Assembly (NCBI GenBank): GCA_964437335.1
Contig: CAYTGL010000006.1
Span: forward strand, 24,523-88,522
Direction of reading: 5' to 3'
DNA length: 64,000 nt
DNA from: an uncultured Chromatiales bacterium
GTDB taxonomy: Bacteria > Pseudomonadota > Gammaproteobacteria > SZUA-140
Shown here: positions 1 to 64,000 of the stretch, in pieces
Position numbering within the stretch: the first letter of the stretch is position 1
Layout of the letters: each line of letters starts with the position of its first letter
The notes under the pieces: generated by a model
Seen by the model: only the letters and a program-made list of their open reading frames with translations
What the model was told of the DNA's origin: nothing
Database searches by the model: none
Translations under genes and position numbers: made by a program

Positions 1-2
1 GC

Positions 3-380
3 CGCATTCTTTGTGTCCTGCTGTTCTGCAGCCTGTTATATGGCTGCGGCCGGGAAGGCATTGCCCCCTATCCGCCACAGATCTGGGAAGACCTCATCAT
101 CGAGGTTGAGACCCGCCCGGCCAGGGTCGACGTAGGTATGATGGAATTTCTGGTTATCGCGAGCCGCCAGCCGAGGCGGCCCGCGCACAACCTGCTGGTG
201 TTCATCAGCATCGACGATACCGGCATCTGGCAACAGGCGATTCAGGACGGTCACATGGGAGTCTACCGCCGCGCGCTGCAGGTCACTGATCCGGAAAACA
301 ATGTGCTCAACATCAGGATCCGCTACGACGACCGTGAACGCACCATGCACTTCCCGCTCGCCCAGGAAGCGTCTAGTTAA
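3..380 (+). CDS. 5'-truncated lipoprotein, possibly YtkA/FixH-like
   Basis: The frame of ORF 138..380 is open back to position 3 and reads RILCVLLFCSLLYGC (lipobox-like), then a small beta-rich domain with GHMG. Confidence 0.6.
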   Translation, partial: RILCVLLFCSLLYGCGREGIAPYPPQIWEDLIIEVETRPARVDVGMMEFLVIASRQPRRPAHNLLVFISIDDTGIWQQAIQDGHMGVYRRALQVTDPENNVLNIRIRYDDRERTMHFPLAQEASS

Positions 381-933
381 AACTGATCGTTTTGCTGGTC
401 TCGAGCGTGAGCAGATTGTTTTCACGCTGTGCCCGCCTGTTTTTCAGGATCGTGCTCTCGGTCCAGCGCCTCAGGAACAGGATCCTCTCACCCCGCTGGT
501 CGCTGCAGACAGGACAGGTCAGGTAGGCAATATATAACTCCCTCGGACGGCATCCCTCGTCGACCAGTCGCATCTGCATCGCCTGTATGACCTTGTGACC
601 GGTGCTAAGGTTGCCGTGGTGCAGTTTTGCCCGCGCGACGAACGGAAATGGCAAGGTACTGAAATATCGGGACATCGAAGCGGAACCCTGTTTCAGCAAG
701 CGGGTCAGTGTGCCGCGCAACATCCCGGTCCGGGTCAGCAATAGTCGCGGCCAGGGCTCCTGCAGGTCCATCCGCTCGATGAGTCGCTGCTGTTTCCCCG
801 CGTAGAGGTCGAAGGCGATCGGCATGTGGATGAACATTGGCATCGGTAGCTGGATAACCGGGCAGCCGCCCAGATTGACATCACTGCCATCCCAGTCGGG
901 ATAGGCATCGGGACAGCCGCAGTCAGGCGCCAT
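373..933 (-). CDS. Conserved-looking hypothetical protein with N-terminal CGCP and C-terminal TCPVC motifs
   Basis: 186-aa ORF whose start overlaps the upstream stop. The motif layout (C.CP...WD...MF.HMP...Y.TCP.C) resembles a family loosely annotated as hydrolase. Confidence 0.7.
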   Translation of the reverse strand: MAPDCGCPDAYPDWDGSDVNLGGCPVIQLPMPMFIHMPIAFDLYAGKQQRLIERMDLQEPWPRLLLTRTGMLRGTLTRLLKQGSASMSRYFSTLPFPFVARAKLHHGNLSTGHKVIQAMQMRLVDEGCRPRELYIAYLTCPVCSDQRGERILFLRRWTESTILKNRRAQRENNLLTLETSKTISFN

Positions 934-1441
934 CTTTCCGGAAGATCGACCGGAAGGTCATCAGCACGTTCAGAAAGAAGATCCAGAACCCCATGCCCAT
1001 GACCGTCGCCACAATGCTGATGACCGGTGAGTAATAGCGGTGCACCTCGACCTGGGCGGCGGGATCGGTGAGCAATAAGTGGCCCTCGATGATGCCGAAG
1101 GTGATCAGTGTGCAGTAGAACAGACTCACCCCGGTTGCGGTCCACCAGAAAGTATGATTGATCAATCGCTTCGACCAGACCGGTTTGCCTGAGATCTCCT
1201 GAATCAGGTAATAAGTCGTCGCCATCCCGAGTATCACCATGCCACCGACGAGGTTCATATGGGCGTGGGCGAGCGGATCGATCATGTGCCCCGGACCTGA
1301 ATGCGGGGTTCCGACCGAGACCAGCCAGGCACGGATAGGCGGGAGGACCTGGATCACACCCTGCAGGGTACCGATCAGCAGGAATAATACGGATCCGAAG
1401 ATAAACTTGATCAGGTCACGATATTTCGGGTTCATAGGCAT
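923..1441 (-). CDS. Stand-alone 4-TM heme-copper oxidase subunit I-like protein (helices IX-XII unit)
   Basis: LQGVIQ...AHAHMNLVGG...YYLIQEISGKPVWSKRLINHTFW aligns with the C-terminal third of the CcoN at 10566..11975. Confidence 0.8.
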   Translation of the reverse strand: MPMNPKYRDLIKFIFGSVLFLLIGTLQGVIQVLPPIRAWLVSVGTPHSGPGHMIDPLAHAHMNLVGGMVILGMATTYYLIQEISGKPVWSKRLINHTFWWTATGVSLFYCTLITFGIIEGHLLLTDPAAQVEVHRYYSPVISIVATVMGMGFWIFFLNVLMTFRSIFRKDGA

Positions 1442-1620
1442 ATGTCACAGCGCAGTACAACCGCGCCCGCCAGCGGGCGCCGGATTATCGTCTGGTGATT
1501 ATTGCCGCGGCGTTGCGGGTTGTTACCACGGCGGATTTCGAGGTGATCCGTTCAGGTGGCCTGCGGTCCCGTCAGCACGGCAGGTAGTATATCGACTGCA
1601 GACCCAATATGCACCCCGAT

Positions 1621-1648
1621 CCGGCGGCGGGAGTGCGCCCGCCGCCGG
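1621..1648. other. Strong GC hairpin
   Basis: ccggcggcggg-agtgcg-cccgccgccgg is a perfect 11-bp stem between the 26-aa ORF and the mini-CcoN gene. Confidence 0.6.
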
Positions 1649-1691
1649 GAATCGCGGAAACAGCTTGCGGACTGGTAAAACGCGCTGACGT

Positions 1692-1772
1692 TCAGTCTAT
1701 GGTAGTGAAGGGCAGGATCACGAAAATCGTGAACGCAATACCGAATAACAACATCAGGACACCCAGCTTCAT
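1692..1772 (-). CDS. 26-aa hydrophobic micro-protein (MKLGVLMLLFGIAFTIFVILPFTTID)
   Basis: ATG preceded by AGGGGGG, one TM helix, and a promoter-like element upstream. Confidence 0.5.
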   Translation of the reverse strand: MKLGVLMLLFGIAFTIFVILPFTTID

Positions 1773-1896
1773 GACGAATACCCCCCTAGGTATGATTCCA
1801 CTATTGACAGCCATCCCGGTTCCTTGACCGGAATCGTCAACTACCCCCAAGCGACAGGCGCCGGCCGGCATCGACGGGCCACTCCCAAGCCTGCTT

Positions 1897-1924
1897 ACTA
1901 TAGCAAATCGATCGGGTATTACAA
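1897..1924 (-). promoter_or_regulatory. Putative sigma70 promoter TTGTAA-16-TATAGT with extended -10 TG
   Basis: The minus strand reads ttgtaa tacccgatcgatttgc tatagt, upstream of the 26-aa ORF and mini-CcoN unit. Confidence 0.5.
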
Positions 1925-2146
1925 ACAACCGGGGGATCCCCTAGGAGATTCGGTCCCGTCCGCTTGCAATATCCCTACCCGCATGAAATCTCGAAGTTTT
2001 ATTTCTTGCTGTCCGAATCAGGAAAAGGCCGCAACCGGGCGGCGGGCAATATTGCCATTTCGGGTGTGATTGGCTATAGTCAACCCTTGACGGTCCTCCC
2101 CTTGCCGGGGGATTGCATAACATGTCAGATACGGAGGGGTGACGGC

Positions 2147-2275
2147 ATGGTCGAAGAACTTGGTATTAATGTGTTGGTGCCGATCTTTGTGTTCAGCATC
2201 GTCGTTGTCGGCTCGATTCTGATCTCCAACATGGCGCTTGGCGATCTGAAGCGTCGGCGCGAGCGCGGAGAATAG
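2147..2275 (+). CDS. 42-aa single-TM small protein
   Basis: GGAGGGG RBS before the ATG at 2147. The product MVEELGINVLVPIFVFSIVVVGSILISNMALGDLKRRRERGE is a TM helix with a basic tail. Confidence 0.6.
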   Translation: MVEELGINVLVPIFVFSIVVVGSILISNMALGDLKRRRERGE

Positions 2276-2322
2276 CCGTCACGCGAGCCGGCATCGTCCG
2301 GCCGCGACGACTGCATCACCGG

Positions 2323-2346
2323 TAAAGGGTCCGCAAGGACCCTTTA
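2323..2346. repeat. REP-like hairpin TAAAGGGTCC-GCAA-GGACCCTTTA at a convergent junction
   Basis: Perfect 10-bp stem with a GNRA loop that includes the stop codon of the minus-strand gene. Confidence 0.7.
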
Positions 2347-4950
2347 TTGTATCCGGCGATCGAGCGGCGCGAGCTCCCGCAGGGAATCCCGATACCGCGC
2401 CGCCAACACCTGGTTTCCCGCCCCAGCCTCGAGCCGCCACAACGCATGCAACACCTCGATGTGATCAGGCCGGATAGAGAGTATCCGCTCCAGCGCCGTC
2501 CGTCTATCGATGCCGAGGCTCATCCCCTGATCGAGACTCGCATACATGCGGTCAGCGATATCGAAACTGATCCATCGATCCCGTGGATTCGCCTCCAAGG
2601 CCATGTGCATGAGCCTGGCGGCCTCCTGAGCCCGGTCGCTCAGTGACGCGACCCAGGCCAGGGTCGCAATCTCTGTCGCGATGTAGGCGCCCTCGAACGC
2701 CTCGAAATTCTCGGCGGGGATCTCGAGCATCGCGGCAGCCGCCTCGACTGAAGGCCTGTCTGCCAGCAACCGGCCGGTCAGCCTGCCGAGATCGAATTCA
2801 CTGCCATAGCGCGCCTGGGGCAGACTGAATTCGATGCGCGGCGCCCATTCATCCTGAACCGGACCGTCGTCATGCCGGATTTCGCCCCAATATCTGCCGA
2901 GCCAGGTCCACAAGCCTTCGCCACCGGTCAGTGCATCGCGTTGTGACGATTCCATCCAGGTCATCCGTTCGATGACAGCTTCCATATCCAGCCGGCCCCG
3001 GGGCGTCCCCACCATCGCTACCCTGAAGCCGTCGATAAAGTAAGAGGCCCCGGGGAACACGCGCGCGAAACTGCGCATGACAATATCGAGCGAGCGCGCA
3101 TCAAACTGGTTCAGGGCCAGCCACTGCACAAATACGCCATCCTCGGCAAGACGCTCTCGCACGCGCCAGAACTGCTGCATTGACAGCAGATTACTGCGTC
3201 CAACCAGGTCGGGATGGAACAGGTCACCCACAATCACATCATAATTGCGACCGGCGGCGCGGAGAAAGCGTCTGACATCGTCGTGCACGATACGGGCCTT
3301 GTCGGTGATGCCGTGATTGACCGGCCCGAAGTACGTACCGGCAGCGGCGATTGCGCCTGCGGACAGTTCGACAGCGACTACTGACAGATCCGGAAGCGCG
3401 AGCGAACCCGCCGCGGTGATTCCGGTGCCGAGTCCGAGAAACAGCGCCTCCTTCGGCTCCGGATGCAATATCAGCGGCAGGCGCGCCATGTTCATCTGCG
3501 CCGCGACCGCAGCCGGCTCCGTGGATGCCTCCATGCGCCGCAGGTCCGACAACAATACCCGCTGGCCATCCGGCTGTTCGATGACATGGGTGATCGACAG
3601 CGCATCTTCGTACACCATCATGTCCCGACTGCCGGCATGCGGTCCAGGCAGCAGCCGGTTGACTTCCGGCAGGGAACCGATCGGCCAGCTGAGCGCAAGC
3701 AACAGTGGCAGCGCAAACCACATTCGCCGGGACGTCGACCAGGCCATGCCGAACAGAAAGAGCAGCAGCGCTGCGACACAAATCGTCGCTGGCGTCCCGA
3801 TCCACGGCACCAGGATGAAACCCGCCGCCAGGGCGCCGACCGAGGCGCCTGTTGCATTCGCGCCGTAGAGCCAGGCGCCGGTCAGGTTATCGCCGGCGCC
3901 GATGCCGCGGCTGAGCAGCGGCAGCCAGGCGCCGAGCACCAGCGTCGTCGACAGGGTCAGCAGCGCAATTGCCAGGCCTTGGGCAACCAGCGCCGCCCCG
4001 AGCGATCCGAATTCAGCGCCGTCCGCCCAGGCCGCGAGTACCGACAAGCCCGCAAGACTGAGGAGCGCCGTCGCGCTTGCAACGGGCGGGAACCACGTGA
4101 GACCCGTGGAAACCGGGATCCGCCTGGCCAGCAGGCTACCCAGCCCAATGCCGATCAGGAAGATGCACAGCAAGATTGCCAGCACATATTCGGTGCGCAG
4201 CAGAATCATGCCATACAGGCGCGTCCAGCCGACCTGCAGCATGAGCGCCGCTGCGCCTATGCCGGCATAAAACACCAGCGTTCGCCAGGGAGGGCGCGCG
4301 CTGGTCACGATCGTAGCGCCCGCCGCGAACTCGTGCCTTGCAGATAGCGAGATCAGTACCGCCGCGAGCGCGACCAGCAGGCCCAGGGTCGCGACCAGCT
4401 GGATCGCGCCTGCCCAGCCTACCAGCGGCAGCAACAGCAGCGGCACCAGGGCGCCGCTTGCTCCGCCCAGCGTGTTCAAACCGTACACCGAGACGATCGT
4501 CACTGGGGTGTTTTCGAAATAGCGTAATACCAGCGGGAAACCGACACCGAGCGCCAGCGCGGGAAAGAACAGGATCAGAAACGAAACTACGCCCTGCAGC
4601 AGAAACCACGACTTCAGCGGCAGGACAACTGCGATTGCGCCGAGCAATCCGTCAACGAAAGCAAACAGCCAGGGCATCGACAATGCGAATATCGCGACGC
4701 CCCCCTCGAGCAGCGCGAACAGGACCAGTGGGCGTGTAAACCGGCGTACTGACCAGGCTCCGAGCAAGCCGCCCGCGCCAAGGCCTGCCATGAATGCGAC
4801 CAGCGTGACGACCACGCCGAAGTTGCTGACGCCGAACTGGATGGACAACATGCGCACCCACAGGACTTCATAGGCGACGCCGGTGACACCGGACAGGAAG
4901 TAGATCCCGAGCAGCAGCGATGTCCACCTGCTGCCAGCGGTCGCCTGCAT
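2344..4950 (-). CDS. Fused MFS-like membrane domain / spermidine-synthase-like SAM-binding protein
   Basis: Multi-TM N-terminal half (SGVTGVAYEVLWVRML, LRTEYVLA) followed by LFLGLGTGITA, VELS and YDVIVGDLFHP. Start taken at MQATAG (4950). Confidence 0.85.
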   Translation of the reverse strand: MQATAGSRWTSLLLGIYFLSGVTGVAYEVLWVRMLSIQFGVSNFGVVVTLVAFMAGLGAGGLLGAWSVRRFTRPLVLFALLEGGVAIFALSMPWLFAFVDGLLGAIAVVLPLKSWFLLQGVVSFLILFFPALALGVGFPLVLRYFENTPVTIVSVYGLNTLGGASGALVPLLLLPLVGWAGAIQLVATLGLLVALAAVLISLSARHEFAAGATIVTSARPPWRTLVFYAGIGAAALMLQVGWTRLYGMILLRTEYVLAILLCIFLIGIGLGSLLARRIPVSTGLTWFPPVASATALLSLAGLSVLAAWADGAEFGSLGAALVAQGLAIALLTLSTTLVLGAWLPLLSRGIGAGDNLTGAWLYGANATGASVGALAAGFILVPWIGTPATICVAALLLFLFGMAWSTSRRMWFALPLLLALSWPIGSLPEVNRLLPGPHAGSRDMMVYEDALSITHVIEQPDGQRVLLSDLRRMEASTEPAAVAAQMNMARLPLILHPEPKEALFLGLGTGITAAGSLALPDLSVVAVELSAGAIAAAGTYFGPVNHGITDKARIVHDDVRRFLRAAGRNYDVIVGDLFHPDLVGRSNLLSMQQFWRVRERLAEDGVFVQWLALNQFDARSLDIVMRSFARVFPGASYFIDGFRVAMVGTPRGRLDMEAVIERMTWMESSQRDALTGGEGLWTWLGRYWGEIRHDDGPVQDEWAPRIEFSLPQARYGSEFDLGRLTGRLLADRPSVEAAAAMLEIPAENFEAFEGAYIATEIATLAWVASLSDRAQEAARLMHMALEANPRDRWISFDIADRMYASLDQGMSLGIDRRTALERILSIRPDHIEVLHALWRLEAGAGNQVLAARYRDSLRELAPLDRRIQ

Positions 4951-4966
4951 GCTCAGTTCCGGGCTG

Positions 4967-5350
4967 TTAGAAAGGGAAGAACCAGACGATCGCTGTGACG
5001 GCATGGACGATCGCGAGGAAGACACTGACTCCGGCGAATATCATGTGTGCCAGAAACACCTGCTTGCCGAACGCCACCATCGAGACACCGAGCACGGCGG
5101 TGGTGATAATGGTGATCAGCAGGACAAAGCCCATCATGAACAGGATCTGGTGCTTGCGTTCGTCACTGATCGCGACGACGTCGCTCTTGACGACCTCCCC
5201 CTCGGTGAACCCCCGTAAGACATCGAAGGGCTTGTCTGTGTCGTCTTCCGCGCGGGAGACGCCGGGGGAGACCATTACACCGACCAGGACCAGCAGGAGA
5301 CATACGATCCACAGCCTGGTCGACCGGTTACTGCCTGCAAACACTGTCAT
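4967..5350 (-). CDS. Hypothetical membrane protein with signal-peptide-like N-terminus and two C-terminal TM helices
   Basis: 127-aa ORF with a 4-nt overlap with the upstream gene. His residues lie in the TM segments (LAHMIF, IVHAV). Confidence 0.7.
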   Translation of the reverse strand: MTVFAGSNRSTRLWIVCLLLVLVGVMVSPGVSRAEDDTDKPFDVLRGFTEGEVVKSDVVAISDERKHQILFMMGFVLLITIITTAVLGVSMVAFGKQVFLAHMIFAGVSVFLAIVHAVTAIVWFFPF

Positions 5351-5601
5351 CGCCGGTTTTCGTTATCGTCGTTGTCGGTCGGGTCATCGGTCTCATCGGG
5401 CTTCGCGAACCTCCAGTGCATGATTGCCATCAGGATCAGCGGCACCATGACCAGGGGCAGCAGAAATACGAAGATCATCCACGGGGTATTGATGCTGACA
5501 GTCACCCAGCGATAGCTGTCAAAGGCGTGCGCGGCCTGTGACTGGCCCATCAACAGCGAGAGGAATATCCCGAATTGAAATGATCGTGCTGTAATGCTCA
5601 T
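5347..5601 (-). CDS. Hypothetical small membrane protein
   Basis: 84 aa, signal-like N-terminus, one TM helix, acidic tail, and 4-nt overlaps on both sides. Confidence 0.7.
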   Translation of the reverse strand: MSITARSFQFGIFLSLLMGQSQAAHAFDSYRWVTVSINTPWMIFVFLLPLVMVPLILMAIMHWRFAKPDETDDPTDNDDNENRR

Positions 5602-6662
5602 TCGACATCCTGCGCGACTCTGAATCCGAAGAAATCAGATGCATAGTTGGGCAACGAAAAATTCCGGTGAAAGGACGAGGTCGAGAACGGATCGCTCTTC
5701 CAGGACCCGCCACGGATGACCTTGTAACGCTCGTTTGTCGGCACGAACTCCGCGATCGACAATGACCGGAGCGAAGCGGAATCCGGAATCGCCGGCAGGC
5801 TCGCGTAGAACATGTGCTCGGGCGCCGGCGATCCGGGATAGGGCAGAAAATCGTCATCGACCCATTCGGCGATGTTCCCAGCCATGTCCATGACGCCGTA
5901 GGGACTCGCGCCATTCTGATACCGCGTCACTTCTGTCGTTGATCCTACACGATAATAGGTGTTCAGGCGATCCGGATCCATCCGGTTACCCCATGGCCAG
6001 CGCCAGCCTTCAGGACCTCTGGCGGCCCGCTCCCATTCCGCTTCGGTCGGCAAACGCATGCCGGCCCATTCGGCATATCTTTTCGCATGGAACCATGAAA
6101 TCATCGCCACCGGATGCAATTCGATACCCGGCGGTATCTTGCCGCCGGTCCAGTGTATCGGTGGCCGCTGATTGGTCGCAGCGATATAGCGCGCATACTG
6201 GGCATTTGTCACGGGATATTTCGCGATACGGTACGCCGCCATCTCGACGATATGCTCAGGCTGGTTCTGCACGTCCGCGCGCGGCATGTTGGTCCCCACC
6301 GCGTAGGGGCCGGCCGGAATCTCGATCATCGTACCGATCTCGCGCCACTGCTCGGGCGTCAGTAATGCCTCCGCCTCTTCAACACTGTAGCTGGCTACCA
6401 GTCCGGGCATATACTGATGCTCGACCTCGAGGAAAAGATCCTGCCCGGCCGCGCGTTGCCTGTCCCTCGCCTCGTTGATATCGTAGGTCACCTTGCCGCG
6501 CATATCGTTCATACGGTTTTCACCGAGCTTCAGCACATGCAGGCTTCCGCCGAGGAAAGTCAGCACGAGACACGTGACGAGGGTTGCGGTCATGTACCGC
6601 TTCCTGATTTTCACCTGCCGCTTGTCGCGGAGGACTCCCTGGGGTGTATAGCTGATGCTCAT
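5598..6662 (-). CDS. Membrane-anchored FGE-sulfatase (SUMF1/EgtB/PvdO) fold protein
   Basis: IPAGPYAVG, YPVTNAQY, HPV..ISW..A..YA.WAGMRLPTEAEWERAARG, DMAGNIAEW, RGGSW and GFRVA motifs. Confidence 0.9.
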   Translation of the reverse strand: MSISYTPQGVLRDKRQVKIRKRYMTATLVTCLVLTFLGGSLHVLKLGENRMNDMRGKVTYDINEARDRQRAAGQDLFLEVEHQYMPGLVASYSVEEAEALLTPEQWREIGTMIEIPAGPYAVGTNMPRADVQNQPEHIVEMAAYRIAKYPVTNAQYARYIAATNQRPPIHWTGGKIPPGIELHPVAMISWFHAKRYAEWAGMRLPTEAEWERAARGPEGWRWPWGNRMDPDRLNTYYRVGSTTEVTRYQNGASPYGVMDMAGNIAEWVDDDFLPYPGSPAPEHMFYASLPAIPDSASLRSLSIAEFVPTNERYKVIRGGSWKSDPFSTSSFHRNFSLPNYASDFFGFRVAQDVE

Positions 6663-7171
6663 CGGTCAGAACCCTTGGGTAATTCCGCAGTGCTCGCCGG
6701 CTTGGGATCAATCCTGCCGTACTTCTTGTGCAGTTTATGGAGATTGTGCCGTTCCGTCCTGCCATAGGTTCGCCTGACCATGACTTCGCCGATGACGCCT
6801 CCGACCGTCGCAAACTCGACGCAGAGTATGATCACGAATATCCAGTAGCCGATCGGCAGGATGACCCCGCCGTCAGCCGGCGTGGTTCCATACACCTGAT
6901 AATAGAGGATCGAGTGAACGATGAGCGCAGGGGCATGCGCAAGTATTTTCCCGCCCAGTCCATAAACCAGCGATACGGCAATGCCTGCAAGAAAGGGCAC
7001 GAAAAACAGCGTCAGGACCCACTGGGGCGTATAGGTCGCCGGGCCATAATAAAATTCCAGCCTGACCCCGAGCAACTTTCCTCCGAGGTAAACCACGACC
7101 GCGCCTGCTGCAACCGCGCCCGCGGCGACGCAGCAGTCCATCAGGCGGCTTTTTATCTGCGGTCTATTCAT
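6659..7171 (-). CDS. Hypothetical 4-TM membrane protein
   Basis: 170 aa, hydrophobic, with overlaps to both operon neighbours. Confidence 0.75.
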   Translation of the reverse strand: MNRPQIKSRLMDCCVAAGAVAAGAVVVYLGGKLLGVRLEFYYGPATYTPQWVLTLFFVPFLAGIAVSLVYGLGGKILAHAPALIVHSILYYQVYGTTPADGGVILPIGYWIFVIILCVEFATVGGVIGEVMVRRTYGRTERHNLHKLHKKYGRIDPKPASTAELPKGSDR

Positions 7172-7655
7172 TAACCGGTTGATACGTCAGGCCTGTCAGA
7201 ACTTCGTATTCCGCACGCTTGACTTCCTCGAGGTACCAGTCCTCAACCTTCAGGCTGGCAAGGTAGGCAGCCAGCAGACGCCGCTCCTCTTCCGGCAGAT
7301 GCGCATAGGATGGCATGCGGTACTCAGCCTTCAGGCGAGACGGCAGGATTGTCTGGGGATCTCCGGAGGAGATATATTCGTAGAACCACTCCTCGCTTCT
7401 GAGTGTACCGATGCCATCGAGCGCGGGGGCGGGCACGCTCTGCAACCAGTTTCTGACCAGCCACAGGGAATGGCAGTTCGTGCAGTCATTGCGCTTGACG
7501 ATCGCTTCCGCCTGAATCTGCATTTCACGGGGCATGGTCGTGTAGAAAGGTATTCCGGGATCCGGCTCACCCGTACTCCTGATACCGTTGTAGGTCGCGA
7601 GACCGATGACCAGCGCGGCTATAGCGATGTAGATGTTCCGCTCACCGGTTCGCAT
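7164..7655 (-). CDS. Membrane-anchored monoheme cytochrome c (CcoO/NorC-like)
   Basis: N-terminal TM helix, CTNCH, APALDGIG..RSEEW and a distal RMP. Confidence 0.85.
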   Translation of the reverse strand: MRTGERNIYIAIAALVIGLATYNGIRSTGEPDPGIPFYTTMPREMQIQAEAIVKRNDCTNCHSLWLVRNWLQSVPAPALDGIGTLRSEEWFYEYISSGDPQTILPSRLKAEYRMPSYAHLPEEERRLLAAYLASLKVEDWYLEEVKRAEYEVLTGLTYQPVNE

Positions 7656-7929
7656 GCTTCTCAGCGTGCCGCCGTGCCTTCTCTTTCAGAAACTCGCCTC
7701 TCAGCTCAGTCTGATGCTCGATGACTTCCCGCGACTTGGCATACTCCTTCGGGTCCATCTTATCCTCGTCATCCTTGTCGAAAACGACATACTTGATGTC
7801 TTCGTCGAACTGGTAGTTCTTCGCCGCCCAGCGCAGGCCGACAATTACACCGATCAGAATGCCGGCTGCGGCGATCATCCATACATAGATAGTCCAGCCG
7901 TCGGGTAATGAATGCAGAAATTCTTTCAT
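7642..7929 (-). CDS. ccoS: CcoS-like cbb3 maturation protein
   Basis: TM helix followed by WAAKNYQFDEDIKYVVFDKDD, resembling the CcoS/FixS W.....QFDD motif. Confidence 0.65.
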   Translation of the reverse strand: MKEFLHSLPDGWTIYVWMIAAAGILIGVIVGLRWAAKNYQFDEDIKYVVFDKDDEDKMDPKEYAKSREVIEHQTELRGEFLKEKARRHAEKHANR

Positions 7930-7943
7930 GGTCTTGCTCCTCG

Positions 7944-8270
7944 CTACACAAGGTAGCCTTCGATCAACTGAATGTAACCAAGTATCACCGCGAAGATCAT
8001 GCCGCCGACCATCGCGCCGAACATGATCTTTTCGCCGCGTTTCAACTTCCCTTCGCCCTTGGGCATGTACAAATAAAGGATATATGAAAAAATAATCAGT
8101 GAAACGATCAGGAATACAAAGATTCCCTGACTGAATTTCTGCGATCTCAACCCTTCAATGCTGAGATCCAGACCCCAGATGTACGCGTCCGGGGCCGTCG
8201 ACGCAACGGCCGGCAGTATTTGACTGGTTGCGCCAAAAAAGCCTGCCAGGATTGAAATGAACTCGGACAT
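7944..8270 (-). CDS. Hypothetical membrane protein
   Basis: 108 aa with two clear TM helices; first gene after the AT-rich spacer. Confidence 0.7.
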   Translation of the reverse strand: MSEFISILAGFFGATSQILPAVASTAPDAYIWGLDLSIEGLRSQKFSQGIFVFLIVSLIIFSYILYLYMPKGEGKLKRGEKIMFGAMVGGMIFAVILGYIQLIEGYLV

Positions 8271-8678
8271 GCATGGTACCTTGGGGAGGCTCGGAAAATT
8301 GCCGGATGCTCAAGGCTGATAACCACGCCAAGCCTCGCATAACCAGATGATACGGATATTACTCCTGCAATACCCGGTAAATATATCTTAATTGAACACT
8401 GTGATCAAAACATCAGCAGCCTGATATTGTATTGGCAACAGGTACTTGGCGTTAGTTCCGCAGCGGCGGATCTGGTGGAGGTACATGCCGACGGAGAACT
8501 GCTCACGCTGAGAGGCGGAGTCGACACTTCTCCGATCTTAATTATCTGCAGGGCTGAAACTGGCAGGCGCACGGCGCAGCCCTTGCTGCCATACCGTGCG
8601 CCTGACCTGATTGGCGTACTTTAGAATTAGCGTGCAATCAAACCAGAGATGACTGCGGCGCCTCTTCGACTCGATACC

Positions 8679-8831
8679 TTACTTGAACGGGTTGTCGTCG
8701 TTGTCGCCTGCCTGCTTTTTCTCCCAATACCGGTAGCTGTCGACAAAGAAGACCCCGTACACGGCAAAGCACAGGAAGACCACCGCGATTATTGCAGCGA
8801 ATACTCCCGGTGCGTAATCAATGTCGATCAT
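8679..8831 (-). CDS. 50-aa single-TM protein, CcoQ-like by size and position
   Basis: Manual translation gives MIDIDYAPGVFAAIIAVVFLCFAVYGVFFVDSYRYWEKKQAGDNDDNPFK. It has an ATGA overlap with the upstream stop. Not in the ORF track. Confidence 0.7.
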   Translation of the reverse strand: MIDIDYAPGVFAAIIAVVFLCFAVYGVFFVDSYRYWEKKQAGDNDDNPFK

Positions 8832-9493
8832 GCTGAGACCCCCTTCTTCATGTTCGGCTTCTTAGAGAAATGCGGCAGACGCTTGCAGACAATGACCATC
8901 GCCAGAATAAAGTAGGACACATAGAGCACGTCGATCGTATAGCCCTTGTCCCACCACGGTTGCGTGCGTTTACGCAGGCCATCCGGTCGGTACTCGCCCT
9001 CAAAATTCGCGAGCACCAACTGATCGTAGACGACGATATAACTTTCGAGGCCATAAGGTCCGCCGGCGACCGCGGCTTCCCTGATCTGGGGAGCAATCAA
9101 CTGCAGGTCATACCACGTCAACTGCGGACACTGGCGATCGATGAGCCCGGCCAGGCGACTGTCGTGGCCGCTGGCGATATGAGCCTCCTTCGCGTGGCGA
9201 CACACGAAATTCTTCTTTTCCTCGGGCGTCTTCAGTGCCTGGACTTGAGGGGAATCCATTATTTCCACCATCGGGTAATACAACTCGGCTGTCGGCCTCA
9301 GCCCCCAGATCGGCATCGTGACCATAAAAGCGGTAACAATGATCAAACCGAGCAGAAAAGTAACCGGAAACGGGAGACGGTTGTTGCCTTCCCACAGACC
9401 GCCCTGCTTTTCGTGCTCCCAGCGCTGAATCGCTTTCCTGTTTTCCTCTTCGTCAGCCATGCTGTACAGAGGATTATCCATTTTCCAGGCCAT
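8828..9493 (-). CDS. CcoP N-terminus-like 2-TM protein without heme c motifs
   Basis: HEKQGGLWEGNNRLPFP plus a TM helix resembles the CcoP HEWDGI.ELNNPLP segment. It directly follows ccoO and has no CxxCH. Confidence 0.65.
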   Translation of the reverse strand: MAWKMDNPLYSMADEEENRKAIQRWEHEKQGGLWEGNNRLPFPVTFLLGLIIVTAFMVTMPIWGLRPTAELYYPMVEIMDSPQVQALKTPEEKKNFVCRHAKEAHIASGHDSRLAGLIDRQCPQLTWYDLQLIAPQIREAAVAGGPYGLESYIVVYDQLVLANFEGEYRPDGLRKRTQPWWDKGYTIDVLYVSYFILAMVIVCKRLPHFSKKPNMKKGVSA

Positions 9494-9508
9494 TATCGTT
9501 CCCCCTCG

Positions 9509-10468
9509 TTATTTCAAGCTGGTCAAAACCCAGTCGATTACTGCCCGGATCTCGCTATCACGTGCATATTCCGGTACCTCCGGCGGATAGGCCCGCAAGC
9601 CCTGGCGATACTCGTTATACTCGCGACGCCACTTCGGATAGTCGATCTTGTTGCCCTTGGCATCGACGCGACCCCACAGATAATCGAAGCGCGGCATAAT
9701 CGAGTTCGGCTGAGTCAGGCGAGGATTGAAGAAGTGCATCATCATCCACTCGCGCGACGAATTGCGGGAGGCTACGTGCAATATGTCGGGCGCCTTGCGA
9801 TCCGATCCAAATGAAGTCGGGTTTTCACCGTTCATGTCGCCGACATACGGAGGCCAGCCAAAGATCTGGAAGTCCTGGGCTGCCTCGGGCAGCAGCGTAT
9901 GGCACCACCAGCAGCCTTCGGTGACATAGACCGTCTTGCCCCTGGCGACATAGCGGTGATTCTCGTCTCCGGTGGCACGCAATATTTCTTCAGGCATCCA
10001 TCCGCGTGTCGCGGTCGCGTTTTCGATGTAGGCCCACTCCTCGCCCTTGCTGCTCTTGCCATAGCTGATCGTGAAAACCGCACCGGTGTTTTTGTCCGCC
10101 TGGTCGATGCGTCCCTTTTGAATGCTCAGCTGTTGTACTGTCGATCCAAGATTCGCTGGATGGTTGACCGTCGATGCGAACGGCGTGCCCGGCTTGTAGA
10201 CATAGGCACGAATCGCGGGATCAATTGGTGCGCCGGTCTTCGGATCCTTGCTCAATATCACCGTAATCGGCTTGCCCGCACCACGCACAAACGGATCTTC
10301 ATAGGAAAATCCGATTACGCGACCATTCGACAGCGCCTTGTCCAGCCCCACCCAGGTCGAGTCCGCCGACCTGAAGTCGAAGCTGGGCAGGAACAGGGTT
10401 ATCGTCATCGACAACCCGAGCATTGCGCCGACGCCTACTGATCCGAGTTTATATTCTTGGAATGCCAC
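9509..10468 (-). CDS. ccoO: cbb3-type cytochrome c oxidase subunit II with a large periplasmic insertion
   Basis: G..VY..EGCWWCHT, FGSDRKAPDI, W...HF.NPR..QPNSIMPRFDYL. GTG start after a GAGGGGAG RBS. Confidence 0.9.
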   Translation of the reverse strand: MAFQEYKLGSVGVGAMLGLSMTITLFLPSFDFRSADSTWVGLDKALSNGRVIGFSYEDPFVRGAGKPITVILSKDPKTGAPIDPAIRAYVYKPGTPFASTVNHPANLGSTVQQLSIQKGRIDQADKNTGAVFTISYGKSSKGEEWAYIENATATRGWMPEEILRATGDENHRYVARGKTVYVTEGCWWCHTLLPEAAQDFQIFGWPPYVGDMNGENPTSFGSDRKAPDILHVASRNSSREWMMMHFFNPRLTQPNSIMPRFDYLWGRVDAKGNKIDYPKWRREYNEYRQGLRAYPPEVPEYARDSEIRAVIDWVLTSLK

Positions 10469-10489
10469 TTATCTCCCCTCCCCAGGCTT

Positions 10490-10529
10490 CCTTGCTTCCC
10501 CCCGGTCGACCCGGGGGGAATTTGCAAGG
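10490..10529. other. Intergenic hairpin between ccoN and ccoO
   Basis: ttccccccgg-tcgac-ccggggggaa, extended by ccttgc/gcaagg. Confidence 0.6.
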
Positions 10530-10565
10530 TACTAGTTTCTAGATTATGCCGTAAACGATGCCTGC

Positions 10566-11975
10566 TTACCTTTCGTAGGCCAGCTCGTGCGCATAACGGC
10601 CCTTGGGCACCACGGTCCCCTCACGGGCGGTCATATACATGTTGTAGAGCCAGACCATGTTTCCGGTGAACACCATCGTGCCGCCGATCCAGCGTCCGAT
10701 CATGTAGGGATGCTCGGCGACGACGACGTCGATATACGGCACCTGGTATACCTTGGCGGCGCCCTGAATCAGACCCGCGACCGTCATCGTGATCCAGTAG
10801 ATGCAGAATCCGATGAGCACGAACCAGTAGTGGAAGTTGGCAAGCACCAGCGAGTAGAGCTTTCTGCGCAGCACCTGCTGCAAACCGAAGTACACGGCCG
10901 CGATTTCGAGGAAGCTCGACATGCCGAGCAGCGCGAGGTGCGCGTGCGCCACGATCCAGCCGGTGCCGTGGATGTACCAGTTGATCGCGCGGGTCTGCTG
11001 GAAACCGCCCTGCATGTTCAGCGGGATGGCGAGCAGCACGCCGGTGACCGAGAACTTGATCTCGATGTTCTCGACGAACATGCTCCAGCGCCCTTTCATC
11101 GTCAGCAGGATGTTGGCGACGAACGCGACCGCCGGGATCAGGATCAGCACGCCCTCGACCGAAGCGAAGGACTTCAGCCACTCCGGCAGCGGCGCCGACA
11201 GCAGGTGATGCGAGGCCGGCGTCGAGTAGAACGCGATGATCGACCAGAAATGCAGGTGACCGACGCGGTGCGAGTACAGCGGATTACCGGTCAGCTTCGG
11301 GATCGTATAGTATGCGATCGCCGCGGCCACCGGCGTGATCCACAAGCCGAGCACGTTGTGCGCGAACCAGAAGGTCAGATAGCCCTCGGTCAGTCCGGTC
11401 AGATTGAACAGTTCCGGAGACTGGCCGACGACGAACGTCGTCATGACGAAGAAGATACAGGCCCCGAAGAACCAGTTCGTGATGTAGATACCCTGCGTTT
11501 TTCGCTGCGCAATGGTCATCCAGACGTTGATTCCCAGCGGCAGCAGTACACCGAATATGATGACCAGGTCGATCGGCCAGATCAGGTCGGAGTACTCGCG
11601 GCCTGAGGTGAATCCCGTCCACAGCAGGATCAGGCCGAGCGACAGACCGACATTCCACATAAAGGCAGTCCAGAGACCGAGCTTTTCAGACCACAGTCTG
11701 GTGTTGCCGAGGGCCGGCGTCATGTACATCATGGTCATCGCGAAGGCCATCGAGATCCAGCCCAGGATGACCGCGAGCACGTGCACCTGGCGCATGTGTC
11801 CGAACGCAAACAACTCGGTCCCCGTCACCATATCCGGGAAAGCGAGTTTGGACGCATTGAACGAGCCGAGGCCGGTGCCTACGATGAACCACAGGATCGA
11901 GGAAAAACCGAAGAAGAGCGTCGCTGTTCCCGGCGGGATATCCTCAGATTTCGCGAACAAATATTTCAGTATCAT
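10566..11975 (-). CDS. ccoN: Divergent cbb3-type (C-family) heme-copper oxidase subunit I
   Basis: QVHV (heme b), REYSDLIWPID, WFAHN (CuB), YSTPASHH (Tyr plus CuB His pair) and WIVAHAH (b3/b ligands). GGAGG RBS. Confidence 0.95.
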   Translation of the reverse strand: MILKYLFAKSEDIPPGTATLFFGFSSILWFIVGTGLGSFNASKLAFPDMVTGTELFAFGHMRQVHVLAVILGWISMAFAMTMMYMTPALGNTRLWSEKLGLWTAFMWNVGLSLGLILLWTGFTSGREYSDLIWPIDLVIIFGVLLPLGINVWMTIAQRKTQGIYITNWFFGACIFFVMTTFVVGQSPELFNLTGLTEGYLTFWFAHNVLGLWITPVAAAIAYYTIPKLTGNPLYSHRVGHLHFWSIIAFYSTPASHHLLSAPLPEWLKSFASVEGVLILIPAVAFVANILLTMKGRWSMFVENIEIKFSVTGVLLAIPLNMQGGFQQTRAINWYIHGTGWIVAHAHLALLGMSSFLEIAAVYFGLQQVLRRKLYSLVLANFHYWFVLIGFCIYWITMTVAGLIQGAAKVYQVPYIDVVVAEHPYMIGRWIGGTMVFTGNMVWLYNMYMTAREGTVVPKGRYAHELAYER

Positions 11976-12091
11976 GCTGCCAACCCTCCTGGATCACTGA
12001 CGATCCCTAAAGAATCGAATCGATTAGTAATTTTATAGTGAAACTCTCCAAGACTCCCCGACCGGATACGAAGAGCGTTGAAAAGCGGCAA

Positions 12092-12181
12092 TCACTCCGT
12101 CATCTTGGTCATCAGATACCACGTGAACCACATGCTCGAAAACGCAAGCAGAACACCAAATGTCCCAGCAATTGCAGCCAT
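12092..12181 (-). CDS. 29-aa single-TM micro-protein (MAAIAGTFGVLLAFSSMWFTWYLMTKMTE)
   Basis: GAGGGGGA RBS upstream of the ATG; lies between the 96-aa gene and ccoN. Confidence 0.6.
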   Translation of the reverse strand: MAAIAGTFGVLLAFSSMWFTWYLMTKMTE

Positions 12182-12241
12182 TTCTATCCCCCCTCGGATA
12201 TCTTCAATTCTGTTAATCCTGAACGGTTCCGCGGCGCCTGT

Positions 12242-12532
12242 TTACCAGGTCGCGTCGCCGCCTTTCGCCTCGCGCTGACCATGCTTGTGGCAACCGATCA
12301 TGACAATGATCGAGAACGCGAGACCGAATATCAGCATCTGCCATGTCATGAAACCGTTGAACTGCGTCGGGTCGAGATTGTCCTGCGGCCAGCCGCCCCA
12401 TGCCCCGAATGGCTCACGCCCCAATGCGCACATCATCGCGGCGCCGAACACGCTGCCATTGCCCATCCCGGTCGTGAACGCGGGTATGGCCAGGATCCAG
12501 AATAAACGGCCAAAAGTGAGCTTGTTCTCCAT
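12242..12532 (-). CDS. Hypothetical 2-TM membrane protein, first gene of the cco operon
   Basis: 96 aa with a GGGGGAGGAG RBS. Confidence 0.8.
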   Translation of the reverse strand: MENKLTFGRLFWILAIPAFTTGMGNGSVFGAAMMCALGREPFGAWGGWPQDNLDPTQFNGFMTWQMLIFGLAFSIIVMIGCHKHGQREAKGGDATW

Positions 12533-13005
12533 CTCCTCCCCCCTGATTTCAAGTTATCTTGCTGCTGCCAAATCCTGTCATCAAAGCCTTTAACGAAATC
12601 TATGCCGCGCTCCTCATCTCGGCCGGACGGCTGGCGGCAATCCATGTAGCCGCACTGTTGTCATGGTCGACAAGTGTGCCTTCAGGCGCAGAGAGAATCA
12701 AGGAAAGTCTTGCCGGGTCGAAACACCCGCTGCGATCTGGGGCGGTGCCGGAATGTCTAACGGGAAGGGCGCGGTAATACTCGACATGCGTCGCAATGCG
12801 TTGAACACTGCGCATGCAGTAGTGGAAGGTAAATCCGGATTTCAGCACCCCGTCCCTCATGACCGCTCCCAGCCCGCTCAACTACCAACAGAGCCCGTTT
12901 TTTATTGTTGTCGTGCATGGGTTCAGGTGATCGCCGCCATGTCTTCGCGGTCTTGTGCCCGATCAACCGCACGAGCCACCGTCTAACCCCTCACGCTTTC
13001 AGGTG

Positions 13006-13033
13006 ATTATAGCCATAATATCGCAACTTGCAA
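13006..13033 (-). promoter_or_regulatory. Putative sigma70 promoter TTGCAA-16-TATAAT for the cco operon
   Basis: Near-consensus hexamers on the minus strand inside an AT-rich patch. Confidence 0.6.
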
Positions 13034-13291
13034 CCATCGCGAGCGGCATTTTCCTGTACAGGCCCCGCAATAGCGGCTGCCGGGATTGGTTCTATTTTAC
13101 TTACAAAAAATCAACTAGTTATAAATACCGGGATATAGCGTCGCCAGGACAATATTCCGCCGGCGTCGATTGCGCGCCGGCATCCCTGTCGCAGGTTTGA
13201 ACTCGCCTCCCGATATGAGAAAATCACGCGCTGGTTCATGCCGCCCGCCGGCAAGCAAAATCCGATATCTCGAATCCACCTGCCTGACGAC

Positions 13292-13522
13292 ATGAGAGAA
13301 ATCATCATCTACGGTATTGTGGCGATCAGTTCGCTGACCATGATCGCGTACACGGTCAGGATGTTCATCGGCGGACTCGTCAGCAGGCAGACCGAATACA
13401 CGATCATGGCGCTTGTCACCGTGATCGGCGCCGCGGTGCTGGCATTCCTCGCCTGGGATGTCATCAAACGCAGGCGCGCCGCCGATGCGGGCTCAGCCGA
13501 AACGGAACGCCATCACGACTGA
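13292..13522 (+). CDS. Small 2-TM membrane protein
   Basis: 76 aa from MREIIIYG, with two hydrophobic helices and a basic tail. Confidence 0.65.
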   Translation: MREIIIYGIVAISSLTMIAYTVRMFIGGLVSRQTEYTIMALVTVIGAAVLAFLAWDVIKRRRAADAGSAETERHHD

Positions 13523-13599
13523 ATGCCTGCCTCACCGCCGCGCGCTATACCATTTGCTCGGCGGCGGACACGAGGGGAAATACTGCGGGAACGCAACCG

Positions 13600-14058
13600 T
13601 CAGCGATAGACTTCCAGCAGCGCCTTGGCGCTCTTGAACTCGGAATCGCTGGGGAACTGGCCGATGTGAAAGATGTGCTGCTGTTTCCTGCCTTCAAGGT
13701 CCATCCCGGTCAGCGCAAAGGTCTTGCCGCCTATTTCCGAGAAGAAGCGCAGATCCTTGACCAGCACTGCGTTCGTTCCGTTCCTCAGTGTCAACGTAAC
13801 ACGATCCTTGTCGATCCCGATCGCAACCGGTGCTGACGGCAGCAGCATCATGCGAGTCCTGAGGATACGATTCGCGCCGACCATAAAAAACAGGCTGGCG
13901 AGAAATATCAGCAGATAGGACCAGGCGGCGTTCGGCCCGTAGGAGAGTCTCAGTCCGATGAGCCCGAGAAAACAGACCGTCGGGACATAAAGCAACAAGT
14001 CCCATGCCATGCCTTTCCGGTCCTGCACCAGTTCGTAGCGGGATTCCTTTCTCGACAC
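13600..14058 (-). CDS. Hypothetical protein with two N-terminal TM helices and a soluble beta domain
   Basis: 152 aa, 4 nt downstream of the thioredoxin-like gene. Confidence 0.7.
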   Translation of the reverse strand: MSRKESRYELVQDRKGMAWDLLLYVPTVCFLGLIGLRLSYGPNAAWSYLLIFLASLFFMVGANRILRTRMMLLPSAPVAIGIDKDRVTLTLRNGTNAVLVKDLRFFSEIGGKTFALTGMDLEGRKQQHIFHIGQFPSDSEFKSAKALLEVYR

Positions 14059-14062
14059 GCGA

Positions 14063-14599
14063 TCATCCCTTCTTCCGTTCGATCACGAGCGTTTCAATGA
14101 CCTGATCGAGCTCCCCATACAGAAGGCGACCGGGGCGCTTGAAGCGCACAATGCCCTCCTCGTCGATCAGGAAGGTCCAGGGCTCTCCGGTGACGCGAAA
14201 CGCGACAAAGGCGCCGGGGTTCTGGTATTGATCCATGTGCAGGAAGACGATGCCTTGCTCTTCGTACTTGTCCATCATCGCCGACAGCATCTGCAACTGC
14301 TTGTCGCAGACCGTGCAGTGCGCCGGGGTCGCGAATGCGATGACGACCGGGCGGCCTTCCTTCAGCACATGATCGAGCGAATATTTGTACATCCGCGGAT
14401 CCGGATGGCGATAAGAAGTCAGGCGCGACAAATCCTGGCCAACGTCATCCAGGGTCACGGTGCGGATAACCGGGGCCTTCGTGCCGAGCTTGAGGGTTCC
14501 GACCGGAGATTCGACGCAGGCCCCGAGAACCAGGACAGCGACGAACAGTACGGCGAGCTTAATCGACGCGATTATGCGGCTTGCCGGTCCCTCAGCCAT
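14063..14599 (-). CDS. Thioredoxin-fold lipoprotein with CxxC
   Basis: Lipobox LVLGAC, then FATPAHCTVC and GEPWTFLIDEEG. Confidence 0.8.
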   Translation of the reverse strand: MAEGPASRIIASIKLAVLFVAVLVLGACVESPVGTLKLGTKAPVIRTVTLDDVGQDLSRLTSYRHPDPRMYKYSLDHVLKEGRPVVIAFATPAHCTVCDKQLQMLSAMMDKYEEQGIVFLHMDQYQNPGAFVAFRVTGEPWTFLIDEEGIVRFKRPGRLLYGELDQVIETLVIERKKG

Positions 14600-15152
14600 A
14601 GGTCTTCTCCTGCTGATAATTCGGCTCCTGCAGATTGATCTCGGATGAGCGTCTGCTGGTGCGATAGATATTATAACCCCAGATGCAATTGGCCAGCAGC
14701 ACGAGCGTTCCGAAAATGCCGCCCGCCATCATTAACGGCAGCACCAGCATCGTCACCTCGTTCGGCGGCAGGGACACGCTCGCGCGTCCGCCGACAACGC
14801 CGGCCGCGCCGAAACAGCCAACCAAGCCGAGCAGGCCGAAGTTATGCATCCAGAAATGCACCTTGACGAGGGCGAGGCTGTAGATCGGGCGCTTGACCAG
14901 GCGCGGTACCAGGTAATAGATCGCACCGAAAATCGCCATCTCGACCCAGCCGAGCAGGTTCAGATGGGCATGGCCCAGCATGATCTTGTCGCCGTGCGGC
15001 CGGTTGCGGATGAAATGCGCGACATCGGGCATCATGTTGACGAGGACGCCCCAGCTGAATCCGATGATGCTGTAGATGATGCAGGCGTAGATGAACCACA
15101 GGGTGTACCGGTTGAAATCCCGTTCCCGTTCAGTCAAGCGCGGCTCGCTCAT
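14592..15152 (-). CDS. Second stand-alone 4-TM heme-copper oxidase subunit I-like protein
   Basis: GHAHLNLLGWV...YYLVPRLVKRPIYSLALVKVHFW matches CcoN helices X-XI. Confidence 0.85.
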   Translation of the reverse strand: MSEPRLTERERDFNRYTLWFIYACIIYSIIGFSWGVLVNMMPDVAHFIRNRPHGDKIMLGHAHLNLLGWVEMAIFGAIYYLVPRLVKRPIYSLALVKVHFWMHNFGLLGLVGCFGAAGVVGGRASVSLPPNEVTMLVLPLMMAGGIFGTLVLLANCIWGYNIYRTSRRSSEINLQEPNYQQEKTYG

Positions 15153-15176
15153 GTCGGTTTCCCTCCTCGCTTCAAC

Positions 15177-15749
15177 TCACTCGTTTTCGACAGGCTGAAT
15201 CTCACGGATATCCCTGTACTGCTCACGCCAGGAATCGGGCACCCACATGTTCAACATCCGGTCGATGAATGGCGAATCTCCCGGTGGCGGCACCTTCGCG
15301 ACCGACGAGCCCGCATCGGCTCTCAGTTCAGACAGGAAGATCGCGATCAAGCGGCGATCCTCTTCCGACATGCCCGCGACGTAGGCGGCTTCTTTCGGCG
15401 GGGACCCGTGATCGATCGTCGGCGCGCCATAGACTTCTTCGGGATTTGCAAGGAAGCGCTCCAGGTACTCGAGCGAACGCGCCGAACCGATGCCGTCGAG
15501 CGACAGCCCCATGCTCGTGCCCGCGCGCAGGGCCCGATGGCAGGCATTGCAGTTGGCCCGCTGATACAGGCCGGCGCCCTTGCGGCCCTCTTCGGAGAAA
15601 TCGAAATACGTGAGCTGCTCGAATAGCGGGGTATCCGACTTCATACGCACCGTTTCGAGCCCGATGTAGACGAATATGGCGCTGACAAAAAACACGCCGA
15701 AGATCATCAGAAGGATTTTTTCGCCCAGCTTCAGAGGATTTTTACTCAT
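15177..15749 (-). CDS. Membrane-anchored monoheme cytochrome c
   Basis: N-terminal TM helix, CNACH and LSLDGIGSARSLEYLERFLANP. Confidence 0.85.
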   Translation of the reverse strand: MSKNPLKLGEKILLMIFGVFFVSAIFVYIGLETVRMKSDTPLFEQLTYFDFSEEGRKGAGLYQRANCNACHRALRAGTSMGLSLDGIGSARSLEYLERFLANPEEVYGAPTIDHGSPPKEAAYVAGMSEEDRRLIAIFLSELRADAGSSVAKVPPPGDSPFIDRMLNMWVPDSWREQYRDIREIQPVENE

Positions 15750-15802
15750 GATATCCAGCCATCGCCTGTTGTGTTGCCGATATCCCCTCCCTCTGGTTCA
15801 GA

Positions 15803-15833
15803 CAAAAAATGAGGGCGGTAATGCCGCCCTCAT
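15803..15833 (-). terminator. Rho-independent terminator after cytochrome c4
   Basis: atgagggcgg/ccgccctcat stem followed by a U tract on the minus strand. Confidence 0.75.
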
Positions 15834-15974
15834 CATTAGCTTCCGGAGTATTGTTATTAGTGCGCCGGTCGAATCAGAATGCCGCAGAGATTTCCATCGC
15901 AGCTGATACGAAACCGGACGGAGGTCGGGACCGTCCGGCGCGTTCAACGCACGCGCCGGACGGTTGCCGGTGGT

Positions 15975-16817
15975 TTATTGACCTATTGCCTTCATCCTAT
16001 CATGAGCCACATGGACACCGTGGTCATAAGGCGTGCGGTTGCTGCCGGTCGCAAAGTAGGGATCCGCTACCGAGAGGTAGGCTGCGGCGTCCAGAATATC
16101 CTGATCGGATAACTTCTGGGCCACCTTCTGCATCTGCCCCATCGGATCGTTGGCCCTGCTGCCGTCGCGCCACTGCCTCAACTGGGCGACCAGGTACGTA
16201 TAGCGCTGCTGGCCGATCATCGGGTAAACCGGCGGTGCGCCGGCCCCGCCCACGCCATGGCAGGACTTGCAGGCCGGTACGCCAGGTCCCTGACTGCCGA
16301 GATCACGCGGATAGCCGTCAGTCCTGACCGGGCTGCCAAACTCGACGAGTTGACGGCCACGATAGGGCCTGCCGACCTCGACGCCGCTCGCGGCCAGCTC
16401 TTCGAGGTAGCTCTCGTTGAACAGATATGGGCTGGCAGGAAATTTGTTGGCGAGATAGGTCGCGACATCGATCCTGTCCTGAGGACTCAGCGCCGCGGCG
16501 AATGCGTTCATGACCACGCCCGCGCCCTGCGGCGTACGCTTGTTAGCGGCGAAGTCCTCGAGTTGCTTGTACAGGAACGTAAAGAACTGACCGGCAATCC
16601 GGGGAGCGCCCAACGCATCAATTCCGGTCCCGTCTTCACCGTGACAGGACAAGCAGGCTGCCGCATCGCCTTTCCCTTGTGTAAAGATTTTATGGCCATT
16701 GGCCATGTCGCCCGGCCCGAGGGAGTACAAACCCTTCGCAGCCATCGCATTACCCGTCGACAGCGCAAACCCGATCATCACCGCAATCGCTGTCAATACC
16801 AGCTTCTTGTGTCCCAT
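15975..16817 (-). CDS. Dihaem cytochrome c4-type periplasmic cytochrome
   Basis: Signal peptide, CLSCH and CKSCH, PRIAGQ...YL.KQL and QQRYTYLVAQL. Start taken at MGHKK after GGGAGGGG. Confidence 0.9.
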   Translation of the reverse strand: MGHKKLVLTAIAVMIGFALSTGNAMAAKGLYSLGPGDMANGHKIFTQGKGDAAACLSCHGEDGTGIDALGAPRIAGQFFTFLYKQLEDFAANKRTPQGAGVVMNAFAAALSPQDRIDVATYLANKFPASPYLFNESYLEELAASGVEVGRPYRGRQLVEFGSPVRTDGYPRDLGSQGPGVPACKSCHGVGGAGAPPVYPMIGQQRYTYLVAQLRQWRDGSRANDPMGQMQKVAQKLSDQDILDAAAYLSVADPYFATGSNRTPYDHGVHVAHDRMKAIGQ

Positions 16818-16918
16818 TTGCAGACCCCTCCCGCGTGTAAACTCGCCACTTTCCGTAGAGTCACCGCCGCAGTTCACTGCGATAGCTCCTCGCGAAGATT
16901 TCTATTGTTATTCAGAGC

Positions 16919-17020
16919 CTACTTCGAATTCACCCAGAGCAGCACCGCCGCCAGGGTAAACGCCAATCCGAACCAGATCGCATAGACTGTAACGACACCT
17001 GCTGTATCCAGTACAAACAT
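16919..17020 (-). CDS. 33-aa single-TM micro-protein (MFVLDTAGVVTVYAIWFGLAFTLAAVLLWVNSK)
   Basis: GGGAGGT RBS, downstream of an extended -10 element, upstream of c4. Confidence 0.65.
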   Translation of the reverse strand: MFVLDTAGVVTVYAIWFGLAFTLAAVLLWVNSK

Positions 17021-17081
17021 TGCACACCTCCCGTCTTCTCTGTCCAGCGGGTGCCCCGCCATTATTTTATTGACCCGGCCC

Positions 17082-17090
17082 AGTATAGCA
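17082..17090 (-). promoter_or_regulatory. Extended -10 element (TGcTATACT)
   Basis: Minus-strand ttgctatact about 60 nt upstream of the 33-aa ORF. Confidence 0.45.
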
Positions 17091-17122
17091 AGACCGCGAT
17101 TGACGCAACAATTCCTGATTCT

Positions 17123-17158
17123 GATGCCGTTCGTGCTCAGGATGCCGTTTGTGCTCAG
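17123..17158. repeat. 18-bp tandem direct repeat
   Basis: gatgccgttcgtgctcag followed by gatgccgtttgtgctcag (one mismatch). Confidence 0.8.
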
Positions 17159-17681
17159 ACTGTCAGATATTATTCTTGATAGTAGGACTACAGAGATTGG
17201 GTGTTATTTAACATGACTCGAAATCGCAATGCAAGACTTGTATGAGTCGCGCGCGCAATCGGTCCCCCGTCCCGGAGGCCGGCCCTGCTGCGCGTGGCGC
17301 TGGTTTCCGCCGTCTCGTGCCCCGGAAAATGCGAACATCCTAAATTTACAGGGAAAATCGGGTACCGGGCAATGGCGCAGGGCCTCGGCGCGCATCGGAT
17401 GACGCACAACGCACCCCCGTCACCGGTGTTCCTTCTGGACCGGGCGTCACTGCTGGTGCATTATGTGCGCTGCGCGCGCCGTGGTGAAGCGAAATCGGCG
17501 GTTCAGCAGGTCGCGGCAAGCTGCGGTGTCCGCTCCGGGTATCCGTATACCATCCTGTCATTCGTGCAACGACCGGCCTCTGTGCAAGGCGGCAAATCGC
17601 GCGGCGCCAAGCCGGCACGCAGGCGTCCGGCGCATGACAGGATATACGGCCGGACAATGACGGAAAGATGATCCGGAACGC

Positions 17682-19175
17682 ATGATGCAATCGGTCAATT
17701 CACACGCAATCAACTATTTCGAACGGTACTGGGGCATTCTCGTCCTTCTGCTATGGGGCGCCTGCCTGCTCGTCTTCGAAGTCATCCGCCCCGATCGCTA
17801 TGGCATCGATGAAGGCGCCGCCCGCGCCCTGATCCTGAACTGGGCCGTGTTCGACCGGGTCCTGAATCCGCTGATCACGCTTGGTATCCCCGATTTCCGC
17901 GCGATGCTGTTCATTCCACTCGGGGCCTACTGGTCGGGCAACCTCCTCGCGGCAAAGATCTTCACGATGCTGATGGCCTTCGTCGCGGTCACGCTGCTGT
18001 ATCGCTGGAGCAGGCACACCGCCGATAGCGAAACCGCGCTGATCGCCGGCGGCCTGTTGCTGATCTTCCCGCTGTTCATCAACCAGGTCGACTCGATCGC
18101 CGCGGGCGCCTATCTGCTGTTGACCTTCACGGTCGGCGCGTGGATCTCGCGGAAGCATGACGACGCGCCGCGTCCGCTCAGTACCTGGTTCTTTATCATG
18201 ATGATCTGGGTGCTGATCACGATCACCATCCACCCGCTCGGGCTCGCTTACCCGGCGGCGCTCGCATGGTACTGGCATAACAAGGAAATCGCCGACCTGC
18301 GCCGCAAGAAATACCTGTATATCGGGCTTGCGCTGATCGTCTCGATCACGACCGCGATGCGCGGCGGCTGGCAGTCCACCGAATGGCTGCAAAATCCGTT
18401 TTTCACACTGGGCCAGTCGTGGCACGCGCTGACCGGAGTCAGCGGAGAACCCGGCATGCTCGTGGCCACGCTGCTGACTCTCGCATTGCTCGTAATCGCC
18501 TGGGTCGACCGGCGATTCCTGACGACCGACCTGCTCGGTACGACGCTGCTGTTCGGCGTCATCATCGGGCTTGCCGCGGCTGACCCCGCATGGGCGTTGA
18601 TCGCGGTCACACTGGTCCTGTTCCGCGGCGCCTATCACCTGGTACGGCTCAACACCTTGATGGCTGCGGGAGGGAGAGGACTGCTGCGCAACCGGGCGCT
18701 CGTACTGAGCGTGTTCTTCCTGATCTCGATCAGCTCGATGATTTCCGACAAGGCGCGGGTTCAGGCGATCCAGGCCGGCGAGATGAGCCCGCAGGACGAA
18801 CTGATCCGCATCATCGCACAGGAAGTAGCGGACAATCTCGAGGCCACGGAAAAACTGAGGATCGCCAGCCAGTGGCCGGGACGCACGATGATCGCGACCC
18901 GGCTCGATACCTTCCAGCTTCCGCCCGATACCGAGCAGACCAACATGGAGTTCCTCGCGTCGCTGAGCGGCATCACCCATCTGATCTTCGACCCGACCGA
19001 CCCGCAAAATGCCTTCCTGGTCAGGCGCGTCTCGGAATTGACCGGTGTCACCCAGACCCTCGACGTCAACGAGGGCGGCGTCCTCCTCCAGATCATGGCC
19101 TGGGATGCGGAGGATCTGGCAGACCTGCCCGCCGGCGACAGTTTAATGGGGTCTGACCCCATTAATCTTTATTAA
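17682..19175 (+). CDS. Multi-TM hypothetical protein, possibly GT-C-like
   Basis: 497 aa, about 11-12 TM helices, an acidic DE pair in the first periplasmic loop (RYGIDEG) and a soluble C-terminal domain. Confidence 0.7.
   Translation: MMQSVNSHAINYFERYWGILVLLLWGACLLVFEVIRPDRYGIDEGAARALILNWAVFDRVLNPLITLGIPDFRAMLFIPLGAYWSGNLLAAKIFTMLMAFVAVTLLYRWSRHTADSETALIAGGLLLIFPLFINQVDSIAAGAYLLLTFTVGAWISRKHDDAPRPLSTWFFIMMIWVLITITIHPLGLAYPAALAWYWHNKEIADLRRKKYLYIGLALIVSITTAMRGGWQSTEWLQNPFFTLGQSWHALTGVSGEPGMLVATLLTLALLVIAWVDRRFLTTDLLGTTLLFGVIIGLAAADPAWALIAVTLVLFRGAYHLVRLNTLMAAGGRGLLRNRALVLSVFFLISISSMISDKARVQAIQAGEMSPQDELIRIIAQEVADNLEATEKLRIASQWPGRTMIATRLDTFQLPPDTEQTNMEFLASLSGITHLIFDPTDPQNAFLVRRVSELTGVTQTLDVNEGGVLLQIMAWDAEDLADLPAGDSLMGSDPINLY
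19143..19165. repeat. REP-like palindrome TTAATGGGGTC-T-GACCCCATTAA
   Basis: Perfect 11-bp inverted repeat at a convergent junction with mutM. Confidence 0.8.
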
Positions 19176-19176
19176 A

Positions 19177-19992
19177 CTAGCGCTGGCAAGCAGCGCAGTA
19201 CCAGGTCGCGCGCTGCGCTTGCCGGATACTTCTGATGGTCGCGCCGCAGCCCGTGCACGGCAGTCCGTCCCGCCCGTAGACCTTGAGTTGCTGCTCGAAC
19301 CACCCCTTGCGTCCCTGTTCATCATGGAAATCGCGCAGGGTCGTGCCGCCCTGCCGGATCGCATCGGCGAGTACCTGCCGGATCGCATCGGCAACGCGAT
19401 CGTAGCGCGGCGCGGATATCCGCCCGGCCTGGCGCAGCGGACGGACGCCGGCGATCCACAGCGCCTCGTTCGCATAGATGTTACCGACGCCGGCGACCGT
19501 CGCGGCGTCCATCAGGAAGGGCTTGATTGCGGTCGTTCTGCCGCGTGATCGCATATGAAGCCAGGCGCCGGTGAAGGCCTCACTGAACGGTTCCGGCCCG
19601 ATGTTCCTAAGCAGTTCATGACGCAGCGGGTCACCGGTGGTCCATACCGCAAGTCCGAAGCGGCGCGGATCCCGGTAACGCAGGACGACGCCGTCCGTGA
19701 GCACGATATCGAAGTGCTCATGTCTGTCCGGAGTGGCGCCGGTTCGCACGAGGCGCAGGCTGCCAGACATGCCGAGATGCAGGATCACGGTCCCGGCATG
19801 AGTCCGCAACAGCAGGTACTTGGCCCGGCGCTCGACCGCCTCGATCGTCTGACCCGGCAGTCCGCGATCGAGCCGGCGCGACAGCGGCAGGCGCAGGCGG
19901 CGTTCGCGCACGACGAGCGCCGCGACCTTGCGGCCGGTCAGTGCCGGCGCGATGCCGCGGCGCGCGGTCTCGACTTCAGGCAGTTCGGGCAT
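19177..19992 (-). CDS. mutM: Formamidopyrimidine-DNA glycosylase
   Basis: [22 protein letters not shown] and a C-terminal zinc finger. Confidence 0.98.
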
Positions 19993-20007
19993 ATTCAGGC
20001 ATCGCCG

Positions 20008-20871
20008 TCATCGCAACAGCGCGTCCGGGTCCGGCGTCGGCTTCAGCATCCGACTGCCCTGATCCGAGCCCAGATGATAGACGAGCCCGGCCTCGGGTAG
20101 CGCCAGCACGAGATCGGCTTCCGATTCAATGATGTGATACTCGAGCGGCTGCCCGCTGCCCTGCAAGGTTATGCTGATCTTCCCCTGCGCCACATCGCCG
20201 TCGTAAGGTTGAACGAGAAGCGCGTTGGCATGAGTCCATGCATCGACGATCTGGTTCAGTGCATCCATCGAAATCTCCCGCTCCGGTTCGATCCTCCAGC
20301 GGCCCTGCGCATCCTGCTCGATCGTGAAATCCGGCAGCACCAGTCTGACAGGATGGCTTCCTGCGGGCAGCAGGCGGTTCGACACGAACGACGCGGGACC
20401 GAGCTCCAGGCGATCCAGGTAATTGTCATCGACCAGGTGGACGATATTGCCGACCTGCACATAACGCCGGTGATCAATCGGTTCGGTGTCACCAAAGGCG
20501 ATGTCAACAGTGCCGATGCGCAATACCGCGCGTGGCGGGTCGAGACCAAATCCGGCCAGTTCACCGGGCGCGGCCGCGAAGCGCGCATGGCTGGTTGCGT
20601 TGACAATCTGCAGTAGCGGCTCGATCCTGAATTCGTTGGCCGGCGCCTGCAACGGCGCCGACAGGCGCCACTGGCTGTGTTCGCCGCGCTCGAGGACGAT
20701 CTCGTCGTGACCGCTCCGCTGAATCATGATCCGCGCGATTTCTTCCACCGCGAGGGCGGTAAGCCGGGTGGAACCCGCATCCCGGTCGATGCCAGGCTCG
20801 AGCCAGACGACCAGAACCAGCGCCGCCACCATGACGGCAAGCCCCAGATTGAGCAAAAGACGCTTCAGCAT
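20008..20871 (-). CDS. DUF4340-like protein of the Gld-type ABC operon
   Basis: N-terminal TM helix, W.L.AP...PA and FGLDPP; last gene of the operon. Confidence 0.8.
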   Translation of the reverse strand: MLKRLLLNLGLAVMVAALVLVVWLEPGIDRDAGSTRLTALAVEEIARIMIQRSGHDEIVLERGEHSQWRLSAPLQAPANEFRIEPLLQIVNATSHARFAAAPGELAGFGLDPPRAVLRIGTVDIAFGDTEPIDHRRYVQVGNIVHLVDDNYLDRLELGPASFVSNRLLPAGSHPVRLVLPDFTIEQDAQGRWRIEPEREISMDALNQIVDAWTHANALLVQPYDGDVAQGKISITLQGSGQPLEYHIIESEADLVLALPEAGLVYHLGSDQGSRMLKPTPDPDALLR

Positions 20872-20877
20872 GCCGCA

Positions 20878-22251
20878 TCAGCGCCGGCGGCGCCGGAACC
20901 AGATCACCAGGCCGCTGGCGAGCAGGGCGGCCGGCAGCACCAGCAGGAAACCGAAACCGATGACGGCAGTCGTCAGCGGCGTGAATTCCAGTGACAGGTC
21001 AGGAGCGGTGCGCGCCGGGATATCGATGAAGCGGTCGTCACTGGCGAGCCAGTTCGCAATGTTGAATCCGAGCTGCAGGTTGCCGCCCAGACCGAGGAAA
21101 CCGTTCGACAGGAAATCGCTGTCGGCGACGACGAAAATACGCTGTGTCCGCGCTTCCGGAGCAGCATCGATCTTGCGCGTCAGCGCGACACCGAGGGTCA
21201 GCGGCCCCGGGATATCCACGCCTTCGTCAAAGGTTACCGTCCCCATGACTTCACCGCTTTCGAGCCAGGTTCCCGACAGCGTCCGCAGGACCGGGGCGGT
21301 CTCCCAGATGACAGGAGATCCGATCGTGATCGCGCCGGCGACCGGAAACAGCGTATTGCGATCGAATCCACGCGTCAGTTCATGCAGCGGGTAGTTCGCG
21401 ACCAGCGTAACGCGAGGATCATCGATGCCGAACAGCATCGAGCCGACCTGTGACACCGTCGGATCGACGACGACGCCCTGTTCGAAGCGGATGCCCAGGT
21501 ATTCAGCGAGCGGCTCGAGCCCGTGCAGGCCATCCCCGGGTTCGGCCAGCCACAGCAGATTCCCGCCGCGCTCGACATGCTCGCTGATGATCGCGACCTC
21601 ACCGGGCATCAGTACGGATTGCGGGGCGGCGATCACCAGCGCAATCGCCTCCGGCAGGATCGCGGGCGCTTCGACGAGATTGATTCGGGCGGCGTCTATG
21701 CCCTTGCTTCGCAATTGTTCGGTCCACACCTGGTAATCCTGATCGGCGCGGCCGTCCGGGTTCCGCTCGCCGTGACCGGCAAGGAACAGCAGCCGGCGGT
21801 CACCGCCCCGCGCAAGACGCTGCAGCGCGTTCGTCAGGCCGCTTTCAGAGACGTCGCGCAGGCGCTCCTCGTGATTCAGAAAGGCGATGACCAGTTCGCC
21901 GTCGGCGATGCCGAGCTCGCGCGCGCGCTGCGGCTCGCGATCGGGATTAATGAATTCCAGCCGGATATCCGCTTTGTGGCGCTGGTAGCGCGCGACGAGG
22001 TCTCCGATATTCCTGCGCAGCAACGGCGGCGCCTCGCGCGCCCATGCGGTAATCCGCACTTCCTCCGGCATCTCGCGCAATAGCGCGATACTGGCCTCCG
22101 ACAGCGTGTTGCGACCGCTTGCGGTCCAGTCCGCCTCGTAGGCATAGCGCGTGCTGAGCCAGCCGAGCAAGCCGATGACAACAAGGAAAAGCAGCACGAA
22201 CAGCAGCGTCTGCAGCCGCAACATGCGTCGTGTACGAGTCGTCACCTTCAT
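20878..22251 (-). CDS. GldG-family ABC auxiliary component
   Basis: D.TASGRNTLS, FLAGHGER, VVADSDFLSN and a C-terminal TM helix with WFRRRR. Confidence 0.9.
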   Translation of the reverse strand: MKVTTRTRRMLRLQTLLFVLLFLVVIGLLGWLSTRYAYEADWTASGRNTLSEASIALLREMPEEVRITAWAREAPPLLRRNIGDLVARYQRHKADIRLEFINPDREPQRARELGIADGELVIAFLNHEERLRDVSESGLTNALQRLARGGDRRLLFLAGHGERNPDGRADQDYQVWTEQLRSKGIDAARINLVEAPAILPEAIALVIAAPQSVLMPGEVAIISEHVERGGNLLWLAEPGDGLHGLEPLAEYLGIRFEQGVVVDPTVSQVGSMLFGIDDPRVTLVANYPLHELTRGFDRNTLFPVAGAITIGSPVIWETAPVLRTLSGTWLESGEVMGTVTFDEGVDIPGPLTLGVALTRKIDAAPEARTQRIFVVADSDFLSNGFLGLGGNLQLGFNIANWLASDDRFIDIPARTAPDLSLEFTPLTTAVIGFGFLLVLPAALLASGLVIWFRRRRR

Positions 22252-22255
22252 CGTA

Positions 22256-23011
22256 TCAATGTTGCAGGCGATAGGAATCGAGGCGTCTTATGCTGAGCAC
22301 CAGAAAAGTCACGACTATCAGCAGATAGTAGATCACGTCGGCGCTGCTGAAGGCTCCGCGCAACAGTGGTTCGTAATGACGCAGCATCGACAGGTAAGTC
22401 AGCGTGCTGTCTTCGCGATCCGCCGCGCCGGTGCCCCAGTCGATGATCCACAGCAGCAACAGCGCCCCGAATCCTGCAACCGCGGCGATCGTCGGCTGGC
22501 TGGTCAGTGTCGACATGAACAGCCCGACCGCAGCGAAGGCGGCGAGCAGCAGGAACAGGCCGAGCAGGCCGGACGCGACCAGGCCGGGATCCAGCGCGCC
22601 GGCCAGCAACAGTGACAAGGGCATCAACGCGATCAGAACCAGCAGCAGAAACAGGAAGCCGAGCACGCCGAGATATTTACCGAGGACAATCTCGGTCATC
22701 GAGATCGGCGCCGAGAACAACAGCGAAAGGGTGCGATTGCGCAACTCGTCGCTGACCAGGCGCATCGTGACCAGCGGGACGATCAGCAGCAGGATGAAAG
22801 CCGCGTTGCCGAACAGCGGCGCGATGACCAGTTCGGTGACCCCCGGCGCGCCGGGCATACCGCTCAGCCGGGCCTGGATCTGCAGGAAGAAATCGACCTG
22901 TGACGAGAATATCCAGGCGAGCACGACCTGCATCACCGCGAGCAGCGTCCACGCCAGCGGCGACAGAAACAGGCTGCGCAACTCGCGGCCGGCAATCGCC
23001 AGGATCATCAC
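22256..23011 (-). CDS. ABC-2 permease (GldF-like)
   Basis: IAGRELRSLFLSPLAW, TMRLVSDE...T..LL and IVLGKYLG. Confidence 0.9.
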   Translation of the reverse strand: MMILAIAGRELRSLFLSPLAWTLLAVMQVVLAWIFSSQVDFFLQIQARLSGMPGAPGVTELVIAPLFGNAAFILLLIVPLVTMRLVSDELRNRTLSLLFSAPISMTEIVLGKYLGVLGFLFLLLVLIALMPLSLLLAGALDPGLVASGLLGLFLLLAAFAAVGLFMSTLTSQPTIAAVAGFGALLLLWIIDWGTGAADREDSTLTYLSMLRHYEPLLRGAFSSADVIYYLLIVVTFLVLSIRRLDSYRLQH

Positions 23012-23982
23012 GCCGCGACCTCCGAATGATTGCCCTGTCCCGCCGCCATGGTTTCATCGCTGCGGGTGATATCGACGAAGATCTCCTCCAGCGACCTGCG
23101 TTCCTGGGTCGCTTCACAGAGGCGCCAGCCCCTCGCGACCGACGCTTCAATAAGACGCTCCGCGGTGTCATCGGCGTCCGGCATATACTGCAGGCGAAAG
23201 TGGCCGTCACCGAGATCGTCGACCGCGGCAATGCCCGCGAGGGCCTCGAGCTCGGCACGCGGCGGCGGATTGCGAAATCTGACCGAAAGGCAGGACACGA
23301 TCATCTGGCGTTGCAGGCCCTCGATGGTGTCATTGAACACCAGGGCGCCGCGGTGGATGATCTGCACACGGTCGCACACCGCCTGCACTTCCGGCAGTAT
23401 GTGCGTCGACAGGATAACACTGTGGTCGCCGCCGAGTTCGCGGATCAGGCTGCGTATCTCCCGGATCTGAATCGGATCGAGCCCGACCGTAGGCTCGTCG
23501 AGGATCACGACTGCCGGGTTATGGATGATCGCCTGGGCGATACCGACACGCTGCTGAAATCCCTTCGAGAGATTGCCGATCAGGCGGCGCCCGACGTCGC
23601 CGAGACCGCATCGTTCCTTTGCGCGTTCAACCGCCGCTCGTAACCGGTCGCGTGGAATCCGATTCAGTCGCGCGCAGTAGCGCAGGTACTCATCGACGGT
23701 CAACTCGCGATACAACGGGGGTTGCTCCGGCAGATAGCCGAGATGCGACTTTGCCGCCGCGGGTTCATCAAGGATATCGCTGCCGTTGATCAGCACGCGT
23801 CCGGCGCTCGGGGCCAGATTGCCGCTGATGATCTGCATCGTCGACGATTTTCCTGCCCCGTTCGGCCCCAGAAAACCCAGCACCTCTCCTCGCCCGATCT
23901 CAAAGCTGATATCGTTGACGGCGCACAAATGACCGTAGTATCGGTACAGGTGCTCTACCTGTACCAGGCTGTCCCTGTTCAT
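23008..23982 (-). CDS. ABC transporter ATPase (GldA-like)
   Basis: GPNGAGKS, LSKGFQQR and ILDEPTVGLDP. Confidence 0.95.
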   Translation of the reverse strand: MNRDSLVQVEHLYRYYGHLCAVNDISFEIGRGEVLGFLGPNGAGKSSTMQIISGNLAPSAGRVLINGSDILDEPAAAKSHLGYLPEQPPLYRELTVDEYLRYCARLNRIPRDRLRAAVERAKERCGLGDVGRRLIGNLSKGFQQRVGIAQAIIHNPAVVILDEPTVGLDPIQIREIRSLIRELGGDHSVILSTHILPEVQAVCDRVQIIHRGALVFNDTIEGLQRQMIVSCLSVRFRNPPPRAELEALAGIAAVDDLGDGHFRLQYMPDADDTAERLIEASVARGWRLCEATQERRSLEEIFVDITRSDETMAAGQGNHSEVAA

Positions 23983-24102
23983 GGGCGATCATTATACGCG
24001 GATTTTTTTTCAGCGATGGGAATGTATAACCGGAGTCCGGGTCCGCCGACTGCGGGCGCCAGAGATGGTGATGCCACGCCGATCGCTTCGGCAATCTCCC
24101 GC

Positions 24103-25845
24103 TTACGGCAGGCGATTGATGGCCTCGAGCGCGGCGCTGATCCGTTCCGTGCTTTCCATACGCAGGATGCGTCTCGCCTCGGGAACGAGGGCGGACAGGT
24201 CGCTGTTGGCGATGACCTGCTTGACTTCGAGCAGCGTAGCCGGATACATGCTGAACTCACGCAGCCCCATTCCCAGCAACAGCCGGGTATAGCGCGGCTC
24301 ACCCGCCATCTCGCCACACATCCCGACCGGAATCCCGGCACGGCGCCCGGCATTGATCGTCATCTGGATGAGCCGGAGTATCGCCGGATGCAGCGGGTCA
24401 TACAGGTAATTGACCTCCTCGTCACGGCGATCGACGGCCAGCGTATACTGGATCAGGTCATTGGTGCCGATCGATAGAAAATCGAGGCGACGGGTAAACG
24501 TCCCTGCAGCCAGCGCAGCGGCCGGCACCTCGATCATCGCGCCAATCCGGATACCGGGATCGAAATCGACGCCGTTGCGCGCGAGCAACGCCTTCTCCTC
24601 GTCGATCAGGCGCAACACCTGCAGCAATTCGCCCTCGCTGGAGAGCATCGGGATCATCATGCGCACCGGGCCCAGTGCCGACGCCCGGAGAATCGCGCGC
24701 AGCTGCGGCGAGAACAGCGCGGGGTCCTTGAGACTCCAGCGTATCGCGCGCAGACCCATCGCGGGATTCATGCCATTAGCGCTTTCGCGGCCGTGTTTCC
24801 CCAGGCACTTGTCGGCGCCGAGATCCAGAGTGCGTATCGTGACGGGCGCGCCGCTCATCTCGAGAACGGCGCGCGTATAAGCCTCATATTGCTCCTCCTC
24901 GTCCGGCAGTATCTCGCGGTTTATGAACAGCATCTCTGTACGAAACAACCCGACGCCGGAAGCGCCGACCCGCCTGCTTGTAGCGAAATCCTCTTCAATC
25001 TCGACATTGGCCATCAGCGTGATCGCCTGGCCGTCGCGCGTGACCGCGGGTTGCTTGCTGGTTTTGTTCAGCCCGGCAAGGTAGCGTTTCTCCTCGCGCT
25101 GGCTGTCGCGGAAGAACTCCAGCTCGGGCGCACCGGGCGCCGCGATCACGATGCCCTGCCGGGCATTGATGATGACCATTTCGTCCTGGCGCAGAAAATT
25201 CCGCGCATGATGCACGCCGGCAATCGCCGGTATCCCCAGACTGCGGGCCAGGATTGCGGTATGCGAGTTCGCGCCGCCGTACTCCGTCACGAAGGCTGCG
25301 ACGCCCTGCTGCTGCATGTGCAGCGTCTCGGCAGGAGACAGATCGTCGGCGATCAGGATCGCGCCACGCAGATTGTAGTTATGAACTTCAGTACGGAAAT
25401 CGCAATGTCCCTGGAGGTTGCGCTGGATACGGTTGACGACATGGTCGATATCATCCTTGCGTGCGCGCAGATAGGCATCGTCCAGTTCCTCGAAAACCCG
25501 CACCAGCGCGTCGCGCTGCTGTTTTAGCGCCCATTCGGCGTTGCACTGGCGGGATTCAATGATACTGATCGGCCCCTCCAGGATGACGCTGTCATCGAGC
25601 ATGAGCAAATGGGTATCAATGAAGAAGGCGACTTCTTCCGGAGTATCTCCGGGGATGCGGTTGCGAATCGCCCTGACTTGCTGCTTGGCCTTGCGCAGAG
25701 CGGTCCTGAAGCGGGCGATTTCCTCGTGCAGCAGGGGTCTCGGGATCGTGTACTCAGTGACGTTGATCTCGTCACGCTTGAGGATCGCCGCCTTGCCTAT
25801 GACAACGCCTCTGGATACGCTTATTCCGGTCAGTATCAGGGTCAT
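24103..25845 (-). CDS. ptsI: Phosphoenolpyruvate-protein phosphotransferase (PTS enzyme I)
   Basis: GGANSHTAILARS, GVGLFRTE, RTLDLGADK, SIGTNDLIQY and GMCGEMAG. Confidence 0.97.
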   Translation of the reverse strand: MTLILTGISVSRGVVIGKAAILKRDEINVTEYTIPRPLLHEEIARFRTALRKAKQQVRAIRNRIPGDTPEEVAFFIDTHLLMLDDSVILEGPISIIESRQCNAEWALKQQRDALVRVFEELDDAYLRARKDDIDHVVNRIQRNLQGHCDFRTEVHNYNLRGAILIADDLSPAETLHMQQQGVAAFVTEYGGANSHTAILARSLGIPAIAGVHHARNFLRQDEMVIINARQGIVIAAPGAPELEFFRDSQREEKRYLAGLNKTSKQPAVTRDGQAITLMANVEIEEDFATSRRVGASGVGLFRTEMLFINREILPDEEEQYEAYTRAVLEMSGAPVTIRTLDLGADKCLGKHGRESANGMNPAMGLRAIRWSLKDPALFSPQLRAILRASALGPVRMMIPMLSSEGELLQVLRLIDEEKALLARNGVDFDPGIRIGAMIEVPAAALAAGTFTRRLDFLSIGTNDLIQYTLAVDRRDEEVNYLYDPLHPAILRLIQMTINAGRRAGIPVGMCGEMAGEPRYTRLLLGMGLREFSMYPATLLEVKQVIANSDLSALVPEARRILRMESTERISAALEAINRLP

Positions 25846-25887
25846 GGGCCATAGAACTCCCCGGTCAGGCGTATGTTCCCTATTCGG

Positions 25888-26160
25888 TCAGGCGTCCTCT
25901 CCGAAGCGCCTCTGTATCAATTCCTCTATCCGGTTGACCGCCTCTTCCTCGTCGCCGCCTTCCGCGATGACTTCTATCGAAGTTCCCCGGCCGGCGGCGA
26001 GCATCATCACGCCCATGATGCTCTTGCCATTCACTTTCCTGCTCCCGCGCGCCAGAAACACCTCGGACTCGAATCCGGACGCCAGCGTGACAAGTTTTGC
26101 CGCGGCACGCGCATGAAGACCCAGTTTGTTGACTATATAGACCTCTCTGCGAGCTGTCAT
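25888..26160 (-). CDS. ptsH: HPr phosphocarrier
   Basis: NKLGLHARAA and NGKSIMGVM. Confidence 0.97.
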   Translation of the reverse strand: MTARREVYIVNKLGLHARAAAKLVTLASGFESEVFLARGSRKVNGKSIMGVMMLAAGRGTSIEVIAEGGDEEEAVNRIEELIQRRFGEDA

Positions 26161-26564
26161 CAGTGCTCCTGATCCGCGCCACAGCGGAAAATGCCTTCCT
26201 GACCGCCGCTCAGGGCCTTCGCCGCGAGCTGCGTGATATTGAGTGCAGGATAATTCATCAGACGCACCAGCATCGGCAGATTCATGCCGGAGATCACGAT
26301 GATGTGTTCATTGTCTCGTATAAGCGCCGTCGCGATGTTGCTCGGCGTCGAACCGTACATGTCGGTCAGTACAATCACACCGTCGCCCTGATCGATCGAC
26401 CTGACTGCGTCCCTGGCCTGTACCAGCACCTTGTCAGGATCACAACCCGAAGTGACCGATATGACCGACACCGGCAGCGGGCGGCCGCCCAGCATCGAGG
26501 TTGCGGTCTCTAACAGCGACTCCCCGATCCTATTGTGGGAAATCAGGCACAGGCCGACTCTCAT
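26160..26564 (-). CDS. PTS mannose/fructose-type IIA component
   Basis: LISHNRIG, LTDMYGSTPSN and GMNLPML. Confidence 0.93.
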   Translation of the reverse strand: MRVGLCLISHNRIGESLLETATSMLGGRPLPVSVISVTSGCDPDKVLVQARDAVRSIDQGDGVIVLTDMYGSTPSNIATALIRDNEHIIVISGMNLPMLVRLMNYPALNITQLAAKALSGGQEGIFRCGADQEH

Positions 26565-27421
26565 GCCAGCTCCCGATGACGGATCATCACGTTGTCACGC
26601 GAGCGCCGGAAGTGAGAAGCCAGTGCCTCGACCAGGTAGACTGACCGGTGCTGGCCTCCGGTACAGCCGATCGCAATGCTGATGTAATTACGGTTCTCGG
26701 CCTCGAACGAGGGAATCCAGCGTTCGAGAAAGGTACGGATATCCTCGAACATCTGCCTGACACCCGGCTGCTGCTCGAGGAATTTGATCACTTCGGGATC
26801 GGTGCCCTTGCGCAGCCGCAATTGCGGATCCCAGTAGGGATTTGGCAGGCAGCGGATATCGAATACGAAATCAACGTCCGCCGGAATGCCATGTTTGTAG
26901 CCGAAGGACAGGAACTGCAGCGAAAGTGACGGCAGCTTGCGCTTGACGATGCGTTCCCTGACGATGCCGCGCAACTGGTGGACATTCAGGTTGCTGGTGT
27001 CGATCTGCAGATCGGCGCTGATCGAGATAGGCGACAGCAGCTTGCGTTCTTCGACGATGGCCTCGGTCAGCGAGACGCCGGAACGGGTCAGTGGGTGCTT
27101 GCGCCGGGTCTCACTGAATCGTTTGATCAGGACGGTGTCGGACGCGGTCAGGAACACGACCTCGCAGGTGATCCCCCTGCCCCTGATCCCGTCGACTATC
27201 TCGCTGAACCGGCCGAGATCACGCACCAGGTTGCGCGCGTCTATGCCGACTGCGACGTTGTCAATGTTGCGTTTCGAGGCGCTGTCGGTCATCTGCCCGG
27301 TGAACTGCGACAGCAGCCCGAGCGGCAGATTGTCGATGCAGTAGTAATCCTGGTCCTCGAGGGCCTGCAAGGCGATACTTTTTCCGGACCCCGACAGGCC
27401 GCTGATGATCAGCAGTCTCAT
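26561..27421 (-). CDS. rapZ: RNase adapter RapZ
   Basis: GLSGSGKS, FGYKHG, FDIRCLPNPYW and IGCTGGQHRSV. Confidence 0.97.
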   Translation of the reverse strand: MRLLIISGLSGSGKSIALQALEDQDYYCIDNLPLGLLSQFTGQMTDSASKRNIDNVAVGIDARNLVRDLGRFSEIVDGIRGRGITCEVVFLTASDTVLIKRFSETRRKHPLTRSGVSLTEAIVEERKLLSPISISADLQIDTSNLNVHQLRGIVRERIVKRKLPSLSLQFLSFGYKHGIPADVDFVFDIRCLPNPYWDPQLRLRKGTDPEVIKFLEQQPGVRQMFEDIRTFLERWIPSFEAENRNYISIAIGCTGGQHRSVYLVEALASHFRRSRDNVMIRHRELA

Positions 27422-28377
27422 GCGTCACCCTCAAGGATCTGCCGCTGCTGGCGCTCGATGAACACCTGGCTCGCATTATAGCCCTTCAGCAGCAGTATAT
27501 GATTGCGCACCGCCCCCTCCACGAGGACAGCAAGATTGTGGCCGGGAACCACTGGCAGCGTGATTTGCGGCACCTCGACATCGAGTATGGTCAGGTAGCG
27601 GTGACTTCCCTCCAACCGGTCGAGCTGCGCCAGTTCCTGATCGCTCATTCGCTGCAGATCGATGATCAGCCGCAGGTTCTTGTTGAGCTTGACGACGCTG
27701 TCGCCGAACATCGCGCGGATGTTCAGCACGCCGAGCCCGCGAACCTCGAGGAAACCGATCAGCCCGGACGGGCAGCAGCCGTTCAGTTCATCCGGTGCGA
27801 TGCGGCGAAATTCCGGCGAGTCATCGGCGACAAGGCGGTGATTGCGACTGATCAGCTCGAGCGCCAGCTCGCTCTTGCCGATACCGCTCTTTCCGGTCAA
27901 CAGTACGCCTATACCGAGTACTTCCATAAAAACGCCATGCAGATTCATGCGTTCGGCAAGGACGTTGGACAGGTAGTGCTGAAGGTGACTGATGATCTTG
28001 TAGCCGGCAAGGTTGCTGCGGAACAACGGGATAGCACCAGCGTCCGCCATGGTGACGAAATAGTCTGCGACCTTCTCGCCGTCGCTGACGATGACGCAGG
28101 CCGTATTCCCGGAAAAGAGGCGCTCCAGGAGAACGGCGCGCGCAGCCTGGTCGAGATCGGCGAGGTAAGCCCTTTCGACCGGCCCGATGACCTGGATCCG
28201 GCAGGGATGGACAGGATTCAGATGCCCGGCCCAGGAAACGATGGACGGATTTCGCGCGGTGCTGGCGTCCTCCGGCTCGATCTGGCGTTCCCCACCCGTG
28301 AGGCCCGCGACCCAGGACAGGTCCAGCCGCTCTGCATGGGCATCGAACAGTTCCGCCGTTGTAATACCGCTGCTCAT
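27418..28377 (-). CDS. hprK: HPr kinase/phosphorylase
   Basis: HGVFMEV...GKSGIGKSELALEL, LVADD and LEVRGLG. Start taken at MSSGI. Confidence 0.95.
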   Translation of the reverse strand: MSSGITTAELFDAHAERLDLSWVAGLTGGERQIEPEDASTARNPSIVSWAGHLNPVHPCRIQVIGPVERAYLADLDQAARAVLLERLFSGNTACVIVSDGEKVADYFVTMADAGAIPLFRSNLAGYKIISHLQHYLSNVLAERMNLHGVFMEVLGIGVLLTGKSGIGKSELALELISRNHRLVADDSPEFRRIAPDELNGCCPSGLIGFLEVRGLGVLNIRAMFGDSVVKLNKNLRLIIDLQRMSDQELAQLDRLEGSHRYLTILDVEVPQITLPVVPGHNLAVLVEGAVRNHILLLKGYNASQVFIERQQRQILEGDA

Positions 28378-28381
28378 GTAG

Positions 28382-28873
28382 TTAAGCGGAGGGTCCTGCC
28401 GCCTTCTTTGCGCCACCCTGACGCCAGGATATCAGCAACTGGTAGATTTCATTGCCGGTTCGCGCGGCGTGCATCTGCTCGCAGAATTTGATATCGCTGA
28501 ACATCTCGGCCAGCGTCGCGAGGATATCCAGATGTTCCCCGGTCGACTGCTCCGGAACCAGCAAGCCGCAGATCATGTCGACCGGACGGCCGTCCCCGGC
28601 GTCGAACTCGACGCCATCGGTGAGTCGCAGGAAGGCGCACACGGCATGATCGAGGCTTTTCAGCCTGCCGTGCGGTATGGCCACGCCGTGGCCGAGGCCA
28701 GTGCTGCCGAGACGCTCTCGCTCGATGAGGCTGGTGAACACCTCGGACCGGGCGAGCGTGGAGTCACCAGCCGTCATCAACTCGCTGATCAGCTCCAGCG
28801 CTCGCTTTTTGCTGCTGACGTTGCTGCGGGTGGCGACCCGCTCGGGCCTGAACAAATTTTCCAACGCGCTCAT
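28382..28873 (-). CDS. ptsN: PTS IIA-Ntr
   Basis: RERLGSTGLGHGVAIPHGR. Confidence 0.95.
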   Translation of the reverse strand: MSALENLFRPERVATRSNVSSKKRALELISELMTAGDSTLARSEVFTSLIERERLGSTGLGHGVAIPHGRLKSLDHAVCAFLRLTDGVEFDAGDGRPVDMICGLLVPEQSTGEHLDILATLAEMFSDIKFCEQMHAARTGNEIYQLLISWRQGGAKKAAGPSA

Positions 28874-28914
28874 TATGTAACCTGTATCGAGATAGTTTGA
28901 CTTCTAGTCAGGAT

Positions 28915-30453
28915 TCAAACCAGGCGCTTCCGTTCGCTCGATGACTGTATCGACAGCGATTCACGGTATTTCGCGATGGTCCTGCGCGCGACGTTGATCC
29001 CCTGCTGCTTGAGCATCAGGGCGATCTTGCTGTCGCTGAGCGGCTTGCCCCTGTCCTCCGCGGCGACGAATTTCCTGATCAGCGCGCGGATCGCAGTAGC
29101 CGAACACTCGCCGCCACTGTCAGTGCTGACATGGCTGGAAAAGAAATATTTCAATTCGAAGATCCCGCGCGGGGTGTGCATGAACTTCTGGGTAGTGACC
29201 CTGGAAATCGTCGATTCGTGCATGTCGACGGTCTTGGCGACGTCATGCAGCACCAGCGCCTTCATCGCCTCCTCGCCATGTTCGAGGAATCCGCGCTGCC
29301 GCTCGACGATGCAGGTCGCAACCTTGAGCAGGGTGTCATTACGGCTCTGCAGGCTCTTGACGAACCAACGCGCTTCCTGCAACTGGTTTCTCATATAGGC
29401 ATTGTCCGCGCTGTTGTCGGCGCGCTTGACCAGGCGGGCATAGCCGGCATTGATGCGCACCCGCGGCATCGCCTCGGGGTTGAGTTCGACCTTCCAGGCG
29501 TCCTTTTCCCGCGTCACGATGACATCAGGAATGATATATTCGATCTTCCTGTCGGTAATCAGGCTGCCCGGGTTCGGATTAACCGATTGGACCAGGCTGA
29601 TGACCTGCAGCAGTTCCTCCTGGGAACATTTCAGCTTGCGCATCAGCTGGGCATACTCCCGTCTGCCCAGCAGTTCGATATGGGTATTGACGACCTCCTT
29701 CGCTTCCTCGAGCCACGGCGTCGAGGGATCGCAATACTGCAGCTGGATCAGGATGCATTCACGCAGATCGCGCGCACCGACACCGACCGGATCGAAGTGC
29801 TGTATCCTCCGCAGCACGGTCTCAACCTCTTCGATCTCGAGATCCTCCAGTTCCTTGACCAGTACCTCGCGGATCTCCTCGAGCGAGTCTCCGAGGTAAC
29901 CGCGGTCGTCGATTCCATCGATGATCGACATCGCAATCACGCGATCACGGTCGCTGAAATGACTCATCTGCATCTGCCACTCGAGGTGCTCATGCAGCGT
30001 CTCGGAGGAGCGGTTCTGATTGTCGAATTCGAAACCTTCGGAGTCCGCTGCGTGACTGAGGGGCAGCATCGGGGCGTCGTAGATATCCTCCCAGATGCTG
30101 TCGACCGGCAAATCCTCCGGGTTGCTCAGTTCCGTACGGGTGACGGCCTCCTGAAGTTCGACGACGGAATCATCAGACTCGTAATTGACGTTCTGCAGTC
30201 CGTCCGGATCTGGCTCGACGCTCAAGGAGCCGTTTTCGATCACGCCATTCGCCGCCTCGCCGCCATCACCGTCATCGCCATCATCACCGCTGCCGCCGTC
30301 TTCCGACAGCTCGAGCATCATGTTCGAGTCGAGCGCTTCCTGGATCTCTTCACGAAGCTCCATTGTCGACAGCTGCAACAAACGTATCGCCTGTTGCAGT
30401 TGCGGCGTCATGGTCAGATGCTGACCGAGGCGAATTTGAAGGGTTTGTTTCAT
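28915..30453 (-). CDS. rpoN: RNA polymerase sigma-54
   Basis: [22 protein letters not shown] and the RpoN box ARRTIAKYR. Confidence 0.99.
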
Positions 30454-30559
30454 CTGCGACCGGTAATGCGGCGTCGGCGACTTCCGCGTTCTGTAATTTT
30501 AATACAGTTTGAAGGCGATATAGTGTAACGCAGCCATTCCCGTGATCAACTTGTCCGGC

Positions 30560-31285
30560 CTAGAGGCGAAAATCGGCGCCCAGATACACTTCCCGCACCC
30601 GCGTGTCGGCCAGAATCTCCTCCGGCCTCCCCTCGGACAAAATCGCGCCCTCATTCATGATGTAGGCGCGCTCGCAGATCCCAAGCGTCTCCCTGACATT
30701 GTGATCGGTGATCAGGATGCCGATGCCCTTGTCACGCAGATATCTGATTATGCGCTGAATATCCAGAACGGACAGGGGGTCGACGCCGGCGAACGGCTCG
30801 TCAAGCAGCACGAAACGCGGCTCCATCGCCAAGGTACGCGCGATCTCGACGCGCCTGCGCTCGCCCCCCGACAGGCTCATGCCCCGGGAATCCCGCAGGT
30901 GCGCGATATGAAACTCCTCCAGAAGTTCCGCCGCCCGCTGCTCCTGTCCGGCCTTGTCCAGATCTTCCCTGGCCTGGAGCACCGCGAGCAGGTTGTCGGC
31001 CACCGTCAGCTTGCGGAACACCGACGCTTCCTGCGGCAAATAACCGATGCCCATACGCGCCCTGACGTGCATCGGATAGTTGGTGATAATACGCTCATTG
31101 AGCGTGATTGACCCCTCACCGCACGGCACCAGCCCGACAATCATGTAGAAACAGGTCGTCTTGCCCGCCCCGTTTGGACCGAGCAATCCGACGATCTCAC
31201 CCGCGACGATACGCATCGACACATCGCTGACAACCTTGCGGCCGCGGTAGCTCTTGCTGATCCTGTTGACGCCGAGCAGGTCCAT
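30560..31285 (-). CDS. lptB: LPS export ATPase
   Basis: [30 protein letters not shown] and DEPFAGVDP. Confidence 0.97.
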
Positions 31286-31289
31286 CCGA

Positions 31290-31829
31290 TCAGCGGGCAT
31301 CCTGTTCACCGGCGGGCGACGCCGGATTCGCCTGTCGCGGCGGAATCACGATGCGGATCCGGCCGTCTTCGGATTCCTTCGTGGCGCTCACCACATCTTG
31401 CTCGGCGTCGTAACTGATGAAGTCGCCGGTAAACTCGACATCCTGACGCCATATATAAGCGTCGTGCTCGAGCACCAGTCGCTCGGGGTGCGCGAAGTAC
31501 TGCATACGCCGGGCGTTCGCCAGCATGTCTTTGTCATCGCCTTCCAACCGCTGACGGAAGCGGGCGGGCTCGCCGAGCGCCTCGAGGCGGCTGATCTTCC
31601 TGTGCTCATCATGGTAAATATGCACGGTATCCGCTTCGAGGCGGATCGTACCCTGGCTGTAGATGACGTTGCCGCGATAGATGCTCACGCCCTTGAGGTC
31701 GTCGATTTGCACGCTGTCTGCCTCGAGATGGATCGGCTGTTCCCTGTCACTATCAAGGGCCGCGGCGACGGGTGGGAACGCCAGCAATGCCAAAACCAGT
31801 ATCGGGGCGGCGGCACTACCAGGGTACAT
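31290..31829 (-). CDS. lptA: LPS transport periplasmic protein
   Basis: Signal peptide, [15 protein letters not shown] and position between lptC and lptB. Confidence 0.92.
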
Positions 31830-32388
31830 AGTCACCACGCACGTCGGACAGCAGATGGATGCGACGCAAATCAAACTCGACCTTCATGCCCGTCGACCAG
31901 GTGGTGCCAGCCCCCTGGACGATCCTGACCGGATCGGCGGTTGCGGCGTGCTTGTCGTCCAGCCAGATCTGAAGCTCATCGGTGAATACCTCGAAATCCT
32001 GGTTATCGATCACGCCCGCATACTGGATATGGACCTCGCCGCTCAGTGACACTGACCGGTCGGTGTCCAGTATCAAGCCTTTTTGCGCGGATATCTCCCA
32101 GATCCTGCGATTGTCCTCAAAGAACAAAAGGCGCGGGCGCGCCAGCGTCGACTGCTCCGTATCCGGGTAATGATACAGGTTTTCGGCGAGCAGCGTGTGC
32201 TTCAGCGCCCCCTGCGCATCCATTTCGTCGAGCGTGAATACGGACAGGTAATAATCGAACTCTTCAATGACGGGAGCCTGGTATTCAATGGTTCCCAGAT
32301 CCACGCGATGCAGCCACCAGCCGCTGGCAACCACAGCGGCAATCAGCAGAATATAGGTAAGCGGACGTTTGTCGGTAAATATGCGCAT
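31816..32388 (-). CDS. lptC: LPS export protein
   Basis: N-terminal TM helix, a beta-jellyroll-like sequence and conserved synteny. Confidence 0.9.
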   Translation of the reverse strand: MRIFTDKRPLTYILLIAAVVASGWWLHRVDLGTIEYQAPVIEEFDYYLSVFTLDEMDAQGALKHTLLAENLYHYPDTEQSTLARPRLLFFEDNRRIWEISAQKGLILDTDRSVSLSGEVHIQYAGVIDNQDFEVFTDELQIWLDDKHAATADPVRIVQGAGTTWSTGMKVEFDLRRIHLLSDVRGDYVPW

Positions 32389-32421
32389 TGGCGCCGCCGT
32401 GTCATCCGGGACCCGGCCTGG

Positions 32422-32955
32422 TCACGAATCGGTGGAAAGATAGCTGTCCCAACGGGATGCAAGCACGCCCCGGGCCTGCATGATCAGTTCGCAGACATCA
32501 CGCGCCGCGCCGCGGCCACCGCAGCTCGGTGTGATCCAGTCGGCGTGCTTCCTGACCAGTTCGTGGGCGTCATTGACCGCTATCGCAAGTCCGGAGCGAC
32601 GCAGCATCGGGAGATCGACGACATCGTCGCCGACGCAGGCGATCTCGAAAGTATCAAGCCCGGCTGTCTGCCTGAGTTGCTCGAAGGCCGGCAGCTTGTC
32701 CTGCCAGCCCTGAAACACGAGGTCGATGCCCAGCCCAGACATGCGATGGGTGACCGCGCCCGAATTGCGGCCACTGATGATACCGATCCGCACCCCGGAT
32801 TCCTGCAGCATCTTCATGCCGTGGCCATCACGCGAATTGAAGACCTTGTGTTCGCGGCCGTCGCAATCGATGAATAACCCGCCGTCGGTCAGCACGCCGT
32901 CGACATCGAAGACGACCAGTCGTATGCGTCGCGCCTTGTCGAGGATCTCCTGCAT
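32422..32955 (-). CDS. kdsC: KDO-8-phosphate phosphatase
   Basis: FDVDGVLTDG, GDDVVD and GGRGAARDVCE. Confidence 0.97.
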   Translation of the reverse strand: MQEILDKARRIRLVVFDVDGVLTDGGLFIDCDGREHKVFNSRDGHGMKMLQESGVRIGIISGRNSGAVTHRMSGLGIDLVFQGWQDKLPAFEQLRQTAGLDTFEIACVGDDVVDLPMLRRSGLAIAVNDAHELVRKHADWITPSCGGRGAARDVCELIMQARGVLASRWDSYLSTDS

Positions 32956-32960
32956 GTCGA

Positions 32961-33983
32961 TCAGACGACGCCCGCTCGCAACATGTCATGCATGTTCAAC
33001 GCCCCGATCAGCCGGCCTTCACCATCAACGACCGGCAGGGCGTTGATGCCGTGCTGCTCCATCATCTTGAGCGCTTCCGCCGCGAGCAGGTCGGGCGTGA
33101 TCGACTTGCAATTGCGCGTCATGACGTCGCCGACCACGGCGACATGCACATCGATGCGCCGGTCGAGTATCCGGCGCAGATCGCCGTCGGTGAAAATGCC
33201 GTCGAGCCTGTTCGCGTCATCGACGATTGCGGTCATACCCAGATTTTTGCGCGTCATCTCGACCAGTGCCTCGCTGACCGGGACGCCGGCGCGCACCTTG
33301 GGCACCGCATCACCGGTATGCATGATGTCCCGTATCAGCAGCAGCAGACGCCTGCCGAGTCGCCCGGCCGGATGGGAGCGGGCGAAATCCTCGGCGGTGA
33401 AGCCGCGCGCCTCGAGCAGCGACACGGCCAGCGCATCGCCCATGACCAGCGTCGCCGTGGTGCTCGAAGTCGGCGCCAGCCCCAGCGGACAGGCCTCATG
33501 TTCGACGCTGACGTCGATATTGACCTCGGCGGCGCGCGCCAGCGTCGAATCGGCGTTGCCGGTCAGCGCAATCAGCGGGACGCCGAGGCGCTTGATCAGC
33601 GGCAGGATCGTCAGCAGTTCGTCGGTCTCACCGGAATTGGAGATCGCGAGCACGACATCACGTGCGGTGATCATGCCAAGGTCGCCGTGACTCGCCTCGC
33701 CGGGATGGACGAAGAATGCCGGGCTGCCGGTGCTCGCAAGCGTCGCGGCGATCTTGCCGCCGATATGCCCGGACTTGCCCATGCCGAGCACTACGATGCG
33801 GCCATCACAGGCGATCATGTAGCGGCAAGCGGCGACGAAAGCATCTCCGATCCGGGCGGCGAGCGCGTGCACGGCCGCAGCTTCGGTCTCAATGACCGCG
33901 ACACCGAGTTGCTTCAGTTGCCGCTCATCGAAGGTGTTGCCGTCCCGTGGACCGGCAGCTGGTGATTTTGTATGCGGCGTCAT
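32961..33983 (-). CDS. kdsD: Arabinose-5-phosphate isomerase
   Basis: GMGKSGHIG, HPGEASHGDLG, APTSSTTA and tandem CBS domains. Start taken at MTPHT. Confidence 0.97.
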   Translation of the reverse strand: MTPHTKSPAAGPRDGNTFDERQLKQLGVAVIETEAAAVHALAARIGDAFVAACRYMIACDGRIVVLGMGKSGHIGGKIAATLASTGSPAFFVHPGEASHGDLGMITARDVVLAISNSGETDELLTILPLIKRLGVPLIALTGNADSTLARAAEVNIDVSVEHEACPLGLAPTSSTTATLVMGDALAVSLLEARGFTAEDFARSHPAGRLGRRLLLLIRDIMHTGDAVPKVRAGVPVSEALVEMTRKNLGMTAIVDDANRLDGIFTDGDLRRILDRRIDVHVAVVGDVMTRNCKSITPDLLAAEALKMMEQHGINALPVVDGEGRLIGALNMHDMLRAGVV

Positions 33984-33987
33984 GTCG

Positions 33988-34155
33988 TCATCCGTCTGAA
34001 GCCTGATAGGGATCCCGCTCCAGCACACCAGGCGCGATCAGGGCCGGCCTCCCGAGGACCGCGAGCAAATTGAACATATTTGACCCGATTACATTGCCAA
34101 TGGCAATGTCATGTTCTTTATTGAGCACGCCGGCGACCGTGGCAAGGCATCCATT
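33988..34155 (-). pseudogene. yrbG: Remnant of yrbG (Ca2+/Na+ antiporter family)
   Basis: Manual translation gives LATVAGVLNKEHDIAIGNVIGSNMFNLLAVLGRPALIAPG, matching the alpha-repeat region of YrbG. There is no N-terminus, and it sits at the usual position upstream of kdsD. Confidence 0.8.
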
Positions 34156-35028
34156 CTATAGATAGTGCAGCACGATGCCGGCGAATATCGCGGCGCCGAA
34201 CCAGTTGTTGTTCAGGAAGGCGCGGAAGCAGGCGCCGGGCTCGCGGCGGCGGATCAGGTATTGCTGGTAGATGGCGAGGCCCGCGGCGGTGAGCAGACCG
34301 AGGGTCCAGGCGCCGCCGAGTTCGAGGCGGTTGCCGGCGATCAGCAGGACGACGAACAGCAGGCCCTGGATCAGGCCGATGATCAGGCGATCCTGTTCGC
34401 CGAACAGGATCGCGGTCGATCTTACGCCGATGCGGATGTCATCGTCGCGATCGACCATCGCGTACATCGTGTCGTAGGCGGTCGTCCACAGCACGGTCGC
34501 GATGTAGATCAGCCAGGCATCCTGCGGGATCGTACCGGTCTGCGCGGCGAAGGCCATCGGCACCGACCACGCGAAGGCCATGCCGAGATGGATCTGGGGC
34601 AGATAGGTGTAACGCTTCATGAACGGGTATGTCACGGCCAGCGCAATGGCGACGAAAGAGAGCAGGATGGTCAGCGTGTTCAGCGTCAGCACCAGCAGGA
34701 ATGCGATCAGACACAGCATGACGAACAGAATCAGCGCCTCGCGGTTTGTGACTTCGCCACGAGCGAACGGGCGCCCTCTGGTACGGGCGACGTGCCTGTC
34801 GATATGGCGGTCAGCAAAGTCGTTAATGACGCATCCGGCCGAGCGCATCAGGAAGACACCCAGCACGAACACGGTCAGGACCCATCCGTTCGGAACGCCT
34901 TCAGCGGCGATCCACAGCGCCCACAGCGCAGGCCATATCAGCAGCAAGGTGCCTATCGGACGCTCGATACGCATCAATCGCGCATAGACGCGCGCGCGTT
35001 CCGTCAGCCTGGCACGATCGATCGTCAT
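34156..35028 (-). CDS. ubiA: 4-hydroxybenzoate octaprenyltransferase
   Basis: [26 protein letters not shown] and [13 protein letters not shown]. Confidence 0.98.
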
Positions 35029-35639
35029 AGGTGGCGCCGGAGAATGCCAGGCAGGAAGATCTCGTTGACGAGCAGGGGATGGCCGTCAATCATGAATACC
35101 GAACGCCGTCCCCAGATGGCGGCGCGCCCGCGATCGACGGCCATGGCATGCAGCTCATGGCCGGGTTCGATGCGGGCTATTTCCATGTCACCGCGCACGA
35201 TGCGATGATCCGAGAACAGTATCTCGCCGAGCGGGCGATTGCCGAGATGCGCGAAGCGCCGGCGGGCGCCTTTTAATGTCTCTTCCGGCATGATCGTACG
35301 GGCATGGACGACCGCTCGCGTAGCGCACAGCAATCGCACCTCACGCACCAGCGCCCAGGCGTGGTCGGGAAGGTTCAGCGCCGCGCGCTCGCTCGGCAGC
35401 GGCCGACGCCGGCGTTGCCCGATGACGCGGACACTGAACGCTGCACCGCACATGGTGCGCAGGCGGCGAGTCAGGGAATCCGTATCGATGAGCCAGGAGG
35501 CGAGCTCCGGTGGCAATTCGCCGCGCGGCATGGCGCGCGCCGGCCGCCAGTCCGGCTCCCTTCGAGATTTGAACAATCTGTATCGCAAGCTCCCGGCCCG
35601 AATTTGAATCCTAGACCACGCTGTATTGCGGACGGCCAT
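35025..35639 (-). CDS. ubiC: Chorismate pyruvate-lyase (start uncertain)
   Basis: [25 protein letters not shown] and WGRRSVF. Confidence 0.93.
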
Positions 35640-37704
35640 CGAACCAGCGCTTCATGATCGATGTCGCCGCATCAGGAAATCGCGCCAGTAATGCGGTGGC
35701 CGCTTCGCTGACCGGCGCAATAAGTTCGCTATCGCGCTGCAGCTCGGCGACACGCAGACGCATCAGGCCGGCCTGGCGTACGCCGAGGAGTTCGCCCGGC
35801 CCGCGCATATCGAGGTCGCGCCGCGCGATCTCGAACCCGTCGGCGGTCTCGCGCAGCACCGCGAGGCGCGCCCGGGCGCGCGCGGACAACGGGCTATGAT
35901 ACATCAATACGCACGCGCTTTTTTCACTGCCGCGCCCGACCCGGCCGCGCAACTGGTGGATCTGGGCGAGACCCAGCCGTTCGGCGTTCTCGATAATCAT
36001 CAGACTCGCGTTCGGCACGTCGACGCCGACCTCGATGACCGTGGTCGCGACCAGCAGATCGATATTGCCCGACTTGAATTCGGCCATGACCGACTCCTTT
36101 TCCGCCGGCTTGAGTCGGCCGTGCACCAGTCCCACCCGCAACTCGGGCAGGGTCTCTGCGAGATGCGCGGCGGTATCGATCGCGGCCTGGCATTGCAGCA
36201 GCTCCGATTCCTCGATCAGAGTGCAGACCCAGTAGGCCTGGCGTTTCTCGACACACTCGCCCCGGACCCGCTGCAGGACCTCATCCCGTCGGCTGTCGGG
36301 GACGACAACGGTCGTTACCGGCTGGCGTCCCGGCGGCAGTTCATCGATGATCGAGCAATCGAGATCAGCGTAGGCGGTCATCATCAAGGTGCGCGGTATC
36401 GGCGTTGCAGTCATGATCAACTGATGCGGATAGCGGCCATGCCGGCGTCCTTTTTCACGCAGGGCCAGACGCTGATGCACGCCGAAGCGATGCTGCTCAT
36501 CGACAATGACGAGCCCGAGCGAGGAGAACTCGACTTCCTGCTGAAACAGCGCGTGGGTGCCGACCGCCACCTGCATCGCGCCCGACTTCAGCGCATCGAG
36601 CGCATGCTGCCGCACCTTGCCTTTACTCTTGCCGGCCAGCCAGCCGACCTCGACGCCGAGCGGTCTCAGCCAGTCATCGACGTTGCGGTAATGTTGCTCC
36701 GCGAGCAGCTCGGTCGGCGCCATGATCGCGGACTGATAACCCGCCTCGACCGCGATCAGCAGCGCGGCCGCGGCGACTACAGTCTTGCCGGAACCGACAT
36801 CTCCCTGCACCAGGCGCTGCATCGGATGCTCCCGGCGCAGATCCTGCTCGATATCGGCGATGACGCGATGTTGCGCCGCCGTGAGTTCGAACGGCAAGCC
36901 GCTGATGAATCGCCGGCCCAGCTTTCCGGTAGCCGCCAGTACCGGCGCACGATGACGCGCGACTTCGGTATGCAGTGCGCGCATGCCGAGCTGGTGGGCC
37001 AGCAGTTCCTCGAAGGCAAGGCGCTTGCGCATGGGATGTAATCCATCGGCAAGCGCGTCGGCGGGCGCCTCCGGCGGCGGCCGATGGAGATAAAGCAACG
37101 CGTCACGCAGGGAAGCCAGGTGGTAGCGGGATTGCAGTTCGGGCGGCAGCAGCTCGGGTACAAAGTTCTCGCCGTCAGGGCCGCCGAGACGGTCCACCAC
37201 CCGCGAGATCAGCGATCGCAGCGTCGTCTGGTGCAGCCCGGCGGTCGCCGGATAGACCGGTGTCAGCGCCGGCGCCTCGTCGACCGTATCATCGCCGATG
37301 AGCCGATACTCGGGATGGATGATCTCAAGGGTATCACCCGCGCCCCTGACCTCGCCGTAACAGCGCAGTCGGAGTCCTTTCGTGAAGCTCTCGCGCTGCC
37401 GCGCCGTGAAGTGAAAAAATCGCAATAACAGCGCACCGGTTCCATCGCTGAGATAGACCAGCAACATCCGGCGGCGCCCGGCCCGGACCTGGGCAAGCTG
37501 CACGATCCCCTCGACCACCGCCTCGGCGCCGGGTCGCAAGGAACCGATCGGCACGATGCGAGTCCGGTCCTGGTAACGTGCGGGAAGATGCAGCAGTAGA
37601 TCCTGGAGCGTCCGGATATCAAGCCGCGCGAGTATCTCGGCGAGACGGGGACCGACCCCCTTCAGGCCGGAAACCGGCGACGATGGCGCGAGTTGCGCAC
37701 ACAC
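35611..37704 (-). CDS. recG: ATP-dependent DNA helicase
   Basis: QGDVGSGKT, DEQHRFGV, MTATPIPR and HQLRGRVGRG. Confidence 0.98.
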   Translation of the reverse strand: MCAQLAPSSPVSGLKGVGPRLAEILARLDIRTLQDLLLHLPARYQDRTRIVPIGSLRPGAEAVVEGIVQLAQVRAGRRRMLLVYLSDGTGALLLRFFHFTARQRESFTKGLRLRCYGEVRGAGDTLEIIHPEYRLIGDDTVDEAPALTPVYPATAGLHQTTLRSLISRVVDRLGGPDGENFVPELLPPELQSRYHLASLRDALLYLHRPPPEAPADALADGLHPMRKRLAFEELLAHQLGMRALHTEVARHRAPVLAATGKLGRRFISGLPFELTAAQHRVIADIEQDLRREHPMQRLVQGDVGSGKTVVAAAALLIAVEAGYQSAIMAPTELLAEQHYRNVDDWLRPLGVEVGWLAGKSKGKVRQHALDALKSGAMQVAVGTHALFQQEVEFSSLGLVIVDEQHRFGVHQRLALREKGRRHGRYPHQLIMTATPIPRTLMMTAYADLDCSIIDELPPGRQPVTTVVVPDSRRDEVLQRVRGECVEKRQAYWVCTLIEESELLQCQAAIDTAAHLAETLPELRVGLVHGRLKPAEKESVMAEFKSGNIDLLVATTVIEVGVDVPNASLMIIENAERLGLAQIHQLRGRVGRGSEKSACVLMYHSPLSARARARLAVLRETADGFEIARRDLDMRGPGELLGVRQAGLMRLRVAELQRDSELIAPVSEAATALLARFPDAATSIMKRWFDGRPQYSVV

Positions 37705-38097
37705 TCAACTCCCCCGCCGCAGGTGCATGACGCCGTCGGCCTCGATGACGGCGCCTTTCGGCAGCGCCGCAACCTGGACCGCAGCGCGGGCGGGGTAAGG
37801 GGCGGCGAAATAACGGCCCATGACCTCATTGACGACCGGGAAGTGGACGAGGTCGGTCAGATAGATATTGAGCTTGACGACATCGGCAAGCGAGCCGCCC
37901 GCGGCGCGCGCAACCTCACCGAGGTTTTCGAATACCTGAACCGCCTGCGCCTCGAAATCACCGTCGACGAGCCGCATTGTTCGCGGGTCTAGCGGGATCT
38001 GGCCGGAAAGCCACACTGTTGTGCCGATCTTCACCGCCTGGGAGTATGTCCCGATCGCGGCCGGCGCCCGGTCAGTATTGATGATCTCCCTGTCCAA
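37705..38097 (-). CDS. ridA: RidA family deaminase
   Basis: [19 protein letters not shown] and [14 protein letters not shown]. Confidence 0.95.
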
Positions 38098-38130
38098 CGC
38101 TCCCCCTGGTATTGGAACGAATCGCGGTTC

Positions 38131-40377
38131 TCAAGCCCGCTTGCGATAGATCTTCGCGACATTCTCGATCGTGCGGATGCGCCGCATCACACGGGCGAGA
38201 TGCACACGGTTATGCACCGCGATATTGAAGATAATTGTACTGTATTTCCCGTCGTGTTCGTCTATCGTCACATTATTGATGTTGACGTCCATGGCGGCGA
38301 TCGCCGCCGCGACGGTCGCGAGCACGCCGCGGCGGTTGAGCGCGTCGACGCGGATTTCGACCGGGAACTCGCCTTCAATGCTGGTCTCCCACTGCACGTC
38401 GATCCACTTCTCGGGCTGGTTGCGGAACTCCTTGACGTTCTTGCATGATTCGGCATGAATGACAACGCCGCGTCCAGACGAAACGAAACCCTGGATCGGG
38501 TCGCCGGGTATCGGATTGCAGCATTTTGCGAAGGTCACGACCATGCCTTCGGTGCCGGTGATCGCAAGCGGCCGCAACGCGTCCTTCGAGCCACCGAGCC
38601 AGGCCGGCATGTAGCGGGAAAACACCTGCTTGATCCCGCGCGTGCGTGATGCCGGTTCGCCCTTGCCCGCTTGCGCCTCGAGCAGTCGCCTGACGACCAG
38701 CGGCGCGAGCCGGTTGCCAAGCCCGATGTCATCGTAGAGCTGCTCGACGTTACGGCACTTGAACTCGGCCAGCAGGATCTCGACGTCATGGGCGTCGAGA
38801 TCCTGCACCGACTTCGAGCAGGCGTTGACCAGCGCCTGATCGAGCAATCGCCTGCCAAGCTCCACCGACTCGTCGCGCTTGAGATTCTTCATGTAATTCC
38901 GGATCGTCGCGCGCGCCTTGCCGGTGACTACGAAATTGAGCCAGACGGGGTTTGGACGCGCGCCTGGCGAGGTGATGATCTCGACGGTCTCCCCGCTCTG
39001 CAGGGTCGTCGACAGCGGCGCGAGGCGGCGGTCGATCTTGACCGCAACGCAGGTGTTGCCGATATCGGTATGTACCGCGTAGGCGAAGTCGACCGGCGTC
39101 GCGCCACGCGGCAACTCCATGATGCGCCCGCGCGGCGTGAAGACGTAGACCTCGTCGGGGAACAGGTCGATCCTGACGTTCTCGAGAAACTCGAGCGAGT
39201 TACCGGCGTTCTTCTGGATCTCGAGCAGACCGCTCATCCAGTCGCGGACGCGTTTCTGTGCGCCGCTGCTCGCGGCAATGCTGTCACCGAGCTTGTACAG
39301 CCAGTGCGCGGCGACGCCGGCCTCGGCGACCTTCTCCATGTCCTCCGAGCGGATCTGCACCTCGATATGAACGCCGAACGGGCCGAACAGCACCGTGTGC
39401 AGCGACTGGTATCCATTGGCCTTCGGGATCGCAATATAGTCCTTGAACTTGCCGGGCACCGGCTTGTAGAGATTGTGCACGACGCCGAGACTGCGGTAAC
39501 AGGAATCGACATTGTCGACGACGATGCGAAACGCATAGACATCGAACACCTCGGAAAAACTCAGGCGTTTGGTCCGCATCTTCTGGTAGATGCTGTAGAT
39601 ATGCTTCTCCCTGCCGAGCACGCGGCACGGCAACCCCTCCTGCTGCAGGCGATCCTGCAAGGCCGCCTCGATCTTGCTGACGATCTCGCGGCGGTTGCCG
39701 CGCGCCTTCCTGACCGATTCCGCGAGCACGCGGTAGCGCAGCGGATAAAACTCGGCGAAGCCGAGCTCCTGCAGATCGGTACGGATCGCGTTCATGCCGA
39801 GGCGGTTCGCAATCGGTGCGTAGATCTCCAGCGTTTCGCGCGCGATTCGCCGGCGCGCCTCCGGCGAACAGGCGCCGAGCGTGCGCATGTTATGGAGACG
39901 GTCGGCAAGCTTGATGATAATGACCCGGAGGTCCTGCACCATCGCCAGGAGCATCTTGCGGAAATTCTCCGCCTGGGCCTCGCGCCGGGTCTCGAACTCG
40001 ATCTGGGTCAGCTTGCTGACCCCGTCAACGAGGTAGGCTATCTCCTCTCCGAACTGCTCGGCGATCTGTTCCTTCGCGGTTGGAGTGTCTTCGAGGACAT
40101 CGTGCAGCAGCGCGGCAATGATGCATTCCGCGTTCATGCGCATGTCCGCGAGAATCCTCGCGACGGCCAGCGGGTGAGTGATATAGGGCTCGCCGGACAG
40201 ACGGTGCTGGCCGGCATGGGCCTGGGCGCCGAAGCGTTGGGCGCGGCGGACTTCGGCTATCTGGCGCGGTTCGAGGTAAGACTCGAGCGCCGCGCACAGG
40301 TCATCAAGCAAGCGGTCGGGGCTGGAATGCCCGGGAGGGGCGGGATCAATGCGGGATACCTGTTCGGTAGGCATCAA
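38131..40377 (-). CDS. spoT: Bifunctional (p)ppGpp synthetase/hydrolase
   Basis: HD motif ALLHDVLED, KLADRLHNMRTL, NGYQSLHT, TGS and ACT domains. Confidence 0.98.
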   Translation of the reverse strand: MMPTEQVSRIDPAPPGHSSPDRLLDDLCAALESYLEPRQIAEVRRAQRFGAQAHAGQHRLSGEPYITHPLAVARILADMRMNAECIIAALLHDVLEDTPTAKEQIAEQFGEEIAYLVDGVSKLTQIEFETRREAQAENFRKMLLAMVQDLRVIIIKLADRLHNMRTLGACSPEARRRIARETLEIYAPIANRLGMNAIRTDLQELGFAEFYPLRYRVLAESVRKARGNRREIVSKIEAALQDRLQQEGLPCRVLGREKHIYSIYQKMRTKRLSFSEVFDVYAFRIVVDNVDSCYRSLGVVHNLYKPVPGKFKDYIAIPKANGYQSLHTVLFGPFGVHIEVQIRSEDMEKVAEAGVAAHWLYKLGDSIAASSGAQKRVRDWMSGLLEIQKNAGNSLEFLENVRIDLFPDEVYVFTPRGRIMELPRGATPVDFAYAVHTDIGNTCVAVKIDRRLAPLSTTLQSGETVEIITSPGARPNPVWLNFVVTGKARATIRNYMKNLKRDESVELGRRLLDQALVNACSKSVQDLDAHDVEILLAEFKCRNVEQLYDDIGLGNRLAPLVVRRLLEAQAGKGEPASRTRGIKQVFSRYMPAWLGGSKDALRPLAITGTEGMVVTFAKCCNPIPGDPIQGFVSSGRGVVIHAESCKNVKEFRNQPEKWIDVQWETSIEGEFPVEIRVDALNRRGVLATVAAAIAAMDVNINNVTIDEHDGKYSTIIFNIAVHNRVHLARVMRRIRTIENVAKIYRKRA

Positions 40378-40399
40378 GGCGTGTCCCGGTCACGCGGCG

Positions 40400-40714
40400 T
40401 CAGTCCTGTTCCTGATCAATAGACTGTTGCTGCAGCGCATCCTGCTGTAATTCCCTGCGCAGCCGCTCACGCAATTCCTGCTCATCGAGGGCGTCTTCCG
40501 CCCGCTGCTCCGGCGTCACCTCGTTCAGTATCGAACCATCAACGCTGCCGGACGCGATCTCGCGCAGGGCCAGCACGGTCGGCTTGTCGTTGTCCCAGGG
40601 CAGGCTCGATTCCTTGCCGTGGCTGAGCTGGCGGGCGCGCTTGCTCGCTATCAACACCAGATCGAAACGGTTCGGGATATGTTCCAGGCAATCTTCTACG
40701 GTAATACGGGCCAT
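40400..40714 (-). CDS. rpoZ: RNA polymerase omega subunit
   Basis: [24 protein letters not shown] and DKPTV.ALREIA. Confidence 0.98.
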
Positions 40715-40792
40715 GTGATTCTCTCGTGTTGTCGGCCGGCCACCGGCCGGCGATGCGGATGCATCTGGCCATTATACCGTAATTTCAGGTCA

Positions 40793-42357
<1,565 letters not shown>

Positions 42358-42460
42358 AATTTGCCTCTTCCGAATAAAGGGTACTGACCCCTTTTAACGC
42401 GCCTTCGGGGTATAATAAGTTCTTTCCTGTTCCTGCCCAAGGTAAAAATAAGGATCACCC

Positions 42461-43177
42461 ATGCGCCCAAGCGGCCGCGCGCCCGACGAGTTGAGACCTA
42501 TCACGCTGACCCGCAACTATACCCGCCATGCCGAGGGCTCGGTGCTGGTCGAGTTCGGGCATACCCGCGTCCTGTGCAATGCGAGCATCGAGCCGAGGAC
42601 ACCGAACTTTCTCAAGGGCACAGGGAAAGGCTGGGTCACCGCCGAATACGGCATGCTGCCGCGCTCGACCGGACAGCGCATGCAGAGAGAAGCTGCGCGC
42701 GGACGCCAGGGCGGACGCACCCTCGAGATTCAGCGCCTGATCGGCCGCTCGTTGCGCGCGGCTGTCGATCTCGATGCCCTCGGCGAGCGCACCATCACCA
42801 TTGACTGCGACGTTATTCAGGCCGACGGCGGCACCCGAACCGCCGCGATTACGGGCGGCTATGTCGCGCTCGCCGACGCGATCAACCACCTGATCGCGCA
42901 GCGCCAGCTCCGTGACAATCCCTTGCACGGCTCGATTGCCTCGGTGTCGGTCGGCATCTACCAGGGCGTGCCGGTGCTCGACCTCGATTATGACGAGGAT
43001 TCCCAGGCCGAGACCGACATGAACGTCGTCATGAATGACGCCGGGGCCTTCGTCGAGATCCAGGGCACGGCCGAAGGCCACGCATTCCGGATGGATGAAA
43101 TGATGGCGATGATCAGCATCGCGCGCGCCGGCATCGAACGACTGATCGCAAAACAGCGGGAGGCGCTCGCAGACTAG
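42461..43177 (+). CDS. rph: Ribonuclease PH
   Basis: [17 protein letters not shown] and [12 protein letters not shown]. Confidence 0.98.
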
Positions 43178-43788
43178 TGCGTTTCGTCCTCGCAAGCGGC
43201 AATCACGGCAAGCTGGGGGAATTCACGGCGCTGTTCGCGGACAGCCCGCTGGAGATCGTATCCCAGCAGCATTTCACCGTGCCCGAGGTCGAGGAAACCG
43301 GCCTCAGCTTTGTCGAGAACGCGATCATCAAGGCACGCAATGCCGCGCATCATACCGGCCTGCCGGCGGTCGCCGACGATTCCGGTCTCGAAGTCGACGC
43401 CCTCGACGGCGCGCCGGGAATCTACTCATCGCGTTATGCAGGCGCCGATGCGAGCGACCGGGAGAATCTCGACAAGCTGCTGCGCGATCTCGCCGACGTC
43501 CCCAACGTGCAGCGCGGCGCGCGCTTCCAGTGCGTCATCGTCTGCATGCGGCATGCCCGCGACCCGGTGCCGCTGATCTGCCAGGGCACGTGGGAAGGCC
43601 GGATATTGTTTGAAGCGCGCGGCAGCAACGGTTTTGGTTATGATCCGGTATTTTTCGTGCCGACTCATGGCTGCTCATCGGCTGAACTCCCGCCAGAGGT
43701 CAAGAACCGGATCAGCCATCGCGGCCAAGCCCTCGCAATGTTGCTGCGCTCGCTCGCGAATGATCAGCGCCGCGGTTCCGTATCATGA
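43177..43788 (+). CDS. rdgB: dITP/XTP pyrophosphatase
   Basis: ASGNHGK, ADDSGL, GFGYDP and SHRGQA. Confidence 0.97.
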   Translation: MRFVLASGNHGKLGEFTALFADSPLEIVSQQHFTVPEVEETGLSFVENAIIKARNAAHHTGLPAVADDSGLEVDALDGAPGIYSSRYAGADASDRENLDKLLRDLADVPNVQRGARFQCVIVCMRHARDPVPLICQGTWEGRILFEARGSNGFGYDPVFFVPTHGCSSAELPPEVKNRISHRGQALAMLLRSLANDQRRGSVS

Positions 43789-45014
43789 CGCCCGGCGCAC
43801 CGGTCTCCGCGGTGCGCGTTCCGCTGCCCGCGTCACGCAGCGGTTCCACAGGCCACCGCTTCGCCGCAGCGCCCCCGCTCGGGCTCTATGTTCATATCCC
43901 GTGGTGTGTTCGCAAATGTCCGTACTGTGATTTCAATTCGCACGAAGTCCGCGACGGCATCCCCGAGTCCGCCTATGTCGATGCCCTGGTCGCCGACCTC
44001 GAACAGGACCTGCCTGCGGTGTGGGGCCGACCAGTCGAGACCGTGTTTATCGGTGGCGGAACCCCGAGCCTGTTTTCGCCCGCGACCATCGATCGCCTGC
44101 TGTCCGACCTTCGTGCGCGCCTGCCGCTGACGCCCGGCGCCGAGATCACGATGGAGGCGAATCCCGGCGCCGTCGACCATGTCCGCTTCGCGGAATTCCG
44201 GGATGCCGGGATCAACCGGATATCGCTCGGGGTCCAGAGTCTCGATGACCGCCTGCTCGAACGCATCGGACGCATCCACGACGCCGCCGCGGCGCGCGCC
44301 GCGGCCGAGGGCATTATCGATGCGGGTTTCGACCACTGGAATATCGATCTGATGTACGGCCTGCCGGGGCAAACCGTCGATCAGGCGCTGTCTGATCTCG
44401 CTGCAGCCGTCACCCTCGGGTCGCCGCATCTGTCCCATTACCAGCTAACGATCGAACCCAATACCGCGTTTTATCACCGGCCGCCGCCGCTGCCGGATGA
44501 TGAAATGCTGTGGGACATGCAGTTGCGCTGCCAGGCGCTGCTCGCCGCTCACGGCCATGAACAGTACGAGGTCTCGGCCTATGCGTTGCCGGGGCATCAG
44601 TGCCGGCACAATCTCAACTACTGGCGCTTCGGCGACTACCTCGGCATCGGCGCCGGTGCCCATGCGAAGATCACCAGCGCGCCGGAACAGCTGATCCGGC
44701 GCGTCTCGAAGACGAGGAATCCGCGTGATTACCTCGAGCGGGCCGCTGGCCACGACCGCATCGCCGAAGATCGCCGGCTGACAACCGCCGATACCGGACT
44801 CGAATTCATGATGAACGCCCTGCGGCTGAACGAAGGTTTTTCACCACGACTGTTCGATGAACATGCCGGCCTCCCGCTTTCGCTGTTCGAACGGCCGCTG
44901 GCCCGTGCCGCGGAACTCGGCCTGCTCGAGCGCAGCCACGAACGGGTGCGGGCGACCGCGCATGGCCGGCGCTATCTCGATGATCTCCTCGCGCTGTTTC
45001 TGTCCGATGCGTGA
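43785..45014 (+). CDS. hemW: Radical SAM heme chaperone
   Basis: LYVHIPWCVRKCPYCDFNS, GGGTPS and HNLNYW. Confidence 0.96.
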   Translation: MTPGAPVSAVRVPLPASRSGSTGHRFAAAPPLGLYVHIPWCVRKCPYCDFNSHEVRDGIPESAYVDALVADLEQDLPAVWGRPVETVFIGGGTPSLFSPATIDRLLSDLRARLPLTPGAEITMEANPGAVDHVRFAEFRDAGINRISLGVQSLDDRLLERIGRIHDAAAARAAAEGIIDAGFDHWNIDLMYGLPGQTVDQALSDLAAAVTLGSPHLSHYQLTIEPNTAFYHRPPPLPDDEMLWDMQLRCQALLAAHGHEQYEVSAYALPGHQCRHNLNYWRFGDYLGIGAGAHAKITSAPEQLIRRVSKTRNPRDYLERAAGHDRIAEDRRLTTADTGLEFMMNALRLNEGFSPRLFDEHAGLPLSLFERPLARAAELGLLERSHERVRATAHGRRYLDDLLALFLSDA

Positions 45015-45204
45015 ATACCTCAAAGAGCACCGGATCGCGTGCCCGTACTGCGGTGAGGGTTTCGGTATCGTCATCGATCTCAGCGCGGGTGGGCAGGACT
45101 ATATCGAGGACTGCCAGGTCTGCTGTCGCCCCATCGGAATCGGCGTGCGGCTGGACGTTGACGGCGATGTCACGGAAATCACGACCAGAAGGGAAGACGA
45201 ATGA
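45007..45204 (+). CDS. CPXCG-motif cysteine-rich small protein
   Basis: 65 aa with CPYCGE...QDYIEDCQVCCRPI; ATG at 45007. Confidence 0.85.
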   Translation: MREYLKEHRIACPYCGEGFGIVIDLSAGGQDYIEDCQVCCRPIGIGVRLDVDGDVTEITTRREDE

Positions 45205-46040
45205 CTATATTGCTGCTGACCGGGGACGCGCTGAACATGGACGCGGCACGCGGGCTCGTGGAACAAACCGGCGGTTCGCTCGAGATGCGCGCCGCACATA
45301 TGCGCATCAGCACGGCGAAGGCCGTCGATCCGGCGTTGATCGCAACACTGCGCGCACGCCATTCATTCGACATCAATCCGCTGCCGGCCGACTTCGCCCC
45401 GGATGCGGTGCGCCTGCTGATCAGCGACATGGATTCGACGATGATCAATATCGAGTGCATGGACGAGATCGCCGATTTTCTCGGTATCAAATCCCGGGTC
45501 GCCGAGATCACCGGCGCGGCGATGCGCGGGGAAATCGATTTCGAGACCTCGCTGCGCCGGCGCGTCGCGCTGATCAAGGGTGTCGGTACGGACGTGCTGC
45601 AGCGGGTTTATGACGAGCGCCTGCGTCTGAATCCGGGCGCCGAGGCGCTGATCAGGGGCCTGCACGAACGCGGCGCCCGGATTGCGCTGGTTTCCGGCGG
45701 CTTCACGTTTTTCACTGAACGCCTGCGCAAGCGCCTGTCGCTCGATTACACGCTCGCGAACGAATTCGACTTCGGCGCTGACGGGCGCATCACCGGTGAG
45801 GTCCCCGGTGCGATCGTCGGCGCGCAGGCCAAGGCCGATTTCCTGATGCGCCTGTGCGGCGAACTCGGGATCCGGCCGCAGCAGGCGATCGCCGCCGGCG
45901 ACGGCGCGAACGACCTGCCGATGATGCGCCTCGCCGGTCTCAGCGTTGCCTACCGCTCGAAGCCGGCGGTCCAGGCCGAGGCCGACGTCGTCCTGAACCA
46001 TTCCGGCCTCGATGCCATCCTCACCTTCCTGGAACCCTAG
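45201..46040 (+). CDS. serB: Phosphoserine phosphatase
   Basis: DMDSTMI..ECMDE, VSGGF and GDGANDL. Confidence 0.96.
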   Translation: MTILLLTGDALNMDAARGLVEQTGGSLEMRAAHMRISTAKAVDPALIATLRARHSFDINPLPADFAPDAVRLLISDMDSTMINIECMDEIADFLGIKSRVAEITGAAMRGEIDFETSLRRRVALIKGVGTDVLQRVYDERLRLNPGAEALIRGLHERGARIALVSGGFTFFTERLRKRLSLDYTLANEFDFGADGRITGEVPGAIVGAQAKADFLMRLCGELGIRPQQAIAAGDGANDLPMMRLAGLSVAYRSKPAVQAEADVVLNHSGLDAILTFLEP

Positions 46041-46052
46041 GGTCAGACCCTA
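46038..46052. repeat. REP-like palindrome TAGGGTC-A-GACCCTA
   Basis: Its ends are the TAG stop codons of the convergent serB and trmB genes. Confidence 0.75.
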
Positions 46053-46733
46053 TTGCAGGGTGTTGCGGAATATCAAGTCGTGGACGGCGTGGCCGAGGCG
46101 TTCCCCGCGGCGTTCGAAGCGGGTCTCCGCGCGCCAGACGGGACGTTCTGAAAATCGCCCCGGACCGGCGACATTCTCGAAACCGGATGCCGCCGACATC
46201 ACCTCGACCATCTGCTGCGCGTAGTCCTCCCAGTCGGTCGCCATGTGAAATACTCCGCCGGAACGCAGGCGCGCGCCGATTAACGCGACGAATGCCGGCT
46301 GCACCAGGCGGCGCTTGTGGTGGCGTTTCTTCGGCCAGGGATCGGGGAAAAACAGGTACACCGCATCAAGCGATGAAGACGGGATCATCTTCGCCAGCAC
46401 TTCGACCGCATCGTCCCGCAACACACGGACGTTGGTGATGCCGTGCTCGTCGAGCGCATTCAGCAGACGGCCGACGCCGGGACGGTAGACCTCGATGCCG
46501 AGATAGTCGTTTTCGGGGTGCGCGGTGGCCATCGCGAGCAGCGACTCGCCGGCGCCAAAGCCGATCTCGAGCATTCGCGGGGCGCGGCGCCCGAACAGCG
46601 CGTCGAGGTCGCAAGTGCCGTCACGCAGGTCGACGCCATAACGATCCCATAATCGGTCGATGGCGCGGCGCTGGGATTCGGTGATGCGGCCCTCGCGACG
46701 CACGAAGCTGCGCACGGTGCGGAGAGCGCTCAA
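46050..46733 (-). CDS. trmB: tRNA (guanine-N7)-methyltransferase
   Basis: LEIGFGAG, FPDPWPKKRHHKRRL and ATDWEDY. Confidence 0.97.
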   Translation of the reverse strand: MSALRTVRSFVRREGRITESQRRAIDRLWDRYGVDLRDGTCDLDALFGRRAPRMLEIGFGAGESLLAMATAHPENDYLGIEVYRPGVGRLLNALDEHGITNVRVLRDDAVEVLAKMIPSSSLDAVYLFFPDPWPKKRHHKRRLVQPAFVALIGARLRSGGVFHMATDWEDYAQQMVEVMSAASGFENVAGPGRFSERPVWRAETRFERRGERLGHAVHDLIFRNTLQ

Positions 46734-46749
46734 GGGGACTCCTGATGGT

Positions 46750-47577
46750 CTAGAAAAACGTCCCGTCGATCGGCGACGACGCGCTCGCGAAGCGCTTGCG
46801 CGGGATGCGGCCTGCGCGCCAGGCCTCGCGGCCGGCCTCGACGGCCTTCTTCATCGCCGACGCCATCAGCACCGGGTCGCGCGCGCCGGCAATCGCGGTG
46901 TTCATCAGCACGCCGTCGCAGCCGAGTTCCATCGCGATTGCCGCGTCGGATGCAGTACCGACGCCGGCATCCACGATGATCGGGACCGAGGCGTTCTCGA
47001 CGATCGTCAATATATTATAAGGATTACGAATGCCGAGCCCGGAACCGATCGGCGCAGCGAGCGGCATCACCGCGACGCAGCCGATGTCCTCGAGCCGCTT
47101 CGCGGCGACCGGGTCGTCGTTGGTATAGACCATGACCTTGAAGCCCTCGGCGACCAGCACCTTCGCGGCCGCGCAGGTCTGCTCGACATCCGGGTACAGG
47201 GTCTTCTCGTCGGCCAGCACCTCGAGCTTGACCAGATCGTGACCGTCGAGCAGCTCGCGCGCGAGCCGGCAGGTACGGACCGCATCCTCCGCGGTATAGC
47301 ACATCGCGGTATTCGGCAGCAGCGTGTAGCGATCCGGCGGGATCACGTCGAGCAGGTTCGGCTCTCCGGGAGTCTGCCCGATGTTTGTGCGACGGATCGC
47401 GACCGTGACGATCTCGGCGCCGCTCGCCTCGACCGCGCGGCGGGTCTGCTCGAGATCGCGATACTTGCCGGTGCCGACCAGCAGGCGCGAACGATATTCG
47501 ACGCCGGCGATCAGCAGCGCATCATCGGCGCCCGGCGCCGGGCGGGATTCAATTGCAGGTCGCATCACCGGCATCAT
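46750..47577 (-). CDS. thiG: Thiazole synthase
   Basis: [21 protein letters not shown] and [16 protein letters not shown] overlap with thiS. Confidence 0.97.
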
Positions 47578-47774
47578 CCCCCGCCGATCGCCTGGACGAT
47601 CTCGACGTGGTCGCCCGCTTGCACACAGCGCTCGGCGTAGGCGCTGCGCGGGACGATATCCTGATTGATTTCGACCGCGACGCGGCGGCCGGCGCAACCG
47701 AGCTCCTCGAGCAGCGCCATAATCGTAAGCTCATGATCGTAGCGGCGCGGCGCGCCATTGATGTAGATTTCCAT
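47574..47774 (-). CDS. thiS: Sulfur carrier protein
   Basis: 66 aa ending IGGG. Confidence 0.95.
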
Positions 47775-47855
47775 GCCTTAAGATAACACACCATGATCGG
47801 GGGATTCGCTTGACCGTCCGCGCTGCGGCGCGTCAGAATTCACCGTGGGCGCCCC

Positions 47856-47929
47856 GCGGGTGTAGTTCAATGGTAGAACATCAGCTTCCCAAGCTGAATA
47901 CGTGGGTTCGATTCCCATCACCCGCTCCA
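47856..47929 (+). tRNA. tRNA-Gly(CCC)
   Basis: gcgggtgtagttcaatggtagaac, anticodon arm tcagc-ttCCCaa-gctga, ggttcgattccc and an encoded CCA end. Confidence 0.97.
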
Positions 47930-47995
47930 TAAAATCAGCGGGCACGACCAAGCTGCGTGTTCGCTGTGTGAGTCGTCAGCGCAAGGCCTGTAGTC

Positions 47996-48496
47996 TCAGT
48001 ATGCCGGCGTTTTGTTGTCGCGCGCCGGCAGGGCCCCGTGACTGTTGAGATTCCTGTGAATCTGATTTGGATTCAGCCGGGCCAGATCCTTTGCGACCTC
48101 GCGCACTTCAATCTTCTTGCCCGGCGGAAGCGTCAGGGTCTCCCGAAGAAACCCGAGCATGCGGTTTGCCGCGACCAGCACCAGGCACTTGACGCCGTTG
48201 TGCCGGGCGAGTTCTTCGGCCGCCGAAGCGATGCGCTTGGCAAAACGCCGGGTCACCTCGTCGTCATGACTGTCGCGGTGATCGTCATAGCCGTGGGCGG
48301 CGCCACCCCGCACGGTGTTGCGGCCGCTCCTGGCCTCGGTCCAGGTCTCGCGACCGGATAACGACGCCTCGGGATTGACCAGGTCATTGCGCTCGACCAG
48401 GTTGGGCCCGGATTCCATCTCCGGGACTGCGGCTGCCTCGAGAGTGAAAAAACGAGCGCGAGAACTGTCCACGACCACCACGCAGTAATCACTCAT
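47996..48496 (-). CDS. Host-attachment (eRF1-like) family protein
   Basis: VVVVDSSRARFF, LVLVAA.RMLG.LR and KDL. Confidence 0.85.
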   Translation of the reverse strand: MSDYCVVVVDSSRARFFTLEAAAVPEMESGPNLVERNDLVNPEASLSGRETWTEARSGRNTVRGGAAHGYDDHRDSHDDEVTRRFAKRIASAAEELARHNGVKCLVLVAANRMLGFLRETLTLPPGKKIEVREVAKDLARLNPNQIHRNLNSHGALPARDNKTPAY

Positions 48497-48533
48497 ACAT
48501 TTTCCTCCCTGCTGAAATGATTCGAAAATCCGT

Positions 48534-48638
48534 TTACTGCCCGATCAGCCCCGTTGCATAGAGCATCAGCACCAGTGTCGCGCTGCCGACTATCATCATG
48601 ATTAATATTAGAAAAATTGCAAATATTGCACGTCCCAT
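48534..48638 (-). CDS. 34-aa hydrophobic micro-ORF (MGRAIFAIFLILIMMIVGSATLVLMLYATGLIGQ)
   Basis: Starts 6 nt after the upstream stop and is entirely hydrophobic, but the RBS is weak. Confidence 0.4.
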   Translation of the reverse strand: MGRAIFAIFLILIMMIVGSATLVLMLYATGLIGQ

Positions 48639-48644
48639 CGGTTT

Positions 48645-49055
48645 TCATGTTCCGCTGGCGGTTCGACGGCCGGCGACATGGGCATCGAGCAGGTGGATCG
48701 GATGACCCGCCGGCGGACAGTAGGTCCACAGCGGCAGGCGGTCGGAAGAATCGAGCGGGATGGCCATGTCACCGCCACAGGTGGGGCAGGCCCCGGTGGC
48801 ATGGTCGTTGACCTCGGTCACACGATACCGCATCAGCGCAAGGATCGGCCCCGCCAATAATAACGAGGGCACCAGTACGAAATGCGCGACAGGGATCAGT
48901 ACCGCCATCACGGCGAGCAGCCACATCACCCCGAGCATGACAAGGGCGCGCAGAATCCGATCCTTGACGCTGAATTTTCTGACATACAGGGTGCCTTCAG
49001 CACCCCCGCCCCTGTCATTTTCAATCACGATAGGCCGGGTTTCGGATATAGCCAT
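48645..49055 (-). CDS. Hypothetical 2-TM protein with a zinc-ribbon-like C-terminus
   Basis: TM hairpin followed by CPTC...CPPAGH. Confidence 0.7.
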   Translation of the reverse strand: MAISETRPIVIENDRGGGAEGTLYVRKFSVKDRILRALVMLGVMWLLAVMAVLIPVAHFVLVPSLLLAGPILALMRYRVTEVNDHATGACPTCGGDMAIPLDSSDRLPLWTYCPPAGHPIHLLDAHVAGRRTASGT

Positions 49056-49151
49056 CTACACAGTCTTCCATCCTGGCGCGACCCGTGAACAGCCAGGTTC
49101 CTGATCCAATATACACAGCCGCCCGGCCCCAACGCAAACCACCCGCCGGCA

Positions 49152-49179
49152 TTGACAGTCACCGGGCGGATGTTAGTCT
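49152..49179 (+). promoter_or_regulatory. Putative sigma70 promoter TTGACA-16-TAGTCT for asmA-mutY-yggX
   Basis: Perfect -35 hexamer and a TG-extended -10. Confidence 0.55.
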
Positions 49180-49220
49180 GCTGAGGCGAACTACAGACGT
49201 TTCCGGATAATTAAACAGCA

Positions 49221-51353
49221 ATGATCAAACGAATTTTACTCATCTTGGGCCTGCTCCTGCTGCTCGTGGTCGCGGCACTGATCACCGCGGTGATTCTGAT
49301 CGACCCCAATGATTACAAGGACAGAATCCAGGACATCGCCCGCAAGCAAACCGGACGCGAGCTGGAAATCGTCGACGACATGAAACTGTCGGTGTTCCCG
49401 TGGATCGGGGTCGAATTCGGAGCGGTCAGGTTTGGCAATGCCGAAGGCTTTGGGCCCGAACCCTTTGCCCGCATCAGCAGTGCACGGGTCAAGGTGCGCC
49501 TGCTCCCGTTGTTCAGCCGCAGGATCGATGTCGACACGATCACGCTGCTTGGCCTTGAGGTGCGCCTCGCGACCGCCGCCGATGGCCGCAGCAACTGGGA
49601 CGACCTGAGCGGGGCGACGGTCGACCCGGCCGCCAAACCGCCACCATCACCTGCCGCGGGCGCACCAGCCGATGCCGCATTCGCGCTGCCCGCGATGCTG
49701 ACGATCAGCGGCCTCGATATTCGCGATGCCGCGGTCTACTGGCGCGATGCCGCCGGCGGCACCGCGTTCGACATCACCGGTTTCAATCTGCAGAGCGGCA
49801 AGATCGAGGCAGACCAGCCGGTCGATCTCGAACTGGATTTCGGTTTCCGCTCCGGCGAGCCGGCGCTCGACGGGCATTTCAGCCTGGCGATGCGCGTCAC
49901 CGCCCACTATGCCGATGAATTCTTCCGGATCGAGAACCTGCGCCTGAAGAGCCGGCTGAACGCCGACATGCTGCCGGTACGCCCGATGACCGCCGAGTTC
50001 GAAAGCAATATCGCCATCGATCTCAAGCGCGAGACGATCGAGATGCCGGCGTTCACGTTATCGGTCCTCGGGCTGAGGGCGACCGGCGGATTGCGCGGCC
50101 AGGAGATCCTCGACGAACCCCGCCTGGCAGGGACGCTGGAAATTGCCGGATTCAAGCCGCGTGACCTGCTGGCGGCGCTCGGAGTGGACCCGCCCGAGAC
50201 CGCCGATCCCGCAGTCATGACCCGCGCCTCGCTCGCGCTGGCCTTCGACGCGGGACCGGAGCATATGAACGCAAGGGACATCCGGCTCGGACTCGACGAC
50301 AGCACGCTGCGCGGCAGCGCAGGCATTCGTAACTTCGACGCGCCGGCAGTCGTATTTGATTTCGAACTCGACCAGATCGATGCCGACCGCTATCTTCCAC
50401 CCGGCGAGGAGGCTCCGGTCGTGACCCCGGCGACCGCGCCGGCGGCCGCGCTCGAGTTGCCGATGGAGACCCTGCGCGAACTCGACATCGACGGCAAGCT
50501 CGCGATCGGACGACTCAAGTTCAGCGGCCTGACGCTGACCAATTTCCGGCTGCAGACCCGCGCAAAGGATGGCCTCATCGCAGTCGCGCCCATCGGCGCC
50601 GAACTCTATGGCGGCCGCTACGCGGGCAACATCAGGCTCGATGCGCGCGGCGATGTCCCGTCGTTCTCGATCGATGAAGCAGTGACCGGCGTGCAGTCCG
50701 AGCCTTTGTTAAAGGACATGCTCGACCTCGACCTCGTCAGCGGCATCGCCGACTTCCGTATCCGGGCGACCGCGCGCGGGGCGAGCGATGCGGAGCTGCG
50801 CCGCAGCGCGAGCGGCAACGGGAACTTCAGCTTCCGCAACGGCGCGGTCAAGGGCTTCAACACGGCGCAGATGATTCGCGAGGTAACCGCGCGCCTGCAG
50901 GGCAAGCCGCCGCCGGCGAATGTCGCGCGCGAAACCGATTTCACCGAACTCACCGGAAGCCTGCAGATCGGTAACGGCCTCGTGCGCAACGAAGACCTGA
51001 GCGCAAGTTCCCCCTACCTGCGTCTCATCGGCAGCGGTCAGGTTGATATCGTCAATGAGCGCATAGACTACCGCCTGAATGCGCGAATCGTTGACACCTC
51101 GACCGGCCAGGGCGGCGCCGGCCTCGACAGCGTCAAGGGTATCGATGTCCCGGTACGGATCACCGGCGCACTGATGGCGCCCGACATCCGTATCGATGCG
51201 GATTTTCTGCGCAATCTGCTGAAAGACAAACTCGCACCCCAGGTCGAGAAATTGCGCCAGGAAATCGAGCAGAAGGTAGATACACAGAAGCAGGATCTCA
51301 AAAAAGAACTGCAGGACGAGGTCGACAAACAGTTGAAGAGGCTGTTGCGTTGA
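49221..51353 (+). CDS. asmA: AsmA family protein
   Basis: DPNDYKDRI, LSVFPWIG and T.F.EL.GS..I.NG...N.DL; synteny with mutY. Confidence 0.92.
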   Translation: MIKRILLILGLLLLLVVAALITAVILIDPNDYKDRIQDIARKQTGRELEIVDDMKLSVFPWIGVEFGAVRFGNAEGFGPEPFARISSARVKVRLLPLFSRRIDVDTITLLGLEVRLATAADGRSNWDDLSGATVDPAAKPPPSPAAGAPADAAFALPAMLTISGLDIRDAAVYWRDAAGGTAFDITGFNLQSGKIEADQPVDLELDFGFRSGEPALDGHFSLAMRVTAHYADEFFRIENLRLKSRLNADMLPVRPMTAEFESNIAIDLKRETIEMPAFTLSVLGLRATGGLRGQEILDEPRLAGTLEIAGFKPRDLLAALGVDPPETADPAVMTRASLALAFDAGPEHMNARDIRLGLDDSTLRGSAGIRNFDAPAVVFDFELDQIDADRYLPPGEEAPVVTPATAPAAALELPMETLRELDIDGKLAIGRLKFSGLTLTNFRLQTRAKDGLIAVAPIGAELYGGRYAGNIRLDARGDVPSFSIDEAVTGVQSEPLLKDMLDLDLVSGIADFRIRATARGASDAELRRSASGNGNFSFRNGAVKGFNTAQMIREVTARLQGKPPPANVARETDFTELTGSLQIGNGLVRNEDLSASSPYLRLIGSGQVDIVNERIDYRLNARIVDTSTGQGGAGLDSVKGIDVPVRITGALMAPDIRIDADFLRNLLKDKLAPQVEKLRQEIEQKVDTQKQDLKKELQDEVDKQLKRLLR

Positions 51354-52552
51354 GCCGAAAGGCTGGGTTAGAACAGCAGCGCGGCGCCGTACCGGCATTT
51401 TCCGCACGCCTGCTCGCGTGGTTCGACGACCATGGCCGCAAGGCGTTGCCCTGGCAGCGCGACCCGACCCCGTATCGCGTGTGGGTGTCCGAGATCATGC
51501 TGCAGCAGACGCAGGTCGCGACCGTTGTCCCGTATTTCACGCGCTTCATCGCGCGTTTTCCCGCTGTCGCCACACTCGCCGATGCGCCGCTCGACGAGAT
51601 CCTGCGCCTGTGGTCGGGGCTCGGCTACTACGCGCGCGCGCGCAATCTGCATCGCAGCGCGCAGATCGTACACGCGGAATACGGCGGTGAATTCCCCGAC
51701 GATATCACTGCGCTGCAGGACTTGCCCGGCATCGGGCGCTCGACGGCAGGCGCAATCCTGGCGCTCGCGCTCGACCGGCGCCACCCGATCCTCGACGGCA
51801 ACGTCAAGCGCGTACTGTGCCGTTATCATGCGATCGCCGAATGGCCGGGACGGCCGGCAGTCGAGAAGCGCCTGTGGTCTCTCGCCGAGGCCGCGACGCC
51901 GCGCAGGCGCGTGCGCGACTACACCCAGGCGATCATGGATCTCGGCGCGACCTTGTGCACCCGCACCCGGCCGGATTGCGCGCGCTGTCCGCTTGCAGAC
52001 GGCTGCGCCGCGAACGCGGAACTGCGGCAGACGGCCTACCCGGCCCCGCGACCGAGGATTGCGCGCCCGGAACGCCGCGCGACGCTGTTGCTGCTGACGA
52101 ATCCCGCCGGCGACATCCTGCTCGAACGCCGGCCGCCGGCCGGGATCTGGGGCGGTTTGTGGAGCCTGCCGGAGGCGCCCCGCGAACATGAAGACATCGA
52201 CGCGATCCGGGCATGGTGTGCCGATGCGCTGCATTGTCGCGTCGACACGATCGAGGACCTGCCCGAGATCCGCCACGGCTTCACGCACTTCGTGCTGACG
52301 ATTCGGCCACTGCGGGTTCGCGCCATCGATCTCGGCCGCATCATGGAGGGGGACCGACGCGTCTGGTACAATGGCGCCCGGTCGCACGCTTCAGGCGCGG
52401 CAGCGACGGGGCCCGGTTTGGCGACGCCGGAGTTGGGCATGGCGGCGCCGGAATTGGGCATGGCAGCGCCGGTCAAACGCCTGATCAGGCAGTGGTTCGA
52501 TTCACAGGAGGCGGTTGATGTCCCGCAAGGTTCATTGCGTCAAGCTGGGTAA
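51350..52552 (+). CDS. mutY: A/G-specific adenine glycosylase
   Basis: [34 protein letters not shown] and the Fe-S motif [17 protein letters not shown]. Confidence 0.98.
52427..52468 (+). repeat. 21-bp in-frame tandem repeat inside mutY
   Basis: ccggagttgggcatggcggcg followed by ccggaattgggcatggcagcg, encoding PELGMAA twice. Confidence 0.85.
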
Positions 52553-52793
52553 GGAGGCCGAGGGCCTCGCCTACCTGGTCTATCCGGGCGCACTCGGCAA
52601 GCGCATCTACGACAACGTCTCCCAGGAGGCGTGGCGCATGTGGCTCGGCCACCAGACCATCCTGATCAACGAAAACCGTCTGTCGCCGATCGAGCCGCGC
52701 GCCCGCGAATTCCTCGAAAAAGAAATGGAAAAGTTCTTCTTCGGCGAAGGCTCCGTACTCCCCGACGCCTTTGTCCCGCCCGACAAGAAGTAA
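52515..52793 (+). CDS. yggX: Fe(II)-trafficking / oxidative damage protection protein
   Basis: RKVHCVKL...YPG.LGKRIY.NVS.EAW..W..HQT.LINE.RL. Confidence 0.96.
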
Positions 52794-52799
52794 TCATCA

Positions 52800-52835
52800 A
52801 AAGGGTCAGACCCTATTAATGGGGTCTGACCCTTT
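52800..52835. repeat. Inverted pair of REP-like units
   Basis: AAAGGGTCAGACCCT-ATTAAT-GGGGTCTGACCCTTT between convergent yggX and the FGE-fold gene. Confidence 0.85.
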
Positions 52836-52842
52836 ATATATG

Positions 52843-53862
52843 TCATCTTGCGTCCTTGGCGCAGCGAAAGCCGACATCGGTGCTGACCATCTCCGGTTCG
52901 GCGTGGGAGCGGCGCGCGGCGCGGAAGAAGACGCTGAGCGCGTAGTGACCGAGCCCGGCGCCGCCGCCGCGCACGACCTTGCGCTGCTGTCCGTAGGCCT
53001 CGTGCCAGAATTCCGCGCCGTCATACGGCAGATACCAGTCCGCGACCCATTCCGAGACATTGCCGCCCATGTCGTATGCCCCGTATGGCGACGCATCGCC
53101 GGGGTGTGATCCGACAGCGGCGAGCACGTCGTCGCCTTCCGCCTGATCGCCGGAATTTGCGTTACCGTGGGCCCATTCCCTGCCCCACGGAAATTCGTTA
53201 GCGTCCGGACCACGCGCGGCCTTCTCCCATTCGGCCTCGGTCGGCAGTCGCTTGCCGCGCCAGTCGCAATAGGCCTCTGCGTCGAACCAGTTCACCGCGG
53301 TCACCGGTAGCCGGTCGCGTTCACGCTGGATCCGCGTCATCTCCGCCAGCAGTTCCTCGCGATTCATCGCCGAGGGATCGCGGCCGAAGTCGAAATAATC
53401 CTCGGCGATCCAGCGCAGGTTATTGACGTGCGCGCTTTCGAGTTTTGCGTCGTCGACGTTGTAGGCGTTCTGTATCCATGCGGCCGGCTCGGGATGGCCG
53501 GTCTCCTTGACGAAGACCCGGTACTGCGCATTCGTGACTTCGAACTCATCGATATAGAACGCGTCGAGACGAACCCGGTGCTCGGGGTGCTCGTTCAGAA
53601 ACAGGTCGATCGCGAATCCGTATCGCTCCCGCAGGCCTTCGTCGTCGATGCGATTGCTGCCCATGACGAACTCCCCGGCCGGGATCAGCACCATGCCGGT
53701 AACCGGCGGGGGGGGAGCAACTTCGGGTGCTCGACCACATCCGGCCAGCGCCAATACCGCGGCAACGCCGATCGCGATGCACAGGCCCGATTTGCCTGCA
53801 ACTTGACTCGACGCGCCACGGGCGGGTCTAATACGCGTTCGCCTGTTCGGGCGCCTGGGCAT
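52843..53862 (-). CDS. FGE-sulfatase-fold lipoprotein
   Basis: Lipobox LALAGC, IPAGEFVMGS, EVTNAQY, RLPTEAEWEKAARG and GFRCAKD. Start inferred at MPRRP because the longer ORF runs antisense through tRNA-Phe. Confidence 0.85.
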   Translation of the reverse strand: MPRRPNRRTRIRPARGASSQVAGKSGLCIAIGVAAVLALAGCGRAPEVAPPPPVTGMVLIPAGEFVMGSNRIDDEGLRERYGFAIDLFLNEHPEHRVRLDAFYIDEFEVTNAQYRVFVKETGHPEPAAWIQNAYNVDDAKLESAHVNNLRWIAEDYFDFGRDPSAMNREELLAEMTRIQRERDRLPVTAVNWFDAEAYCDWRGKRLPTEAEWEKAARGPDANEFPWGREWAHGNANSGDQAEGDDVLAAVGSHPGDASPYGAYDMGGNVSEWVADWYLPYDGAEFWHEAYGQQRKVVRGGGAGLGHYALSVFFRAARRSHAEPEMVSTDVGFRCAKDAR

Positions 53863-53894
53863 CTCGTCAACGGGACGAAAACCCGGTCTCCGGC

Positions 53895-53970
53895 GGCCAG
53901 GTAGCTCAGTTGGTAGAGCAGGTGACTGAAAATCACCGTGTCGGCGGTTCGATTCCGTCCCTGGCCACCA
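53895..53970 (+). tRNA. tRNA-Phe(GAA)
   Basis: ggccaggtagctcagttggtagagc, anticodon arm ggtga-ctGAAaa-tcacc, ggttcgattcc and an encoded CCA end. Confidence 0.97.
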
Positions 53971-54168
53971 ACCCCCTCCGTTGCTGACTCCAGAAATCAT
54001 TCGACAAGCACAATTGATTGTGTAAATCTTGGACTGTAACTTATTGAACCATATAACGGTAACGCGCAGGTCCCGGACATTCTAATATGATATAATCGGG
54101 CCTTGCCATCTGTGTTGCGAATGCAACCGCAGGCAATCCGTTGTGCAACATCCCCAGCGGGCGGGTCG

Positions 54169-57100
54169 ATGCAAACCAACAACAGCTTGAGCATAACGCG
54201 CCTAGGCGCCATATTGCTGTTCCTGGGGATCTTTGCGCTTCCTCTCCCGTCGTTCGCGTTCGTCTATGCCGTCGACCCCAATTCCGCCGACCTTGTCGAT
54301 GCCGATACCACTGACGGCAACTGTAACACCTCCGCAAACACCTGTACGCTGCGCGCCGCAATCCAGCAGGCAAATGCGTGGCCCGGACACCACACGATCG
54401 TACTGCCGGCCGGCACATACTCACTGGCCATCCCGGGCCGCGGCAACACCAATGCCGCAACCGGCGACCTCGATATCACCGGCAACCTGACGATTCGCGG
54501 CGCAGGCGCCGGCGTCACGATCATCAATGCAGGCGGCATCGACAGGGTATTCGATATCAACCAGGGCGTCAGCGCCGAGATCTCCGGCGTCACGATCACG
54601 GGCGGCCAGGTCGGCGAACCGGGCGGCGGCGTACGAAGCCAGGGCACTCTCGTTCTGAGGGACAGCATCATCACCGGTAATTTCAGCGAACCGATCGGCG
54701 GACCGGGCGGCGGCGGTATCTATCACTTCTCGAGCAGCCCGACCACACTGACGCTCGTGCTGGAACGGGTCACCGTCAGCGCCAACCGGGCCGACAATAC
54801 CGCCGTCGTCGGCGAACGCTTTCCGGTCAATGGCGGAGGCATCGCGATACAGGGCGGCATGGCCAATATCAGCCATAGCCGCATACTCAACAATGAAGCG
54901 ATATCTCCGCTGTTTCCGAATGCCGCCGACGGTGGCGGCATCCATATCAACGGAGCCACCGTCAACATCAGCTACAGCACGATCAGCGGCAATTTCGCGA
55001 ACATGCATGGCGGCGGTATCTGGAATTTCAGCAGCGGCGGTCCCGTCAGCAGCGCCAGCGGCGAACTGACGATCGATAACAGCACGATCAGCGGCAACAC
55101 GGCCTATCAGGGCGGCGGAATATATGATGACGGCGCCGCGGGCGGCCAGAATAACCTGGTCAGAATAACGCGCATCACCAACAGCACGATCAGCGGCAAC
55201 ACGACGCAATCCCCGGGTCAATCGTTACCGCCGCCGACATCCGGCGGCGGCATTCTTCTGCGGAAACCCGCCAGCCTGCTCAACACGACCATCTCCGGCA
55301 ACACAGCAGGCGCAGGCAGCGGCATTTTCATCAACGACCTGGTCCAGGGCGCGGTTGAACTCAAGCATACGATCATCGTCAACCAGTGCTCGCCGGACGG
55401 TTCGAACAGATTCACCTCGCTCGGTCACAACATCGATTCCGGATCGACCTGTAACCTCGGCGCTGCCGGCGACCAACCGGGCGTCAATGCACAGCTCGCG
55501 GCGCTTCTGCCGAACCGGGGCGGACCGACCGCGGTACATGTGCCGAACCCCGGCAGCCCGGTCATCGACGCCGGTGACAATGGCGCTTGTCCCTCGCTTG
55601 ACCAGCGCGCGTTCCCGCGCCCGGCGGACGGCAATGGCGACACCACCCAGCAGTGCGATATCGGCGCCGTCGAGGTCACGCCACCCGGCGTCGATGTCGC
55701 CGACCTCGCCGTTGAAATCACCGACAGTCCGGACCCGGTTGCGATCAACACGCCCCTGACCTGGACGGCCATTGTCACAAACCAGGGCCCTCAAGCTGCG
55801 ACCGGAGCGAATCTTGCGTTCACGCTGCCGGGCGGCGTGAACGGCGCTGCCGCGACGAATTGCACGATCAACGGTGCGGCGGTCGACTGCGGCCTCGGCA
55901 CGCTGCAGCCGGGTGACAGCATTGTCAGGACGATCTCGGCCAGTCCAGGCACTAACGGCACGCTGACCGCCAGTGCGACCGCGACCGCGAACCAGAACGA
56001 TCCGAATCCGCTCAACAATACCGATCTCGAGCAAACCACCGAGGTCTACACGCCGACCAACGTCACGATCACGACCGGCGCCACGACAACCGGCATCGTC
56101 GTCCCGGTCGGCGGCGGCGCGGACACCACCGGCACGATCAACGACGGCGCCACGATCATCGCCGGCCAGCCGTTTACCTATACGCTGACGATCGGCAGCC
56201 AGCCGGCGGCGGCGAATAACGTCGTCGTCACGAACACGCTGCCACCGACCGTGACGGTGAATTCGCACAGCACTTCGACCGGAGTCTGCGTACAGTCGAG
56301 CCAGGTACTCACCTGCAATCTCGGCAACCTGCCTGCCGGCAATGCGGTCGCGACGATAGAGATCGTGGTGACCCCGAACCAGCGCGGCCTGATCGCGAAC
56401 CGCACGACCGCCAACTTCGACGGCACCTTCATCACCTCGGCGCCGCGCGACGAATTCTCGATCAACGTCGACACCCGCGCCGACCTGTCGGTGTCGATGA
56501 GCGGCATCCCGGGCACGGTACTCGTTGGCGCCGACCTCGGCTACAACACGACCGTCAGGAATAACGGCCCGTCGCCGGCCAGCGCGGTGCAGCTGGTCTT
56601 CAATCTCGACGCCACTCTCGAGTACAACGGGGTGACGGCAAACGGCTGGAGCTGCGCCCATGACAGCGGCACGGTCACCTGCACCCGCGCCATCCTCGCG
56701 GTCAACGCACAATCAACGATTACCGTGTTCGCATCCCCACCCTCGGCTGGCCAGATCACCTCGGTCGCGACAATCGCGGGCACTGACACGGATGTGAACC
56801 TGAGCAATAACACTGCGTCCGTGACGACGACGGTCGAGACCGGCATAGTACTGGCCCCGAACCTCTCAGTCAGCCTGAGCGACAATCCGGACCCGGTCAT
56901 CACCGACAGCAATGTCGCCTACACGGCGGTGGTATCCAACATCGGCACCGATGCCGCCGCCAGCGTGACCGTGAACTTCTCGATACCGGCGAACACGACC
57001 TATGTTTCGGGCAGCTTTGGTTGCGCGCAGAACGGCGACTTCGTGGCCTGCGACATCGGGCAGCTCAACGCCCAGCAGAATGCCAGCATCACCATGGTCG

Positions 57101-57549
57101 TGCGCACCGGTCAGACCGGCGAGATCGAGACGACCGCGACCGCGCTCGACAGCCAGGGACGCGATCCCGACCTGACGAACAACTCCGACACCGAGACCAC
57201 GACCGTCACCGCGGCGCCCGGCCCCGGCCCGAGCAGCGGCAACAGCGGCTGCTTCATCGCAACCGCGGCCTGGGGCAGCTATCTCGACCCGTCAGTCGCC
57301 GTGCTGCGCGCGTTTCGCGACGAATCCCTGATGACGAACGCGCCGGGGCGCGCCTTCGTTGCCTGGTATTATCGCGTCTCGCCGCCGATCGCCGATTTCA
57401 TTGCCGGCCACGAGGCCCTGCGCACTGCGACCCGCTGGGCGCTGACACCGGTCGTCTATGCCGTGCAATATCCGGCGCCTGCGGCACTGCTGTTCGGCCT
57501 GCTGTTGTTCGGTGGATTGACTCGCAAAAGATCCGCCGTTCGCGGCTGA
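54169..57549 (+). CDS. Large secreted/surface protein: CSLREA-type N-terminus, beta-helix / choice-of-anchor Q-like region, four DUF11-like repeats and a CFI-box C-terminal domain
   Basis: [17 protein letters not shown] repeats, GSPVIDAG...DQR..PR...CDIGAVE, repeated DL.V...D.PDPV/V.N.GP motifs, and [12 protein letters not shown]...LRAFRD...YYRVSPPIA before a terminal TM helix. Confidence 0.9.
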
Positions 57550-57552
57550 ATC

Positions 57553-58182
57553 ATGGCCGGAACGACGGCGGACTGGGATACTCGTTACGCCGCGTCCGGG
57601 AACCTGTTCGGCGATGACCCGAGCCCGCTGTTGCTCGAACACAGCGATCTGCTGCGCCCTGGCATGGAGGCGCTCGCTGTCGGCGACGGGGAAGGACGCA
57701 ATGGCGTCTGGCTCGCGCAGCAGGGGCTGCACGTCCTGTCGGTCGATCTATCCCCGCTTGCGCTCGCGCGCGCGCGTGCACGCGCCGCAGGCCGCCAGGT
57801 CGAGATCGCGACGCTGTGCGTCGATGTCCTCGAATGGGACTGGCCGGTCGCCGCCTTCGATCTCATCGCCTGTATCTTCGTCCATTTCCCGCCCGACCGG
57901 CGCCCAGCCATCTACAAGGCGATGATCGACTCGCTGAAACCCGGCGGCCTGCTGATGCTCGAATCGTTTCACCGCGATCAGATCGCGCGCGGCACCGGGG
58001 GCCCTTCCGATCCGGCGCTGCTGCCCGACCTGCATGAACTCGAGGAAGCCTTCGCCGGCTGCCTGATCCTCGGCCTCGAGCAGACGGAAACCGACGTCTT
58101 TGTCGACGGCAGATGCCAGGGCGAAGGCACGGTAATCCATCTGCTTGCCCGCAGGCGATCACCCGCCCTGCATACGCCTTGA
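57553..58182 (+). CDS. Class I SAM-dependent methyltransferase
   Basis: WDTRY, LAVGDGEGRNGVWLA, VDLS and LKPGG. Confidence 0.9.
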   Translation: MAGTTADWDTRYAASGNLFGDDPSPLLLEHSDLLRPGMEALAVGDGEGRNGVWLAQQGLHVLSVDLSPLALARARARAAGRQVEIATLCVDVLEWDWPVAAFDLIACIFVHFPPDRRPAIYKAMIDSLKPGGLLMLESFHRDQIARGTGGPSDPALLPDLHELEEAFAGCLILGLEQTETDVFVDGRCQGEGTVIHLLARRRSPALHTP

Positions 58183-58294
58183 CATCGACCGGAACTGAAG
58201 ACGAAAATCCCTGATAAACCACTGATATAATCAAACTCAACGAATTCCGGTGCGGATGCGCCGGACCAGCCCGGCCGGATACGCGGACCTGCGC

Positions 58295-60181
58295 ATGCCC
58301 ATCTCATATAAGCTCCTGCCGATCTCCGCCGTGCTCGCCAGCCTGTCACTGCTCGCGGGCTGTTCCTCCGATGGCAATGAGCCCGGACGCTTCACGGTCG
58401 GCGGCACGGTCACCGGCCTTGCCGCAGGCAACACCATCGTGCTGCGGAACAACGGTATCGACAACCTCACTGTCAATAGCGACGGCGCCTACGCTTTCCC
58501 GAGGACACTGACCGAAGGCGATGCCTATGCAGTCACGGTGCTGAGCCCGCCGACGTCGCCGAATCAGACCTGCCTCATCGACAACGCCGAAGGCCCCATG
58601 CCCGGCGGCAACGTCACCTATGTCGCGATCAACTGTTACAGCGAGATCGCGCTGCAGGCAACGCCCGGTAACGGCAGGATCCTGCTCAGCTGGAATCCCG
58701 GCGATTTCACCAGTGCGACCTTCAACCTTTGCCAGGCGGAGGCCCCGATCGACAGCGGCGTTGCGAACTGCGCGGCGCACGATGGCGGCATCCTGATACC
58801 GAATGCCGACAGCCCGTACGACACCGGCGTGCTGGAACTCGACACGCCCTACTGGTTCCTGCTCGAAGCCGTCCATCCGGGCGAGCGGCGCACCCAGTCG
58901 AACATGATGATGCGTTCGATACCGTCCGGACTCGATGCCCCGCTCGCGACGCTGAACGACACCGGCGTCGACTGGTGCGCCGACAACGACACCAATATCG
59001 CGAGCACCGGATCGTTCGCGGAGAAGACCGTCGGCTGTAATCAGGTCGCCGCGACCCACCCGGAACAGGACGCCGAGCAGGGCCGTGACGCCGCGGCCCG
59101 GGCCGGAACGCTGATCAAGATCGGGACCGGTTCCTCGGGTTTTGACTTTACCCGGATCTGCAACAGCGGCGAGGCTGCCGGCCAGGGCGCCTGTCCGGTA
59201 GCGCCGCTGATCGGCGGCAATGCGAATGACTGGGGATGCGTGCGCGACAACGTCACTGGCCTGATGTGGGAGGTCAAGCCGGGCGGCTTCAACCAGCTCC
59301 GCTCGATCCGCCACCTCTATACCTGGTTCGATCCCGCCGCCGGCGGTAATCAGGGCGTGCAGAACGGCGGCTTTTGCGCCGCGATCGACGGCAGTTGCGC
59401 TAATCCGGCCTACGAGACTGACACCCATGCCTACGTCCAGGCGGTCAATGCCGGGATCCTGTGCGGACAAAGCGACTGGCGGCTGCCGACGATCGACGAA
59501 CTGCATTCGATCAGCGACAAGGGTCGCATCAACCCGGCGATCTCCCAGACCACCTTCCCGGACACGACGAACCAGGGCTTCTGGTCGGCTGCGACCGTCG
59601 CGGGCTTCGCAGACGAAGCCTGGTACCTCGACTTCACCGACGGTAACGACCGCTGGGACACCAAAGGCCGCGCGCACAGTATCCGGGTCGTGCGTGGCCA
59701 GGCGTGGGCGCCCGCGACCGCCGCCGATATCCCGTCCGCATCCGCTGAATGCACAGCGGGTCTCGCGGAGAACACGCCGTCGAGCGATTTCACCGCGATC
59801 GAGGACGGCGGCATCGTCCGCCATGTGCCGACCGGCCTTGAATGGCAGCGCTGCGCGCGCGGTCAGGCCTGGAGTGGCAGCACCTGCACCGGTGCACCGA
59901 GCATCCATACCTGGCGGCAGGCCTTGAGCGACGCCGGGGCAATCGATGGCTGGCGCCTGCCGAACGTCAATGAACTGCGTACCATCGCCGAACGCTGCCG
60001 CGTCGCACCGGCGGTCAATCAGCAGGTGTTCCCGAACGCGCCGGGCGCGGCCTTCCTCAGTGCATCGCCAGCCGCCGCGAATCCGAACGAAGTCTGGATC
60101 GTTCATTTTCTCAGCGGCATTGGCAACCGCATTGATAAAAGCCGTGGCGCGCACGTCCGCCTGGTGCGCGATGGCCAGTAA
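58295..60181 (+). CDS. Lipoprotein with two DUF1566 (Lcl C-terminal-like) domains
   Basis: Lipobox SLLAGC, LNDTG, QDAEQGRDA, VRDNVTGLMWE, WRLPTIDEL, PTGLEWQRC and WRLPNVNEL. Confidence 0.88.
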   Translation: MPISYKLLPISAVLASLSLLAGCSSDGNEPGRFTVGGTVTGLAAGNTIVLRNNGIDNLTVNSDGAYAFPRTLTEGDAYAVTVLSPPTSPNQTCLIDNAEGPMPGGNVTYVAINCYSEIALQATPGNGRILLSWNPGDFTSATFNLCQAEAPIDSGVANCAAHDGGILIPNADSPYDTGVLELDTPYWFLLEAVHPGERRTQSNMMMRSIPSGLDAPLATLNDTGVDWCADNDTNIASTGSFAEKTVGCNQVAATHPEQDAEQGRDAAARAGTLIKIGTGSSGFDFTRICNSGEAAGQGACPVAPLIGGNANDWGCVRDNVTGLMWEVKPGGFNQLRSIRHLYTWFDPAAGGNQGVQNGGFCAAIDGSCANPAYETDTHAYVQAVNAGILCGQSDWRLPTIDELHSISDKGRINPAISQTTFPDTTNQGFWSAATVAGFADEAWYLDFTDGNDRWDTKGRAHSIRVVRGQAWAPATAADIPSASAECTAGLAENTPSSDFTAIEDGGIVRHVPTGLEWQRCARGQAWSGSTCTGAPSIHTWRQALSDAGAIDGWRLPNVNELRTIAERCRVAPAVNQQVFPNAPGAAFLSASPAAANPNEVWIVHFLSGIGNRIDKSRGAHVRLVRDGQ

Positions 60182-60234
60182 TCACGCTCCCCGCTCAGAG
60201 TATAAGCGCGGTAATAATCACAACGGCTGAGCAA

Positions 60235-60699
60235 TCACAGCCAGCGGCGAACAGATCTCTGATAGTCGGCGTAGGCACTTCCGAATGCGGCGTGAAGCGC
60301 GCGCTCTTCGGGGATAATCTGGAATCGCGTCATGTACACGACGAAGACCGGGAGCGCCACGAATGCGAGGAGATTGGATATGTGCATTCCCCACCCTGCC
60401 AGCACCAGCAGGAATCCCAGATACATCGGATTCTTGCTGAAACGATAGATACCGGTAACGACCAGGGTCGAAGCCATTTCCGGCCGCGTGGGGTCAACCG
60501 TCGTGTGCGCACGATGAAACGCGGTAGCGCCAACCAGGGTGATCGCCATGCCGGGGAGGGTGAACAGCCACATGACCGCTGACTGCCACGGAAAAGAAAA
60601 CCACATCGCCGGGGTAATAAACGGTGTCAGCCACATCAGCAGCGCGAGCGCGGCAGCGAGCACCGCCGGCGGAATCTTCGTCTCCAATGCATTCATCAC
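60235..60699 (-). CDS. Isoprenylcysteine carboxyl methyltransferase family protein
   Basis: LVVTGIYRFSKNPMYLG, PEERAL...FG..Y..Y...VRRWL. Confidence 0.9.
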   Translation of the reverse strand: MMNALETKIPPAVLAAALALLMWLTPFITPAMWFSFPWQSAVMWLFTLPGMAITLVGATAFHRAHTTVDPTRPEMASTLVVTGIYRFSKNPMYLGFLLVLAGWGMHISNLLAFVALPVFVVYMTRFQIIPEERALHAAFGSAYADYQRSVRRWL

Positions 60700-60911
60700 T
60701 GTACTTGTCTGCCTCTTCCTGTATTGACTCCGGCCCCGAATCTTTGCTGTTTTTTTGTTTCAGGTTCCATTGGGATACTATTAATCAGATCGGTCAAGTC
60801 ACGTGTCAAGTAATATAACCGTGGTATATCGCGGCGGCTGCCGGTCGCCGCGGGAATCAGGTTCGCGAGCGGGGCCGGTCGAGTGTCCTGCCGAACAGGG
60901 GAGCGTGAGCA

Positions 60912-61292
60912 ATGGGCGTGAAGATTCTTGATGACGCTGACGGCGTGGTGACGGTAAGGCTTACCGGTAAACTCCGGGAGTCGGAACTGCTTGCGATGCA
61001 GAATAAAATCGCGGCGATCATTCGCTCGAGGGGGAAGGTGAGTCTGCTCGTGATAGCCGAGGACTTCGACGGCTGGGAACAAGGCGGTGAGTGGAACAGT
61101 TTCACGTTCCAGGAACAGAACGATGCCAAAATCAGCAGGATGGCCATCGTCGGCGAACCGAAATGGGAAGCCTCAGCGCTGATGTTCACGGCCGAAGGTC
61201 TGCGCCCCTTCCCGATAGAGTACTTCCCTCCGGACATGCTCGCCCGCGCGCGCGCCTGGGCAATGTCGGACGGTAACCACCGCGAAGATTGA
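60912..61292 (+). CDS. STAS/SEC14 (SpoIIAA-like) domain protein
   Basis: GKV.LL....DF.GWE, RMAIVG...W and EYF......ARAW. Confidence 0.85.
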   Translation: MGVKILDDADGVVTVRLTGKLRESELLAMQNKIAAIIRSRGKVSLLVIAEDFDGWEQGGEWNSFTFQEQNDAKISRMAIVGEPKWEASALMFTAEGLRPFPIEYFPPDMLARARAWAMSDGNHRED

Positions 61293-61381
61293 GGCGCTTG
61301 AACTATCACAGGCAATGGCGTAAAGAGTGTTGTACAAGCAAGTAATACGTCGTGAACAAACATGATTCTTGATGGCCACCC

Positions 61382-62497
61382 ATGAATTCCGCCGGCCCGT
61401 CACCGGGAAGTGATGACTTCGTACGCAGGACGGTTGAGGCCGCCATACGAATTGGCGTCCTCTTTATCCTGGCGTACTGGTGCTTCCAGATCCTGCAGCC
61501 CTTCATCTTCCCGATGGTGTGGGGCGTCGTGCTGGCGATCGCCATGTATCCGATGTACCGTCGCCTGAACAGCGCGCTCGGCGGAGATTATCGCCGCGTG
61601 GCGGCCGCGCTCCTGACCCTCCTCATGCTTGTAGTGTTGATCCTGCCCGCGGCCATCCTTACTGAAACGGTCATTTCCGGCGCGAAGAACGTCGCTGAAG
61701 GCATGCAGGCCGGGACACTGTATGTGCCGCCGCCGCCGGAAAGCATCAAAGACTGGCCGCTGATCGGATCACGGGTGCATGACTTCTGGCGCTTGCTGTC
61801 CGAGAATCTCGAATCGGCGGTAGCGCCACTACTCCCGCAACTCCAGGTATTCGCGAAATGGCTGCTGGCAGTGGCGGCGGATGCCGGGATCGGCATCCTC
61901 ATCTTCCTCGCGGCGATCATCATCTCGGGCGTATTACTGGCGTATTCCGCGGCGGGCGCGCACATGGCCCAGGCGATCGGGAGACGCCTGGCGGGTGACA
62001 GGGGTCAGGAGTTCGTCGATGTCGCCGGGGCTACCATTCGCAGCGTCGCGACCGGCATCCTGGGTGTCGCCATCATCCAGGCGCTGCTCGCCGGCATCGG
62101 CTTCCTCGCGATCGGTTTGCCGGGGGCCGGGCTATGGGCGCTGCTGGTCCTGTTCCTGTGCATCATCCAGATCGGGCCCGGGCTGGTCATACTGCCAATT
62201 ATCATTTACGTCTTCTACACCACTGACCTGGTGATCGCGATCATCTTCACCGTATGGATCGTACTGGTCGGCCTGGTGGACAACGTCCTGAAACCGCTGC
62301 TGCTGGGTCGGGGTGTCCCGGTGCCGACACTGATCATCTTCCTCGGAGCTATCGGCGGGTTTCTCAGCGCGGGCATCGTGGGCCTGTTCGTCGGCGCGGT
62401 CATTCTTGCGCTCGGTTACCGGCTCTTCCTGCTCTGGCTTCATCAGGAAGATGCGGAACCGGCGAAGGCTGGGGAACAGAAAGCTCCCGCAGAGTAG
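61382..62497 (+). CDS. AI-2E family transporter
   Basis: PFIFPMVWG.VLA, DNVLKPLL.G and GLFVG.VILA. Confidence 0.92.
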   Translation: MNSAGPSPGSDDFVRRTVEAAIRIGVLFILAYWCFQILQPFIFPMVWGVVLAIAMYPMYRRLNSALGGDYRRVAAALLTLLMLVVLILPAAILTETVISGAKNVAEGMQAGTLYVPPPPESIKDWPLIGSRVHDFWRLLSENLESAVAPLLPQLQVFAKWLLAVAADAGIGILIFLAAIIISGVLLAYSAAGAHMAQAIGRRLAGDRGQEFVDVAGATIRSVATGILGVAIIQALLAGIGFLAIGLPGAGLWALLVLFLCIIQIGPGLVILPIIIYVFYTTDLVIAIIFTVWIVLVGLVDNVLKPLLLGRGVPVPTLIIFLGAIGGFLSAGIVGLFVGAVILALGYRLFLLWLHQEDAEPAKAGEQKAPAE

Positions 62498-62535
62498 CGC
62501 CGATCGCCGGGCAAGACTTCTGGCCGGCCTTGCGA

Positions 62536-63999
62536 TCAGAGCATCAGCAATACGATCACCAGGCCCCAAAGCGTCAGCAAGGTATTACTGACCGCATAGG
62601 GCACCGTATAACCGAGCGACGGGATATTGCTCTTGGCGACGTCGGCCAACATCGCCACTGATGCGGTGCTGGTGCGGGCGCCTCCGCAGCAACCGAGGTT
62701 GATCGCCGGGTGGAACTTGAAGATGTACTTGCCGATCAGCGGTGCAAGCAGCATCGGCACCGACGTCGCGATCATTCCCCACAGGAACAGGGACGCGCCG
62801 GCCTCCTTCATGCCTTCGACGAATCCCGGTCCTGCCGATATCCCGACAATCGCTATGAACACGTTGAGGCCCACGGAATTCATGAACCACTGGGTCGCCT
62901 CCGGCAGGCGGCCGAACGTCGGACGCACGCTGCGCAACCATCCCAGGATCAGCCCGCCAAACAGCACGCCGCCGGACGCCGACAAGGTAAGCGGGACAGC
63001 GCCGACGGTATAGGTCAGCGAGCCGATCAGTCCGGCCACGGTGATGAACAAGCCCACCCAGACCATGTCGGTCGCCGCCGACGGCCGGTCCGCATAGCCC
63101 AGCGCCTTCTCGACCCGCTGGATATGGGTAGCCCGGCCGGAGACCTTAAGGATGTCGCCGCGGTATATCTTCGTTTGCGCGAGTATCGGCACGTCGACAC
63201 TGGTCGCGCCACGGGTGATCTTTCTGAGGAAAACGCCCCTGGCGAATTCATCCTTTGAAAGGTCGATGAGTGTCCTGCCGTTGGCCTGCTTGCTGGTCAC
63301 CACGAGGTCGACCGACTCCACGGGGATATCCAGCAACTCGGGGTCTGCAACCTCCTCGACGCGTACGGTCAGCGCGATCAGCGCCTCGGTCCTGCCGGAC
63401 AGAACCCCGACGTCGCCCGCCTTGAGCACCAGATTGCCGTCGAACTCGATGATTTCGCCGTCACGACGCAGTCGCTCGACGAATATGCGTTTATCTGCAT
63501 TGAGACGCTCCATCTCCGCGACCGTCTTGCCGACCGCGGGTCCGCCTTCGGGCACCCGGAAGGCGCGCATCTGCAGCTGTTGCCACGCGGATTTCATTCC
63601 GCCGGCGGGCGCGCCTTGCGCCAGTTGCGCCTCGTACTTTTTGCATTCCTCCACGAGGTCGATGCGCAGCAACCGGGGGCCGAGTACGGACAGGATGATG
63701 CCGGTGCCGATGGTGCCGAACAGATAGGTAATCGCATAGGCAATCGGAATCTTGTTCAGCATCTGGTCCGCATTCTCGACGCCCGAACTGGTGATGGCGC
63801 CGGTGGCCAGACCGATCGAAGCCGAGATCGTCTGGCTGCCCGCGTGCAGTCCGGCGGCAAGCCCGGCGTCGAAGCCTGCTATTCTTGAGGCGATATACAC
63901 GCAGAGCAGGCACAGCAGCGAGATGACGACGCCGAAGATCGCCTGCGGCGCCCCGTCCCGGGCGACGCCGCGCACGAACTGCGGCCCGACGCTGTAACC
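62536..63999 (-). CDS. aspT: Aspartate-alanine antiporter family (YidE/YbjL) transporter, 5'-truncated
   Basis: GYSVGPQF at the window edge, AG..T.SA.IG, two TrkA-C-like domains and G.RTSTA...GY.VPYA. Confidence 0.85.
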   Translation of the reverse strand, partial: GYSVGPQFVRGVARDGAPQAIFGVVISLLCLLCVYIASRIAGFDAGLAAGLHAGSQTISASIGLATGAITSSGVENADQMLNKIPIAYAITYLFGTIGTGIILSVLGPRLLRIDLVEECKKYEAQLAQGAPAGGMKSAWQQLQMRAFRVPEGGPAVGKTVAEMERLNADKRIFVERLRRDGEIIEFDGNLVLKAGDVGVLSGRTEALIALTVRVEEVADPELLDIPVESVDLVVTSKQANGRTLIDLSKDEFARGVFLRKITRGATSVDVPILAQTKIYRGDILKVSGRATHIQRVEKALGYADRPSAATDMVWVGLFITVAGLIGSLTYTVGAVPLTLSASGGVLFGGLILGWLRSVRPTFGRLPEATQWFMNSVGLNVFIAIVGISAGPGFVEGMKEAGASLFLWGMIATSVPMLLAPLIGKYIFKFHPAINLGCCGGARTSTASVAMLADVAKSNIPSLGYTVPYAVSNTLLTLWGLVIVLLML

Positions 64000-64000
64000 G

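Follow-up and report, generated by a model that had tools for sequence, protein, structure and literature searches.

The gene that we term mini-A encodes a 186-aa protein with four transmembrane (TM) helices that represents a single unit of subunit I of the heme-copper oxidases (HCOs), and it is a member of a conserved operon together with genes for a membrane-anchored cytochrome c, a thioredoxin (Trx)-fold lipoprotein and a two-TM protein (p152). Our preferred reading, to which we give a probability of about 0.6, is that mini-A serves as a copper-free trimeric heme b unit in a small b/c-type electron-transfer module. The name "heme-copper" is a misnomer for this protein, as all CuB ligands are absent. 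The features described below lie in the window, i.e., the whole stretch of 64,000 nucleotides that was analysed (Table 1).

Table 1. Location of the features discussed in the text (positions within the window).
Feature	Position	Strand	Remarks
PF20603 "Bact_hydrolase" protein, 186 aa	373..933	(-)	directly after mini-B
mini-B, paralogous single HCO unit, 172 aa	923..1441	(-)	homologous to mini-A
FixO/CcoO-like monoheme subunit, 319 aa	9509..10468	(-)	long N-terminal extension
Divergent complete C-family (cbb3-type) subunit I, 469 aa	10566..11975	(-)	six His ligands and helix-VII Tyr
p152, 152 aa	13600..14058	(-)	two TM helices and soluble C-terminal domain; fourth invariant operon member
Trx-fold lipoprotein, 178 aa	14063..14599	(-)	lipobox LGAC; AhpC/TSA-thioredoxin fold; CTVC motif
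mini-A, single HCO unit, 186 aa, 4 TM	14592..15152	(-)	corresponds to CcoN helices IX-XII
H61-A62-H63 codons of mini-A (CAT GCC CAT)	14964..14972	(-)	equivalents of the helix-X heme axial ligands
Intergenic spacer, 24 nt	15153..15176	(-)	GGAGG ribosome-binding site 8 nt before the mini-A ATG
Monoheme cytochrome c, 190 aa, membrane-anchored	15177..15749	(-)	N-terminal TM helix and single CNACH
Terminator-like hairpin	15808..15834	(-)	11-bp stem and T run; consensus scan only
Diheme cytochrome c, 300-aa ORF from GTG	15975..16877	(-)	CcoP-like heme domains

Integrity and distribution of mini-A

Mini-A is a real, intact gene. Relatives were present in 405 species-level genomes, and the family comprised 782 clusters at 90% identity, with lengths of 167-202 aa. 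In the alignment of 61 homologues, 51 columns were invariant. In comparison with the closest orthologue, a dN/dS of 0.09 at a dS of 0.57 was obtained, and the neighbouring genes gave the same picture; instead of the relaxed selection of a gene fragment, which would have spoken against the original prediction, purifying selection was found. Counts of loci given below refer to the best 80 of the 405 species-level genomes, all of them metagenome-assembled genomes from Chromatiales, Thiotrichales, other Gammaproteobacteria and Zetaproteobacteria, in which modules were scored within 10 kb.

In PGAP and IMG, proteins of this kind carry the name "cbb3-type cytochrome c oxidase subunit I", as would be expected for a decaying fragment or for a remnant of full-length subunit I that was wrongly called as a gene. 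However, the dN/dS value, the constant length over hundreds of clusters and the invariant columns, together with the ribosome-binding site, the translational coupling and the fixed synteny in 80 species-level genomes, leave this explanation with practically no chance of being correct, and the gene upstream is that of a cytochrome c, with no helices I-VIII encoded. Both a gene fragment and a pseudogene were thus rejected on account of dN/dS, length constancy, ribosome-binding site and synteny. A recent partial duplication of the gene for the 469-aa subunit I was also discarded, with only 31% identity over helices X-XII; any duplication must be old, since conservation of the family extends over two proteobacterial classes.

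Correspondence of mini-A to helices IX-XII of CcoN

The Pfam COX1 profile matched mini-A with 53.8 bits (gathering score 34.8; E 1.9e-14) over positions 303-411 of 436, i.e., helices IX-XII. Likewise, the mini-A family profile aligned with CcoN residues 333-464 (E 3e-15) and matched CcoN repeats 1 and 2 weakly; in this alignment, the helix-II heme ligand of CcoN fell on the first His of the mini-A HxH motif. The AlphaFold model (pLDDT 84.8) consisted of four long TM helices and one short periplasmic helix, arranged as an open four-helix arc and not as a closed bundle, and it could be superposed on the CcoN chains of four cbb3 structures (TM scores of 0.74-0.75; rmsd of 1.8-3.5 Å). The correspondence of the 186-aa protein to helices IX-XII of subunit I, as had been proposed, was confirmed.

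Mini-A shares with CcoN (PDB 3mk7_A, 6xkw_n, 8smr_E) the sequence and fold of these helices, the helix-X HxH and the P-x-x-x-R-P-x-Y-S...HFW loop. Both HxH histidines were indeed retained in GHAHLNLLGW (residues 60-69 of the ORF translation), and the PIYS...HFW loop was recovered as well; RPIYSLALVKVHFW is also present in the translated protein. In contrast, mini-A represents one third of CcoN and lacks the helix-II His, the helix-VI/VII CuB ligands and the cross-linked Tyr, so that alone it cannot form a binuclear centre. From the six histidines characteristic of subunit I (one in helix II, one in VI, two in VII and two in X), only the helix-X pair, H61 and H63, was found, and there was no His in the periplasmic half of TM3, where the HH site of helix VII would be expected. 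At 186 aa, mini-A also falls short of the twelve-helix core in one polypeptide that defines HCO/NOR subunit I.

H61 and H63, the equivalents of the heme axial ligands H345 and H347 of P. stutzeri CcoN, were invariant in 61/61 homologues and in 80/80 genome loci (best 80 of 405), which disposes of the possibility that HAH is not conserved in homologues; in the wider family, HxH was kept in 29 of the 36 short representatives. Within TM2, 13 of the 15 residues between positions 61 and 75 were invariant, on all helix faces, which fits a buried helix that has partners and cofactors around it. The alignments were shallow (Neff ~1.9). Further family-invariant residues include C24, R51, E71, R88, H99 and H103, with E71 situated mid-membrane and H99/H103 at the cytoplasmic end of TM3; E71, H99/H103 and C24 are unexplained by the heme-trimer model.

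Relationship to previously described single-unit proteins

That single-unit homologues of HCOs exist, as the original prediction stated, is borne out by Pfam DUF2871 and by Pei et al. 2014 (Protein Sci 23:1220), the latter as cited in PMC4602095. DUF2871 (PF11070, an uncharacterised profile of 134 positions) describes proteins of a similar single-unit size that are related to mini-A but do not form the same family: mini-A itself gave no match at E ≤ 0.1, and the family members P0030 and P0036 matched the whole profile with E ~2e-5 and 25.1-25.4 bits, below the gathering threshold of 27.4 bits. In the literature, DUF2871 was mentioned incidentally, as judged from titles and abstracts.

In 2014, Pei, Li, Kinch and Grishin reportedly defined single-evolutionary-unit HCO homology (HCOH) proteins, encoded by independent genes and having four TM helices. 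These are said to be closest to helices 9-12 of HCO/NOR subunit I and to retain HxH, and homo- or heterotrimers of them were reportedly proposed to rebuild the 12-helix core. Mini-A is likewise an independent four-TM gene, with its own ribosome-binding site and start, resembles helices 9-12 and carries the conserved His at the helix-X position. It may differ from the HCOH proteins described there by its subfamily and by an operon in which a Trx-like lipoprotein, a two-TM protein and two cytochromes c are encoded with it, and its score above the Pfam COX1 threshold places it closer to true CcoN than to the remote families. The idea of a single-unit trimer was already published in 2014, and mini-A belongs to a kind of protein already described. 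Full-text literature searches returned no description of the mini-A subfamily or of the conserved operon, that work being the only relevant precedent that they brought up.

Organization of the four-gene operon

The gene order cytochrome c / mini-A / Trx-like lipoprotein / p152 was essentially invariant in the best 80 of 405 genomes: the Trx-like gene lay directly downstream of mini-A in 80/80 of these loci, the cytochrome c gene directly upstream in all 78 that include upstream DNA, and p152 was present in 78/80. In the window, the arrangement corresponded to what had been claimed, with mini-A starting 24 nt downstream of a membrane monoheme cytochrome gene and overlapping the thioredoxin-like lipoprotein gene, to which it is translationally coupled, by 8 nt (ATGGCTGA).

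The further claim that this cytochrome is CcoO/NorC-like did not hold beyond architecture. The 190-aa protein has, like FixO, a single N-terminal TM anchor and one periplasmic heme c domain with CxxCH, and its gene likewise adjoins one for an HCO-fold protein; however, neither FixO (PF02433) nor ccoO (TIGR00781) matched it in Pfam and NCBIfam, BLASTP against the FixO-like protein of the window gave an E value of 9.7, and the only Pfam hit was to the generic Cytochrom_C (E 5e-6). We therefore rejected its identity as a CcoO/NorC homologue, which lacks profile or BLAST support, and classify it from these searches as a generic class-I cytochrome c that is not detectably FixO/NorC. CxxCH was invariant in 78 orthologues, whose alignment showed no conserved Met at the usual distance and, instead, an invariant D-H ~45 residues after CxxCH, a possible sixth ligand.

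The 178-aa lipoprotein was matched by Pfam AhpC/TSA (E 1e-8) and Thioredoxin_2 (E 2e-4) and contains the invariant motif FATP-x-HCT-x-CD. It has the Trx fold and CxxC of an exported, anchored protein and is weakly TlpA/ResA/DsbE-like, with weak matches to DsbE/CcmG structures, but its best NCBIfam scores were ~20-21 bits against equivalog/subfamily cut-offs of 123-359 bits; it shares the fold class of TlpA/ResA/DsbE without being a named member. Profile searches gave no family match for p152. The roles of the Trx-like lipoprotein and p152 are unexplained by a simple electron-transfer chain.

Upstream of the operon, a diheme cytochrome c gene was found in 67/80 of the best loci, and it was not detected in the Zetaproteobacteria/Mariprofundaceae loci among them. 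Its true start is probably internal, because its homologues have 244-281 aa. The terminator-like hairpin lies between this gene and the four-gene operon. A promoter scan yielded 3 sites versus 2.5 expected by chance, and no promoter is claimed.

Relatives composed of three tandem units

Relatives of 411-419 aa with 12 TM helices (the P0126 family and others) consist of three tandem units with HxH in each; five of the six HxH histidines were invariant and the sixth was at least 90% conserved. Compared with mini-A, hhalign gave a probability of 99.3%, and a model of one three-unit relative (pLDDT 91.7, pTM 0.90) superposed on whole CcoN with a TMq of 0.77-0.79. Three HxH motifs were present in 13 of the 26 proteins of 360-450 aa (50%-identity representatives). 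The HxH unit is common to these proteins and to mini-A, which differs in being made as separate subunits and not as one polypeptide. The fusions lend indirect support to a mini-A trimer that would hold heme b between its subunits and have no CuB site; since they are only ~29-37% identical and lie in unrelated orphan contexts without a cytochrome c or Trx partner, they count as evidence for assembly and not for function. An identity of the multi-unit matches of 390-440 aa as NnrS was rejected: in a scan of ten longer or distant matches, four of them of 390-420 aa, COX1 was hit, in one case together with DUF2871, and nothing else.

Proposed mechanism and alternative functions

On the basis of the models and of the fused relatives, mini-A is probably a heme-binding trimer. 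Three copies would assemble into a 12-helix HCO core with three inter-subunit pockets. Each pocket could accommodate a bis-His heme b, with one axial ligand being the first His of a subunit and the other the second His of the adjacent subunit. The mini-A trimer would thereby follow CcoN, in which the His of helix II and the second His of helix X have heme b between them. Such a complex would amount to a multi-heme cytochrome b that is free of copper and lies close to the periplasm. It would exchange electrons with the cytochrome c of the operon. The four proteins would most likely constitute a b/c-type electron-transfer module at the periplasmic face, usually acting together with the divergent cbb3-type oxidase encoded nearby and with the diheme cytochrome c of that oxidase.

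The position of this oxidase bears on the question of whether mini-A is instead an accessory subunit or assembly factor of it, docking on the 469-aa CcoN-like protein or supplying it with heme or copper, while the Trx-like lipoprotein would keep cysteines or Cu reduced. In 58/80 of the best loci, the oxidase block was found at +1.8 to 5.3 kb from mini-A, i.e., some 2-5 kb off, and the linkage survived a rearrangement of the block in L012; the weak TlpA/ResA/DsbE likeness and invariant His-Cys-x-x-Cys of the Trx-like protein, and a CcoG-like Fer4_5/Fer4_18 protein near the mini-B gene in L010 and L012, point in the same direction. Yet the four-gene module is not followed by an oxidase block in at least 8 loci for which 10 kb of downstream sequence are complete (L022 has AsmA, PqiA and MlaD genes there), mini-A has no CuB-type or Cys/Met copper motif, and relatives of one, two and three units are encoded as orphans, remote from any oxidase, all of which makes the accessory role unlikely. 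The original suggestion of a heme/Cu scaffold for CcoN assembly, in particular, gained no specific evidence, the module being found also without an oxidase within 10 kb. A more far-reaching proposal, which we consider speculative and rather unlikely, takes the operon for a free-standing copper-free "proto-oxidase", an enzyme in its own right: a mini-A homotrimer with three equivalent bis-His hemes b, one per HCO-core pocket and each with its own anchored cytochrome c, might, for example, connect the HCTxCD lipoprotein and its periplasmic thiol or peroxide chemistry with the respiratory chain, and would be a living model of the symmetric, pre-triplication HCO ancestor.

Two other functions appear even harder to sustain. 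A membrane gas or redox sensor, in which the HxH heme would be the binding site for NO, O2 or CO and the two-TM protein with its soluble domain would pass on the signal, would resemble proposals for other HCO homologues such as NnrS, and many such homologues are, according to Pei and colleagues in 2014, reportedly linked to denitrification and NO detoxification. A one-unit relative fused to two cytoplasmic DUF1858 domains stands beside a Crp/Fnr-type regulator, and a three-unit relative adjoins a PilZ protein. The mini-A operon, however, has no recognisable signalling domain or regulator, p152 matched no family, and the close association with two c-type cytochromes speaks for electron flow and not for signalling; we regard a sensor as quite improbable. 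The second unit, of 172 aa, to which the original prediction referred was located in the window as mini-B, which is homologous to mini-A (26% identity; hhalign probability 98.6%) and has the invariant histidines H52, H59 and H61. Since both proteins keep HxH and are homologous, they might form one pseudo-oxidase as a hetero-oligomer, e.g., 2+1; the window and L012 each have both of them in one supercluster, and in three pairs of mini-A and mini-B matches (P0003/P0273, P0004/P0286 and P0023/P0324) the longest contig has the same length, which suggests shared contigs. Against this, their genes belong to different operons and are separated by 13 kb, mini-B is directly followed by a gene of 171-187 aa of its own in the window, L010 and L012 (with PF20603 in the window and L010), and L011 has mini-B without the cluster, and mixed assembly seems quite improbable as well.

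Implications

HCOs are the principal enzymes by which life reduces oxygen. The 12 helices of the core show threefold pseudo-symmetry (PMC3604715), which implies an ancestor of three identical four-helix subunits. The mini-A family, which aligns residue by residue with CcoN, could make this idea testable, and it is abundant, strongly selected and has a defined partner set. If mini-A is a trimeric heme protein, it would illustrate the origin of the heme b site at subunit interfaces and, by extrapolation, that of the heme b3/CuB site, and the respiratory chains of these bacteria would gain a further, uncharacterised redox module. At a practical level, the annotation of such genes as subunit I of cbb3-type cytochrome c oxidase can inflate oxidase counts in metagenomes.

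Finally, a 170-aa protein with four TM helices (6659..7171) was considered as a third HCO unit and rejected, as hhalign, with probabilities of 0.2% versus mini-A and 2.6% versus mini-B, detected no relationship. Its gene overlaps, again by 8 nt, the preceding gene of a paralogous 163-aa cytochrome c.

Mini-A, a Constrained Single-Unit Relative of CcoN

The 186-aa protein (mini-A) that the original prediction had picked out as a single unit of heme-copper oxidase (HCO) subunit I was found as described, with its open reading frame, GHAHLNLLGW at residues 60-69 and RPIYSLALVKVHFW. Its neighbourhood was likewise as predicted, comprising a cytochrome c gene 24 nt away, an overlapping gene for a thioredoxin (Trx)-like lipoprotein and, further off, a second, 172-aa unit (mini-B). 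Mini-A matched the Pfam family COX1 over the curated threshold (53.8 versus 34.8 bits, E 1.9e-14), with the match limited to profile positions 303-411 of 436, and the same picture was obtained with NCBIfam, where positions 339-466 of 474 of ccoN were matched. By BLASTP, mini-A was 31% identical to the 469-aa oxidase subunit I of the window across helices X-XII. In that protein, the first third and the second third also gave weaker, significant alignments, so that its internal threefold repeat was visible. The approximate threefold axis of HCO subunit I is textbook knowledge (PMC3604715).

A search of a 5.8-billion-protein database with mini-A matched 782 clusters, the best 120 of which were all 167-202 aa long and 59-90% identical. 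Alignment of 61 family members revealed 51 invariant columns, H61 and H63 of the HxH motif among them, and 13 of the 15 positions in TM2 residues 61-75 (HxHxNLLGWVEMAIF) were invariant, covering every helix face. Compared with its closest orthologue (locus L004, 90% amino acid identity), mini-A had a dN/dS of 0.09 at a dS of 0.57, the corresponding ratios being 0.09 for the flanking cytochrome c, 0.18 for the Trx-like gene and 0.07 for the full-length oxidase. The HAH motif is conserved and selection is not relaxed; none of the refuting conditions of the prediction that are open to an in silico check held. Mini-A is therefore no gene fragment: it represents a genuine gene family under constraint.

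A scan of 185,579 species, with one genome per species, detected a relative at 405 loci. The best 80 of these came from metagenome-assembled genomes (MAGs) throughout; the closest belonged to uncultured Chromatiales (89-90%), and the others to Gammaproteobacteria, Thiotrichales, Ectothiorhodospiraceae, Chromatiaceae and Zetaproteobacteria/Mariprofundaceae.

A Four-Gene Operon Frequently Adjacent to a Divergent Oxidase

Synteny was counted by tblastn of the window's proteins against the best 80 of the 405 loci.

Features of the window around mini-A and their matches among the best 80 of 405 loci
Feature	Position	Strand	Description	Loci with match
PF20603 protein	373-933	-	186 aa, 'Bact_hydrolase'; after mini-B	
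Mini-B	923..1441	-	172 aa, second single HCO unit	
FGE-sulfatase-domain and spermine-synthase-like proteins	2344-6662	-	354 aa and 893 aa (polytopic); accompany oxidase cluster	45/80 and 43/80
Second pair	6659-7655	-	Anchored cytochrome c (163 aa, 7164..7655) and ~170-aa 4-TM protein	
Oxidase block	8828-11975	-	CcoN-like 469 aa (10566..11975), FixO-like 319 aa, 221-aa protein; +1.8 to 5.3 kb from mini-A	58/80
Small membrane protein	12242-12532	-	96 aa; conserved just upstream of oxidase gene	60/80
p152	13600..14058	-	152 aa, 2 TM; next downstream	78/80
Trx-like lipoprotein	14063..14599	-	178 aa, thioredoxin/AhpC-TSA fold, CTVC; directly downstream of mini-A	80/80
Mini-A	14592..15152	-	186 aa, single HCO unit	
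Cytochrome c	15177..15749	-	190 aa, one N-terminal TM helix, single CNACH; directly upstream of mini-A	78 (all with upstream DNA)
Terminator-like hairpin	15834..15808		Consensus match only; between diheme cytochrome gene and operon	
Diheme cytochrome c	15975-16877		Further upstream of mini-A	67/80
PMT_2-like protein	17682-19175	+	497 aa, polytopic; divergent from cytochrome genes	56/80

The spacer between cytochrome c and mini-A carries a GGAGG site 8 nt ahead of the mini-A ATG, and the start of the Trx-like gene overlaps the mini-A stop (ATGGCTGA). The oxidase block, which comprises subunit I, the FixO-like subunit and other conserved genes, was absent from at least 8 loci for which the entire 10 kb downstream was available; in one of these (L022), AsmA, PqiA, MlaD and others were encoded downstream instead. 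In L012, the mini-A module and the block were reversed in order with adjacency kept. Since the four genes for cytochrome c, mini-A, Trx-like lipoprotein and p152 were present at all or nearly all loci and the oxidase at 58 of the 80, the operon formed by the former constitutes the invariant core, and the oxidase is a frequent, non-obligatory neighbour. The diheme cytochrome c had no match in the Zetaproteobacteria/Mariprofundaceae loci of this set.

The 190-aa cytochrome had been predicted to be CcoO/NorC-like, which held for its architecture (TM anchor, single heme motif) and not for its sequence. Pfam identified it as a class-I cytochrome c of the generic type. Neither Pfam nor NCBIfam profiles gave a match to FixO or ccoO, comparison with the FixO-like protein of the window showed no similarity, and the closest solved structures were unrelated small cytochromes. 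Among 78 orthologues, CxxCH and a D-H approximately 45 residues further on were invariant, and no Met was conserved at the usual place; for these reasons, the label describes architecture only. The Trx-like lipoprotein has an invariant FATP-x-HCT-x-CD and matched DsbE/CcmG/ResA/MauD-type proteins only weakly, while p152 had no match in family profile searches.

The 469-aa protein, which aligned with P. stutzeri CcoN1 (3mk7_A; E 1.4e-61), has retained the full set of six His ligands together with the helix-VII Tyr; the oxidase is a complete, divergent member of the C family. Its FixO-like subunit is extended at the N-terminus by about 170 aa. The 221-aa protein that follows this subunit lacks CxxCH and gave a faint FixP_N match alone, so that CcoP may be replaced by the diheme cytochrome, which is encoded separately.

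Tandem Relatives and a Putative Trimer

The AlphaFold model of mini-A (61 homologues as input; pLDDT 84.8) showed four long TM helices plus one short helix on the periplasmic side. Its top Foldseek matches were the cbb3 CcoN chains 6xkw_n, 8smr_E, 9g6b_A and 3mk7_A (query TM score 0.74-0.75; rmsd 1.8-3.5 Å across about 160 residues), and the modelled monomer is an open arc equal to one third of CcoN.

An exhaustive search of 1.84 billion representatives placed the close mini-A family essentially in one 50%-identity cluster. Distant short proteins (145-190 aa) kept HxH in 29 of 36 cases. Among the hits of 380-440 aa, many were built from three tandem units with one HxH each, about 130 residues apart; three HxH motifs were present in 13 of 26 representatives of 360-450 aa. 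The family of P0126 and 23 relatives spans 410-419 aa, and some of its members come from MAGs labelled Proteobacteria or Deltaproteobacteria. In this family, H40, H42, H185, H187 and H324 do not vary, conservation of H322 is at least 90%, and mini-A aligned with the third unit (hhalign probability 99.3%). The AlphaFold model of this family (pLDDT 91.7, pTM 0.90) superposed on whole CcoN (TMq 0.77-0.79, TMt 0.70). Other forms were proteins made of two units (281 aa) and one in which a single unit is fused to two DUF1858 domains. The three-tandem-HxH 12-TM proteins are diverse (P0126, P0133, P0140, P0142 and others; loci L013-L015). All these forms carry the annotation 'cbb3-type cytochrome c oxidase subunit I' and occur in orphan contexts, beside PilZ or beside a Crp/Fnr regulator.

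Because the three-unit fusions are predicted to be HCO-shaped, a Rosetta-stone argument favours trimers of the separate units, consistent with the open-arc monomer model and with a TM2 invariant on all sides. The single-unit concept itself has been known since 2014, and mini-A adds a further example: Pei, Li, Kinch and Grishin reportedly described single four-helix HCO homologues closest to helices 9-12 and proposed homo- or heterotrimers. PMC4602095 cites that work for an HCO-core-like homotrimer topology. Proteins of the related Pfam family DUF2871 are, like mini-A, short and single-unit-sized. Full-text literature searches returned no description of the strictly conserved four-gene operon, of its tie, in MAGs of Chromatiales, Thiotrichales, Zetaproteobacteria and other Gammaproteobacteria, to a divergent cbb3-type oxidase, or of the breadth of triple-HxH 12-TM relatives, all three of which are apparently new. 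Mini-A gives experimental work a good starting point, both for the origin of heme-copper oxidases and for an uncharacterised respiratory module.

Possible Cofactors and Function

In HCO structures, the helix-II His and the second helix-X His are the ligands of heme b, and the first helix-X His is a ligand of the high-spin heme. Given this ligation, and since the CcoN helix-II ligand aligned with the first His of the mini-A HxH in profile alignments, each pocket of a symmetric trimer would be flanked by the 'first' His of one subunit and the 'second' of its neighbour, with room for up to three putative bis-His hemes. No copper site is expected in mini-A, because its TM3 lacks His on the periplasmic half, the location of the helix-VII CuB ligands. 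Further family-invariant residues are C24, R51, E71 (mid-membrane), R88, and H99 and H103 at the cytoplasmic end of TM3. H99 is the His of the HFW motif also carried by CcoN repeats; for E71 and H103, no equivalent was seen in the 469-aa protein, P. stutzeri CcoN, mini-B or the fused-family consensus. This points to a role that goes further than bis-His heme ligation alone, perhaps in the handling of protons or metal.

On the simplest reading, the operon would encode a periplasm-facing b/c electron-transfer module that works with the neighbouring cbb3-type oxidase and the diheme cytochrome. The frequent adjacency of that oxidase also leaves room for an assembly or accessory factor, to be set beside the loci from which the block is absent. 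A heme-based gas or redox sensor is suggested by the one-unit DUF1858 fusion beside a Crp/Fnr regulator, a form found in an orphan context. Mini-A might alternatively form a hetero-oligomer with mini-B, which is encoded in the same window; mini-B belongs to a separate paralogous family (842 clusters; H52, H59 and H61 invariant) and can stand apart from the cluster, lying far from any oxidase in L011. The earlier interpretation as a whole is partly supported.

The 163-aa cytochrome of the window's second pair, whose two genes likewise overlap by 8 nt, is paralogous to the 190-aa protein (24% identity, E 1e-7); by hhalign, the 4-TM partner could not be recognised as an HCO unit (probability 0.2-2.6%). 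A gene for a 171-187-aa protein directly follows mini-B in the window, L010 and L012, with PF20603 also present in L010, and a CcoG-like Fer4_5/Fer4_18 protein is encoded near mini-B in L010 and L012.
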